This document shows, one piece after another, positions 1-40,462 of a stretch of DNA of 40,462 bases (the stretch's first letter is position 1; every line of letters starts with the position of its first letter). Under the pieces are notes generated by a model. That model had not been told where the DNA came from. It did not search any database and was given only the letters and a program-made list of their open reading frames with translations. The stretch is taken from contig VMFR01000001.1 in NCBI GenBank assembly GCA_007376135.1, forward strand, positions 336,554 to 377,015. The letters are read 5' to 3'. The position numbers and the translations under genes are program-made. The stretch comes from Parcubacteria group bacterium Gr01-1014_31. Its GTDB lineage: Bacteria > Patescibacteriota > Patescibacteriia > Buchananbacterales > GWA2-38-13.

Positions 1-695
1 TCCTGATCGCCACCACGGTTTCCATCGTCATCCTGATGATGACCTTTGTCGTGCCCAAGATCACCGGTATTTTCGAGGAGAGCCACGCGACGCTCCCGCT
101 GACGACCCGCATCCTCATCGCCACCAGCAATTTTCTGCATCGGTACGGACTGGTGCTGCTGCCCACGCTGGCGCTGGCCCTGCCGACCGCTTTCCGCCTG
201 TGGAGCCGGCGCGGACGCGGCAAAACGCAGTGGGATTACCTGCTCCTGCGCATCCCTATCGCGGGCAAGATCGTTCGGGAATTCAACCTGGCGCGCCTGA
301 CGCGGTCCATCAGCGCGCTGCTGAAAAGCGGCGTGTCCATCCATCGCGCCCTGGAGCTGGTGCGGGACGTCACCTCGCATACCGAATACCAGCGTTCCAT
401 CCAACGAAGCGCGCAGATGGTCTTGCGCGGCATTCCCCTTTCGGAGCTCCTGAAAGGATACCCATCGCTCTACCCGCCGCTGGTGACGCGGATGTTGGAA
501 GTGGGCGAGCTCAGCGGCCAGCTGGACCGCATGTTCGACCGGCTCGCGGCCTATTACGAAAAATCGGTTGCCAACAAGCTCAGCAACCTGACGACGGTCA
601 TCGAGCCCGTCCTGCTCCTGACTGTGGGCAGCATCGTGGGATTCATCGCGGTGTCGATACTTCTTCCGATCTGGAAATTTGCGGAAACCATCTGA
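1..695 (+). CDS. pilC: Type IV pilus/T2SS platform protein, PilC/GspF family; 5'-truncated by the window edge (C-terminal GspF domain only)
   Basis: The frame is open from nt 3 (LIATTVSIVILMMTFVVPKITGIFEE...), so the ATG at 36 is internal. GspF-domain signature LVTRMLEVGELSGQLDRMFDRLAAYYE followed by a final TM helix. TGA stop at 693-695. Paralogue of the complete PilC at 15041-16162. Confidence 0.85.
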   Translation, partial: LIATTVSIVILMMTFVVPKITGIFEESHATLPLTTRILIATSNFLHRYGLVLLPTLALALPTAFRLWSRRGRGKTQWDYLLLRIPIAGKIVREFNLARLTRSISALLKSGVSIHRALELVRDVTSHTEYQRSIQRSAQMVLRGIPLSELLKGYPSLYPPLVTRMLEVGELSGQLDRMFDRLAAYYEKSVANKLSNLTTVIEPVLLLTVGSIVGFIAVSILLPIWKFAETI

Positions 696-1143
696 ACTTG
701 TGCGCAGCTCTTCTCCTCGCCTCGGATTCTCGCTGATTGAGCTGACCGCGGTCATCGGCATCGCGGTTCTGCTGCTACTGCTGACGCTGCCGAACTACCA
801 AACGATACGACGGACCATTTCCGTCCAGAACCAGGCAACCGAGGTGGAAGAAACATTGCGCTTGGCCCAGATCCGGGCGCTGACCGCCCAGGATGGCACC
901 GCGCATGGCGTTCACTTTTCCACCGGCCAGTACGTGCTCTTCGGCGGCGAATGGGCAAACCCCACCTATGCGGTCGCGCACGACCTCCAGCAGGGAGTGC
1001 AGGTGCTGAGCGGCGCGGGAGTGACCGTTACCTTCCGCCGGCTGGCGGGCACCGCGAACGCCGCGACGATCGTCATCGGCTTGCCGGGTGACAACCCCAA
1101 GACCATCCAGGTCGACGCAACCGGAAAAATATCAGCCCTATGA
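679..1143 (+). CDS. Prepilin-type minor pilin, FimT/GspH-like
   Basis: Class III signal SSSPRLG|FSLIELTAVIGIAVLLLLLTL (G-F-x-L-I-E plus hydrophobic helix). The TTG at 679 overlaps the pilC stop; GTG at 700 is an alternative start. The stop overlaps the next start (ATGA at 1140-1143). Confidence 0.8.
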   Translation: MRKPSELVRSSSPRLGFSLIELTAVIGIAVLLLLLTLPNYQTIRRTISVQNQATEVEETLRLAQIRALTAQDGTAHGVHFSTGQYVLFGGEWANPTYAVAHDLQQGVQVLSGAGVTVTFRRLAGTANAATIVIGLPGDNPKTIQVDATGKISAL

Positions 1144-1739
1144 CGCGGCACCAACCCATCCCGCTGCGGCCACGGGGTTTCAGCGTGGTCGAAGCGATCG
1201 TGAGTATCGCCATTGCCGCCACAATTGTAGTCGCCATCGGCAGCCTGCTCCAGCGCATCAACGCCACGCGTCGAGCCAGCGCCACGCGCCAAATGGCCGA
1301 CGCCTACGCGGTGGAAAGCCTGGAACTGCTGGCGAGCCTGAAAAATGCCGCATTCGCTTGCCGCTGCTCCGTCGATTCCTGCACCGCAACCTCCTGTACC
1401 CGGACGAGCGACCACCAGAGCTGTCCACTGCTGCCGGACTTCACAAGTTGCTGGACCGAATTTCCCGCCGGGCTGGCGGAGCTGACGCCCTTACGGCTCT
1501 CGAACACCGGCGGCAGCTGGGTCCTGCTGGCGGGGCCAGAAACCATCGGCGTTGATCTGCAGTTCACCCGCACCCTGACGATCGAGAATCTGCGACGGGA
1601 TGTCGATGGCAATATCAGCTCGACGGGGACCGTCGACTTCAACACCAAAAAAATAACGGTGACCGTCTCCTGGATGGAAGGAAGCGCGCCCAAAAGCTTG
1701 ACCCTTTCCCAGATCGTCACCGGCTGGAAAAATCTATGA
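1140..1739 (+). CDS. Prepilin-type minor pilin, PilV-like (short paralogue of 16163-18406)
   Basis: RPRG|FSVVEAIVSIAIAATIVVAIGSLL. Cys-rich middle segment (CRCSVDSCTATSCTRTSDHQSCPLLPDFTSC). KKITVTVSW parallels KKVRVAATW in the 747-aa paralogue. ATGA start/stop overlaps at both ends. Confidence 0.8.
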   Translation: MTRHQPIPLRPRGFSVVEAIVSIAIAATIVVAIGSLLQRINATRRASATRQMADAYAVESLELLASLKNAAFACRCSVDSCTATSCTRTSDHQSCPLLPDFTSCWTEFPAGLAELTPLRLSNTGGSWVLLAGPETIGVDLQFTRTLTIENLRRDVDGNISSTGTVDFNTKKITVTVSWMEGSAPKSLTLSQIVTGWKNL

Positions 1740-2260
1740 GCGCACCGATCCCTCGGCGTTCTCCCGGCGGCTATACCCTGGTCGAGCTGCTCGTGTATGT
1801 TGGCATAGCGACGATCGCCATCGTGGTCTTCAGCAGCTTTATGGTGGACGTTTCCAAACAGGCGGCGTACGCGCGCATTCGCCAGGAGGTGCACCATACC
1901 GGCCGAGTGCTGCTGACCCGGATGATCAGCGACATCCGGAACGCCCAATCGGTAACGATCACCAGCCCCAAAGAGCTGCGCCTCGTCACGCCCTCGGGCA
2001 GCGCTATCCGCTACGTTTGGAATGACGACCCGGCGATCCTGCAAGCCGAATTCGATGACGGGTCCGGCAGCGGGACCGTACCGCTCACGAGCAGCGCCGT
2101 GCGCGTCACGCTGCTCGATTTTCAATACCGTTCCGCCAATACGAACGAAATATCGGTTCACCTGCGGGTCGCCCAGGGCAACGAGAGCGCCGCGCCGGAA
2201 CGGCGCGCCGACATCGACATCGCTTCAGCCGGGATCCGGCGGCGGTCGCTGTACCAGTAA
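1736..2260 (+). CDS. Prepilin-type minor pilin, PilW/GspJ-like
   Basis: SPGG|YTLVELLVYVGIATIAIVVF. MISDIRNAQSV and AIRYVW parallel AKEIREADIS and KIRYFL of 18410-19027. Confidence 0.75.
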   Translation: MSAPIPRRSPGGYTLVELLVYVGIATIAIVVFSSFMVDVSKQAAYARIRQEVHHTGRVLLTRMISDIRNAQSVTITSPKELRLVTPSGSAIRYVWNDDPAILQAEFDDGSGSGTVPLTSSAVRVTLLDFQYRSANTNEISVHLRVAQGNESAAPERRADIDIASAGIRRRSLYQ

Positions 2261-2266
2261 CCTGCT

Positions 2267-3610
2267 ATGCCTGCCCTCGCATTCCACCAGCAGCGCGGCG
2301 TGATCACCATGATGGCCCTGATGGTCGTTTCGGTGTTCGCGCTGACCATCATCTTCACGGTGACCGACCTTGCCCTCAACGATTCACGCATGACCGGCTC
2401 GATGACCGCCAGCGGCCAGGCGTTCGCCGGGGCGGAAACCGGGATCGAAGAAGCCCTCTATCGCCTCGCGACGACCCCCGGCGTCGAGCATCTTTCGCTG
2501 ACCCTCGACGGCGGGCACGTGGAGGTGGCGCTCGCCCCCAACCCGGCCGACAGCTTCCAGCGGATCATCACGGCGACCTCCACCGACCCGACCGGCAAGC
2601 GGCGCGTGGTGCGCCTGGTCGTCCAGACCAGCTTTTTCTCCGGGGGTTTCGACTCCGCGGTGCAGACCGGCGGCGGGGGGCTGGAAATGGACAACAATAG
2701 TTGGGTCGACGGGAACGTTTTTTCCAACGGCAGCATTCTGGGCGGCAGCGGCGTCAAGCGGGAGATCCGCGGCAACGTCACGGTCGCCGGCGCGGGAACC
2801 CTGGACAATATCTGGGTACGGCAGCTCAACGGCTCGGGAGCGACCGCGTACGCCCAGACCATCAAGAACGCCGTCATCGACGAGGATGCGTACTACCAAG
2901 ACATCACCGATTCAACGGTAGCGGGAACCGCCCACCCGGGAAGCCCCAACCGGGCGCCGATGCCGCTGGCCATCGACGACGCGGACCTGCAGCTGTGGAA
3001 AAATGAGATCACCGCGCTGGGGCAACCCGCGATCCCGCCATCGGCGCTGACGGATTGCCCGGCGCAAGCGCCCTACGACTCCGGCACCTACTACTGCATC
3101 ACGACGGCGACGACCCTGGGGGGTCGGAAGATCGAGGCTGACGTGTATGTAAAAGGGGATGTGACCTTGACGCTCGACGGCAACCTGTGGATCACGGGAA
3201 AACTGATATTCGGGGACAGCGGCAACGGCGCCCTCCAGGCAGCCCCGTCGCTGGGCGACGGCAGCGCAGTGATCATGACCGACGGCACGATCGATATCAG
3301 CAACAACTATGCTGTCCAGGGATCCGGCAGCCCGAAAAGCTTCGTCCTCCTGGTGACTTCCAGCCCCAATATCGACGTCGAGCCCCCGGCGATCTTTGCC
3401 AGCAACGGCTCGCAGTCGCTCATCCTGGCCGCCCCGCACGGCGAGATCAGGGTCAAGAACGGCGGCGCGGTGAACGCGTCGTTAGCGGAAAAGATACGGC
3501 TGAACCAAAACAGCCACGTCACCTACAACGTCAACCTGGCTTCTTTTTTCGTGCCTGGCGCCAACGGGAACGCCATGGTCATCGTGCCGGACACCTGGGA
3601 GGAACGATAG
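2267..3610 (+). CDS. PilX-like pilus-associated protein with a large Gly/Asn-rich (beta-helix-like) extracellular domain
   Basis: PilX-type N-terminal anchor QQRGVITMMALMVVSVFALTIIF. Repeats GNVFSNGSILGGSGV / GNVTVAGAGTL. The C-terminus ...PDTWEER parallels ...ISWEEV of 19024-20511. Fourth gene of a fimT-pilV-pilW-pilX-like array. Confidence 0.7.
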   Translation: MPALAFHQQRGVITMMALMVVSVFALTIIFTVTDLALNDSRMTGSMTASGQAFAGAETGIEEALYRLATTPGVEHLSLTLDGGHVEVALAPNPADSFQRIITATSTDPTGKRRVVRLVVQTSFFSGGFDSAVQTGGGGLEMDNNSWVDGNVFSNGSILGGSGVKREIRGNVTVAGAGTLDNIWVRQLNGSGATAYAQTIKNAVIDEDAYYQDITDSTVAGTAHPGSPNRAPMPLAIDDADLQLWKNEITALGQPAIPPSALTDCPAQAPYDSGTYYCITTATTLGGRKIEADVYVKGDVTLTLDGNLWITGKLIFGDSGNGALQAAPSLGDGSAVIMTDGTIDISNNYAVQGSGSPKSFVLLVTSSPNIDVEPPAIFASNGSQSLILAAPHGEIRVKNGGAVNASLAEKIRLNQNSHVTYNVNLASFFVPGANGNAMVIVPDTWEER

Positions 3611-3700
3611 CCGACGCTTTTCTTGCGCGGCTCGCATTTCCGGCGGGCTTTTCTTTTTTTTGCGACAAAAAACTATCGGCTACCAGCGACCATCTACCTC

Positions 3701-4693
3701 CTAGTAGCCGACGTACTGGATCTCCTCTTCCAATTGGATGCCGGCCTGGTTTCGGATGCGCGTCTTGATGAACGCGATCAGCTGTGCGACGTCGTCGGCC
3801 GTCGCCTTCTGCTCGGGGTTGATGATGATATTGCCGTGCTGATTTGACAGCTGTGCCCCGCCGATGCGCATCCCCCGCAAGCCGAGCCGTTCGGTCAGGA
3901 AACCGACCGGCAATTTTCTGTACTTGGTCTTGGCGCGAAACTCCTCCTCCGTCGTATCCAGGGCGCGGCACAGCTTCACTTCGTCCAGCTGCGCTGTTTT
4001 CAGGTCGATATTCTTGAAAATGGAACCGATGCTGGGGTCGGGCGGGATGCGCTCGTTGCGTTTCCGCACGATGTCAGCGGCTTCTCGCGCAACCTGCTCG
4101 GCCGGGCGCTTGGCCAGCAGTATCTTCACCGAAAGCACCACGCCGGGTTTAGAACGCAGAACGCTGTACCGGTAAGCGAGTTGCAGGTCGGCGGGACGCA
4201 GTTGGACAACGGCGCCGCCCAGAAAACAGGTGACCTCCTGGCAGAGCTCGCCAAATCCTTTGCCCCATGCGCCCGCATTGCCCCGCACGGCAGCTCCGAC
4301 GGTGCCCGGGATACCGGCCATGAATTCCATGCCCCCCAGTCCTCGGTCGGCGCAGCGCTGCAGAAGCTCCATCGTTTTCAGTCCGCCGCCGCAGGTCACC
4401 GTGGCGCCGTCGATCCGGAACTCGGTATTGCGGTCCAGGATGACCAGCCCCGGGAACCCGGCGTCGGAAATCAGCACGTTGGAGCCCTCGCCCAGCACCA
4501 GTTGGGGCAGCTCGGCGCGGGCGGCCGCCTGCAGCGCCTGCACCATCGCATCGGCCGAGTCGGCGCGGCAGAGGAAGCGCGCAGGACCGCCGATCTTGAA
4601 GGTCGTGTACGGCTTGAGCAGGACGTTTTCCTGTAAACTGGGGATTATCCCTCTGAGAGCGGGTAATGTCGCCATAAATAATCTTTCTTCCAC
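3701..4693 (-). CDS. murB: UDP-N-acetylenolpyruvoylglucosamine reductase
   Basis: KPYTTFKIGGPARFL and LVLGEGSNVLISD (FAD-binding PCMH domain); GSIFKN. Start is GTG at 4693 or ATG at 4675. Confidence 0.9.
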   Translation of the reverse strand: MEERLFMATLPALRGIIPSLQENVLLKPYTTFKIGGPARFLCRADSADAMVQALQAAARAELPQLVLGEGSNVLISDAGFPGLVILDRNTEFRIDGATVTCGGGLKTMELLQRCADRGLGGMEFMAGIPGTVGAAVRGNAGAWGKGFGELCQEVTCFLGGAVVQLRPADLQLAYRYSVLRSKPGVVLSVKILLAKRPAEQVAREAADIVRKRNERIPPDPSIGSIFKNIDLKTAQLDEVKLCRALDTTEEEFRAKTKYRKLPVGFLTERLGLRGMRIGGAQLSNQHGNIIINPEQKATADDVAQLIAFIKTRIRNQAGIQLEEEIQYVGY

Positions 4694-4830
4694 TACCCTA
4701 TCATAATACCGACAGAATGAATATAAAAAATACGCTATCGTTACCGATCATATTATTACGATTCCTTTCCCTCACTACACTTACAAAAAATGCTCTCATG
4801 GAAATCCACAGCACTCACAATTTGAAACAC

Positions 4831-4861
4831 AAAAAAGCCCCTGGGATTTTGGTCCTGGGGC
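4831..4861 (-). terminator. Rho-independent terminator of the zinc-finger mini-gene
   Basis: On the - strand: GCCCCAGGACCAAAATCCCAGGGGC followed by TTTTTTGTGTTT. Confidence 0.65.
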
Positions 4862-4880
4862 TGCGGCTCGGGTTTTCGGC

Positions 4881-5102
4881 TCACCACTTACCGTTTTTCG
4901 CTATCGTGCTAATTACCTCATCGAGCTTTTCTTCTTGGCATTGCCTTGAACAAAAGCGACCGTTGACAGTGCCATCGCGACGATAGCTAACGATGCTTGT
5001 GTCGCCCTTCTTGAGACGCTGACAGCAATGTCCGCATGCAGAAGGCTTTTGCAACACCTCTTCCCCGACCCTGAAAAATAGTCGTCGCACGTCCTTCTTC
5101 AA
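4881..5102 (-). CDS. Small (73 aa) FCS/MYM-type (TRASH-superfamily) zinc-finger protein
   Basis: C-x2-C ... F-C-S-x2-C pattern (CGHCCQRLKKGDTSIVSYRRDGTVNGRFCSRQC). Strong SD AAGGAGGGAGGGAT directly before the TTG start. Its own hairpin plus U-tract terminator at 4831-4861. G/C at about 40 of 73 third positions (hand count), clearly lower than in the neighbouring genes. Confidence 0.6.
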   Translation of the reverse strand: MKKDVRRLFFRVGEEVLQKPSACGHCCQRLKKGDTSIVSYRRDGTVNGRFCSRQCQEEKLDEVISTIAKNGKW

Positions 5103-5175
5103 ATCCCTCCCTCCTTATAAAGAACCATTATTGCTGCGGCGCGACCACAATGGTAGCGGAAAACACGCAACGTAT

Positions 5176-5204
5176 TCTGATAGCATACCCATACGTTTTT
5201 GTCA
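5176..5204 (-). promoter_or_regulatory. Candidate promoter of the zinc-finger mini-gene
   Basis: On the - strand: TTGACA, 17-nt spacer, TATCAG, about 70 nt upstream of the SD. Confidence 0.35.
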
Positions 5205-5229
5205 ATTGGAAAAAGCTTTCCTACTTTTG

Positions 5230-6663
5230 TTATAGGTTCCAGGTTTCACGTTTCATGATAAGGTCGCGCACTTTGTACACGTCGCCGGCACCCATGGTGA
5301 CGACCACGTCGCCGGGCTCCAGGTACGGCGCCAGGTGCTCGGCGGTTTGCTGCAGCGTGCCGGAAGCGCGCGCCGCTTCGTGGACCTCGCTGATGGCCGC
5401 GGCCAGATCGCGAGTCGCGGTCGGGTCAGTGGCTTCGCGAGCCGACGCGAACAGGTCGGCAACCAGCACGCGATTGGCCGGCGCGAACGCTTTCGCGAAC
5501 TGCGGCATCAGCGCGCGCGTCCGTGACGCCAGGTGTGGCTGGAACACCGCCCAGATCTTTTGCTGGGGGTAGCGCTCGCGGATGGCCTCCAGCGTGCGGG
5601 CAACCTCGGTCGGATGATGGCCATAGTCGTCCACGAACGTCACGCCGCCCGCGGTTATGGTTTCTTGGCGGCGGGAAAGTCCCCGGAACGACGACAGGGC
5701 GGAGGAAAACGCCGAAATATCCAACCCCAATTCCAGGCAAACAATAAGCGCGGCGGTGGCATTCAACGCATTATGGCGGCCCAGCAACGGACTGGCAAAC
5801 TCCGCAAGTTTCTTGCCGCCGCGACTGACCGTGAAACGGCTGCCTTCGGGCGTAAGTCGAAAATCGCTGACCGTAAAGTCGGCGTCCGCGCTGCCGCCGT
5901 AGCGAATGACCTGGTCGCCCGACTTCACCGCTTTCACGACGGACGGCCAGTCGGCGCACGCCACCACCGGTCCGCGCGTTTTTTTCACCAGCGCGGCGAA
6001 GGTTTGCTCCATCGTCCGCACGTCGGGGTAGATATCCACGTGCTCCCACTCCAAACTGGTAATGATGGACGCCCATGGGTTGAGGTCCAAAAATTTGGCG
6101 TCGTGGTCGGCCTGGCTCTTGGCGTACTCGTCGCCCTCGACGATAAAAAGCCCGCCGCGACCCCAGTGCGCGCTCGCCCCTAACCCCATGATCGCCGGCG
6201 CGCCCACGAGATAGCCGGGGTCCATGCCCGCCTGCGTCAGTACCCAAGAAAGCAACGCCGTGGTCGTACTTTTACCGTGTACGCCCGTTACCGCCACGGT
6301 CTTTCTCTGCCGCGAGAGAAATCCGCGAACGTCGGAGTCGTTCATCATCAAAATCCCCTGTTCCCTGGCTGCCCGCACTTCGGGATTGGCATCGGTCCAC
6401 GACGCGCCCACCACCACCACGTCGGGTTTCGAAATTAGATTTTTACTGGCAAAACCCTGGCTGACGGCGATACCGGCTTCCCGTAGTTCATTTTCGGTCG
6501 CAAAAAAATCCTCGGTATCTGAACCGCGGACTTTTTTTCCCTGCTCCTGGAGGATGAGCGCAAGGCCTGCCATGGCAACACCTTTGATGCCAATAAAATA
6601 CACGCTCAAGGCTTTCGCCAATGCGTTGTCATTCTTGACATTCCCCTTCTTTTGTGGTATCAT
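5230..6663 (-). CDS. murC: UDP-N-acetylmuramate--L-alanine ligase
   Basis: YFIGIKGVAMAGLALIL (N-terminal Rossmann domain), GVHGKSTTTALLSWVL (Mur ligase P-loop), DDYGHHPTEV. Confidence 0.9.
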   Translation of the reverse strand: MIPQKKGNVKNDNALAKALSVYFIGIKGVAMAGLALILQEQGKKVRGSDTEDFFATENELREAGIAVSQGFASKNLISKPDVVVVGASWTDANPEVRAAREQGILMMNDSDVRGFLSRQRKTVAVTGVHGKSTTTALLSWVLTQAGMDPGYLVGAPAIMGLGASAHWGRGGLFIVEGDEYAKSQADHDAKFLDLNPWASIITSLEWEHVDIYPDVRTMEQTFAALVKKTRGPVVACADWPSVVKAVKSGDQVIRYGGSADADFTVSDFRLTPEGSRFTVSRGGKKLAEFASPLLGRHNALNATAALIVCLELGLDISAFSSALSSFRGLSRRQETITAGGVTFVDDYGHHPTEVARTLEAIRERYPQQKIWAVFQPHLASRTRALMPQFAKAFAPANRVLVADLFASAREATDPTATRDLAAAISEVHEAARASGTLQQTAEHLAPYLEPGDVVVTMGAGDVYKVRDLIMKRETWNL

Positions 6664-6718
6664 TATTTTCCGTAAAATTAACTATCCCACCATAGCACCT
6701 TTTTTGTAAGGAGAAACC

Positions 6719-6982
6719 GTGCGCCATCACGACATCGTCGTCACGCCGGTGGTCGTCCCCAACCACCTCTGCCCGTCCCGACTCGTCCGGCGCGTCGCCT
6801 GGACCCTCAAGCTCGCTCGCCAGCAGCCTCGCGGGAGTTTCCATCACCGCATCCTCCTGGTGCTGGCCAACGCCATCGAAGACCGGCTGTTCGAGCTGGG
6901 TATCATCATGGATGCTCCCGACGACGGTCCGATCGTCAGTCCGGAGGAACATCTGCTGCTCCAACAATTCGACCTGGACTAG
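6719..6982 (+). CDS. Hypothetical 87-aa protein, opposite strand to the dcw genes
   Basis: SD AAGGAGAAACC then GTG at 6719. G/C at roughly 70 of 87 third positions (hand count). Followed by a hairpin plus T6 terminator on the + strand. The competing minus ORF 6629-7018 translates to low-complexity R/D/G/E-rich sequence. Confidence 0.45.
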   Translation: MRHHDIVVTPVVVPNHLCPSRLVRRVAWTLKLARQQPRGSFHHRILLVLANAIEDRLFELGIIMDAPDDGPIVSPEEHLLLQQFDLD

Positions 6983-6998
6983 CCCGCTCCCCCGCCCT

Positions 6999-7038
6999 CC
7001 CGCCCGCTGTGCATGCACGGCGCGGCGGGATCTTTTTT
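6999..7038 (+). terminator. Rho-independent terminator after ORF 6719-6982
   Basis: CCCGCCCGC...GCGCGGCGGG stem enclosing the GTGCATGCAC palindrome, followed by ATCTTTTTT. The T-tract overlaps the murG stop codon. Confidence 0.6.
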
Positions 7039-8104
7039 ATCCGTCGCCGCCCAATCGCCGCACTAGGTCCGCGACCGCGGCGGCCGCCTGCGGCGGCAGC
7101 ATCTTACTGATGTTGCGGCCGAGATTCGCCAGCAGCGGCTTGTCTTCGATGATCTCCTTCACTTTCCCGGTGAAGTCGGCTTGCGTCAGACCGGTCTGGG
7201 ATACAATGATGGCCGCATTATTCCTCGCGAACGTGATGGCGTTGGCCACCTGGTGACTGCCGGGGATGGGGATGAGCGCGGCCGCTTTCCCCAGCGATCC
7301 CAACTCCGAAAGCACTCCCATGCCGGCGCGCGACACCACCAGGTCGGCGGCGGCGTAAGCCGCCGACAGCTCCGCGCCGAGGAATTCGAACGCCCGGTAG
7401 CGCGGGTGCTCGGCGACCACTTCCATCTTGCCGCGGCCGGTGAGGTGGATGACCTGGCAGAACTGCACTAAGTCGTTGAGACTGTCCCACACCAGGCGGT
7501 TGAGCGCCGAAGCCCCCGTGCCGCCGCCCAACACCAGCACGATGGGCACGTCCGGCAAAAAGCGGAACAGCTCAAGCGCGGCTGCGCGCTCGGTCAGCTG
7601 ACGGTCGGCGCGCACTGGATTGCCGGTGACCGTGGTTTTGTTGGCGGAAAACGCGGTCAGGCTGGAGCTGAACGCCACGGTGATCGCCGAGGCGAACGGC
7701 GCCAAGAGCTTGTTGGTCAGGCTGGGAGTAACGTCCTGCTGGTGGATGAGGCTGGGAATTCTCTTGGTGCGCGCTGCCAACGCCACGGGAACGGCCACGA
7801 ACGAGCCGGCCGACACCACCACGTCCGGCTTGAACCGCTTTATCACGGCGCGGGCCTGCAGGATGCCGTACGGCAGCGTGAACGGTAACAGCAGCGTCCG
7901 CCAATCCCAATAGCGGCGCAGCTTGGGAGCGCTGACGGTCGTGAACGCGATACCCTGTTCGGCGATGATGTCGCGCTCCGGACCGTCCTTGGTCCCCACC
8001 CACAGCGCGTCCACCTGGCGACCCTGCTGCAAGAGCATCTGGTGCACGGCCAAAAGCGGGCTGACTGAGCCCAAGGTCCCCCCGCCGGCGTAGATGATGC
8101 GCAT
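7037..8104 (-). CDS. murG: Undecaprenyldiphospho-muramoylpentapeptide beta-N-acetylglucosaminyltransferase
   Basis: MRIIYAGGGTLGSVSPLLAV (G-loop), VLVLGGGTGASALN; GT28 N- and C-domain layout. Confidence 0.9.
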   Translation of the reverse strand: MRIIYAGGGTLGSVSPLLAVHQMLLQQGRQVDALWVGTKDGPERDIIAEQGIAFTTVSAPKLRRYWDWRTLLLPFTLPYGILQARAVIKRFKPDVVVSAGSFVAVPVALAARTKRIPSLIHQQDVTPSLTNKLLAPFASAITVAFSSSLTAFSANKTTVTGNPVRADRQLTERAAALELFRFLPDVPIVLVLGGGTGASALNRLVWDSLNDLVQFCQVIHLTGRGKMEVVAEHPRYRAFEFLGAELSAAYAAADLVVSRAGMGVLSELGSLGKAAALIPIPGSHQVANAITFARNNAAIIVSQTGLTQADFTGKVKEIIEDKPLLANLGRNISKMLPPQAAAAVADLVRRLGGDG

Positions 8105-8142
8105 AGTGGAGAAGCAAGAATCAAGAAGTAAGAATCAAGGGG
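8105..8142 (-). promoter_or_regulatory. CT-rich conserved upstream element (copy 1), immediately 5' of murG
   Basis: Minus-strand reading: CCCCTTGATTCTTACTTCTTGATTCTTGCTTCTCCACT-ATG. Contains an internal direct repeat CTTGATTCTT x2. No SD. Confidence 0.5.
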
Positions 8143-8198
8143 TCATCGACATCGATATTCTTGATGCTGGATACTTGATACTCAATACGACGATTCCC

Positions 8199-9380
8199 CT
8201 ATTGTACACGTTTTCCGCCTGCGTGCGGCACATGTCGCGAGATATTCAATAACAGCCCCGCGGCCGCGAGGTTTGCCGCCAGCGCGCTCCCACCGGCGCT
8301 GATGAACGGAAGCGGCAGCCCGGTCAACGGCGCCAGTCCGACCATGACGGCGATGTTCAAAAAACTTTGGAACCCGAGCCAGGTCGCGATGCCGACGGCC
8401 AGGAAGCGGCCGAACGGATCGGGCGCATCCCGCGCCACCCGAAGCGCGCGCAGGATGATGAAGGCCAAAAGGACGATCAGCCCGGCGGCGACGAAAAACC
8501 CCATCTCTTCGGCGACGATGGCAAAAATGGAATCGGCGCTGACCTCGGGCAGGTAGGCGAACTTCTGGTACGACTTGCCCAGCCCGCGGCCGAACCACCC
8601 GCCGGAGCCGATAGCGAGCTTTGCCTGCCGCAAATGGTAGCCGGTCCCCTGCGGGTCCAGGTCGGGATTCATGAAGACGAGCAACCGCTGCGTACGGTAG
8701 CCGCCCGACATCAGCACCATGCCGAGCAACGCCAGCGAAACAATGGCCAAACTTCCGACATACAGCAATTGCGCGCCGGAAACGTAGTAGACCGTCGCCA
8801 GGATGACGGCGACCACCAGCAGTGTGCCAAGGTCGGGCTGGAGCGCGATGAGGCCAAGGACGGCGGCCGTGAACGCCAGGAACGGCACCAGGCCGCGGCC
8901 GATACTACGCGCGTCATGGAACCCGATGCGCGCGAGCCACCCGGACAAAAAAATGAGCGCCGTTAGTTTGACCGCTTCCGCCGGCTGCGCCGTCAACGGC
9001 CCGAGGCTCACCCAGCTGCGCGCGCCATTCCGCACCTCGCCCAATCCCGGCACGAACACCAAAAGCAGAGAACCCAGGGTGAGCACCAGCCAAAAAACGC
9101 CCCACCGCTGCCAACGCCGGTAGTCCACGGAAAAAAACAGGGAGAACAGCAACAGCCCGGGGATACCGCCGGCCGCCATCTGGTAGAGGACGACCCGGTA
9201 CCAACTGCCAAACCGGGTGAATGAGTAGTAGGAAGACGACGACGCGAGCGCAAACAGCCCCAGGACGAACAGCAGCGCGATCGCGGCCAGCAGCGCGGTA
9301 TCGGGTGCGCCCTGGCCGTCGGTGCGGCGTCGGATGATGGAAAACTGACGGTACCGCATACGGACTGTTGCAGGGAGCAT
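8199..9380 (-). CDS. ftsW: SEDS-family peptidoglycan glycosyltransferase FtsW/RodA (dcw context points to FtsW)
   Basis: About 10 hydrophobic helices; QPAEAVKLT, QPDLGTLLV, GLPLPFISAGGSALAAN. Sits between murD and murG. Confidence 0.9.
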   Translation of the reverse strand: MLPATVRMRYRQFSIIRRRTDGQGAPDTALLAAIALLFVLGLFALASSSSYYSFTRFGSWYRVVLYQMAAGGIPGLLLFSLFFSVDYRRWQRWGVFWLVLTLGSLLLVFVPGLGEVRNGARSWVSLGPLTAQPAEAVKLTALIFLSGWLARIGFHDARSIGRGLVPFLAFTAAVLGLIALQPDLGTLLVVAVILATVYYVSGAQLLYVGSLAIVSLALLGMVLMSGGYRTQRLLVFMNPDLDPQGTGYHLRQAKLAIGSGGWFGRGLGKSYQKFAYLPEVSADSIFAIVAEEMGFFVAAGLIVLLAFIILRALRVARDAPDPFGRFLAVGIATWLGFQSFLNIAVMVGLAPLTGLPLPFISAGGSALAANLAAAGLLLNISRHVPHAGGKRVQ

Positions 9381-9399
9381 GAAGCGGGAAGTAAGGGTG

Positions 9400-10884
9400 C
9401 TATCGCCGAATCACTCGGATGGCGCGGTTAAATTGGTCACCCCGGTCGAATTCGTTGGTGAACATCCCGAACGACGCGCAGGCGGGAGACAGCAGCACGA
9501 TGTCGCCGGACACGGCCAAGCGGCGAGCGATGCCCGCCGCGTCCGCCATCGAATTCACGTCCGTCACCAGCGGAGACTGAAAATTTTCCCGCCGCAGGGC
9601 GCGGATAATACGAGCGCTCCCCTTCCCCGACAAGAGCACGACGGCCTTAACGGAACCCTTCATTTCGCGCGCGAGGGCGCGGAATTCGGCCTCCGGCAGG
9701 AGTTTATCGCTGCCGCCGGCCACCAACACGACGCGCCGGCGCGCGCCGAACGTCCGCAGGGCGGCGATGGCGGCATCGGGGGTCGTAGCCGTCGTGTCGT
9801 TGACGAAAGTTACTCCCCGGCGGCGGCAAACGACCTGCTGGCGGTACGGGAGGGGGCGGAACGCCGCGACCGCTTTCCGCAGGTCCGCGTTCGGTACGCC
9901 CATGATCCGACCCACGGCCGCGGCGGCCATCAAGTTGGAAAGGTTGTGGTCGCCCGGCAGATGCGATGCATAGGCGGGAACAACGCGCTGCGATGCTTTG
10001 CCCTCCCGCCAGACCAAATGACGGCCTCGTACCGTCAGGCACGGCCGCGTCGCGCCGCAGTGTCGGCCGAAGCGCACCACCCTCCCGCGGCAAGCGCGGG
10101 AAAACGCGCGCGTCGTCGGGTTGTCGGCGTTCACGACCGCCACGTCCCCGGGATGCTGGTGGGAAAATATCTGCCATTTTGCCGCCGCATAACTGGCCTG
10201 CGAACGGTAGCGGTTGCGGTGGTCGGACAGGACATTGGTGACCACCGCGACCTGCGGCGACATTTTCTGTTCGCCGAGGTTTTCCAGATGCCAAGAGGAC
10301 AACTCCAGAACCACCGGGGCAGCGCTCCGCCGCACGCGGTCCACGACCGAGAACATCGGGACGCTGGCGATATTGCCCGCCATGACCGTCCCGCGGAAAC
10401 GGCGGCGCAACATGGCCGCAATGAGCGCGGTGGTCGTCGATTTGCCGCGCGTGCCCGTCACTCCGATGATGCGCGAAGGCCCAACCAATTTGAAAAACAA
10501 CGTCGCTTCATTCTCAATACGCGCGCCGCTGCGGCGCGCCAACGCAAGCCAGGGGGACTCGCGCGGCACCCCGGGATTCTGGACCACCACCTCGGCCCAA
10601 CGGAAATCGGCAGCGCGGTGCCCGCCCAGCGCGAGCGTGAGGCACGGACTACGCGGTAATTGCCGCAGGCTGGATGCAAGCGCCGACGCGACCTTCAGGT
10701 CGGTGACCCGGACGTTGGCGCCATGCTGCACCAGCCAGCGCGCCACCTGCAGCCCCCCGCCGTGCAGCCCCAATCCCATCACCAGCACGCGGCGCGCGGC
10801 AAACCACGTCGGCGCAAGCGACGGCGCGCCGTTCAACTTGACGCTCGGCTGCCGCACGGGTAGGATTGCGGAGGTTGGGGGCAT
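9400..10884 (-). CDS. murD: UDP-N-acetylmuramoylalanine--D-glutamate ligase
   Basis: VLVMGLGLHGGG (N-terminal Rossmann domain), GVTGTRGKSTTTALIAAML, VVTNVLSDHRNRY. The N-terminal ~30 aa are uncertain and the real start may be downstream. Confidence 0.9.
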   Translation of the reverse strand: MPPTSAILPVRQPSVKLNGAPSLAPTWFAARRVLVMGLGLHGGGLQVARWLVQHGANVRVTDLKVASALASSLRQLPRSPCLTLALGGHRAADFRWAEVVVQNPGVPRESPWLALARRSGARIENEATLFFKLVGPSRIIGVTGTRGKSTTTALIAAMLRRRFRGTVMAGNIASVPMFSVVDRVRRSAAPVVLELSSWHLENLGEQKMSPQVAVVTNVLSDHRNRYRSQASYAAAKWQIFSHQHPGDVAVVNADNPTTRAFSRACRGRVVRFGRHCGATRPCLTVRGRHLVWREGKASQRVVPAYASHLPGDHNLSNLMAAAAVGRIMGVPNADLRKAVAAFRPLPYRQQVVCRRRGVTFVNDTTATTPDAAIAALRTFGARRRVVLVAGGSDKLLPEAEFRALAREMKGSVKAVVLLSGKGSARIIRALRRENFQSPLVTDVNSMADAAGIARRLAVSGDIVLLSPACASFGMFTNEFDRGDQFNRAIRVIRR

Positions 10885-10922
10885 TCGTTCGAACAGTTCA
10901 TTTCCAGTGCAGGGAGGATCCC

Positions 10923-11294
10923 ATGGCTGAAGGCGAAAGTATCACCCAATTGGCGAGTGCAGCGCGCACGTCATTGCGCCTGGCGCAACAGTACCGCGGC
11001 GGGCAGCGCGTCAAAGCGGCAGACGAAGGGCTGCGGGTCGCGGAACAGATCCGCCAGGCCGCAAAAGGCATCAAGGACCCCCAGGGGGAGCGCTACCTCA
11101 AGCAAATCCGCGCCGAACTGGCTGCGCTGCTCTGCTCGGGACTGACCGAGATCGCGCCGCAACTGGTGCGGGTTTCCGACCCGGGGAAACGCCGCCTCGC
11201 CATCACCGCGCTGCGCAAGCTGGTGGACGACCACGGGCTCAAGCCCCGTGACATCGGCATCACCGATACTGACCTCAAGGAACCTTCACCGTAG
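10923..11294 (+). CDS. Hypothetical 123-aa, probably all-helical protein, opposite strand to the dcw genes
   Basis: SD AGGGAGGATCCC then ATG at 10923 (internal to the listed ORF 10866-11294). G/C-rich third positions. Its 3' end overlaps the mraY stop region by 20 nt (convergent). Confidence 0.5.
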   Translation: MAEGESITQLASAARTSLRLAQQYRGGQRVKAADEGLRVAEQIRQAAKGIKDPQGERYLKQIRAELAALLCSGLTEIAPQLVRVSDPGKRRLAITALRKLVDDHGLKPRDIGITDTDLKEPSP

Positions 11295-12411
11295 ATGCAC
11301 CGCCATCCGGTGGCCACAGTGGTATGGCCCCCACCGATGGCGGGCTTTTTTTGTTCGGCGCAACCACCCACTGCTGGTCGACCAGAAACAACGCCACCCC
11401 CAGCGATGCCGTCACGCCGGCGATGACCCAGAACCGCATCACGATCTTTGACTCCGGCCAGCCGATGGCTTCCAGATGATGATGGATGGGAGCGGAAATG
11501 AACACTTTGCGCCCGAAGAACTTTTTGGCGGTGACCTGGATGAAGAACGAGAGGGATTCCACCACGAACAGCAGGCCGATGATCGGCAACAGCAACGCGT
11601 AGTTGGTCAGGAGCGCGATGATGCCCAGGGTGACGCCCAGCGACATGGCCCCGGTATCTCCCATGAAGAACCGCGCCGGCGGGATATTGAACCACAGGAA
11701 CGCGAGCAGCGCCCCCACAATGACGGCGCAGAACGTCGCCAGGTCGTACCGCCCGAGCGTGAAGGCGATGACCCCGTAGGCCGCGAACGCCGTCAGCAGG
11801 GTCCCGCCCGCCAGCCCGTCCAGCCCGTCGATCTCGTTGACCGAAAATGCGGTGCCGACGATGACAAAAATGAAGAACGGCACGTACCAGAGCCCAATGT
11901 CAAGATCGCCGACGAACGGCACATGCAGCTGCGTCCAGCCCAATTTGAAGTAGAACCAATACGCGCCCACGACCGCGATGGTGGTGTAGATGGCCAACCG
12001 CCGCCCCATCGTCAGTCCCCCGCCTTTGTGCGAATAGCTGTCCACCAGGTCATCGAACAGTCCGACCACGGCAGTCGCCAGCAGCGCACCGAGCGGCAGC
12101 AGCGTTTGCGCGCGATTGAGGAAATTGAAACGGCCGAACAGCTCCGGCTGCACTTTCGCGAGCACCGCGAAGAGGAACACTAGCAGCGCCGTTACCCCCC
12201 AGATCAGCACACCCCCCATCGTCGGCGTGCCTGCTTTGTGTTGGTGCAATTTGGAGAAGACCGGAGCCAGCGCGCTGCCGCGGATCTGCTTGCCCAGATG
12301 GAGCCGGTAAAGGACCGCCGCCCACGCGGGCGTCAACGCCATCGCCACGGTGAACCCCAGCGTCGTGAGCAGCAGCACCCGGATGAACTCATTGATGAAA
12401 TTCGCTCCCAT
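11275..12411 (-). CDS. mraY: Phospho-N-acetylmuramoyl-pentapeptide transferase
   Basis: HKAGTPTMGGVLIW, GLFDDLVDS, VNEIDGLDGLAGG, FFMGDTGAMSLG, SAPIHHHLE. Confidence 0.92.
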   Translation of the reverse strand: MGANFINEFIRVLLLTTLGFTVAMALTPAWAAVLYRLHLGKQIRGSALAPVFSKLHQHKAGTPTMGGVLIWGVTALLVFLFAVLAKVQPELFGRFNFLNRAQTLLPLGALLATAVVGLFDDLVDSYSHKGGGLTMGRRLAIYTTIAVVGAYWFYFKLGWTQLHVPFVGDLDIGLWYVPFFIFVIVGTAFSVNEIDGLDGLAGGTLLTAFAAYGVIAFTLGRYDLATFCAVIVGALLAFLWFNIPPARFFMGDTGAMSLGVTLGIIALLTNYALLLPIIGLLFVVESLSFFIQVTAKKFFGRKVFISAPIHHHLEAIGWPESKIVMRFWVIAGVTASLGVALFLVDQQWVVAPNKKSPPSVGAIPLWPPDGGASTVKVP

Positions 12412-12519
12412 ACCCCGTAGTACAACAGTTGAATGTCTAAATTTTGTAGCACCCAGAGAATAATTTCGGCTGTGTCGTCCTTCAGTCGCGCCAGTCCGTT
12501 GTCCTCGGAGTATGGCCAG

Positions 12520-12879
12520 CTAGCGCAGCACGGTTGCCGCCGCCAAGAACAAAATACCCTGAACCACGATGGCCACCCCCATCAGCAATGTCCCAACCAG
12601 CGGTTCGCGGCTGCGGTACAAGGTCCCAACCCCGTGATTGAGCGCAATGACAATGGACCCGGCCAGCGGCAGCAGGTAGGCGCGATACCACTCCCCGACG
12701 CGGTCGATGCCGAAGTAGAGCGTGTAGTGCAGGATGATGGGTTCCGCATGCGGCCGCACGCGCAACAGCACGTACAGCCAGACCAGCGCATTCAGCCCGA
12801 CTGCCGTCCAAAAAAACCGGCGCTGGGAAGTTCGCAGCGCGGGGATTCCGATGGGTTCCGCGGGACTGCGGGTTGCCAT
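12520..12879 (-). CDS. Hypothetical small membrane protein (about 3 TM helices), first gene of the mraY transcription unit
   Basis: Hydrophobic segments FFWTAVGLNALVWLYVLL, YLLPLAGSIVIALNHGV and LVGTLLMGVAIVVQGILFLAAA. G/C-rich third positions in this frame. Confidence 0.6.
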   Translation of the reverse strand: MATRSPAEPIGIPALRTSQRRFFWTAVGLNALVWLYVLLRVRPHAEPIILHYTLYFGIDRVGEWYRAYLLPLAGSIVIALNHGVGTLYRSREPLVGTLLMGVAIVVQGILFLAAATVLR

Positions 12880-12900
12880 ACCTGGGTGCGTAACGTGGCC

Positions 12901-12925
12901 AAAAAAGCCGCCAGCTCGCTGGTGG
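12901..12925 (-). terminator. Terminator-like hairpin plus U6 inside the leader of the 119-aa/mraY unit (possible attenuator)
   Basis: On the - strand: CCACCAGC-GA-GCTGGCGG followed by CTTTTTT, 20-45 nt upstream of the ATG at 12879. An alternative CCGCCA/TGGCGG pairing is possible. The stem has an A.C mismatch. Confidence 0.35.
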
Positions 12926-12957
12926 GTGTGCGCCAGATGGCGGATTCGTTAACTTTA

Positions 12958-12987
12958 ATTTTACCGAATTTATGCGGTACTTGTCCA
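12958..12987 (-). promoter_or_regulatory. Candidate sigma-70-type promoter for the 119-aa/mraY unit
   Basis: On the - strand: TGGACA, 18-nt spacer, TAAAAT. Confidence 0.45.
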
Positions 12988-13100
12988 CTCCGTTCTGGCG
13001 ACAATGGCCGCCAAGGGGGCCAAAGGTCCACGGCCTATTTGCCCATGCTGCCGGGCCGTCTTCTCCGCCTCCCGCCAAACCGCCATCCTTCTGACTTTTA

Positions 13101-13109
13101 TGGTATAAT
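13101..13109 (+). promoter_or_regulatory. Candidate extended -10 promoter for pilB
   Basis: TGGTATAAT (TG-n-TATAAT), 72 nt upstream of the pilB ATG. No good -35. Confidence 0.45.
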
Positions 13110-13124
13110 TATGGGACCAAAAAT

Positions 13125-13171
13125 GGGCTTGGGATAACCCGAAAAAGCCGCCCGCGAGGACGGCAAAGCCC
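13125..13171 (+). promoter_or_regulatory. Hand-folded three-way-junction RNA element in the pilB 5' leader
   Basis: P1 GGGCUU/AAGCCC encloses hairpins GGG-AUAA-CCC and GCCGCC-CGCGA-GG(A)CGGC. Direct repeat CCCGAAAAA x2 (13138 and 13169). Ends 9 nt before the AUG. Confidence 0.3.
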
Positions 13172-13180
13172 GAAAAACCC

Positions 13181-14929
<1,749 letters not shown>

Positions 14930-14980
14930 AGTTCGAGTGGGAGAGCTAGTAGCGCTTACTGCAAACCACAACGTACTGGC

Positions 14981-15030
14981 AATCCCTACCTACGGGGGAT
15001 CACCCGAAGGGTGACGAGCTAATTCCTACC
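14981..15030 (+). repeat. Direct repeat AAT(C/T)CCTACC x2 flanking a GC hairpin in the pilB-pilC spacer
   Basis: AATCCCTACC (14981-14990) and AATTCCTACC (15021-15030). Hairpin TCACCC-GAA-GGGTGA at 15000-15014. Confidence 0.4.
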
Positions 15031-15040
15031 AGCTTCAACT

Positions 15041-16162
15041 ATGGAGGGTTTACGAGCGGCCGCTGTTGAGCCGTCAAAACCAAGAAATCCATTTTCCCTC
15101 ATCGCCAAGCTGCGGGGGAAATTTGCGCGTATACCGGTTGCGCAAAAGCTCTTCCTGGTGCAGCAGCTCTCCATCATGGTCAAGACCGGGATCTCGCTGG
15201 CCGTGGCCCTAAAAACCATCGCCGAGCAGACCGGCAACAAGACCCTGAAAGTGGTGCTGTCCGACGTCCAGCACGAGGTGGAGCGCGGCAACACGTTCGC
15301 CAAGGGTCTGGAACGCCACCGCGCCGTCTTTGGCGACCTGTTCATCAGCATGATCGCGGGCGGCGAGGCCTCGGGCAAACTGGAGGAGGTGCTTAACCAG
15401 CTTTTCATCCAGCTCAAGCGCGACCACGCGCTGGTCGCCAAGGTGCGCGGCGCCATGATCTACCCGGCCGTTATCATCGTCGCCATGATCGGGGTCGCCA
15501 TCCTGACGATGATCTTCGTCATCCCGAACCTTTTGACCATCTTCGAAGAAGTGGACGTGCCGCTGCCGCTGGCGACGCGCATCCTCATCGGCATCAGCAA
15601 CGGCCTCACCTCCTACGGGATATTCGTCGTCCTCGGGCTGGCGCTCCTAATCACGGTCTTCGTTCGGATCGTGCACCTGCCCGGCGGGCGCTACGCGTAT
15701 CATTGGCTGCTGCTGCGCCTGCCGGTTGCCGGCGTCATCATCCGCAAGATCAACATCGCCCGCTTCTGCCGCACGTTCTCCTCGCTGCTGAAGACCGATA
15801 TCGCCATCATCCGCAGCTTCGAGATCACCGCCGACGTCGTCGGGAACGAACTCTACCGGCGGCTGCTGCGCGAGGCCAAGGAAAAGGTGAAGCGCGGCCT
15901 CAACATCAAGGAATCGCTGACGTCCGATATGCAGCTGTTCCCGCCGGTGGTCCTCCAGATGGTCGCGGTCGGCGAGGAGACCGGCGCGCTGGACAACGTG
16001 CTGGAGGAATCGGCGCAGTTCTACGAGAACGACGTCGACCAGACCATGACCACCCTGCCGTCGCTGATCGAGCCCATCCTGATCGTGGTGCTGGGCCTGG
16101 GCGTGGCCGGCATGGCCATGGCCGTCATTATGCCAATGTACTCCATCAGCCAGAACATCTAA
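15041..16162 (+). CDS. pilC: Type IV pilus platform protein PilC/GspF, full length
   Basis: Two GspF repeats (FISMIAGGEASGKLEEVLNQL and VLQMVAVGEETGALDNVLEESAQFY) with 3 TM segments. The stop is immediately followed by the next ATG at 16163. Confidence 0.9.
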   Translation: MEGLRAAAVEPSKPRNPFSLIAKLRGKFARIPVAQKLFLVQQLSIMVKTGISLAVALKTIAEQTGNKTLKVVLSDVQHEVERGNTFAKGLERHRAVFGDLFISMIAGGEASGKLEEVLNQLFIQLKRDHALVAKVRGAMIYPAVIIVAMIGVAILTMIFVIPNLLTIFEEVDVPLPLATRILIGISNGLTSYGIFVVLGLALLITVFVRIVHLPGGRYAYHWLLLRLPVAGVIIRKINIARFCRTFSSLLKTDIAIIRSFEITADVVGNELYRRLLREAKEKVKRGLNIKESLTSDMQLFPPVVLQMVAVGEETGALDNVLEESAQFYENDVDQTMTTLPSLIEPILIVVLGLGVAGMAMAVIMPMYSISQNI

Positions 16163-18406
16163 ATGGAAATTTCGAAATTCGAAATTCGAAATTCGAAATT
16201 TCCGGTGGGTTACACCCTCCTGGAAACCATCCTAGCGATCGCCATCATCGGCACGCTGGTGGTCGGCGTGCTGTCCGTGTTCAATTACGCCCTGGCAGTC
16301 ATCGCCGAAACAAAGGCGCGCACCGGAGCCATCACCCTGGTGGAACAGCAGCTGGAGATGGTGCGCAATCTCCCCTATGACGCCATCGGAACGGTCGGCG
16401 GCATCCCGGCGGGAACCCTGCCGCAAACCGAGACCCTGAACCTCAACAACATCAACTACACGATCGCCATCCAAGCCGTCTACTTCGACGACCCGTTCGA
16501 CGGAACGGTGGGCGGGACGCCCAACGACCTGCTGGGCAACGACTATAAAAAGGTCCGTGTCGCGGCGACCTGGAAAGGACGGTTCTCGGAAAAAACGTAC
16601 GTCGGGCTCACCGTCGTTGCCCCCAAGGGCGTCGAGACGAACGCCGGGGGCGGCACGCTGTCCATCCTGGTGTTCGATGCGGGCGGCGCGCCGGTACCCC
16701 AGGCGGACGTAACGGTCGTCAACAGCCTGGTCAACCCGCCGGTCAACCTCGCCGTGCAAACCGACGCGACGGGCCGCTACCTGCTGCCGGGGGCGCCCGC
16801 CTCGGTGAACGGCTACCAAGTCACCGCGACCAAGGCCGGTTTCAGTACGGACAAAACCTGCACGACCGACCCGGCAGGCGCGGGCTGCAGCGGCGCCATC
16901 GGCAACCCGACGCCGACCAAACCGCACGCCACCGTCATCGCGGGGCAACTGACCGATATCAGTTTCGCCATCGACCGGCTTTCCACCATGGTCGTACAGA
17001 CCATCCGCCAACCCACCCCCGGCGACTGGGTCATCAACACGGGCGGCAACGGTTTTGACCAAGACAACCCGTCGATTGCCCTGTGCCCGAACGGCAACTA
17101 TCTGTTCGTCTGGCGCGATGCCCGGCAGAACAACAACCCGCGCATCTACGCCCAGCAGTACACACCCGCCAAAACGCCGGTCTGGAACCCCGATCTGGCC
17201 ATTACCACGTCCAACAACCAGAACAACCCGGACGTACAGCCGGATGCCAGCTGCAACATCTACTACGCGTGGCAGGATGACCGGAATGGCAACCAGGATA
17301 TCTATTTTGACAAATATACGTCCGGCGGCACGGACGCCTGGACCGACGCCAAAAAGGTGGATGTGGTTGCGCAGAGCGCCGACCAGACCTACCCGCAGGT
17401 CGTCGTCAACGCCAGCTCGACGTACGAATACATCGTCTGGCAGGACGCAGCGGCGGACCTCGGCGACATCTACGCCCAAAAATTTGACACCGACGGCAAC
17501 CCGGTGTGGGGCAGCGAAGTCAGGATCAACTCCGACGTCGGCGCGGCCGCACAATCCCTGCCGGTCGTTGCGTTGGACCTGGACGAGAACCTGCTGTTCC
17601 TGTGGCACGACAACCGGGACGGCCACAACGATATTTTCAGCCAAAAATTCTCCAAGGACGGCGTTCGCCTGTGGTCGCCGGACAAAAAGATGAATACCGA
17701 CGGTGGCACGACCGAACAGATCAGCCCGGCCTTCACACTTGATGCCAGCGGCGTGTTCTACGCGGCGTGGGAGGACAGCCGCAACGGGGACAGCGACATC
17801 TTCGCCCAGCGATATGACGCCAACGGGGTCCCCCAGTGGGCGCAAGACGTGCGCGTCAATACCGACACCGGCACGGCCAACCAGGGCGACCCCTCCATTG
17901 CGCTCTCGGGCAGCGGGACGCTGGTGATCGTCTGGGAGGACCACCGCAGCGGCACCAACGACGTCTACCTACAGCAGCTGGATAGCAACGGCACCAAACT
18001 GATCCCCTTCGACACGCGGGTGAACAACTCGACGAATGGCGAGCAGGAGAATCCCGAAGTGACCCTGAATGCCAGCGGCAAGATCGTCGTGGTCTGGCAG
18101 GACAACACGGACGGCAATTTCGACATCCGCGCCGCCATCTACGACGAGGATCCCCAGACCATTACGCCGGTCGCGAATGTGCCGTTCACGCTCCGGGGAG
18201 CCAAGCGCATCGGGGAAAACCCGGTCATCAACAAATACGTGCAAACGCACACCACCGACGGCAGCGGTATAATCACCATTTCCGACCTGGAATGGGACAA
18301 TTACACGCTGGTGCCAACGGGGTATACCCTGCAGCGCTCCGAACCCGTGCAGCCGGCAGCGCTGAACCCCAACACCACACTGACAGTCATCCTCAATCTG
18401 GAGTAG
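16163..18406 (+). CDS. Giant (747 aa) PilV-like prepilin fused to beta-sandwich domains and a predicted 7-bladed PD40/TolB-like beta-propeller
   Basis: MEISKFEIRNSKFPVG|YTLLETILAIAIIGTLVVGVL. CarboxypepD_reg-like segment TLSILVFDAGGAPVPQADVTVVN...TDATGRYLLPG. Seven ~55-aa repeats with the pattern W.D.R.G..DIY.Q.Y (aa ~298-662). Confidence 0.8.
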   Translation: MEISKFEIRNSKFPVGYTLLETILAIAIIGTLVVGVLSVFNYALAVIAETKARTGAITLVEQQLEMVRNLPYDAIGTVGGIPAGTLPQTETLNLNNINYTIAIQAVYFDDPFDGTVGGTPNDLLGNDYKKVRVAATWKGRFSEKTYVGLTVVAPKGVETNAGGGTLSILVFDAGGAPVPQADVTVVNSLVNPPVNLAVQTDATGRYLLPGAPASVNGYQVTATKAGFSTDKTCTTDPAGAGCSGAIGNPTPTKPHATVIAGQLTDISFAIDRLSTMVVQTIRQPTPGDWVINTGGNGFDQDNPSIALCPNGNYLFVWRDARQNNNPRIYAQQYTPAKTPVWNPDLAITTSNNQNNPDVQPDASCNIYYAWQDDRNGNQDIYFDKYTSGGTDAWTDAKKVDVVAQSADQTYPQVVVNASSTYEYIVWQDAAADLGDIYAQKFDTDGNPVWGSEVRINSDVGAAAQSLPVVALDLDENLLFLWHDNRDGHNDIFSQKFSKDGVRLWSPDKKMNTDGGTTEQISPAFTLDASGVFYAAWEDSRNGDSDIFAQRYDANGVPQWAQDVRVNTDTGTANQGDPSIALSGSGTLVIVWEDHRSGTNDVYLQQLDSNGTKLIPFDTRVNNSTNGEQENPEVTLNASGKIVVVWQDNTDGNFDIRAAIYDEDPQTITPVANVPFTLRGAKRIGENPVINKYVQTHTTDGSGIITISDLEWDNYTLVPTGYTLQRSEPVQPAALNPNTTLTVILNLE
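16166..16202 (+). repeat. Tandem heptanucleotide repeat GAAATT(T)C x5 in codons 2-13 of the giant pilin gene; also a 12-nt-arm inverted repeat
   Basis: GAAATTTC GAAATTC GAAATTC GAAATTC GAAATTTC. Inverted-repeat arms GGAAATTTCGAA (16165-16176) and TTCGAAATTTCC (16192-16203). An AT-rich island in GC-rich DNA. Confidence 0.9.
17054..18148 (+). repeat. Seven tandem ~55-codon propeller-blade repeats inside the CDS 16163-18406
   Basis: LFVWRDARQNNNPRIYAQQY / YYAWQDDRNGNQDIYFDKY / YIVWQDAAADLGDIYAQKF / LFLWHDNRDGHNDIFSQKF / YAAWEDSRNGDSDIFAQRY / VIVWEDHRSGTNDVYLQQL / VVVWQDNTDGNFDIRAAIY. Confidence 0.75.
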
Positions 18407-18409
18407 CCT

Positions 18410-19027
18410 ATGCCCCGCCTTCCCCGCCGCGCCCCCGCCGGATTGACCATCCTTGAGATCGTCATTGCCATCGCGATCTTCACGACCGCGACCCTGATCA
18501 TCGCCGGCTACATCGTCCAGGGCTACCGCGTCAACCGGTTTGCGATGGAGCAAGCCGACGCGCTCGAACACGCGCGCCGCGCCATCGACAGTATGGCCAA
18601 AGAGATCCGCGAAGCCGACATTTCCGACCTCGGCAGTTTTCCCATCGCCTCGGCGACCAACCAAAGCTTTTCTTTCTACAGCAATCTGGACGGCGACAGC
18701 GCAGTGGAAAAGATCCGCTATTTCCTGGAAGGCACCGATTTTAAAAAGGGGGTCATTGAACCGGGCGGCAACCCGCTGGCCTATAACCCTGCCGGCGAAA
18801 AGATCACCATCATTTCCCGCTACGTGCGCAACGGAGCCGACCCCATCTTCAACTATTACGACGGCAACTACCCCAGCTCCACCGCTCCCTTGGCGGCGCC
18901 GGCCAACCCCAACCAGGTAAAACTTATCCAACTCAGCTTGCGGGTCAATATCGACCCGAGTACCGCCCCGGACGACCTGACCCTGAACACGTTCGTGCAG
19001 ATACGGAATTTGAAAGACAACTTATGA
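18410..19027 (+). CDS. Prepilin-type minor pilin, PilW/GspJ-like
   Basis: RRAPAG|LTILEIVIAIAIFTTATLIIAGYIV. SD CTGGAGTAGCCT before the ATG. The stop overlaps the next start (ATGA at 19024-19027). Paralogue of 1736-2260. Confidence 0.75.
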   Translation: MPRLPRRAPAGLTILEIVIAIAIFTTATLIIAGYIVQGYRVNRFAMEQADALEHARRAIDSMAKEIREADISDLGSFPIASATNQSFSFYSNLDGDSAVEKIRYFLEGTDFKKGVIEPGGNPLAYNPAGEKITIISRYVRNGADPIFNYYDGNYPSSTAPLAAPANPNQVKLIQLSLRVNIDPSTAPDDLTLNTFVQIRNLKDNL

Positions 19028-20511
19028 TATTTCGAAATATCAAAATATCGAACTATCGAGATATTAGGGATGGTTCGATCCTGGTATCGACCCTGGTGTT
19101 TTCTTTCATCTTCCTGATGATCGCGGGCGGCCTGCTCGGGTTTGTCAGCCAGCAACGCAAACTGTCCCTATCGCGGCAGGCGCAACTGTCGGCGCTCATG
19201 ATCGCCGAGGCCGGCGTTAACTACTACCGCTGGCACCTCGCACATACCCCCAACGACTATGCCGATGGCAGCGGACAGACCGGCTGCAACCCGTGTGGAC
19301 CGTACGTGCACAACTTCACCGACCCTTCCGGCACGGTCTTGGGCAGCTATAGCCTGCTCATCACTCCCCCGCCCCAAGGTTCCACCATCGTCAAAATAAA
19401 ATCGTCGGGTTCCAGTATCGCCAATCCGTCGTTGCAACGGCATGTCGTGGCCCGCTACGGCCGTCCATCGCTGGCGGCCTACGCCGTTGTGGCCGACGCC
19501 AACCTGCGATTCGGCGTGGGCACGACGGTCCATGGCCCCTTGCACTCCAACTATGGCATCCGCTTCGACGGGTTGGCCTACAATGTCGTCTCAAGCTATC
19601 AAAATACCTACACCGACACCGATTCGGACGCCTGCACCGCCAATTCGTGGGGAGTGCACACCTGCGTCAGCCCCGCCGACCCGTCCCCGAATACGCCGGC
19701 GCAAACGCGGCTGGACGTATTCGCAGCCGGCCGGCAGTATCCCGTACCCCAGGTGGACTTCAACGCCATCACGGTCAACCTGGACCAGCTGCAGGACCTG
19801 GGTAACGCCGCGGACGGTTCCTACTTTAACCCGTCCAACCAGCAGGGCTGGCACATCCAGTTCCTGGGCAACGGCACCTATCGCTACCGCAAGGTCAAAA
19901 CCACCCGCACCTGCACCTACGGCGACCCGGAGGTGACGGTGGCGGTCGGCGACGTGTACGCCTATCAGGGCAACTGGGCAACGACCGCGTTGCCCGCGAA
20001 TGGTATAATCTTTGTGGAGGACAACGCCTGGGTGGACGGCACGCTGCAGAGCGGCGAACGCATCACGCTGGTCGCTGCCAAGGAACCGCTCGCGTCCGGC
20101 AACGCGACCATCTGGGTCAATAACGACATCCTCTACACCGTGCAGGACGGCACGGCAGCACTCGGCTTGATCGCCCAGAAAGACATTTCGGTCGGGCTGT
20201 TCAGCGAGGACAATCTGGAGATCAATGCGGCGCTGCTGGCACAAACCGGACGCGTGGGACGCCCGTACTACCCTTCCGCCTGCAGCCCATCGTACTACCT
20301 GCGCGACACCATCACCGTCTACGGGTCCATCGCCACGAAGCAACGGTACGGCTTTGCGTGGGTCTGCGGCGGCGCGCCCTGCTCAGGCTACGGCGTCCGT
20401 AACCTCAATTTTGACGGCACCATGACCTACACGCCGCCGCCGTCATTCCCCACGTCGGGCGAATACCGGTTCATTTCCTGGGAAGAAGTACTCAGCAACG
20501 AAATTTACTGA
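19024..20511 (+). CDS. PilX-like pilus-associated protein with a large extracellular domain
   Basis: N-terminal anchor GSILVSTLVFSFIFLMIAGGLLGFV followed by LMIAEAGVNYYRWHL (compare AGAETGIEEALYRL in 2267-3610). C-terminal ISWEEV motif shared with DTWEER of the paralogue. Confidence 0.7.
   Translation: MIFRNIKISNYRDIRDGSILVSTLVFSFIFLMIAGGLLGFVSQQRKLSLSRQAQLSALMIAEAGVNYYRWHLAHTPNDYADGSGQTGCNPCGPYVHNFTDPSGTVLGSYSLLITPPPQGSTIVKIKSSGSSIANPSLQRHVVARYGRPSLAAYAVVADANLRFGVGTTVHGPLHSNYGIRFDGLAYNVVSSYQNTYTDTDSDACTANSWGVHTCVSPADPSPNTPAQTRLDVFAAGRQYPVPQVDFNAITVNLDQLQDLGNAADGSYFNPSNQQGWHIQFLGNGTYRYRKVKTTRTCTYGDPEVTVAVGDVYAYQGNWATTALPANGIIFVEDNAWVDGTLQSGERITLVAAKEPLASGNATIWVNNDILYTVQDGTAALGLIAQKDISVGLFSEDNLEINAALLAQTGRVGRPYYPSACSPSYYLRDTITVYGSIATKQRYGFAWVCGGAPCSGYGVRNLNFDGTMTYTPPPSFPTSGEYRFISWEEVLSNEIY
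19026..19041. repeat. Perfect 16-bp palindrome GATATTTCGAAATATC in codons 1-6 of the PilX-like gene
   Basis: Self-complementary by inspection. Shares the 10-bp core ATTTCGAAAT with 16168-16177 at the 5' end of the giant pilin gene. Further half-site-like copies ATATCGAA and ATCGAGATAT follow. Confidence 0.85.
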
Positions 20512-20523
20512 CGCCATGCCCAG

Positions 20524-21687
20524 TTGGACAATGACAAGGAAAGTTCTTATCTCGAAATTCTTCGGCGTGAACCGCGCCGTTACTCGACCGTCCTTACTAC
20601 TCACATTGTCCTACCGGGCATGTTGACCATTCCGGAGCAAAATCTGTTCGGGCTCGATATCAGCCAATCCAAACTTCGGCTGGTGCAGATCCGCACCAAA
20701 CACCGCCGCAAAATGATCACCGCGCTGCGGGAATTGCGGCTGCCGAACGGCATCATTGTCGACGGTGAGATCGCCGACCCCAAACAGCTGTCCCAGATGG
20801 TCGCGACCATCTACCGCGGCAAAGAACTGCGCGACCGCATCGCGGGGAATGGCGTTATTTCCGTTTTGCCCGAGAGCAAAACCTTCATGAAACTCATCAC
20901 CCTGCCGACCTCGGAGGCGGCGCAGGTCGAGACCCTGCTGCGGGACGAGATCCCGCGCCACATTCCCCTGCCCCTCGAAGAGATCTACTACGACTGGCAG
21001 CCGCTGCCGAACGGCGCGGATGGCAAAACGCACGTGCTGCTGGGAGTGGCGCCCAAACACCTGGTCGACGGATATCTCGCCGTGTTGCGTGCCGCCGGAT
21101 TGCTGCCCTTCGCCCTGGAGATAGAAGCGGCGCCGATCGCCCGCTGCCTGCTGAAGGACGCCGCAGCCGACGACCAGACCGTCACGGTCATCATCGATAT
21201 GGGCGCCGCCCGAACCGGCTTGATGGTGGCGCGGTCGGGCGTCATCCAATTCACCGTCAGTCTGCCGGTCTCCGGCGACCGCATCACGCACACGATCTCC
21301 GAAACGCTCAAGATCAGCGGCCAAGAGGCCGAGGAGGCCAAGATCGTCTGCGGTCTGGACTCGGAACGCTGCCAGGGAGCGTTGAAAAAAGTGCTCTACG
21401 CCACCTTCGATGACCTGGTAAAAAAGATCGAATCGTCGCTTGATTTCTACCGCGATAACTTCGCCGATGCCAAACCGGTCGGCGATATCCTGCTCACCGG
21501 CGGCGGCGCGAATTTTCTGAACGTCGACCAGATCCTGGCCGAGCGTTTGCAGCTGCCCGTCCACATCGGCAATCCGCTGACCAACGTGCAGCTGGCCAAG
21601 GCGTCAGTACCGGCGACCACGCTCCAATCGTACGCCACGGCCATCGGTCTGGCGCTGCGCAGTACACACCGCGAAGCCGTCATCTAG
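20524..21687 (+). CDS. pilM: Type IV pilus assembly protein PilM (actin-like ATPase fold)
   Basis: FGLDISQSKLRLVQI, ...LLTGGGANFLNVDQILAERLQLPVHIGNPL. The TTG at 20524 is uncertain; ATG at 20620 (MLTIPEQNLFGLDIS) is the more likely start. Confidence 0.85.
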   Translation: MDNDKESSYLEILRREPRRYSTVLTTHIVLPGMLTIPEQNLFGLDISQSKLRLVQIRTKHRRKMITALRELRLPNGIIVDGEIADPKQLSQMVATIYRGKELRDRIAGNGVISVLPESKTFMKLITLPTSEAAQVETLLRDEIPRHIPLPLEEIYYDWQPLPNGADGKTHVLLGVAPKHLVDGYLAVLRAAGLLPFALEIEAAPIARCLLKDAAADDQTVTVIIDMGAARTGLMVARSGVIQFTVSLPVSGDRITHTISETLKISGQEAEEAKIVCGLDSERCQGALKKVLYATFDDLVKKIESSLDFYRDNFADAKPVGDILLTGGGANFLNVDQILAERLQLPVHIGNPLTNVQLAKASVPATTLQSYATAIGLALRSTHREAVI

Positions 21688-21692
21688 CATCT

Positions 21693-22250
21693 ATGCCGAA
21701 CGTTACCCTCAATCTCATCCCGGCCAGGGACAAGCAGGAGCTGAGATTGGTCAACCTGTTTTTAGCGATCAAAAATCTCGTGTCGTTGGCGCTCATCGGC
21801 ATGATCGCGCTGGCCGCCGGATTGATCGCCGCCAAGGGATTCCTCCAAAGCTATTTCAATCATCTGGTCGCCTCCAACACGCTCACCCGGGAAGCCGGCC
21901 GGTATGCGAATAATGACCTGCGAACCTTCCGCACCGAGCTGGCCGCCGTACAGCAAGTGCAGCAGGAATACATCCCGTTCAGCGAACTGCTCCTGCAGTT
22001 GGGGGCCCATATCCCGCCCGGCGTGACCCTCACGGATTTCAGCGTGGACAAGACGGGCGCGGCGGAGTTGTCCGGCATCGCGGCGCGTCGCGACGACCTG
22101 TTGGCGCTCCATGACCGCCTGGTCAGATCGGGTTTTGCCGATGAATTCATCATCCCGCTGACCACCAAGTTCCAGGAGGATAACATCAAGTTTCGCTTGT
22201 CCCTGAAACTGCGGGTGCCGCGCATCATCATCACCGAACATGTCGATTAA
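21693..22250 (+). CDS. pilN: PilN-like fimbrial assembly protein
   Basis: N-terminal LNLIPARDKQELR, then a single TM helix (LVSLALIGMIALAAGLIAA) and a periplasmic-type domain. Directly follows pilM. Confidence 0.75.
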   Translation: MPNVTLNLIPARDKQELRLVNLFLAIKNLVSLALIGMIALAAGLIAAKGFLQSYFNHLVASNTLTREAGRYANNDLRTFRTELAAVQQVQQEYIPFSELLLQLGAHIPPGVTLTDFSVDKTGAAELSGIAARRDDLLALHDRLVRSGFADEFIIPLTTKFQEDNIKFRLSLKLRVPRIIITEHVD

Positions 22251-22869
22251 ACGAAAGATCTACCTCACCATCGGATCGGTCGTCATTGCCCTGGCGGCCA
22301 TGGGGTATTTCCTGGTCTGGCCGACCCTGCGCGAGATCACGACCATCACCCAGGCGATCCAGCGCGAGCAGGAAGATCTCGAGCTAAAATACCAGCGCGG
22401 GCAGCGCATCCGCAAGATCGCGTCGGAATACAAGAAGATCAAACCCCAACGCGACCGGCTTAACACTATTTTCGTGCCCAGCGGCGATGAGCTGCAATTC
22501 ATCATGACGCTGGAACGCTTGGAACGCCAGTACCAGGTCGAGGTCGTGCCGACGCCCGACCAAAGCTCCAATGCGCTCGGCCCGACCGACCCGCTGGCGC
22601 TGACGCTCTCCATCCGCGGGAATTATCCCAAGGTGCTGCAGTATCTCATCGCCCTGGAACGGCTGAATTACTACTTCAACGTCGGCAGCCTGTCGATCAC
22701 CGGCGCGAACTCCGATACCGGGGCGTTGACCCTGGTCCTTTCCGGCAGCATCCATCGCAAACCGTACCAGGCCAAGGCCGCCGATGAGCCTGTGGCCGCT
22801 CCTCTCGTTCCGCCCGCCGCAGAAACCCCGACGGCCACGACCGTCCCGTCCACCTTCCCGACCGAATAA
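22240..22869 (+). CDS. pilO: PilO-like pilus assembly protein
   Basis: Single TM helix (IYLTIGSVVIALAAMGYFLVW), coiled-coil-like segment, Pro/Thr-rich tail. Overlaps the pilN stop by 11 nt. The call is mainly positional. Confidence 0.65.
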   Translation: MSIKRKIYLTIGSVVIALAAMGYFLVWPTLREITTITQAIQREQEDLELKYQRGQRIRKIASEYKKIKPQRDRLNTIFVPSGDELQFIMTLERLERQYQVEVVPTPDQSSNALGPTDPLALTLSIRGNYPKVLQYLIALERLNYYFNVGSLSITGANSDTGALTLVLSGSIHRKPYQAKAADEPVAAPLVPPAAETPTATTVPSTFPTE

Positions 22870-22883
22870 CCGCCGTTGAGCGT

Positions 22884-23216
22884 ATGAAACTCAATTTCAA
22901 ACTCACTCTCCGTCGCGCAGCTGCGCCGCACAAACGTAAGCGCCGCATCGCGCTGCCGCCGCAAGCGCTCTACCTGACCGCCATCATTCTGCTGGCGCTG
23001 GGCATCGGCGGCGGGATCCTCGGGATCTATCGCGTCGTGGATAAAACCCTCACCGCCTCCGAAGAGGTGCTTCGCCTCCGCCAGGAAGTCTCCGAAGAAT
23101 CGTTCCGGACCGATGACTTTCTCACCGCGGTGGAGAGCCTGGAAAAAAAGACAGCGCAGCCGGAGCCGCCGGACTGGTCGGCAATCGTCAACCCATTCCT
23201 CGCCAACCGCCCATAA
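22884..23216 (+). CDS. Hypothetical single-pass membrane protein, last gene of the pilus operon
   Basis: Basic N-terminus, TM helix LYLTAIILLALGIGGGILGIY, charged helical tail. G/C-rich third positions. A strong terminator follows. Confidence 0.6.
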   Translation: MKLNFKLTLRRAAAPHKRKRRIALPPQALYLTAIILLALGIGGGILGIYRVVDKTLTASEEVLRLRQEVSEESFRTDDFLTAVESLEKKTAQPEPPDWSAIVNPFLANRP

Positions 23217-23233
23217 ACCTTCCGTACGATAAA

Positions 23234-23257
23234 GCGCCGCCGCGGCGGCGTTTTTTT
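23234..23257. terminator. Rho-independent terminator between the convergent pilus operon and the NifU-like gene
   Basis: GC stem CGCCGCC/GGCGGCG followed by T7 on the + strand; A3 precedes the stem. Confidence 0.75.
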
Positions 23258-23273
23258 ATGGCTGCGGATGACG

Positions 23274-23498
23274 CTAAACGGCTTCCACTCTGGTCACCCC
23301 CGGGACCTTGGCTTTGAGCGTCCGTTCGACGCCTGCCTTCAGCGTCACATTGGCCAGTGAACAGCCCGCGCAGGCACCCTGCAGCTTGACGGTAACGACG
23401 CCGGACGGCATTTCCACGCCGACCAGCTCGATATCGCCGCCATCGGCGTTGATGAACGGCCGCAGCTCGTCCAACACTTTGCGTACTTCGTTTTCCAT
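23274..23498 (-). CDS. NifU-like Fe-S cluster assembly domain protein (NifU C-terminal domain)
   Basis: GGDIELVGVE...VKLQGACAGCSLANVTLKAGVERTLK (CxxC motif); 74 aa. Confidence 0.85.
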   Translation of the reverse strand: MENEVRKVLDELRPFINADGGDIELVGVEMPSGVVTVKLQGACAGCSLANVTLKAGVERTLKAKVPGVTRVEAV

Positions 23499-23504
23499 AG
23501 GGTA

Positions 23505-24362
23505 TTACCAGCGGTCGCCCGCCCTGCCCACGATGATAGCAACCGGGGGGCTGGCGCGCAACAGCGTTTCCGTCACGTCGTCCTTGGTCTTCCCGGCCAG
23601 TGGCCAGTCATGCACCGCCGACAGCAGCGTCGTTTCCGCGTAGCGGTACTGCTCGCCGCGCCTGGTGCCGGGATCGTTCGTGACGAATTCGCGGCGCTCG
23701 GGGTCATGGCCGCGCACCACCAGCATATGGTAAAGCGGCCCCGGCTGGCGGAAGTACGGATTGCCGATGTCCCGGCCGGATAGCGGCAGCAGCACCAGCC
23801 GCCCGGCGGAAAGGTGCCCTCGGATGCTCTCCGCGGTCGGATTTGCTTCCACCGCGGCCGACAGCTGGAAATAATCGCGCAAAATGAGCGCGGTTTCGGC
23901 AGCCGTCACGTCCATGCCGTAACCGTTCGCGGTTTCCCACTTCACCAGATTCAGTATCCCCTGCTCCATCAGGTGGGCATTCAGTGATTCGCCGGAAAAA
24001 AACGCGTCGGCCATCAGCATCGACGCTTCCTCACACGCTTCGTTATGCAATTCGTCCCACACCGCGTAGGGCGCCTGCGGTACGAACGGCACTGGTAAAA
24101 TGAGCAGCCCCGAAACGGCGGGCGGGAACGGGTTGGGACTAGGAAGCGGTGACGGCAATGGCGAGGGCGTTGGACTGGCAGGAACGCTCGGTGAGGGCGC
24201 GGGTACCGACGGGGTTGCCTCGGAACTTGGCTGCGGAGATTGCGACTCCACCGGCGCCGGGATAACCCGTGCCACTTCAGCTGCTCCATCCGTAACTTGG
24301 GCGCGGCTGCAGCCGGCAAGGATTACCACGAACGCCGCGAAGATGAAACGATAAGTACCCAT
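23505..24362 (-). CDS. Lipoprotein with a Pro/Ser-rich linker and a papain-like C39-type peptidase-like domain
   Basis: Lipobox FVVILAG|C. Linker PSPSVPASPTPSPLPSPLPSPNPFPP. LPVPFVPQAPYAVWDELHNEACEEASMLMA resembles Peptidase_C39_2. Confidence 0.7.
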   Translation of the reverse strand: MGTYRFIFAAFVVILAGCSRAQVTDGAAEVARVIPAPVESQSPQPSSEATPSVPAPSPSVPASPTPSPLPSPLPSPNPFPPAVSGLLILPVPFVPQAPYAVWDELHNEACEEASMLMADAFFSGESLNAHLMEQGILNLVKWETANGYGMDVTAAETALILRDYFQLSAAVEANPTAESIRGHLSAGRLVLLPLSGRDIGNPYFRQPGPLYHMLVVRGHDPERREFVTNDPGTRRGEQYRYAETTLLSAVHDWPLAGKTKDDVTETLLRASPPVAIIVGRAGDRW

Positions 24363-24404
24363 AGGTCTATCCTAGCGGAATGCCTGGACCCAAGCAAACA
24401 AACA

Positions 24405-24433
24405 TTGACTTTTCAAGAAAACTATGGTACGGT
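24405..24433 (+). promoter_or_regulatory. Candidate sigma-70-type promoter for 24507-25085
   Basis: TTGACT, 17-nt spacer, TACGGT, with TG immediately upstream (TGGTACGGT). Confidence 0.35.
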
Positions 24434-24506
24434 TGACGATCGCCTCAAATGGGGCGGCCTTTTAGCCACGAGGTGGAGTGGCTGGCACCTTCCCAAGGAG
24501 AGACCA

Positions 24507-25085
24507 TTGGATACGTTCGCTGTCCAAATGTTCGGTCGCGAAGCTGCCCGGCTCGAGCGCTCGGCGCTGGCGGCTCAACCCGAGATCGTCAAAAGTGTGG
24601 TGACGATGGGGCTTTCCCTCATCGACCCAACGCAGCCGTACGGCACGGACCTGTTCAACGCGCTTGCCCGGCTCACGGTGACGGTAGCCGCCGAAGCGGT
24701 GGCGATCCGCCGAAACCCGAGCACGGGGGTTGCTGAAGTGCTGCTGACGCAGCGTCCCGCAACCGAACGTGCCTACCCGGGGGAATGGCACTGCCCGGGC
24801 TCCGCCCTGCGGCCCGGCGAACTGATCCAGGGAGTGTTCACACGGCTCAGCCGCGCCGAATTCTTCACGTCCATCACGACGTGGAAAGAGGCCGGGGTCT
24901 GGAACAACCCCAACGAAGCGCGCGGGCACTTTCTCCATCTCGTGTACCTGTGCCGTGTGGAAAGCGGCAGCCGCGGCCAATGGTTCCCCATTGAGCTACT
25001 CCCGACCCCCACGGTCGACCACCACGTGGACCAGATCATTCCGATGGCGCTACGCGCCTACAACGCCCTCGAGACTCCGTGGTGA
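24507..25085 (+). CDS. Hypothetical protein, possibly Nudix-fold with a degenerate Nudix box
   Basis: SD AAGGAG, 6 nt, then TTG at 24507 (ATG at 24528 is an alternative). PGSALRPGELIQGVFTRLSRAEF only loosely fits GX5EX7REUXEEXGU. A strong terminator lies downstream. Confidence 0.5.
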   Translation: MDTFAVQMFGREAARLERSALAAQPEIVKSVVTMGLSLIDPTQPYGTDLFNALARLTVTVAAEAVAIRRNPSTGVAEVLLTQRPATERAYPGEWHCPGSALRPGELIQGVFTRLSRAEFFTSITTWKEAGVWNNPNEARGHFLHLVYLCRVESGSRGQWFPIELLPTPTVDHHVDQIIPMALRAYNALETPW

Positions 25086-25100
25086 GTCCCTGACTTCCTG

Positions 25101-25143
25101 GCCAGCCCGCAGCCGATTAACGGCTGTGGCTGGCCTCTTTTTT
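25101..25143 (+). terminator. Rho-independent terminator
   Basis: Stem of about 14 bp, GCCAGCCCGCAGCCG / CGGCTGTGGCTGGC, with loop ATTAA, followed by CTCTTTTTT. Confidence 0.8.
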
Positions 25144-25154
25144 ATACTCCAAGC

Positions 25155-25183
25155 TTGACAATCCGTCCGGTATCAGGTATCCT
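25155..25183 (+). promoter_or_regulatory. Candidate sigma-70-type promoter for rpmA
   Basis: TTGACA (25155-25160), 17-nt spacer, TATCCT (25178-25183), about 30 nt upstream of the ATG. Confidence 0.5.
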
Positions 25184-25215
25184 TGAACAATCCTAACTTC
25201 AATTCCTGAGCAACT

Positions 25216-25530
25216 ATGGCGCATAAAAAAGCAGGCGGCTCCACAAGTTTAGGCCGCGATTCGCAGTCCAAACGGCTGGGCGTCAAGGTTGCCGACGGGC
25301 AATACGCACCGCACGGCGCCATCATCGTCCGCCAGAAAGGCACCCGCATCCGCGCCGGCGCCAATGTCGGCATGGGCAGCGACTACACCCTGTTCGCGAA
25401 GGCCGCCGGTTTGGTCAAATTCACCCGGCACCAGATCGTCAACTACGACGGCCGGCGCAAGATCGTGAGTTTCGCCAGCGTCCAACCCAAAGCCAAGGCC
25501 GCGGCCAAGCCCAAACGGACGGCAAAATAG
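25216..25530 (+). CDS. rpmA: 50S ribosomal protein L27
   Basis: [25 protein letters not shown]...[17 protein letters not shown]. Lys/Ala-rich C-terminal tail. No rplU upstream. Confidence 0.93.
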
Positions 25531-25543
25531 TAATTCCCAAAAC

Positions 25544-25572
25544 CGCCCCGCATTCGCGGGGCGATTTTTTTT
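25544..25572. terminator. Bidirectional rho-independent terminator (rpmA / pyrG convergent)
   Basis: CGCCCCGC-ATTC-GCGGGGCG followed by A-T8 on the + strand and GTTTTGGG on the - strand. Confidence 0.8.
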
Positions 25573-25585
25573 ACACTAGGATATT

Positions 25586-27220
25586 TTACTTCCTGCCGAC
25601 GGCGCGCTGCTTGGCGGCGGCGACCAGGCCCAAGAACAGCGGATGCGGGTGCAACGGCCGCGATTTCAATTCTGGATGGAACTGGGTACCGACGAAGAAC
25701 GGATGCTGCGGCAGTTCGATGATCTCCACCAGCTGCCCGTCCGGCGACAACCCGGCCAGGGAAAAGCCGGCCTTGGTCAGCCGCTCGCGGTACGCGTTAT
25801 TGAATTCATAACGATGGCGGTGGCGCTCATTAATACGGCGCGTGCCATAGAGCTTGGCGCTCCGGGAACGGCGGTCCAAGAGGCACGGCCAGCTGCCCAA
25901 CCGCATGGTATTGCCGTACTGTTTTTTGGCGAGCTTCTCGGCCTGATCGGGCATAATGTGGATGACCGGGTGCTTGGTCTTGGGGTCGATCTCGGTCGTA
26001 TTGGCGCCGGACAGCTTGCAGACATTGCGCGCGAATTCAATGGTCGCCAGCTGCATCCCGTAACACAAGCCAAGGAACGGCAGACCGTGGCTTCTCGCGT
26101 ACTGAATGGCCAGTATCTTTCCCTCCACGCCGCGGCTGCCAAATCCCCCCGGCACGATGATGCCGTGGTAGCCACCCAGCTCCTTGACCTTGGCGCGGTC
26201 CTTCTCATAGTCGTCGGAGTTCAGCCAGTCGATCTGCAATTTGACCCGATGCACCCCGGCCGCGTGGCGCAGCGCCTCGATGACCGAGATGTACGCGTCG
26301 GGCAGAATAAAGGCGCCCGTGGCGAAATACTTGCCCACCATGCCGATCTTGACCGTGGTCTTTGCCCGCAGCATTCGCTGGACCATCGTCCGCCACTCGC
26401 GCAGGTCCTGACGGCGGGAGCGCAGCTTCAGCTTTTTCAGGATCTTGTCGCTCAGGTGCTCCTTTTCGTAGTTCAACGGCACCTGGTAGATGGTCTCCAC
26501 ATCGGGGGCGGAAATGACGGCCGATTCATCCACGTTGCAGAACACCGACAACTTTTTCTTGCGCGGCCCGTCCAGCGGTGCCGTCGAACGACAGATGATG
26601 AAATCCGGCTGGATCCCCGCTTCGTTGACCTGGCGCACGGCGTACTGGGTCGGCTTGGTCTTCATTTCGCCCAGCGTCCCCGGGACCGGCAGGTAGCTGA
26701 CCAGCACGAACAGCACATCGTCGGGCTGCTCATAGTGCATCTGCCGGGCGGCCTCCAGGAACAGGATGTTCTGGTACTCGCCGACGGTCCCTCCGATCTC
26801 GATGATGGTGATCTCCGCGCGGGCCTTGGCGGTGGCGCGGCGAAGACGGCGGATGACCTCTTCGGGGATATGCGGCACGACCTCGACGCACTTGCCGCCG
26901 TACTCGAGGTTCCGTTCACGGTTGATGACCGACTGGTAGATACGGCCGGTGGTCATGTAGTTATCCCGCGGCAGGTCCACGTCCAGGAACCGCTCATAGT
27001 TGCCAACGTCCTGGTCGGTCTCGTCGCCGTCGAACGTGACGAATACCTCGCCGTGTTCGGTCGGATTCATCGTTCCGGCGTCAACGTTGACGTAGGGGTC
27101 GATCTTGAGCGCCGTCACCCGGTAGCCGCGCGCCTGCAAAATTTTCCCTACCGATGCCGAAGCGACTCCCTTGCCGACCCCGGACATCACGCCCCCGAAC
27201 ACGAAGATATATTTTGCCAT
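25586..27220 (-). CDS. pyrG: CTP synthase
   Basis: MAKYIFVFGGVMSGVGKGVASASVGKIL, GLCYGMQLATIEFARN (GATase Cys), GTQFHPELKSRP. Confidence 0.95.
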   Translation of the reverse strand: MAKYIFVFGGVMSGVGKGVASASVGKILQARGYRVTALKIDPYVNVDAGTMNPTEHGEVFVTFDGDETDQDVGNYERFLDVDLPRDNYMTTGRIYQSVINRERNLEYGGKCVEVVPHIPEEVIRRLRRATAKARAEITIIEIGGTVGEYQNILFLEAARQMHYEQPDDVLFVLVSYLPVPGTLGEMKTKPTQYAVRQVNEAGIQPDFIICRSTAPLDGPRKKKLSVFCNVDESAVISAPDVETIYQVPLNYEKEHLSDKILKKLKLRSRRQDLREWRTMVQRMLRAKTTVKIGMVGKYFATGAFILPDAYISVIEALRHAAGVHRVKLQIDWLNSDDYEKDRAKVKELGGYHGIIVPGGFGSRGVEGKILAIQYARSHGLPFLGLCYGMQLATIEFARNVCKLSGANTTEIDPKTKHPVIHIMPDQAEKLAKKQYGNTMRLGSWPCLLDRRSRSAKLYGTRRINERHRHRYEFNNAYRERLTKAGFSLAGLSPDGQLVEIIELPQHPFFVGTQFHPELKSRPLHPHPLFLGLVAAAKQRAVGRK

Positions 27221-27282
27221 AAGGAAAAGAAAGAAATAGCAAAGGCAGCGCCAGCAGGCCAGTTACCAACCGCGAATTGCGA

Positions 27283-27306
27283 AAATCCCACCGTGCGGTG
27301 GGATTT
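27283..27306 (-). terminator. Probable terminator after rplI
   Basis: Perfect 10-bp stem AAATCCCACC/GGTGGGATTT with a 4-nt loop. On the - strand the stem runs into TTTT. Confidence 0.55.
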
Positions 27307-27341
27307 GACTGGCGAATGCGGCGGACAGCATGGCTGGGAAA

Positions 27342-27785
27342 TTACTCCTGGGCGATGATATTGACCGTGACCGTACTCTCCAGGCCATGGGGCAAACTGA
27401 CGACGACCTGGTGCTCGCCGACCCGCTTGAGATGGCCAGCGGCCACCTGATCCTTGGTCACAGAAAAACCGCGCCCTTGGAGCGCGGCGGCGATCTTGGC
27501 CGGACTGATGGCCGCATAGAGCGTGCCTTCCGAAGAGGCTTTGGACTTCACGGTAACTTCCTGGCCTTCCAATCGCGCAGCCAGCTGTTCGGCTTTTTCC
27601 AGATCCATCTCAGCGGCACGGTCCTGACGTTCGCGCCGGCGCTTGACCTGGGCGACCAGTTCGGGCGTCGCAATGTCCGCCAAACCGCGCGGAAACAAAT
27701 AGTTACGGGCATACCCAAGCGCGACCTCGCGGATCTCGCCCTCGCGGCCCAATTTTTCCACCGGCTTAAGCAAGATAACCTTCAT
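27342..27785 (-). CDS. rplI: 50S ribosomal protein L9
   Basis: [36 protein letters not shown]. The true ATG is at 27785 (internal to the listed ORF), 4 nt after the acyP stop. Confidence 0.9.
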
Positions 27786-27789
27786 GGGG

Positions 27790-28080
27790 CTAGGGATGGT
27801 GATCGATGGCGACATTGAACCCTTGATAGGGGCCTTTCGGCTGCCCCCAGACGGTCCGAATACGGTCAACGCGCGCCGATCTGACGCCAGTATAGCACCA
27901 GTCTAAAAATGCCTGCAAGCGCGTCCGGTCTCCCTCTGCGATGACGGTAACACTGCCGTCGGGATTGTTTTTTACGCAGCCCGAGATCCCCAAAACCCGC
28001 GCATGCTCGCACACTCCGTAGCGGAAACCGACCCCCTGGATCGACCCGGTGACCGTCATCGTCAGCGCCGTTGTTGCCAT
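27790..28080 (-). CDS. acyP: Acylphosphatase
   Basis: [45 protein letters not shown] at 28080 is preceded by GGGGTAGGAAT. Confidence 0.85.
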
Positions 28081-28091
28081 ATTCCTACCCC

Positions 28092-28120
28092 ACAAAACCG
28101 CCTTCCCGTACCGGGAAGGC
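28092..28120 (-). terminator. Rho-independent terminator after the S41 protease gene
   Basis: On the - strand: GCCTTCCCG-GTA-CGGGAAGGC followed by GGTTTTGTG. Confidence 0.7.
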
Positions 28121-28146
28121 GCCCGAAATAATGATACACCATCCTG

Positions 28147-29451
28147 CTAGGGGCGAAGAGTTCCAGATCGCAGCAATTCAACCGCTTTGTCCAGTTGCGG
28201 ATCCAGCTGTTCGGCGGAACCGTTCTCCGCGGGCTTGACCTCCACGTCCGGCGCGATACCCGTGCCGTGGATCTGCCGGCCTTTGGGCGTCAGCCATTTG
28301 GCGATCGTCAATTTTACCGATGCACCGTCCTCAAGCTGCCGCAGGTCCTGCACGGAACCCTTCCCGAAGCTGGTTTCCCCCACCAAGGTGGCAACCTCGT
28401 AATCCTGCAGCGCGCCCGCCACGATCTCGGAGCCCGAAGCGCTCCCGCGGTTGATCAGGACTACCGTCGGGATTCCCTCGAACAACGCCTGCTGATTCTC
28501 CGGCTTATGGCCGACCGTTTCGGCGTTCCGCTGCTGTTCGCCGACCACGACGCGGTTGGGGCCGGTCCAGAACGACACCACCTCGATGGCGGTCGTCAGG
28601 AATCCTCCGGGGTTGTTGCGCAGGTCGAGGATGATGCCTCTGGGCTTGGCCGCGACGATCTGATTGGCCGTCTGGCGGAAGCGGCCCAGCGTGTCCTCAT
28701 TGAAATACTTCAGCTGCAGGTGCGCTATGTCATCGTCCAACATCTGCCAACTGACGCTGACAATGGAGATGGTATCGCGGGTGATGGTGAAGGTGCGCGG
28801 CTCCTTCTCGCCATTGCGCAGGATCTTCAGGGTCACCTTGGTTCCCTTGGGGCCGCGGATATGGCCAACGGCCTCGTCCAGGGCCAATTCAAGGGCGTTA
28901 TAATCGTTGATCTGCAGCACGACGTCACCCGCCTTCAGACCGGCGCGTTCCGCGGGATTGCCCGGGAGCGGCGCGATGATGGTCAACCGGTCATTACGGA
29001 TGCCGATCTCTGCGCCGATGCCCTCAAAGCTGCCCGAGAGGTCCTGCTGGAACTGAGCGGAGGTCGTCGGCTCCAAAAATACGGAATAGGGGTCACCCAA
29101 TGAACCGACCATCCCTTGCAGCGCGCCATAGAATAGCCGCTCGTCGGAAACATCGCCGGCGACGTAGTTATCTTTCACATAGTCCCAGACCTCCCAGAAC
29201 TCGTTGAAATCGACACCCTCGAGCTCACGGGTGTTGTCGGCATCCCGGACGCGGGAGATGAGCAGCGGCCGGGCCGCCCGCGACGTCCCTTCCGGCAGTT
29301 CCAGCGCGACAAAGCTCAGTCCAATGAACATGCCGGCCGAGATCCCGACGGTCGCCAGGAACGCCGCCAGCCACAAGCCCGTCCAGCGGGAAAACTTCAT
29401 CAACCCCGGGGGGATGAGCGACCGTTTGGGAGTTGTCGGCGAAAGCGCCAT
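28147..29451 (-). CDS. Carboxy-terminal processing peptidase, S41 family (Ctp/Prc-like) with PDZ domain
   Basis: N-terminal TM anchor, PDZ motif RAGLKAGDVVLQINDY, LINRGSASGSEIVAGALQD, GETSFGKGSVQD. Confidence 0.9.
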   Translation of the reverse strand: MALSPTTPKRSLIPPGLMKFSRWTGLWLAAFLATVGISAGMFIGLSFVALELPEGTSRAARPLLISRVRDADNTRELEGVDFNEFWEVWDYVKDNYVAGDVSDERLFYGALQGMVGSLGDPYSVFLEPTTSAQFQQDLSGSFEGIGAEIGIRNDRLTIIAPLPGNPAERAGLKAGDVVLQINDYNALELALDEAVGHIRGPKGTKVTLKILRNGEKEPRTFTITRDTISIVSVSWQMLDDDIAHLQLKYFNEDTLGRFRQTANQIVAAKPRGIILDLRNNPGGFLTTAIEVVSFWTGPNRVVVGEQQRNAETVGHKPENQQALFEGIPTVVLINRGSASGSEIVAGALQDYEVATLVGETSFGKGSVQDLRQLEDGASVKLTIAKWLTPKGRQIHGTGIAPDVEVKPAENGSAEQLDPQLDKAVELLRSGTLRP

Positions 29452-29496
29452 AGCTGTGGAGAAACGCGAGCGCGGCAGAGTCTGCCGCGGAATAGT

Positions 29497-29526
29497 TTGC
29501 GAAAACGGCGTGCGCTACGCTACAAT
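29497..29526 (+). promoter_or_regulatory. Candidate promoter for the 36-codon peptide gene
   Basis: TTGCGA, 18-nt spacer, TACAAT. Confidence 0.4.
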
Positions 29527-29603
29527 CATCATCAGGTTAACCGCCTCCGCTTTTCAACAGTGTAACCCGAAAAGGCACCCGCGACAAGCACTCCCTTCCC
29601 CCC

Positions 29604-29714
29604 ATGCGCCTCGCTGTCCGCCGCCTGCTCTACCTTTCGTTCATCTGCGCGTTCTGCGTGACCGCCGCGGTCGTGCTGCTGTACCTGGGAGGCTATTCCC
29701 TCCCTTGGACCTAG
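29604..29714 (+). CDS. Unlisted 36-codon ORF encoding a hydrophobic single-TM peptide
   Basis: MRLAVRRLLYLSFICAFCVTAAVVLLYLGGYSLPWT. G/C at about 30 of 35 third positions (hand count), matching genuine genes here. Lies in an otherwise empty 300-nt gap. No SD; a C6 tract abuts the ATG. Confidence 0.4.
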   Translation: MRLAVRRLLYLSFICAFCVTAAVVLLYLGGYSLPWT

Positions 29715-29753
29715 CGGCGGGTCGGGAAAAAATGCACTCCGGGCGCGGTTTTT

Positions 29754-30488
29754 TTATGCGTCCGGCTTTTCGGCTGCCCGATTTGCCGCCAATACCCCCG
29801 CCTGCAGCAGGCTGGCGAAGGACTCGCCGCCGTCACCCCACCACCCTTTCAGGACCTCGTAGGTCATCGTCCCTTGCTTGACGTAGAAATTATTGACGTC
29901 GGTGATCTCCAGCTCGCCCCGCGCCGAAGGCTTCAACTGCTTCACGGCATCCCAGACCTGCCCGTCAAAGCAGTACAGGCCGATGACCGCCAGGTTGGAC
30001 TTGGGCTGGGCTGGCTTCTCCTCGATGCTGACGATCTTTTCACCCGAGACCTCCGCCACGCCGAACGAGCGCGGATTATCGACTTCTTTGAGGAAGATCT
30101 TTGCCCCGCGCTTTTGGCTCCGGAAATCTTTAATGGCCGGGCTGATATCGTCGTACAAAATGTTGTCGCCCAGGATGACGGCGACCGGGCCGCGGTCCGC
30201 AAAATCCTCGCACAGGGCGAGCGCCTGCGCGATGCCGCCGGCCTGGTCTTGCACGCCGTAGGAAAATTTCGCCCCGAACTGCGCGCCTGACTGCAGCAGC
30301 TCCAAAAAGCCGCCGGCGTGCCCCTTGCCCGACACGATCATGATGTCGGTGATGCCGGCCTGCGTCAGCGTCTGGATCGGGTAGTAGATCATCGGCCGGT
30401 CGTAGACGGGCAGCAGGTGCTTGTTGGTCACCAAGGTCAGCGGGCGCAGGCGCGTCCCGGTGCCGCCGGCGAGGATGATGCCTTTCAT
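29754..30488 (-). CDS. rmlA: Glucose-1-phosphate thymidylyltransferase-like nucleotidyltransferase
   Basis: MKGIILAGGTGTRLRPLTLVTNKHLLPVYDRPMIYYPI. The true ATG is at 30488 (internal to the listed ORF). Sits beside rmlD and rmlB. Confidence 0.85.
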   Translation of the reverse strand: MKGIILAGGTGTRLRPLTLVTNKHLLPVYDRPMIYYPIQTLTQAGITDIMIVSGKGHAGGFLELLQSGAQFGAKFSYGVQDQAGGIAQALALCEDFADRGPVAVILGDNILYDDISPAIKDFRSQKRGAKIFLKEVDNPRSFGVAEVSGEKIVSIEEKPAQPKSNLAVIGLYCFDGQVWDAVKQLKPSARGELEITDVNNFYVKQGTMTYEVLKGWWGDGGESFASLLQAGVLAANRAAEKPDA

Positions 30489-30498
30489 AGCGTAATAA

Positions 30499-31383
30499 TT
30501 ATTGGCCTGGATGCACTTCGCGCAGGTAGTCCGCCAGCGCTTCGCGCCAGGACCGCAACGGCAATTCCTTAGTATTGACCAGCAAACTATGCACCGGCCG
30601 CATGGCTTTTTGCGGAAATTCAGCGGAACTACAGGCTTCAAGCTCCGTATCTAATCCTAGCAGCTTCATGATTTCCTTACCAAACTCATACCACGTGATG
30701 CCCGTGGTCGGTGTGTCATTGGTCAGGTGGTGAATTCCCTCCTCATCATCACCGGCGACCATCAGCGCAACGGTTTTTGTTGCCAGATCGGCCGCGTACG
30801 TGGGTTTGCCCCAGCGGTCGTTGACCAGTTTCAGTTTCCCATCCCGCTTGGCGCGCGTGATTATCTTTTCCACCACGTTGTCGCGGCGCCCCGGACCGAA
30901 CAGCCACGACGTTCGGATGAGCAGATAACGGCAGCTGCTTTGTCGCAGCAACCGCTCCCCCTCCAACTTGCTTTTCCCGTACACGGATAAAGGGTTTGGG
31001 ACGGCGTTCTCCGCGTACCCGGCCGGATCGGCCCCGTCGAAAACGTAGTCCGTGCTGTAGTGCACCAATGCGGCGCCGATATCGCGGCACGTCTGCGCCA
31101 GCACGCCAACTGCCTCGGCGTTGATGGCGTACGCGATCGGTGCGTTCTCCTCGCATCCGTCAACGTCGGTATACGCGGCCGCATTGATAACGTAGCGCGG
31201 AGTGATGCCCTTTAGTCGACGGACCACGTGGTCATGGTCAGTCAGGTCGAATTCCGGCAGGTCCAGCGTACACACCGGTAAACCTTGGCTCTGCAGGACC
31301 GCCACCAACTCGCGCCCCAGCATCCCCTGGGCGCCGATAATTGCCACCGGCAGAGCGGCGGGGTTGACCTTACCGGTTTTCAT
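30499..31383 (-). CDS. rmlD: dTDP-4-dehydrorhamnose reductase
   Basis: VAIIGAQGMLGRELV (Rossmann fold), YGKSKLEGE (YxxxK). ATG at 31383 overlaps the rmlB 3' end by 14 nt. Confidence 0.85.
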   Translation of the reverse strand: MKTGKVNPAALPVAIIGAQGMLGRELVAVLQSQGLPVCTLDLPEFDLTDHDHVVRRLKGITPRYVINAAAYTDVDGCEENAPIAYAINAEAVGVLAQTCRDIGAALVHYSTDYVFDGADPAGYAENAVPNPLSVYGKSKLEGERLLRQSSCRYLLIRTSWLFGPGRRDNVVEKIITRAKRDGKLKLVNDRWGKPTYAADLATKTVALMVAGDDEEGIHHLTNDTPTTGITWYEFGKEIMKLLGLDTELEACSSAEFPQKAMRPVHSLLVNTKELPLRSWREALADYLREVHPGQ

Positions 31384-32383
31384 ACTGCTCCCGGTAGTAC
31401 CGCTGGTATTCTCCGCTCTTGACGCGCTGCCACCACGCCGTGTTCTCCCGGTACCAGGCAACCGTCTTTGCAAGCCACTCGTCAAAGGAGTGCGCAGGCG
31501 CATACCCCAACTCGCGTTTGGCTTTCGACCAATCAATGGCGTAACGGCGATCATGGCTGGGCCGGTCTTTGACGAACTGCATGGCCGACCCTTCGGCGCC
31601 CAGTAGCGCGATGATCTTTTTGACCACCTCCAGATTGCTGATGTCCTGCGTCAGCCCACCGATACAGTAGGTCTCCCCCGCCTTCCCTTTTTGCAGGATG
31701 AGATCGATGGCGCGGCAATGGTCCTCAACATACAGCCAGTCCCGGACGTACTTGCCGTCGCCGTAGACCGGGACCGGCTTGCCTTCCAGGAGGTTGGTCA
31801 CGGCCAGGGGAATGAGTTTTTCGGGAAATTGGTACGGTCCAAAATTATTGGACGTGTTGGAAATGGTGACCGGCAGCCCGTAGGTCGTCGCGTACGCCCG
31901 CACCAGGTGGTCGGCGGCCGCCTTGGAGGCGGAATAGGGGTTGCGCGGATGGTACGGCGTATCCTCGCGGAACGCTTCGGCGGTGCCCAGCATCAGCTGG
32001 CCAAAGACCTCATCGGTGGAAACATGGTGGAAGCGCTTGACCTTCGCGGCCAGCGCGGCATCCAGCAGCACCTGCGTGCCGACCACGTTGGTCTGCACGA
32101 ACACCGCCGGCCCAAGAATGGAGCGGTCCACATGCGACTCGGCGGCGAAATGAACGACCGCATCCGCGCCCGCCATGGCCTCAGCAATAGCCGCCGCATC
32201 GGTAATGTCGCCTTTGATAAAACGGTAGCGCTTGCCGCCCTCCGCCCCGCGCAGATTCTCCAAATTGCCGGCGTAAGTCAGCGCGTCGAAATTGACGATC
32301 TCGTCCGTCCGGTGTTCGCGCAGCCAGTAGTGAACAAAATTCGACCCGATGAACCCGGCTCCACCCGTCACAAAAATTTTCAT
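31370..32383 (-). CDS. rmlB: dTDP-glucose 4,6-dehydratase
   Basis: MKIFVTGGAGFIGSNFV, YSASKAAADHLVRAY. ATGA overlap with the upstream Nudix gene. Confidence 0.92.
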   Translation of the reverse strand: MKIFVTGGAGFIGSNFVHYWLREHRTDEIVNFDALTYAGNLENLRGAEGGKRYRFIKGDITDAAAIAEAMAGADAVVHFAAESHVDRSILGPAVFVQTNVVGTQVLLDAALAAKVKRFHHVSTDEVFGQLMLGTAEAFREDTPYHPRNPYSASKAAADHLVRAYATTYGLPVTISNTSNNFGPYQFPEKLIPLAVTNLLEGKPVPVYGDGKYVRDWLYVEDHCRAIDLILQKGKAGETYCIGGLTQDISNLEVVKKIIALLGAEGSAMQFVKDRPSHDRRYAIDWSKAKRELGYAPAHSFDEWLAKTVAWYRENTAWWQRVKSGEYQRYYREQYENR

Positions 32384-32934
32384 AGGGAAAAATATTTCCG
32401 CGCCAACAGCAAGCCGGCCATCGTCACGCTGTCATACACGCCGCCCTGGGCGAGCAACGACCGCACCCGAGCCGGGGTTGCCATGACGACCCTGAGCATT
32501 TCGCCGTTCGTTTCCGGCTGTGCGGCACCGGCGCGCAACCCCTGCGCCAGAAAGACGTGGCCGGTCTGATTAAAATATCCCGGTGCCACCATCAAGCGCC
32601 CAAGACGACGCCAACGCTTCGCGGTAAAACCGGTTTCCTCGCGCAGCTCGCGTTTGGCGGCAGAAATCGGCGCTTCACCGCGCTCGATACCGCCCTTAAT
32701 GACCTCCCAGGCGCGGCCCTGCGGGTAGCGATGCTGGCGTACCAGCACCAGCCGGTTTTCCTGCAGCGCCAGCACCATCACGAACGGTGATTTGATCAGA
32801 TACGTCCAGGTCCGCACCGCGCCGGAGGGAAAGCGCAACCGCGTCTCATGGACGCCGCCCACGCCATCGCCGCGGAACGCCACGCGGGTGGCAAGTACTC
32901 GCAGTCCGGAGGTGCTCCGTGTAGGACGACGCAT
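32380..32934 (-). CDS. Nudix hydrolase (ADP-ribose/NDP-sugar pyrophosphatase-like)
   Basis: Canonical Nudix box GGIERGEAPISAAKRELREETGF. Confidence 0.85.
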   Translation of the reverse strand: MRRPTRSTSGLRVLATRVAFRGDGVGGVHETRLRFPSGAVRTWTYLIKSPFVMVLALQENRLVLVRQHRYPQGRAWEVIKGGIERGEAPISAAKRELREETGFTAKRWRRLGRLMVAPGYFNQTGHVFLAQGLRAGAAQPETNGEMLRVVMATPARVRSLLAQGGVYDSVTMAGLLLARKYFSL

Positions 32935-32945
32935 GGGAGGCTCAC

Positions 32946-33353
32946 TTACCGCAATGCGGCCGCAATGTCTTTTGCCAATCCCGCGCTTTCCTCGGGACCG
33001 TAGCGCTGGTGCGGCCAGGACTGCAACCCGTCGCCATCAATTCTCGGAATAAGGTGAAAATGGGTATGCATGACGATCTGTCCGGCGGCCGCGCCGTTAT
33101 TGATGCCGACGTTGAATGCCGGAGCATGCGTCACCCGCAACACCGCCGGGGCAATGACCTGCAGCGCGTCCATCATCGCGGACACCGTCTCGGCCGGGGT
33201 GGCCGCCAAGTCCTGAAAATGGAGCTTGGGCACGACCAAGACATGACCGCGGGAAATGGGCGCGATGTCCAAGAATGCGAGCACCGCGCCATTCTCATAG
33301 ACTTTGTCGCACGGGATCTGCCCGGCGATGATCTTACAGAAGACGCAATCCAT
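32946..33353 (-). CDS. HIT-family (histidine triad) nucleotide hydrolase/transferase
   Basis: MDCVFCKIIAGQIP...RGHVLVVPK...HTHFHLIPR. Confidence 0.9.
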   Translation of the reverse strand: MDCVFCKIIAGQIPCDKVYENGAVLAFLDIAPISRGHVLVVPKLHFQDLAATPAETVSAMMDALQVIAPAVLRVTHAPAFNVGINNGAAAGQIVMHTHFHLIPRIDGDGLQSWPHQRYGPEESAGLAKDIAAALR

Positions 33354-33391
33354 ATCGGGAAAGCAAGAAGCTAGAATATAAAATCAAGGGG
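33354..33391 (-). promoter_or_regulatory. CT-rich conserved upstream element (copy 2), immediately 5' of the HIT gene
   Basis: Minus-strand reading: CCCCTTGATTTTATATTCTAGCTTCTTGCTTTCCCGAT-ATG. 28 of 38 positions match the murG upstream element, ungapped and at the same distance from the ATG. Also contains GTGATT, 17 nt, TATATT. Confidence 0.5.
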
Positions 33392-33395
33392 GGAA

Positions 33396-33542
33396 TTAAT
33401 CACCTCCGACGTTCTCATCCCATTCATGCCCACAGTTCAAACAACGGTGGGTTAAATCATTTTGATATTTGACCGGCGCGTTACCTGGACGGTATTCGGC
33501 CATGGGGGTGATATTAGGGGAGCTACATTTTGGGCATTCCAT
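33396..33542 (-). CDS. Small (48 aa) zinc-ribbon protein
   Basis: MECPKCSSPNITPMAEYRPGNAPVKYQNDLTHRCLNCGHEWDENVGGD (CPxC...CxxC). Lies 19 nt downstream of the rmlC stop in an AT-richer stretch. No SD. Only the tail of the listed ORF 33396-33842 is credible. Confidence 0.45.
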   Translation of the reverse strand: MECPKCSSPNITPMAEYRPGNAPVKYQNDLTHRCLNCGHEWDENVGGD

Positions 33543-33561
33543 AGATGTGCTGAATAATTTA

Positions 33562-34038
33562 TTAATACTTGCTCCAGTCGAAATTGATCTTTTGGTCATC
33601 GTACGGTAACCGCTCTTCATCGGGATTTCCGGCGTTGTAGGCGCGCGTCGTGTGGTAGAACAGCAACACCGGATCATGGCCCAAAACTTTATAGCCATGC
33701 ACCACCCCGGCCGGAATGACAATGACCTTATAGTCATCCTTCCCGGCCCTGATGGTCTGGGTCTGGCCGAAGGTCGGTGAATCCTCCCGCTGATCGTAGA
33801 GCACGACCAGCGCCTGGCCATCCGCGACAAACCATACATCATCTTGTTGGCGGTGCCAGTGGAACGCTTTAATGGCGCCCGGATAGGTCACCGTGAACGT
33901 CGACTGGCCGAAACGGGACAACAATGCTTCATCATCGCGGATAACTTCCATCAAAAAGCCGGGCCGCGAGAGCACTTCGCGACCCTGGGCCTGATCGGGC
34001 CACACCTTTAACGTTTTGATCTTGACTCCATCAATCAT
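33562..34038 (-). CDS. rmlC: dTDP-4-dehydrorhamnose 3,5-epimerase-like cupin (short RmlC/SpsL-like form)
   Basis: HWHRQQDDVWFVADGQALVVLYDQREDSPTFGQ...VIPAGVVHGYKVLG. The true ATG is at 34038 (MIDGVKIK), internal to the listed ORF. Confidence 0.8.
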   Translation of the reverse strand: MIDGVKIKTLKVWPDQAQGREVLSRPGFLMEVIRDDEALLSRFGQSTFTVTYPGAIKAFHWHRQQDDVWFVADGQALVVLYDQREDSPTFGQTQTIRAGKDDYKVIVIPAGVVHGYKVLGHDPVLLFYHTTRAYNAGNPDEERLPYDDQKINFDWSKY

Positions 34039-34399
34039 GTTGCTGTTCCCCCAGGGCGGCGAGCACGCTCCCCCACGCGACGACGGCAAACAGCCATCCG
34101 ACCGGCGAGGATACGGCCGCGCCGACTCCGACGGCCGCCGCAATGCCTGCGCCAACGGCGAGCCAATGCCGGTACCAAACCGTCGCAGGCGGCGCGCCAC
34201 GGAACGTCAGAAACGCCGTCAGCGTAGCAGAAAATACCAGCCCAAGCAATACCCAATGCGGATTGAACGTGTTACCGACAAAATGCGGCTTGCCCCACTC
34301 CAACGCCATCAGGGCGGCCCACATCAAGAGCAGCCCGCCGGTCTGCGTGCGGCAGTACGTTAGTGCGATAGCGCGTCGAGTCCGTGAGATGGCGGGCAT
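34031..34399 (-). CDS. Hypothetical small polytopic membrane protein (about 4 TM helices)
   Basis: GGLLLMWAALMAL, WVLLGLVFSATLTAFLTF, WLAVGAGIAAAVGVGAAV, WLFAVVAWGSVLAAL. 8-nt overlap with the rmlC start. Confidence 0.55.
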   Translation of the reverse strand: MPAISRTRRAIALTYCRTQTGGLLLMWAALMALEWGKPHFVGNTFNPHWVLLGLVFSATLTAFLTFRGAPPATVWYRHWLAVGAGIAAAVGVGAAVSSPVGWLFAVVAWGSVLAALGEQQHD

Positions 34400-34410
34400 A
34401 GCGAGGAGCG

Positions 34411-35238
34411 CTAGCGGAACCAGCGGCCAGCCCAGCCCCGCAGCACCGGCCAGGTGACCCGGTCCCCCAACAAGGACGTGCGCAGGGTCCGGAACGAAGC
34501 GCTCGGCGACGGCAACGGCCGTTCGGGGGCGGAAATGACAATGCGCAATGAAGCCGCGGACTGTTGTTCCGTGGTCAGAAGAAAAAGCTGATCGATCTTC
34601 CGCCAGCCGTCGGGCGCACCGATCGGCCGGTAGCCGGTCAGAATGAAATCGGTGCCGCTGGCGGCGCCCGAAGGCGGCAGCGGGTCAACGGTGAATGGCA
34701 GTTCGAAGGGAACGCGGTACGCGGCGATCCGTTCCGCCTCCGGCGGCTGCCGCAAGAAGTCATCGAGATTCTCGTAGTCGGGCTCACGCTGCAGGAGCAC
34801 CAGACCGCCGCCGCGCAACTGGGTCCACCGGCCCGGTTGCGACAGTTCCTCGAGCACCCGATGGTAGGCCGGCTGCAAGGTCAGGTGGTCGGCACGGCCG
34901 TCGGGAATGAGGCCCAGTTCGACCACCTGCAGGTTGCCGGGGTCAAGCTCCAGCTGGACGGAAAGCGTTCGGAACGGCCGCGGCTGCTGCAGGTCGACGT
35001 AGACGGGTTCGGCAAGCATGCGGTATCCGCGAGCAATATCCGCCGGCGCGAGCGGTTCGACCCTGCTTTCCGGCACCGGCCCGCGCAAATACGGCCCGCT
35101 GATCGGCCACCCTTCCGCACGAAGCTGGGCGGAGGGCACCAGGTCGACCCAGGCCAGCCAGAACAACAACGCCAGCGGGGCCAGAGCCCACGCCAAGCGC
35201 GACAACGTCAGCCAGCGGAGACCGAAGCGTTCAGGCAT
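34411..35238 (-). CDS. Hypothetical membrane-anchored protein downstream of the GT-C gene
   Basis: N-terminal TM helix LSRLAWALAPLALLFWLAWV, then a ~240-aa soluble domain with no motif I recognise. Tightly packed in the operon. Confidence 0.6.
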   Translation of the reverse strand: MPERFGLRWLTLSRLAWALAPLALLFWLAWVDLVPSAQLRAEGWPISGPYLRGPVPESRVEPLAPADIARGYRMLAEPVYVDLQQPRPFRTLSVQLELDPGNLQVVELGLIPDGRADHLTLQPAYHRVLEELSQPGRWTQLRGGGLVLLQREPDYENLDDFLRQPPEAERIAAYRVPFELPFTVDPLPPSGAASGTDFILTGYRPIGAPDGWRKIDQLFLLTTEQQSAASLRIVISAPERPLPSPSASFRTLRTSLLGDRVTWPVLRGWAGRWFR

Positions 35239-35244
35239 ACTTCA

Positions 35245-36861
35245 TCATTCCGCGCCGCGGCGAACCTGAAATACCCGTTCCGGCGCGGCGACAGCGACCA
35301 CCGACACCGGCTCCCCCAGAATAAGCCCGGCGGACGATAATTGATCGCGGACGGCAACGATAGCTGCATCATCCATGAAGGTATACCAGTACACCGGACG
35401 GTGTTCCAAGAGCGCGGGCAACGCCCGCTGCACCTGCGGATCGCGGAGCGTGGCAATGACGGGCAGCAGGGGGAAGAACAGCTTATCGGCCCGTTCGGCA
35501 ACGACCACGGCGTTTGCCGGGACGTAGCGGACGACAGTCTCGCGTTTGGCGTAACCGGCGCGGACCGCTTTGGCGACGGCCCCCAACCCGTCGGACGGTT
35601 CATGCAGGGTCAGCCGGATAGACCAGAACGAAAACCCGGCCGCAACGGCAAGCAGGACGACACGCCGCAGCCACAAGCCCCGGAGGCGGCCCACCGTCCA
35701 GAGCATCCCCGACGCGGCGTACGGCAACAGCATGACCGACAACGGCAGCCAGTAGCGCACGTAGGAGCCGGCCATGGTCACGGCCTGCGGGTCGAGGTTG
35801 TCGACCAAAACGGCGCTGCCGTAGTAGGGCACCAACCACACCGCCATAACGATAGGCGCGACCATCGCCCACCGCGCAGCAACCGACTGGCGGGACCAAC
35901 GGTGCACCTGCAGGGCCAGGCCCAGCGCAGCCGGCCAGACCACCGCGGACTGCAGGCCGAACATGAAACGCCAGAAATTCTGCAGCGCGCGGCGCGGGTG
36001 CAAGCCAAAGGGAAGCAACGATGACGCGTCCGCGACGGGCGCCGCGCCGTCCGGGGGCGGCAGCAGATAACCACTGGCCAGCGGATGGCCAAAGGTCGCT
36101 TGTTGCTGCAACAATACCGGCGCCACCCCGGCGGCCAGCCCCAGCGCGAACGCCCAGCCAACGCGCCGCAGCCGACGCCGTTGGCACCACACCGCAGCCA
36201 CCAGCAGCGGCGCGAGCCAGACCGCCTCCACGGGACGGATCGCAACGGCGGCGCCGAACGCTGCTCCCGCAAGGAATGCGCCCGCGCGACGGCCCGTGCG
36301 GAGGGCGACAACGCTCCCCCATCCGCCCAGCAGCACCAGCGCAGCGAACGGGAGGTTAGGAAATAATCCGCGAGCGCTGTAGTACCACCACGGCGGCAAC
36401 AGCGGCAGCGCCAACGCCGACCACCAGGCTACCGCCGGTGGAAAAAATACCAACGCCAAACGGTACAGCGCATACCCGCCCAGCGCCGCCAACAACGGCG
36501 TCAGGTACGGCAGTACGCCGACGCCGCCGACCCGCGCCGCCATTCCGTACCACACCGGAAGCCCGATAAAGCTGGCGGGTACCAACCGGCCGTCATAGAC
36601 CAGCATGGATCGCGGATGCACGATGCCGGACGCGTCGTCCGCCAGCGCGGGAGCCGCCAGCGGCACATCCTGCGCCACCCGGCGCGCAAAGAAGTAATTG
36701 GCTGTCTCATCCGGCGAATTAAAACTGCGCGGCCCAGCCGGGGGCGCGCTGGACCAGCTGAGCGTGGCATGCGCGACCGCCCACCCGAAAAGCCACACCG
36801 CCAGCAGCATGCCGCGCCAATGCGTGCCCTTCATATGCCTGCAGTATAGCATCCCGGCCAA
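35245..36861 (-). CDS. Polytopic GT-C-fold glycosyltransferase (ArnT/PMT, GT39/GT83-like)
   Basis: More than 10 hydrophobic helices. First-loop acidic motif FNSPDETANYFFARRV resembles the DE motif of ArnT/PMT enzymes. Start ambiguous: TTG 36861, ATG 36852 or ATG 36834. Confidence 0.7.
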   Translation of the reverse strand: MAGMLYCRHMKGTHWRGMLLAVWLFGWAVAHATLSWSSAPPAGPRSFNSPDETANYFFARRVAQDVPLAAPALADDASGIVHPRSMLVYDGRLVPASFIGLPVWYGMAARVGGVGVLPYLTPLLAALGGYALYRLALVFFPPAVAWWSALALPLLPPWWYYSARGLFPNLPFAALVLLGGWGSVVALRTGRRAGAFLAGAAFGAAVAIRPVEAVWLAPLLVAAVWCQRRRLRRVGWAFALGLAAGVAPVLLQQQATFGHPLASGYLLPPPDGAAPVADASSLLPFGLHPRRALQNFWRFMFGLQSAVVWPAALGLALQVHRWSRQSVAARWAMVAPIVMAVWLVPYYGSAVLVDNLDPQAVTMAGSYVRYWLPLSVMLLPYAASGMLWTVGRLRGLWLRRVVLLAVAAGFSFWSIRLTLHEPSDGLGAVAKAVRAGYAKRETVVRYVPANAVVVAERADKLFFPLLPVIATLRDPQVQRALPALLEHRPVYWYTFMDDAAIVAVRDQLSSAGLILGEPVSVVAVAAPERVFQVRRGAE

Positions 36862-36878
36862 GTCATTGTGGCGCGCGG

Positions 36879-36887
36879 TGGTATGCT
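36879..36887 (+). promoter_or_regulatory. Candidate extended -10 promoter (TGGTATGCT) for the 738-aa membrane protein
   Basis: TG-n-TATGCT; same TGGTA form as at 13101 and 24425. No clear -35. Confidence 0.3.
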
Positions 36888-37044
36888 ACACTGCAAGCGT
36901 CCCGACGCCCGACCAAGACACCATGAACCCGGCCGAAAAGGACGGAAACTGGCACCGAACTGCGGGTGTTGCAACCTGAACCCAAGCATTTGATCGCTGT
37001 ACCACGAGGTATGCCCTGTAGGACAATGGACTGGCGAAAACGAC

Positions 37045-39261
37045 TTGAGAGTTGCGTCGAAGTCACGTACTTCATTCCGAGAGCAAACACACCCGACCAT
37101 TGTACTGCGGGGTATGCGTAAGCAACCTTCCTGGCTCCTGACCGCGTTCCTGACCATAACTGCCGTCGCCAACTTGGGCTGGCACAGCGCCAGTATCGGG
37201 CTGACATTGGGCGTCCTCTATTTCCTGTGGTGCGCGTGGCTTGCCGGCGGCGTGCTGGCACCCAACGAACCCCGCCGCTGGCAGCTGGTGGTCGGGCTCG
37301 TCGGGAATCTCGCTCTCCTGACCGTGGTCGGAACGAGCGCCTACTGGCTTTTCCGCCTCGACGGCGCGGTCATCGCCGTCATCGCCATCATCACACCCTG
37401 CGTTTGGATCTTCCTGCCGCATGCGCCCGGTCGGGCGGGATCCTCGATGTGGCAGCGCGACCCGTTGCGCGGTTTGCCACGCACCATGGGCGTCACCACA
37501 TTACTCCTCCTTGGGTTCGTCGGATTACTGGCGCTGGCCATCCGACACTTGGTAGGCGCGGCAACGACGGAGGCTATCCGCACGCCGTGGCAGGTTGTAC
37601 CGCCGGCATTCTGGGTTGGCTTCATCGGCGCGACGATGGCACTGCTGGGACTGCACTTTCGCACGGACCGGGCCGGCCGGCGGCTGCTCTTCACTCTGCT
37701 GCTGCTCGGAACGAGTATCAGCGTCGCGCTCTTCGTCTACCCCCTCGGTTACGGCTACGATCCCTTCATCCACCAGGCGGCGGAACGGACGATCGCCCAA
37801 AACGGCGTCATCACGCCAAAGACCCCCTACTACATCGGCCAATACGCGCTGGTCGTGCCGATCGCGCGGATCCTGGGTGTGGATGTCGTGACGGTTGACC
37901 GCCTCGCTGCCCTCACCGGCCTGCTGCTGATCGCGGCGTTCGCCTACTGGCCGTGGCGGCGCTACCACCCCACCGCCGCCGCCCTGCCGCTAACCCTCCT
38001 CCTGCTCCCTCTCGGCAGCCTGATCACCACAACCCCGCAAGGACTGGCGAATTTGTGGTTACTGGCAACCGCAACCATCGTGGCGCTGCCCCGGACGCCG
38101 GTTCCAAATCCGCCGCAGCTGCGCTGGCTGCCGATCGCCCTGCTGACCGCCGCGGCAGCCAGCGCGACGCATCCGATCGCCGGCGTGCCCGCGCTCGCGC
38201 TGGTGGCGTTCGGGATGATCGCCGCTTGGCGGCCCGCCACGTCCTATGCCGTCAAATGGGGACCGCGCCTCGCAAGCTGCGCGGTCTTCGCTCTGACCGC
38301 GACGACCCTTCCCTTGTTATTCCTCCTCAACGCGCAACAGGCCGGCATTGCCCCATCAGAGGCCTGGGAACCGCAGCCACTCGCGCCGATGATCGCCGCC
38401 GCGGCCGCCGCCGCGCTTCCCCGATTCCCCGCGAGCACCAACCCGCTGCTGGATTTCGCGGCAATGCTCGACCTCAACCGCGGGTGGCTTATCGCGGTCG
38501 GCGCGGCGGCGGGCGCGTGGCTCGTCTGGTCGCGGAAAAAACAGGCGGCATTACTACCCAGTGTAGCGACCAGCCTGGCGTTATTGGCGACCTACCTGGC
38601 GCTGCGGCAAATGCGTTTCCCGCAGCTGATCGCCGACGAACAAGCGGTGTTCGGCCAACGCGTTCTCGAGTTAGCGGGTTTTGTGCTTCTTCCGCTGCTC
38701 GTGGCCGGCGGACAGATGCTGCTGGAACACATGAGCCAGGAACGGGTACTGCGCGCCGCGGTCGTCGTCCTCGGGAGCGCGGCCCTGACGGCTGCCGTCT
38801 ACCTGAACTACCCACGCGTCGACCGATACCGCGCGGACCACGGGTACAACCTCAGCGCCGCCGACCTGGCGGCGGTGAAACTGGTCGCCGCGGACGCGCG
38901 CGGCACCTACCTGGTGCTGGCGAATCAAATGACGTCAGCCGCCGCTATCCGCGAATTCGGTTTTGCGCCCGCCTATGCCACGGCAGCCGACCCGCGACGG
39001 ACCATGTACGCCTATCCCGTGCCGACAGGAGAAACCCTCTATCAAGAATTCCTCGCTATGGTGCGCGAAGAGCCTGAACGCTCCGTGGTGCAGACCGCCG
39101 CGGCAATGAGCGCGACTCCGATCAACGCCGTCTACTTCATCCTGCCCCGCTATTGGAACGACTTCGACCGCGTCTCCTCGGCTGCCCAGGCAACGGCGAA
39201 CCAATGGTGGCCGCTGGACAGCGGAAAGATCCAGGTCTTTCGCTACGACCTGGCCCCGTGA
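37045..39261 (+). CDS. Large (about 715-738 aa) polytopic membrane protein, possible GT-C-type transferase or glycan polymerase
   Basis: About 14 or more hydrophobic helices with loop motif GYGYDPFIHQAAERTI and a C-terminal soluble domain. Start is TTG 37045 or ATG 37114. The function is inferred from neighbourhood only. Confidence 0.7.
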   Translation: MRVASKSRTSFREQTHPTIVLRGMRKQPSWLLTAFLTITAVANLGWHSASIGLTLGVLYFLWCAWLAGGVLAPNEPRRWQLVVGLVGNLALLTVVGTSAYWLFRLDGAVIAVIAIITPCVWIFLPHAPGRAGSSMWQRDPLRGLPRTMGVTTLLLLGFVGLLALAIRHLVGAATTEAIRTPWQVVPPAFWVGFIGATMALLGLHFRTDRAGRRLLFTLLLLGTSISVALFVYPLGYGYDPFIHQAAERTIAQNGVITPKTPYYIGQYALVVPIARILGVDVVTVDRLAALTGLLLIAAFAYWPWRRYHPTAAALPLTLLLLPLGSLITTTPQGLANLWLLATATIVALPRTPVPNPPQLRWLPIALLTAAAASATHPIAGVPALALVAFGMIAAWRPATSYAVKWGPRLASCAVFALTATTLPLLFLLNAQQAGIAPSEAWEPQPLAPMIAAAAAAALPRFPASTNPLLDFAAMLDLNRGWLIAVGAAAGAWLVWSRKKQAALLPSVATSLALLATYLALRQMRFPQLIADEQAVFGQRVLELAGFVLLPLLVAGGQMLLEHMSQERVLRAAVVVLGSAALTAAVYLNYPRVDRYRADHGYNLSAADLAAVKLVAADARGTYLVLANQMTSAAAIREFGFAPAYATAADPRRTMYAYPVPTGETLYQEFLAMVREEPERSVVQTAAAMSATPINAVYFILPRYWNDFDRVSSAAQATANQWWPLDSGKIQVFRYDLAP

Positions 39262-39289
39262 AACATCCGCCCGAGACGATGCAAAAAAA

Positions 39290-39312
39290 CGCCCGCAGTG
39301 CGCGGGCGTTTT
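39290..39312. terminator. Bidirectional rho-independent terminator
   Basis: A7-CGCCCGC-AGTGC-GCGGGCG-TTTT between convergent genes. Confidence 0.75.
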
Positions 39313-39325
39313 CCATTGGCCGCTA

Positions 39326-40462
39326 TCAGGCTGCCTCCAGCATCTTCTGCAAGTACATTTTCAGATCAAGGGAAGCGCGCGTCCGCGCCGCACCTTCCCG
39401 CAACGGCGCCAGCAGCTCAGGATGGTCAAGGTACTGCAGCAGCACCGCGCGCAGGCTGCGCGGGTCGGAAGGCGCAAACGTGAACCCGTTCACGTTATCC
39501 TTCACCAGCTCGCTGATGCCTCCGATGTCCGCCGCGACGACTGGCACGCCGCAGGAAAAACTCTCCGCGATCACGGTCGGCGAATTCTCGTAGCACAGCG
39601 ACGGCACGACCGTCGCGTCGGTCTGGTTGAAGATGGCGCGCAACCCCGAACGCTTCACGTACCCGAGGTACCGGTAGTTCGGCTTGTCCGCCGTCAGCAC
39701 CCGGACCTCCTCGCTCAAGCTTCCGGTGCCGACGATCCGCAGCGTCCAGTTGGTCCGCGGCAGCCCTTCCATAACCTCCAGCAGCAGCAGGATGCCCTTG
39801 CCTCGCTCCAACTGTCCCAGGTACAGCAGGTTAACGTGGTCGCCTGGGTGCTCGCGGACCGCGGGCGGCGCGGGGTCCAGGCGCGGCAAAGGATTCGGCA
39901 TCACCAGCCAGCGCGACCGGCGGAAAAACCCGCGGGTGCGGTGGTAGTCCGCAACCCAATGCGAGGGCGCGACCACCACCGTCGGCGAACCGAACAGATA
40001 CCGGCACCACTTCTCGTACTGGAGGTCGAGAACCAGAAAGGGCTTCTCCTGTCCAGAGATCAACAGGCCCGATGGACGGGACAATTGGATGTCGTGCAGC
40101 GTATGGATGTGCTTGATGCCCAGATCGCGCAACAGCCGCGGGATGAGATAGCTGACCCCTTTCAGATTATGGGTCAGCACCAGCGCCGGCCGTTCCGCCT
40201 TCAGGACACGCTTGACCTGCAATCGCCCCGACCAGCCGAACAGATCCAGCAGATGCCACGGCAGACGCAGCCACAGCGGACGATCGCCCAACGAAAAAAA
40301 TGAAAAAATATTGAACGGCCGGATACGATACACCGTCATTCGGTCACCCCGTTCCACCGCGCGCTGACGTCCCAGCGCAATGACCACGACCTCGTACCCA
40401 AGCTCGCGCAGCCCGACCGCGATGGCTTCCACCATCACTTCGGCGCCGCCCCGGCGGTCCGG
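39326..40462 (-). CDS. GT4-family (GT-B fold) glycosyltransferase, 5' end beyond the window
   Basis: PSLCYENSPTVIAESFSCGVPVVAADIGGISELVKDNVNGFTF. The frame stays open to nt 40462 (PDRRGGAEVMVEAIAVGL, a typical GGAE N-terminal motif). Confidence 0.85.
   Translation of the reverse strand, partial: PDRRGGAEVMVEAIAVGLRELGYEVVVIALGRQRAVERGDRMTVYRIRPFNIFSFFSLGDRPLWLRLPWHLLDLFGWSGRLQVKRVLKAERPALVLTHNLKGVSYLIPRLLRDLGIKHIHTLHDIQLSRPSGLLISGQEKPFLVLDLQYEKWCRYLFGSPTVVVAPSHWVADYHRTRGFFRRSRWLVMPNPLPRLDPAPPAVREHPGDHVNLLYLGQLERGKGILLLLEVMEGLPRTNWTLRIVGTGSLSEEVRVLTADKPNYRYLGYVKRSGLRAIFNQTDATVVPSLCYENSPTVIAESFSCGVPVVAADIGGISELVKDNVNGFTFAPSDPRSLRAVLLQYLDHPELLAPLREGAARTRASLDLKMYLQKMLEAA

Follow-up and report, generated by a model that had tools for sequence, protein, structure and literature searches.

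Closest described systems

Modular pilins form a described and widespread class, with 1,219 proteins catalogued (PMC8179133, Raynaud et al. 2021). The association of a pilin with PF13620 is the third commonest architecture of this catalogue (66 of the 1,219 proteins), which also holds pilin fusions to PD40, BNR, RCC1, Kelch and FG-GAP repeats and one fusion to a PilY1 domain (PMC8179133). The modular pilins PilB-vWA and PilC-lectin of S. sanguinis, located at the tip, have been demonstrated to act as adhesins (PMC8179133, PMC9934059). In Patescibacteria, the minor pilin PilX2 of TM7x (Nanosynbacter lyticus, Saccharibacteria) carries a C-terminal heptabladed propeller. It structurally resembles PLL-type lectins and carbohydrate-active enzymes and has been proposed to act at the tip as a PilY1-like adhesin; when it is deleted, host binding falls by half (PMC11623550). 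PilX2 contains RCC1 repeats, is named as an X/K-type subunit and is predicted to be without a PilD signal (PMC11623550). PilY1 itself docks on the K-type pilin, to which its last 10 residues or so add a C-terminal beta-strand (PMC13533445).

We analysed here a 40,462-nucleotide stretch (hereafter the window) of the genome of Parcubacteria group bacterium Gr01-1014_31, an uncultured ultra-small bacterium of the Patescibacteria (CPR), most members of which, outside Saccharibacteria, are uncultured.

A 747-residue minor pilin made of five modules

In the ORF list of the window, the gene at 16163-18406 (plus strand) starts with an ATG and encodes a product of 747 aa. The earlier note had read this product as a prepilin signal and a PilV-like core, followed by a carboxypeptidase-regulatory-like sandwich, seven tandem repeats and a second sandwich at the C-terminus. 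All these parts were found again, either with profiles or in the AlphaFold2 model (pLDDT 90, pTM 0.74), which displays three separate domains beyond the pilin module:

16163 to 16210, plus strand: leader peptide, aa 1-16 (MEISKFEIRNSKFPVG), with Gly at -1, the class III motif and a G16 at least 90% conserved
16211 to 16642, plus strand: pilin module, aa 17-160, with I-type-like profile; helix 19-68, sheet strands 89-152, pLDDT 81-93
16643 to 17017, plus strand: CarboxypepD_reg-like beta-sandwich, aa 161-285; PF13620 at aa 166-232 (E 1.5e-8), strands 163-282
17018 to 18148, plus strand: seven-bladed beta-propeller, aa 286-662; sequence repeats, 7 x 3-4 strands over 287-660 (pLDDT >90), Foldseek matches, BNR_4, beta_prop_Msarc and SBBP profiles
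18149 to 18406, plus strand: prealbumin/SpaA-like C-terminal beta-sandwich, aa 663-747, and stop codon; PF17802 at aa 659-724 (E 5e-5), strands 674-746

In the Pfam scan, PF13620, BNR_4 and PF17802 score above their gathering cut-offs. The protein therefore joins a pilin module to at least one domain not specific to type IV filament biology, which is what defines a modular pilin. The CarboxypepD_reg-like sandwich is probably a stalk or a spacer.

At the N-terminus, MEISKFEIRNSKFPVG/YTLLETILAIAIIGTLVVG (the slash marks the predicted cut site) fits the class III pattern G-[FY..]-[ST]-[LT]-[LIVP]-E followed by 14 hydrophobic residues, the sole departure being an atypical V before the Gly (position -2). 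The motif match places the cut site at G16/YTLLE, with a Glu at +5; a short charged leader runs up to the Gly and about 21 hydrophobic residues come after it. Among 65 homologues (consensus GFTLIE), conservation is 90% or more at both G16 and E21, TIGR02532 matches 39 family members and G-x4-E is present in 52. The Pfam N_methyl profile does not match the 747-aa sequence itself at E<=0.1. After the leader, the model shows a long N-terminal alpha-helix of about 50 residues lying on an antiparallel beta-sheet head.

The profile matches of the 65 family members suggest that the pilin module is of the I type. Indeed, ComGE (58/65), PilV (43/65) and GspI (22/65) are far commoner than H, J or major-pilin profiles, with ComGF reaching 21/65, GspJ 7/65 and GspH 2/65, all these matches being below cut-off and covering mainly alpha1. 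When the family profile was used against the PDB, the only match was the N-terminus of a pilin; the PDB sequence search with the isolated pilin head gave a best E of 0.16, to an unrelated protein. The 199-aa product of 1140-1739 had been called a short paralogue of this protein. The likeness is there in the N-terminal helix (26% over 72 aa) and nowhere else, and we ruled out that this second minor-pilin cluster is a recent duplicate.

The DNA coding for the leader is a 7-bp tandem repeat (GAAATTC x4.9, 16166-16200). Slippage-prone repeats of 7 and 8 bp are found in the leader-coding regions of the predicted tip subunits (16166-16200 and 19032-19064). We also considered a conserved RNA hairpin at the start of the pilin gene (z -4.8 in the window) and rejected it because it is not significant in the orthologous regions (z around -1).

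The propeller and its possible activity

The seven blades, of about 55 aa each, are anchored by the tryptophans W317, 370, 426, 481, 536, 591 and 645, spaced by 53-56 aa. They share a mean pairwise identity of 30% and the consensus Q..P...L.aSg....vW.D.R.G..DIyaQ.yd..G...W. They had been assigned to the PD40/TolB type, which is only loosely right: PD40 (PF07676) gives no match at E<=0.1 in the 747-aa pilin, and TolB matches weakly (NF002183, E 0.0065, far under its cut-off), the TolB families recognizing merely 8/65 and 3/65 family members. The matching profiles are instead BNR_4 (PF15892, 41.2 bits for a cut-off of 27.3, over positions 3-165 of the 272 of the profile), the beta_prop_Msarc repeat, which matches all 65 family members below its cut-off, and SBBP/LipL53. 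By these profiles, the propeller is of an SBBP/BNR_4-like type that is widespread outside pilins. PD40, BNR, RCC1, Kelch and FG-GAP repeats, which occur in catalogued pilin fusions, are all presumably of propeller type; RCC1 has no match in the Pfam scan of the 747-aa pilin.

Using Foldseek, the propeller aligns with PDB entries of the CV39L lectin, GH145 and PL42 with TMt of 0.63-0.71, the best TM-score (0.71) being that of CV39L. We take these three structures to be seven-bladed, and CV39L to be a member of the PLL family. Judging from the number of blades and these global TM-scores, the ring is likely to be closed.

Such a propeller could also be an enzyme, i.e., a glycoside hydrolase or a polysaccharide lyase carried on a pilus or a short pseudopilus and attacking the cell-wall polysaccharides of a host or of the environment. 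Ranked by E-value, the top Foldseek matches are catalytic propellers (CylK, PL42 rhamnose-glucuronate lyase, GH145, PL24/25 ulvan lyases and sialidases), some homologues have faint precomputed GH43 (PF04616) matches, and peptidase-bearing members are known among modular pilins (PMC8179133). However, the propeller is only 10-16% identical in sequence to these enzymes, no CAZyme family is significant for the 747-aa pilin and the best TM-score is that of a lectin. Moreover, the seven blades have one motif in common, and no blade-specific constellation of conserved catalytic residues is evident. We consider this enzymatic role rather unlikely.

A core pilus operon

In its operon, which also contains pilB, pilN and pilO, the gene comes after pilC and before pilM:

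13181 to 14929, plus strand: PilB-type assembly ATPase (T2SSE, 1.3e-130)
15041 to 16162, plus strand: PilC platform protein (T2SSF, 5.3e-51), whose stop codon abuts the start codon of the 747-aa pilin
18410 to 19027, plus strand: 205-aa GspJ/PilW-like minor pilin with a class III signal, APAG/LTILE (gspJ profile, E 3e-4)
19024 to 20511, plus strand: 495-aa minor pilin in PilX/GspK position, without Glu5 (RDG/SILVS), by its sequence and its ComZ-like model
20524 to 21687, plus strand: PilM
21693 to 22250, plus strand: PilN
22240 to 22869, plus strand: PilO-like gene
22884 to 23216, plus strand: conserved 110-aa membrane protein, end of the operon

The genes around the pilin trio are tightly packed, with gaps of 0 nt and 3 nt and an overlap of 4 nt, and from 16163 to 20511 the trio follows the order I-J-K. 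This agrees with the PilW-like and PilX-like genes that had been proposed downstream. The absence of a pilY1-like gene, also pointed out in the earlier note, was borne out, since no PilY1/PilC-type Pfam domain is found in the window ORFs scanned. A peptidase A24 gene is likewise absent from the window. The 495-aa pilin, which is predicted to cap the tip complex, belongs to a family of more than 2,146 homologues, some of them with PF14341 (PilX_N). Its model (pLDDT 90, pTM 0.82) has as best structural match ComZ of Thermus thermophilus (PDB 6qvi, E 1.8e-12), at 14% identity and with a low global TM-score of 0.27-0.30.

ComZ binds DNA, and its PDB title is "competence-associated pilin". The operon could thus encode a competence pilus for DNA uptake, in which the ComZ-like K subunit would capture DNA and the propeller-bearing I subunit would not be the host adhesin but would serve in structure, as a primer or spacer. 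ComGE as the commonest profile match of the pilin module points in the same direction, as do the lack of PilT among the window ORFs scanned and, in one relative (L088), a ComEC-type "Competence" gene that lies downstream of the trio at a distance of around 5 kb. On the other hand, DNA uptake and adhesion are not mutually exclusive, and it is difficult to see a mere spacer in a three-domain cargo of 590 aa that is kept over at least 33-89% identity. In TM7x, moreover, the propeller-bearing pilus made no contribution to competence (PMC11623550). A purely competence-related role appears unlikely to us.

Conservation of the locus and of the fusion

Using an alignment of 12 close sequences as query, we collected related loci from NCBI, JGI, ENA and Logan. 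In all 19 loci checked (18 contigs, from independent assemblies), the trio formed by the big pilin, a GspJ-like pilin of about 205 aa and a pilin of about 480 aa is intact, and the GspJ-like gene directly follows the big pilin in all the loci checked. The order mraY, then pilB-pilC-trio-pilMNO, is complete wherever the contig of the relative reaches far enough, and in the loci checked the operon is divergent from mraY/murD/ftsW without exception. In two loci (L004 and L087), the operon is rearranged away from the pilB/pilC orientation and the trio is still together.

This constant neighborhood of cell-wall (dcw) genes would fit a protein that does not polymerize, its helix serving only as a membrane anchor and its propeller acting at the cell surface, for instance in envelope maintenance; minor pilins are also of low abundance, and some of them stay in the membrane. 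Against this, the Gly-1/Glu5 signal is conserved, the gene is inserted between pilC and the J and K minor pilins, and the trio remains grouped in both rearranged loci. Such a membrane-bound role seems very unlikely.

The fusion itself, in a single ORF, of a propeller to a pilin in PilV position is real, as had been proposed. It is conserved in about 90 full-length homologues (33-89% identity) of Patescibacteria, coming from independent assemblies, and around 45 cluster representatives (50% identity) display the same full-length architecture. An artefact of assembly or gene calling, by which a pilin gene and a propeller gene unrelated to it would have been joined, can be dismissed, and we found nothing in its favor: besides these homologues, tblastn matches run unbroken from aa 16 to aa 747 in genomes whose identity goes down to 35%, and the GC content is even along the whole gene. 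The family profile matches 83,060 cluster representatives (12,256 of them at E<=1e-30), in which it is mostly the propeller that matches, and the pilin-propeller fusion was found only in Patescibacteria-type contigs.

Accelerated divergence is often seen in host-range determinants. Here, pairwise conservation is about equal in all domains (39-46%), with no accelerated divergence in the propeller, and we dropped the idea of a diversifying selection on a hypervariable head. The orthologues differ in the length of their cargo, with none, one or more propeller-lengths between the sandwich domains, which is consistent with a conserved carrier whose effector is exchangeable.

Proposed function

We propose, with moderate confidence, that the product of the gene is a modular minor type IV pilin of the I type (PilV/GspI/ComGE position), whose propeller is a ligand-binding head at the pilus tip. 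The data above show how the domains are arranged, that the fusion is conserved, which operon holds the gene and that the trio has the order I-J-K; from these, we infer how this protein may be processed, where it may sit and what it may bind. In favor of an adhesin are the lectin CV39L as best TM-score match, since PilX2 also resembles PLL-type lectins, and the adhesins among the S. sanguinis modular pilins. Points against the proposal are the enzymes that lead the ranking by E-value, the even conservation of all domains, the missed N_methyl threshold with the atypical V at -2, and the I-type profile matches below cut-off. A prepilin peptidase would cleave after Gly16, and the alpha1 helix bearing Glu5 would assemble in the membrane with the 205-aa GspJ-like pilin and the 495-aa Glu5-less, ComZ-like K-type pilin. 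The resulting I-J-K priming complex would end at the tip of the pilus, from which the sandwich-propeller-sandwich cargo, being one polypeptide with the I-type subunit, would project. The propeller would then bind a ligand, most likely a glycan or something else exposed on the surface of a host cell or a substrate, so that the pilus could attach without a separate PilY1-type protein.

By extension, the I-type priming pilin could be an exchangeable host-recognition head, the presence of no, one or more propeller-lengths between two stalk domains setting the host or substrate range, and the 7- and 8-bp leader-coding repeats might switch the expression of the tip subunits. We advance this idea as a speculative one, and it is doubtful as it stands. 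If true, it would apply to uncultured Patescibacteria in large number, namely Parcubacteria, Falkowbacteria, Buchananbacteria and their relatives.

The family provides a concrete and conserved candidate, encoded in a core pilus operon, for a pilus-tip binding head in uncultured Patescibacteria. The fragment aa 161-747 is tractable for glycan-array or host-cell binding screens, which could help in predicting hosts and in co-cultivation.

Comparison with known systems

The earlier note did not recognize this architecture as a described family. A new kind of architecture is not supported, as modular pilins have already been described (PMC8179133) and the heptabladed-propeller pilin PilX2 has been studied genetically and likened to PilY1 (PMC11623550). 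The conceptual advance is hence modest, since the literature already contains modular pilins as well as a propeller-pilin adhesin from the CPR.

With modular pilins, the 747-aa pilin shares an N-terminal pilin module with grafted domains and a predicted placement at the tip. By Pfam annotation, many members of its family are a pilin plus PF13620, as in the catalogue of Raynaud et al. (PMC8179133), in which their propeller was not recognized for want of an InterPro signature that covers it well. The I-like subunit of S. sanguinis, PilA, has no added domain, and the cargo is borne by the other two pilins (PMC9934059), whereas here it is carried by the I-type subunit and, unlike that of the S. 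sanguinis modular pilins, consists of three domains (sandwich-propeller-sandwich). The large secreted SBBP/beta_prop_Msarc/BNR_4 proteins have the same W.D.R.G..DIY.Q blade. These proteins, some of which are giants reaching about 7,900 aa and which are found in Bacteroidota, Planctomycetota, other phyla and Archaea, are devoid of a pilin N-terminus, unlike the 747-aa pilin. The 495-aa pilin and ComZ (PDB 6qvi) are alike as large beta-rich minor pilins, with a location at the tip that is predicted for the former.

As proposed here, the 747-aa pilin has in common with PilY1/PilC of Pseudomonas, Neisseria and Myxococcus that a large seven-bladed protein would sit on the minor-pilin complex of the tip. 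PilY1 is, however, a non-pilin whose propeller is the carrier (PMC13533445), whereas here the propeller is covalently linked to an I-type pilin and is the presumed effector. The PilY1 propeller (PF05567/IPR008707) has no Pfam match at E<=0.1 in the 747-aa pilin, and the 50 best Foldseek matches do not include PilY1. The analogy with PilY1 that was initially drawn is retained for the role, a tip adhesin being the most plausible function; no sequence homology to PilY1 is detectable, and the mode of attachment is different.

PilX2 and the 747-aa pilin are both minor pilins of Patescibacteria with seven blades. Compared with PilX2 as published, the 747-aa pilin differs by its SBBP/BNR_4-like blades, its Gly-1/Glu5 signal, its I-type position and the location of its propeller between two sandwiches. 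What is new here is precisely this build, i.e., an SBBP/BNR_4-like propeller on an I-type subunit and between two sandwich domains, which is undescribed. It indicates that an effector can sit on the I-type priming pilin, whereas in the studied systems it sits on other pilins or on PilY1.

Architecture of the 747-aa Pilin

The ORF at 16163-18406 (+), to which the earlier note had pointed, indeed encodes 747 aa. Its N-terminus (MEISKFEIRNSKFPVG, then YTLLETILAIAIIGTLVVG after the junction) shows the class III prepilin pattern, in which Gly occupies -1, Glu occupies +5, and a hydrophobic stretch is present; only the Val at -2 departs from it. Pfam N_methyl gave no match at E<=0.1 in the sequence itself, and the N-terminal helix weakly matches ComGE/GspI among the NCBIfam profiles. 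Further on, CarboxypepD_reg (aa 166-232, E 1.5e-8), BNR_4 (E 1.7e-10), and a SpaA prealbumin-like domain (aa 659-724, E 5e-5) are all detected over their Pfam gathering scores, and NCBIfam returns beta_prop_Msarc and SBBP/LipL53 propeller repeats. The seven repeats, anchored on Trp317, 370, 426, 481, 536, 591, and 645 (spacing of 53-56 aa), have a mean pairwise identity of 30% and the consensus Q..P...L.aSg....vW.D.R.G..DIyaQ.yd..G...W.

The AlphaFold2 model, built on 65 homologues (mean pLDDT 90, pTM 0.74), predicts the following elements:

aa 19-68, 50-residue helix
aa 89-152, beta-sheet head
aa 163-282, beta-sandwich
aa 287-660, seven blades, each with three to four strands
aa 674-746, final beta-sandwich

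All the structures returned by Foldseek against the PDB are propellers. Ranked by E-value, CylK, a PL42 lyase, and sialidases come first; ranked by target-normalised TM-score, the lectin CV39L (0.71) leads, followed by GH145 and PL42 enzymes (0.63-0.70). We take the matched CV39L, GH145, and PL42 structures to be seven-bladed; blade count and global TM-scores together suggest that the propeller ring is closed. PilY1 is absent among the 50 best PDB matches.

The pilin head also carries an acidic motif, DDPFDG...DYKK (window 16487-16552, aa 109-130), and its residues D110, D113, D127, Y128, and K129 are invariant across the 65 homologues. This motif may be a metal site or an interface with a partner pilin.

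Operon and Partner Pilins

The gene lies in a pilus operon organized as follows:

mraY, (-), on the strand opposite to pilB, preceding it
13181-14929, pilB, first gene of the operon order
15041-16162, pilC, directly before the 747-aa pilin gene
18410-19027, 205-aa pilin, canonical signal APAG/LTILE, best profile GspJ
19024-20511, 495-aa protein, after the 205-aa pilin gene
then, in this order, pilM, pilN, a pilO-like gene, and the gene of a 110-aa membrane protein

Around the three pilin genes, the intervals are 0 nt and 3 nt, and the last two of these genes overlap by 4 nt. The 495-aa product (Gly17/SILVS) is devoid of Glu5, as are the reported K-type cap subunits (PMC9934059). Its high-confidence model (pLDDT 90, pTM 0.82) best matches ComZ of Thermus thermophilus (E 1.8e-12), then ice-binding proteins, and its family, annotated in part PilX_N, is much bigger (>2,146 matches) than that of the propeller pilin. 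Among the 65 members of the latter, the pilin module matches the profiles ComGE (58/65), PilV (43/65), and GspI (22/65), and, for the other types, ComGF (21/65), GspJ (7/65), and GspH (2/65). These sub-threshold matches suggest an I-type module. Hence, with a GspJ-like 205-aa pilin and a Glu5-less, ComZ-like 495-aa protein downstream, the trio would follow the I-J-K order, in agreement with the earlier note.

We followed this gene order in 19 loci, located on 18 contigs because L002 and L015 share one. The trio (big pilin, J, and K) is whole in 19/19, the full order from mraY through pilB, pilC, the trio, and pilMNO is kept wherever the relatives' contigs reach far enough, and the trio is unbroken despite a rearrangement of the surrounding operon in loci L004 and L087. 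The 110-aa protein (window 22884-23216), encoded after the pilO-like gene, has one predicted membrane helix and no family assignment; it is kept at the same position in relatives (31-88% identity).

The window contains a second pilus gene set at 36-3610, including the 3' part of a pilC:

679-1143, ComGD/GspH-like pilin, 154 aa
1140-1739, PilV-like pilin, 199 aa
1736-2260, pilin, 174 aa
2267-3610, K-like protein, 447 aa

Since this set resembles the main one in its N-terminal helices only, the organism may assemble two distinct kinds of pilus, a situation already reported for the saccharibacterium TM7x. Elsewhere, a 738-aa ORF with a TTG start and no Pfam match (37045-39261) sits among glycosyltransferase and dTDP-rhamnose pathway genes (29754-40438).

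Conservation of the Fusion and Variability of the Cargo

A word-indexed search retrieved 281 relatives of the 747-aa pilin, of which ~90 are full-length (~730-760 aa, 33-89% identity). Many of these proteins have a precomputed match to N_methyl, and their named hosts are Patescibacteria, Parcubacteria, and Falkowbacteria. The 65 aligned sequences have GFTLIE as their consensus start, with G16 and E21 conserved at at least 90%; a regular expression found G-x4-E in 52 members, and TIGR02532 matches 39. Pairwise identity is similar for all domains (39-46%). When one genome per species was scanned, continuous matches over aa 16-747 were found only in Patescibacteria-type contigs. An assembly chimera is excluded, aa 16-747 being continuous across genomes and in the ~90 full-length homologues. 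At none of the 19 loci checked does a plain I-type pilin stand beside a separate propeller gene. Four contigs titled "uncultured Gammaproteobacteria bacterium" (L008, L010, L011, and L017) present the Patescibacteria-type operon and mraY synteny, and their labels are probably wrong.

The cargo itself varies, as measured by tblastn of the 747-aa query against these big-pilin variant loci:

L089, 2131-5376
L017, ~1310-5500
L004, 8001-9365
L087, 3189-5390
L088, 3591-5384

In the versions of 454, 597, and 733 aa, the match covers aa 16-287 and resumes at once in the C-terminal sandwich, with no propeller in between; those of ~1,081 and ~1,400 aa contain ~320 and ~660 additional residues within the propeller region, i.e., about one and two more propeller-lengths. 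Thus, the pilin and its two sandwiches form the carrier, into which a propeller of varying length is inserted. In another variant (P0078), a Laminin_G_3 lectin domain is placed between pilin and sandwich.

The family profile matches 83,060 cluster representatives (12,256 at E<=1e-30), including non-pilin giants of up to ~7,900 aa devoid of the pilin N-terminus; with one genome per species, propeller-only matches come from Bacteroidota, Planctomycetota, WOR-3, Eisenbacteria, and several archaeal groups. The W.D.R.G..DIY.Q blade occurs in thousands of non-pilin proteins from many bacterial phyla and from Archaea (Thermoplasmata, Methanoculleus, and Helarchaeota; loci L018-L085). Giants of 4,000-7,900 aa, in which as many as 25 stretches match, are among the proteins P0121, P0127, P0141, P0180, and P0201. 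We found no dedicated curated family covering this blade well.

Repeats at the Gene Starts

In both the I-type and the K-type gene, the leader-coding part contains AT-rich tandem repeats with a period not divisible by three. Right after the ATG of the 747-aa pilin gene, GAAATTC is repeated 4.9 times (window 16166-16200), a tract that accounts for most of the leader peptide. It is AT-rich against a genomic GC content of 61%, and, its period being 7 bp, gain or loss of a unit would shift the frame. In the 495-aa K-type gene, the 8-bp unit TCGAAATA is repeated 4.1 times (19032-19064); the closest relative has this repeat in perfect form (4.2 copies), and two further relatives have it too (locations: window 19029-19064; L005 10503-10536; L007 6372-6402; L008 8901-8926). 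Both genes share the palindrome ATTTCGAAAT, 3-6 nt past the ATG, and the TCGAAAT core is found 12 times in the window for 4.7 expected, 7 of the 12 at these two starts. At the corresponding positions, close relatives show repeats with periods of 7, 8, or 14, in some cases of unrelated sequence; the 89%-identical relative carries the unrelated 7-bp repeats CATGAAA and TGTTCCA where the window has GAAATTC. As RNA, the GAAATTC repeat forms a hairpin from the G of AUG (-24.2 kcal/mol, z -4.8), strong in the window only, no significant fold being found at orthologous pilin starts. The repeats and palindrome could serve in phase variation (as a slippage tract), as an operator, or as a translation signal.

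Proposed Function

On balance, the 747-aa pilin appears to be a modular I-type minor pilin of the tip complex, displaying its propeller as a binding head. Together with the J-like pilin and the ComZ-like K-type pilin, it would form a priming and tip complex and present a stalked seven-bladed propeller. Architecture, conservation, and gene order are directly observed; cleavage, tip location, and binding are suggested by analogy with HIJK-type minor pilins and with two experimental precedents. Of the main alternatives, all less likely, one is that the propeller is an enzyme, given that lyases and hydrolases are among its structural neighbours. The operon could also build a competence pilus, with DNA capture by the ComZ-like subunit as its chief function, or the 747-aa pilin could be an unpolymerised, membrane-anchored protein. 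The observation of the earlier note thus holds, and its interpretation finds partial support.

Comparison with Known Systems

We take IPR011659 to be PD40, IPR002860 BNR, IPR000408 RCC1, PF13418/PF13415 Kelch, IPR013517 FG-GAP, and IPR008707 the PilY1 domain. Fusions of pilins to all of these, a single one for IPR008707, are catalogued by Raynaud et al., who defined modular pilins (1,219 proteins, 264 architectures) and for whom IPR012902-PF13620 is the third commonest architecture, with 66 proteins (PMC8179133). The family members annotated N_methyl and PF13620 likely belong to this class. In the S. sanguinis tip complex, a plain I-like PilA accompanies PilB-vWA and PilC-lectin (PMC9934059). 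TM7x PilX2, studied by Grossman et al., is a minor pilin whose heptabladed propeller is made of RCC1 repeats and which has no predicted PilD signal. They showed that it plays a part in host binding and competition, and they explicitly likened this protein, similar to PLL-type lectins, to PilY1 (PMC11623550). PilY1, for its part, is attached to the K-type pilin through beta-strand addition (PMC13533445).

We found no description of this specific propeller-pilin family in the literature searched. By analogy, the 747-aa pilin would work like modular pilins, PilX2, and PilY1, and it represents no new principle. However, it shows no detectable homology to PilY1, its propeller comes from another family than that of PilX2, and it differs from these known proteins by a cargo carried on the I-type subunit, a canonical signal, and a three-domain cargo whose length varies. 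For uncultured CPR lineages, the family offers a useful adhesin candidate.

Follow-up and report, generated by a model that had tools for sequence, protein, structure and literature searches.

The window, which is the whole 40,462-nucleotide stretch of DNA that we analyzed, belongs to a high-GC Patescibacteria genome and carries a pilB-pilC-pilin-pilM-pilN operon. The pilC/gspF platform gene (positions 15041 to 16162, forward strand) ends with the stop codon TAA (16160-16162), which is immediately followed by the ATG of a giant minor pilin gene (16163 to 18406, forward strand), forming a TAAATG junction (16160 to 16165, forward strand). The giant pilin is a prepilin-like protein of 747 amino acids with a CarboxypepD_reg domain and beta-propeller repeats, and belongs to a family of about 740 amino acids that is conserved in Patescibacteria. 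The pilus machinery is encoded alongside (PilB, T2SSE; PilC, T2SSF; PilM; PilN), and the gene next after the giant pilin encodes a GspJ-like minor pseudopilin. The operon seems to begin with pilB and to run as far as 23235-23250, where a terminator-like site lies. We found no prepilin peptidase among the scanned ORFs, no tRNA or tmRNA, and nothing at the Rfam gathering score over the entire window; the PDB sequence search with the giant pilin protein also returned no match.

The 5' end of the giant pilin gene (16163 to 16210, forward strand) encodes a class III (prepilin) leader of 16 amino acids. Cleavage is predicted after Gly16 (GGT, 16208-16210), leaving Tyr (16211) as the mature residue +1, and the translation reads MEISKFEIRNSKFPVG before the cleavage site and YTLLE after it. 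Like type IV prepilins and other proteins with class III signal peptides, the protein has a leader that ends in Gly, a hydrophobic, aromatic residue at +1, Glu at +5 and a hydrophobic N-terminal helix of about 20 amino acids (PVG followed by YTLLETILAIAIIGTLVVGVLSVF), and is encoded in a pilB-pilC-pilM-pilN cluster. Its homologues carry PF07963 (N_methyl), and its residues 16-65 show a weak ComGE-like match. Unlike typical type IV prepilins, the mature protein is 731 amino acids long and has a beta-propeller. The prepilin context claimed in a preliminary description of this DNA is thus correct.

This leader hosts a heptanucleotide array. By direct reading, 16163-16213 consists of ATG, GAAATTTC, three GAAATTC units, GAAATTTC, CGGTGGGT and TAC. 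The array proper, GAAATTTC-(GAAATTC)x3-GAAATTTC, spans 16166 to 16202 on the forward strand, that is leader codons 2-13 and the first base of codon 14, and has three perfect units and five units in all. Tandem Repeats Finder reports it at 16166-16200 with period 7 and 4.9 copies (96% matches, score 61), and a strict scan, which counts 4.3 perfect copies, returns it as the sole perfect period-7 array with at least three copies in the 40-kb window. Three perfect 7-mers between two 8-mer variants had been described at this position, and sequence, program and scan agree on them. The tract is uninterrupted and beyond composition expectation, with no period-7/8 array in 30 Markov shuffles, and it passes the threshold of at least three units used for heptamers in PMC2651432. 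The tract had also been described as an AT-rich island, which is true of its composition, since the first 45 nucleotides of the gene have 33% GC compared to 62% in the gene body. AT enrichment is general at the gene starts of the window (mean GC of 53% compared to 63%), the extremes being the giant pilin leader and the leader of a PilX-like gene (27% GC). However, the tract is over-structured, with a strong predicted hairpin over the start codon, which rules out an unstructured AT-rich ramp as the cause of the island here. A cluster of methylation or restriction sites was considered on account of four TTCGAA/TCGA sites and rejected, as TCGA and TTCGAA are neither enriched nor avoided in the window.

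The GAAATTC unit is near-palindromic and the two 8-mer end variants complete the dyad, which runs one base past the repeat at either side; as a result, the mRNA is predicted to fold into a hairpin with an 18-bp stem. The predicted structure covers 16157 to 16210 on the forward strand, and its core 18-bp stem (16164-16204) takes in the last two bases of the start codon AUG (U and G). In silico folding returned a minimum free energy of -23.7 kcal/mol (z=-5.0), and none of 200 shuffles was equally stable. When the 40 frame-restoring placements of the two extra T's were compared, the actual one tied for the most stable, a ranking (2 of 40) that is only suggestive. Among the nine translation start regions of the operon, only the two that bear arrays are over-structured (z=-5.0 and -2.4), and the other seven range from -0.24 to +1.9. 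In each of the two genes with an array, the stem begins with the UG of the AUG, which itself directly adjoins or overlaps the preceding stop codon (TAAATG and ATGA).

The second of these genes is the PilX-like gene (19024-20511), whose leader of 17 amino acids contains a sister array formed by the degenerate octamer (TCGAAATA)x4 (19026 to 19064, forward strand). This array, from which the hairpin with z=-2.4 is predicted, also contains the palindrome ATTTCGAAAT. On the reverse strand, two degenerate heptamer arrays, of GTATCAA type and CTTGATT type in the sense orientation, fill the ftsW-murG spacer (8110 to 8188) and end at the murG ATG (8104). Allowing at most one mismatch, ATTTCGAAAT occurs eight times in the window, compared to 1.5 expected, with a concentration of sites where the giant pilin, PilX-like and pilM genes begin. 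Three related loci (L008, L010 and L011) likewise have it at pilin-gene starts; it is absent from two others (L089 and L090), whose units differ.

We then considered the loci of relatives, among them L008 (GCA_030648715.1) and L098 (GCA_030629775.1). The search relied on an alignment of 13 sequences, a broader alignment of 47 sequences being without conserved stretches. The unit GAAATTCGAAATTC occurs in none of the 99 fetched loci, where the window array has no homologue. Other arrays of 7 or 8 nucleotides are found at the pilC/pilin junction of orthologues (TGTTCCA, CATGAAA, AAAACGA, TTTACRC, TTCCAAG, GTTATGC and TAGCTTYT). The preliminary description had reasoned that orthologues keeping the leader peptide with non-repetitive DNA would speak against a role of the repeat; the opposite was seen, with repetitive DNA being kept (TTCCAAG in L091, L096 and L092). 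In 170 kb of Patescibacteria loci there are 10 perfect hepta- and octamer arrays, compared to none in the 362 kb examined from other phyla. Of the 25 arrays with gene calls, every one is in a spacer, in a prepilin leader or, once, at the extreme 3' end of a gene, and none is in a gene interior. Array periods show a sharp peak at 7 and 8 and do not occur at 9-12, and unit families recur at several loci inside single genomes. Since arrays also precede the essential murG and occupy many further spacers, the design that had been ascribed to adhesin genes is not specific to them. The window array is one of a wider class of 7/8-nucleotide repeats at Patescibacteria gene junctions, a class that is apparently undescribed. 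Predicted structure does not follow the class as a whole: the CATGAAA and TGTTCCA arrays of L008 pair together in the minimum-energy fold, the TTCCAAG arrays have less structure than shuffles, and the junction folds of relatives range from z=-2.6 to +1.8. The idea that arrays generally form hairpins was therefore rejected, and hairpin formation cannot account for the entire class.

Leaders are hypervariable in length and sequence among 92 orthologues, and between the window and L008 homology ends exactly at the pilC stop codon and restarts at mature residue +1. Comparable leader arrays have the same length throughout a range of 64-89% protein identity, and some of them erode through point substitutions with no change in length. 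The PilX-like array of the window is decaying in this way relative to L008, and the PilX-like leader is 17 amino acids long in four genomes (window, L008, L010 and L011). The TTCCAAG unit is kept between proteins that are 64% identical. In L089 and L090, which share 77% nucleotide identity, array copy numbers are equal, and the leader is more conserved than the gene body (93% and 73% identity, respectively). At conserved residues, 31 of 32 codons are identical in the leader, compared to 288 of 518 in the body (p=4e-7). Judged from these codons, the leader array of L089 and L090, which is a relative's leader and not the window array, is under purifying selection at the nucleotide level. Ten clusters, each at 90% identity or above, showed no leader-length polymorphism, the differences being alternative start calls only, and the P0072 cluster contains 'members' of 38-47 amino acids that are unrelated to it. 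The only copy-number change that we saw separates L091 from L098; over 4.3 kb, these two are distinguished by 6 SNPs and one 14-nucleotide (2-unit) indel, which lies within a spacer array. The check for copy-number polymorphism among related loci, which the preliminary description had named for its proposed switch, thus gives a divided result, with invariant leader arrays on one side and one spacer-array indel on the other. No conspecific copy of the window array was found in the collections searched: a metagenome scan returned only relatives of at most 49% identity, and the exact giant pilin protein is recorded nowhere else, its 90% cluster being composed of itself, P0001 and P0122.

Our best reading, which we regard as possible rather than probable, is that the window array is a slippage-born cis element that may throttle pilin translation or couple it to pilC. 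On the folding model, it looks more like an RNA hairpin that hides the start codon than like a proven on/off switch. The array would be a microsatellite that arose by slippage in the only stretch of the gene where nearly every sequence is acceptable, namely the cleavable leader between the pilC stop and mature residue +1. The predicted hairpin would have two bases of the AUG, U and G, at its foot, 1 nucleotide past the pilC stop, and the stem would block independent initiation. Synthesis of the giant pilin would then fall mostly to ribosomes coming directly from termination on pilC, which would have melted the 5' arm, with this coupling acting as a throttle. As double-stranded RNA, the hairpin might additionally be cleaved. 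One unit more or fewer would turn the gene off, and probably the translationally coupled downstream genes too, but with three perfect units such switching would be expected as a rare mutation and not as a programmed, high-frequency event. In favor of this reading are the stability of the predicted stem, the over-structured starts of the two array-bearing genes alone, the placement of the extra T's, the pairing of the L008 arrays, the nucleotide-level constraint in L089 and L090, the stable copy numbers, and the distribution of arrays, murG included. Against it, strong hairpins are not general among relatives, the purifying selection concerns a relative's leader, the symmetric extra T's could stem from quasi-palindrome template switching instead of selection, and the sharp preference for periods of 7 and 8 is left unaccounted for by hairpin and coupling.

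The preliminary description had instead proposed a slipped-strand on/off switch of the contingency-locus design. In a true contingency locus, high-frequency slippage of GAAATTC would switch the tip pilin on and off as a hedge against phage or host pressure, and would also switch the downstream pilus genes through polarity or uncoupling. The claimed frame shift and truncation are reproduced in silico: adding or removing one unit leaves 74 or 21 amino acids, changes of one or two units in either direction give products of 74, 21, 67 or 28 amino acids, and three-unit changes stay in frame. All three frames are open across the tract, the giant pilin is a surface or tip protein of the type IV pilus system, and differing arrays recur at the same junction of orthologues. 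Furthermore, one array differs by exactly two units between strains only 6 SNPs apart, and array density in Patescibacteria is far above that of the control phyla and above the 0-4 heptamer repeats per H. influenzae genome (PMC2651432). Repeat, frame, prepilin context and whole-unit change in a related array stand. With three perfect units and five in total, the window array is below the hypermutable range; characterized heptamer tracts have 11-38 units, and known heptamer switches at least 9-11 (PMC12721329, PMC2651432). Leader arrays of relatives are length-invariant over 64-89% protein identity, leaders show no length polymorphism in the ten clusters of close homologues, a like array precedes the essential murG, and in L093 the array lies 5' of the last ATG and is unable to shift the frame. 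Switching rate is reported to fall with repeat number (De Bolle 2000, listed in PMC11868660). An in-frame GTG lies 3' of the array (16205 to 16207, forward strand; read from the sequence) and is a possible alternative start, whose leader 'MG' would be immune to changes in array copy number and could leak expression; short leaders (MQG, MLMG and MHKG) occur among orthologues. Altogether, we consider a true contingency locus rather unlikely.

A neutral origin, in which slippage duplications pile up in the unconstrained leaders and spacers of a compact genome, the array itself is without function and a palindromic unit yields the hairpin by chance, would explain why arrays are restricted to spacers and cleaved leaders, why leaders vary so freely, why homology to L008 breaks off between the pilC stop and mature +1, and why the PilX-like array decays by substitutions. 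It is less easily reconciled with the period peak at 7 and 8 and nothing at 9-12, with unit families shared by several loci in one genome, with the synonymous-site conservation of the L089/L090 leader and the retention of TTCCAAG between 64%-identical proteins; moreover, a predicted stem of -23.7 kcal/mol on a start codon is unlikely to lack an effect on expression. We hold this explanation to be quite unlikely. Even less probable, in our opinion, is that a regulator coordinating the minor-pilin genes uses ATTTCGAAAT as its operator or as an RNA motif and that the array is a series of overlapping sites. The excess of the palindrome in the window and its presence at pilin-gene starts here and in L008, L010 and L011 favor such a role, but it is missing from L089 and L090, sites only 7-8 bp apart would sterically crowd DNA-binding proteins that act as dimers, and we found neither a candidate regulator nor a promoter-like site at the array.

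The proposed start-codon hairpin has parallels in known systems. Translational coupling through inhibitory structure at the start site operates in E. coli atpHA and in the coat/replicase genes of RNA phages. The window junction resembles these in its abutting stop and start (TAAATG) and in an AUG whose U and G are paired in a predicted stem that a terminating ribosome would unwind; unlike them, its stem is made of a tandem microsatellite, and its coupling is putative. The CTCTT repeats of Neisseria opa and the poly-G tract of pilC lie in signal-peptide coding regions, with 7-28 units or at least 10 G, all perfect, and differ between nearly all isolates; PMC11868660 lists the phase variation of opa. 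As in these genes, the window has a unit that is not a multiple of 3 in the cleaved leader of a surface or pilus protein, where unit changes shift the frame and leave the mature protein unaltered, although its array is short by comparison. In H. influenzae hmw1A/hmw2A, according to PMC12721329, PMC2651432 and PMC8262952, the repeat (5'-ATCTTTC)n lies in the 5'-UTR with at least 11 and up to 38 units and grades expression; the tract pairs with a separate G-rich arm in a hairpin that RNase III cleaves and that acts in cis as a regulatory element. The window array is similarly a transcribed tract with a 7-nucleotide unit near the start of a large surface-adhesin gene, for which a long RNA hairpin (the 18-bp core stem) is predicted here. 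Unlike hmw, it comprises five units (three perfect), is located within the coding leader of the ORF beginning with the ATG next to the pilC stop rather than in a 5'-UTR, and is self-complementary; a change in units would shift the frame where in hmw it grades expression.

In CPR/Patescibacteria, type IV pili play a central part in attaching to hosts and taking up DNA (PMC9894109, PMC11623550), and a full-text literature search found no paper on phase variation or simple-sequence repeats in their pilus genes. It is conceivable, although we think it unlikely, that dense junction arrays of hepta- and octanucleotides, those in the leaders of pilus tip and minor pilin genes among them, form a CPR 'phasome' of heritable stochastic switches or rheostats acting through unit change and RNA hairpins on the pili that episymbionts use for these purposes, with the window array being one ON allele. 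Should the arrays tune or switch the proteins of the pilus tip, a stochastic switching system would have been described for the first time in this very large and mostly uncultured radiation. Even without switching, the junction enrichment (10 per 170 kb compared to 0 per 362 kb) and the synonymous-site conservation of one relative's leader point to an unrecognized class of cis elements or to a mutational bias in reduced genomes. The arrays also affect start-codon calling in CPR pilin genes, as several database proteins start within or 5' of them.

Directly after its start codon, the giant pilin gene of the window carries a GAAATTC heptamer array, and positions 16163-16213 read ATG GAAATTTC GAAATTC GAAATTC GAAATTC GAAATTTC CGGTGGGT TAC. 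Tandem Repeats Finder reported the array at 16166-16200 (period 7, 4.9 copies, 96% matches), and a strict scan returned it as the sole perfect period-7/8 array of at least three copies in 40 kb; none occurred in 30 Markov shuffles of the window. The repeat is thus confirmed as the preliminary description had it. Only three units are perfect, and the two 8-mer end variants put the array back in frame (35 to 37 nt). The ATG abuts the TAA of pilC, and the ORF (16163-18406) is translated as the leader MEISKFEIRNSKFPVG followed by YTLLETILAIAIIG. Simulated changes of one or two units truncated the product to 21-74 aa and three-unit changes kept the frame, which bears out the earlier argument that slippage would shift the frame.

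The gene encodes a 747-aa prepilin-like protein and follows pilB (T2SSE, 13181-14929) and pilC (T2SSF, 15041-16162). Downstream lie a GspJ-like minor pseudopilin (18410-19027), a PilX-like protein (19024-20511) and, in series, pilM, pilN and a GspM/PilO-like gene, with a terminator-like site at 23235-23250. The window, with a GC content of 61%, also hosts a dcw cluster (mraY, murD, ftsW, murG, murC, murB). The giant pilin has a CarboxypepD_reg domain and beta-propeller repeats and is a member of a conserved Patescibacteria family (in Falkowbacteria and Parcubacteria, among others) whose proteins are ~740 aa long; of its 281 homologues, the closest distinct one is 89% identical. It is probably best described as a minor pilin carrying an adhesin-like propeller, with a presumed location at the tip.

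The 66-nt RNA spanning the pilC-giant pilin junction is predicted to form a single hairpin (16157-16210, MFE -23.7 kcal/mol, z = -5.0, negative z indicating more structure than in shuffled sequence), and none of 200 shuffles gave as stable a fold. The U and G of the AUG are paired at the base of a predicted 18-bp core stem, and a predicted outer 5-bp helix takes in bases 1 and 2 of the pilC stop codon. Among the nine T4P start regions of the operon, seven have z between -0.24 and +1.9, and only the two bearing arrays are over-structured (giant pilin, z = -5.0; PilX-like gene, z = -2.4). In both genes the upstream stop codon adjoins or overlaps the AUG, and the stem begins at the UG of that AUG. 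Slip variants of the window array still fold (-18 to -25 kcal/mol). Junction folds of relatives range from z = -2.6 to +1.8, so strong hairpins are not general; in the minimum-energy fold of L008, an orthologous locus with 89% aa identity, the two arrays are nevertheless base-paired to one another. The 8-mer end variants tie for the most stable stem among 40 frame-restoring placements, which could reflect selection or quasi-palindrome template switching. The palindrome ATTTCGAAAT is common to the giant pilin array, the PilX-like leader and the pilM 5' region, and is also found at pilin-gene starts in three orthologous loci (L008, L010, L011). Because these gene starts share it, the sequences suggest that the giant pilin leader was rebuilt from a PilX-type motif.

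Across 92 full-length orthologues the leader varies from 2 to 38 aa and is likewise highly variable in sequence. Several leaders resembled translated heptamer repeats, and the DNA bore out this prediction in every case fetched. L008 carries CATGAAA (x3-4) followed by TGTTCCA (x4); L089 and L090 carry AAAACGA (x4) and TTTACRC (x4); L010 has a 14-mer (x2) and L097 NNNCGTT (x6), and L011 has TAGCTTYT (x3) in the spacer. TTCCAAG is repeated four times in L091, three times plus a degenerate fourth unit in L096 and three times with a 1-nt insertion in L092. In L093-L095, GTTATGC/GTTACGA (x10.6) lies in the 5'-UTR, and its last unit contains the start codon. Nine of the 14 orthologue loci retrieved blind, of lower GC (33-54%), had no arrays (L001-L003, L012, L015-L018, L048), and L013 and L014 had only weak 2-copy repeats. 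The unit of the window array is absent from all 99 fetched loci. Between the window and L008, nucleotide homology of 86-90% ends exactly at the pilC stop and restarts at mature codon +1, and the leaders (48 nt and roughly 100 nt, respectively) cannot be aligned. With every frame open and often one ATG per unit, the arrays lead gene callers to start several orthologues inside or upstream of them (P0048, P0124, P0122, P0080), which makes the annotated N-termini of this family unreliable.

A conserved leader peptide on non-repetitive DNA had earlier been named as the pattern that would imply selection on the peptide; the relatives show the opposite, with conserved synonymous sites in L089/L090. 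Their 38-codon leaders (L089, 1235-1348; L090, 1501-1614) are 93% identical, compared with 73% for the gene body, and conserved residues use identical codons at 31 of 32 positions in the leader and at 288 of 518 in the body (P-value = 4e-7, Fisher test). The corresponding figures for L091/L096 are 8/9 and 268/458 (P-value = 0.09). Besides its two arrays, the L089/L090 leader contains two GC-rich hairpins. At least in relatives, the leader sequence is important as nucleic acid.

In a relaxed scan the window yielded four arrays where about 0.03 would be expected; each has a period of 7 or 8 and lies at the 5' end of a gene. The giant pilin array is one of them, and two others occupy the ftsW-murG spacer and reach the murG ATG. 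The PilX-like leader array is degenerate, (TCGAAATA)x4, and its L008 counterpart is perfect (x4.2). Perfect hepta- or octamer arrays of at least three copies numbered 10 in 170 kb of Patescibacteria loci and 0 in 362 kb of other phyla from the same search, with the caveat that some Patescibacteria loci were chosen for leaders that already looked repetitive; relaxed criteria gave 31 and 9, respectively. Periods of 7 and 8 form a sharp peak, and no array has a period of 9-12. At the same threshold of at least three units, a genome of H. influenzae contains 0-4 heptamer and 0-1 octamer SSRs (PMC2651432). Of the 25 arrays with gene calls, 15 are intergenic (14 by automatic labelling, one 'leader' label being a read-through gene call at a contig end), nine lie in prepilin leaders, one at the extreme 3' end of a gene and none in a gene interior. 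Unit families recur at several sites within one genome, often as inverted pairs. Hence the design is not restricted to adhesin genes, and one array precedes the essential cell-wall gene murG.

No conspecific sequence for the window array was present in the collections searched. The only direct copy-number change was seen between L091 and L098, strains separated over 4.3 kb by 6 SNPs and exactly one indel, of 14 nt or two units, in an ARCGNNN heptamer array (L091, 3760-3815; L098, 3760-3801) between the giant pilin stop codon and a bAvd/23S_rRNA_IVP-like gene. We also counted for variability the loss of one TTCCAAG unit in L092 relative to L091, with a compensating 1-nt insertion. Against it we counted the equal copy number of both arrays in L089 and L090 despite only 77% DNA identity, the 17-aa PilX-like leader shared by the window, L008, L010 and L011, the persistence of TTCCAAG at 3-4 units between proteins 64% identical, and the identical leaders of the protein pairs P0086/P0127 and P0080/P0128 (99.9% identical). 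The window PilX-like array decays through substitution, not length change, and no leader-length polymorphism was seen in ten additional clusters of at least 90% identity; L093, L094 and L095 are 100% identical and hence uninformative. On these comparisons, the arrays appear to behave as indel-prone sequence and not as classical hypermutable tracts. Heptamer tracts known to be phase-variable contain 11-38 units (PMC12721329, PMC2651432), and how fast a tract switches is a function of its repeat number (De Bolle 2000, listed in PMC11868660).

The reading that we tentatively place first is a slippage-born, start-codon-occluding array that would couple giant pilin translation to pilC. A self-complementary microsatellite would have arisen by slippage and lodged in a dispensable leader, where its hairpin would occlude the start codon. 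Translation would then come mainly from ribosomes that finish pilC at its UAA, one base upstream, and melt the 5' arm, and this coupling could throttle a low-copy tip component. The hairpin may also be processed as double-stranded RNA, like that of the hmw 5'-UTR (PMC12721329). Gain or loss of one unit would eliminate the product, an event expected to be rare. The slipped-strand on/off switch proposed in the preliminary description is partly supported: the frame consequence and the L091/L098 indel speak for it, and the stable copy number in several relatives and the presence of only three perfect units speak against it. A genuine contingency switch is conceivable but rather unlikely. The array may instead be a neutral by-product, which we consider unlikely, or a cluster of regulator sites, which seems improbable. 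These three alternatives are not mutually exclusive, and none of these readings explains the class-wide preference for 7/8-nt units.

The closest known system is the heptamer SSR of H. influenzae hmw, where an adhesin gene likewise carries a 7-nt unit at its 5' end and the effect is exerted through a transcribed hairpin, a structure predicted for the window array too. Unlike the window array, the hmw tract lies in the UTR, has at least 11 units and is of proven variability. In Neisseria opa and pilC the repeat lies in the leader-coding region, a logic shared with the window array, whereas their tracts are long, perfect and demonstrably variable. No report of phase variation or SSRs in Patescibacteria pili turned up in our literature searches, and the one CPR paper found on 'hypervariation' deals with an in-frame 9-mer repeat (PMC6851277). 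The main interest lies in a lineage-wide class of 7/8-nt junction arrays, and in a question directly answerable from existing reads.

Several minor observations concern related elements. In inverted pairs, a unit array is followed within 20-50 nt by its reverse-complement array, potentially forming long imperfect hairpins in spacers (L014, 4833-4914 and 5558-5640; L090, 266-363; L011, 6864-6957). Small 23S_rRNA_IVP/bAvd-like genes, flanked by inverted heptamer or octamer arrays, adjoin the giant pilin in distant orthologues (L091, 3887-4204; L092, 1056-1454; L098, 3831-4190); these genes may be connected with diversity-generating retroelements or with an RNase III-type processing stem. An element of ~45 nt made of CTTGNTT heptads (CCCCTTGATTyTTAyhTTCTwGmTTCTTGCTTyCC...TATG) occurs in the window at 8104-8146 (-) and 33353-33395 (-), directly upstream of the ATG of murG and of a HIT-family gene; the copies are about 80% identical, and the element is apparently a dispersed 5' leader. 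The last eight codons and stop of murC (5222-5250, -) read ATGAAAC GTGAAAC CTGGAAC CTATAAC, a degenerate heptamer array of the same unit family as CATGAAA in the L008 giant pilin leader. Between murC and murB, an AT-rich gap of 536 nt contains a small Cys-rich ORF of about 75 aa (~4880-5110, -), followed by a terminator-like hairpin (4830-4850, -); it has a clear AAGGAGG Shine-Dalgarno, a feature not obvious in most other window genes. Finally, the ORF at 33396-33842 (-), beside the HIT gene, has a weak, sub-threshold match to a Cas12f1-like TNB domain (E = 1e-3) and may be a TnpB/IscB-type remnant.
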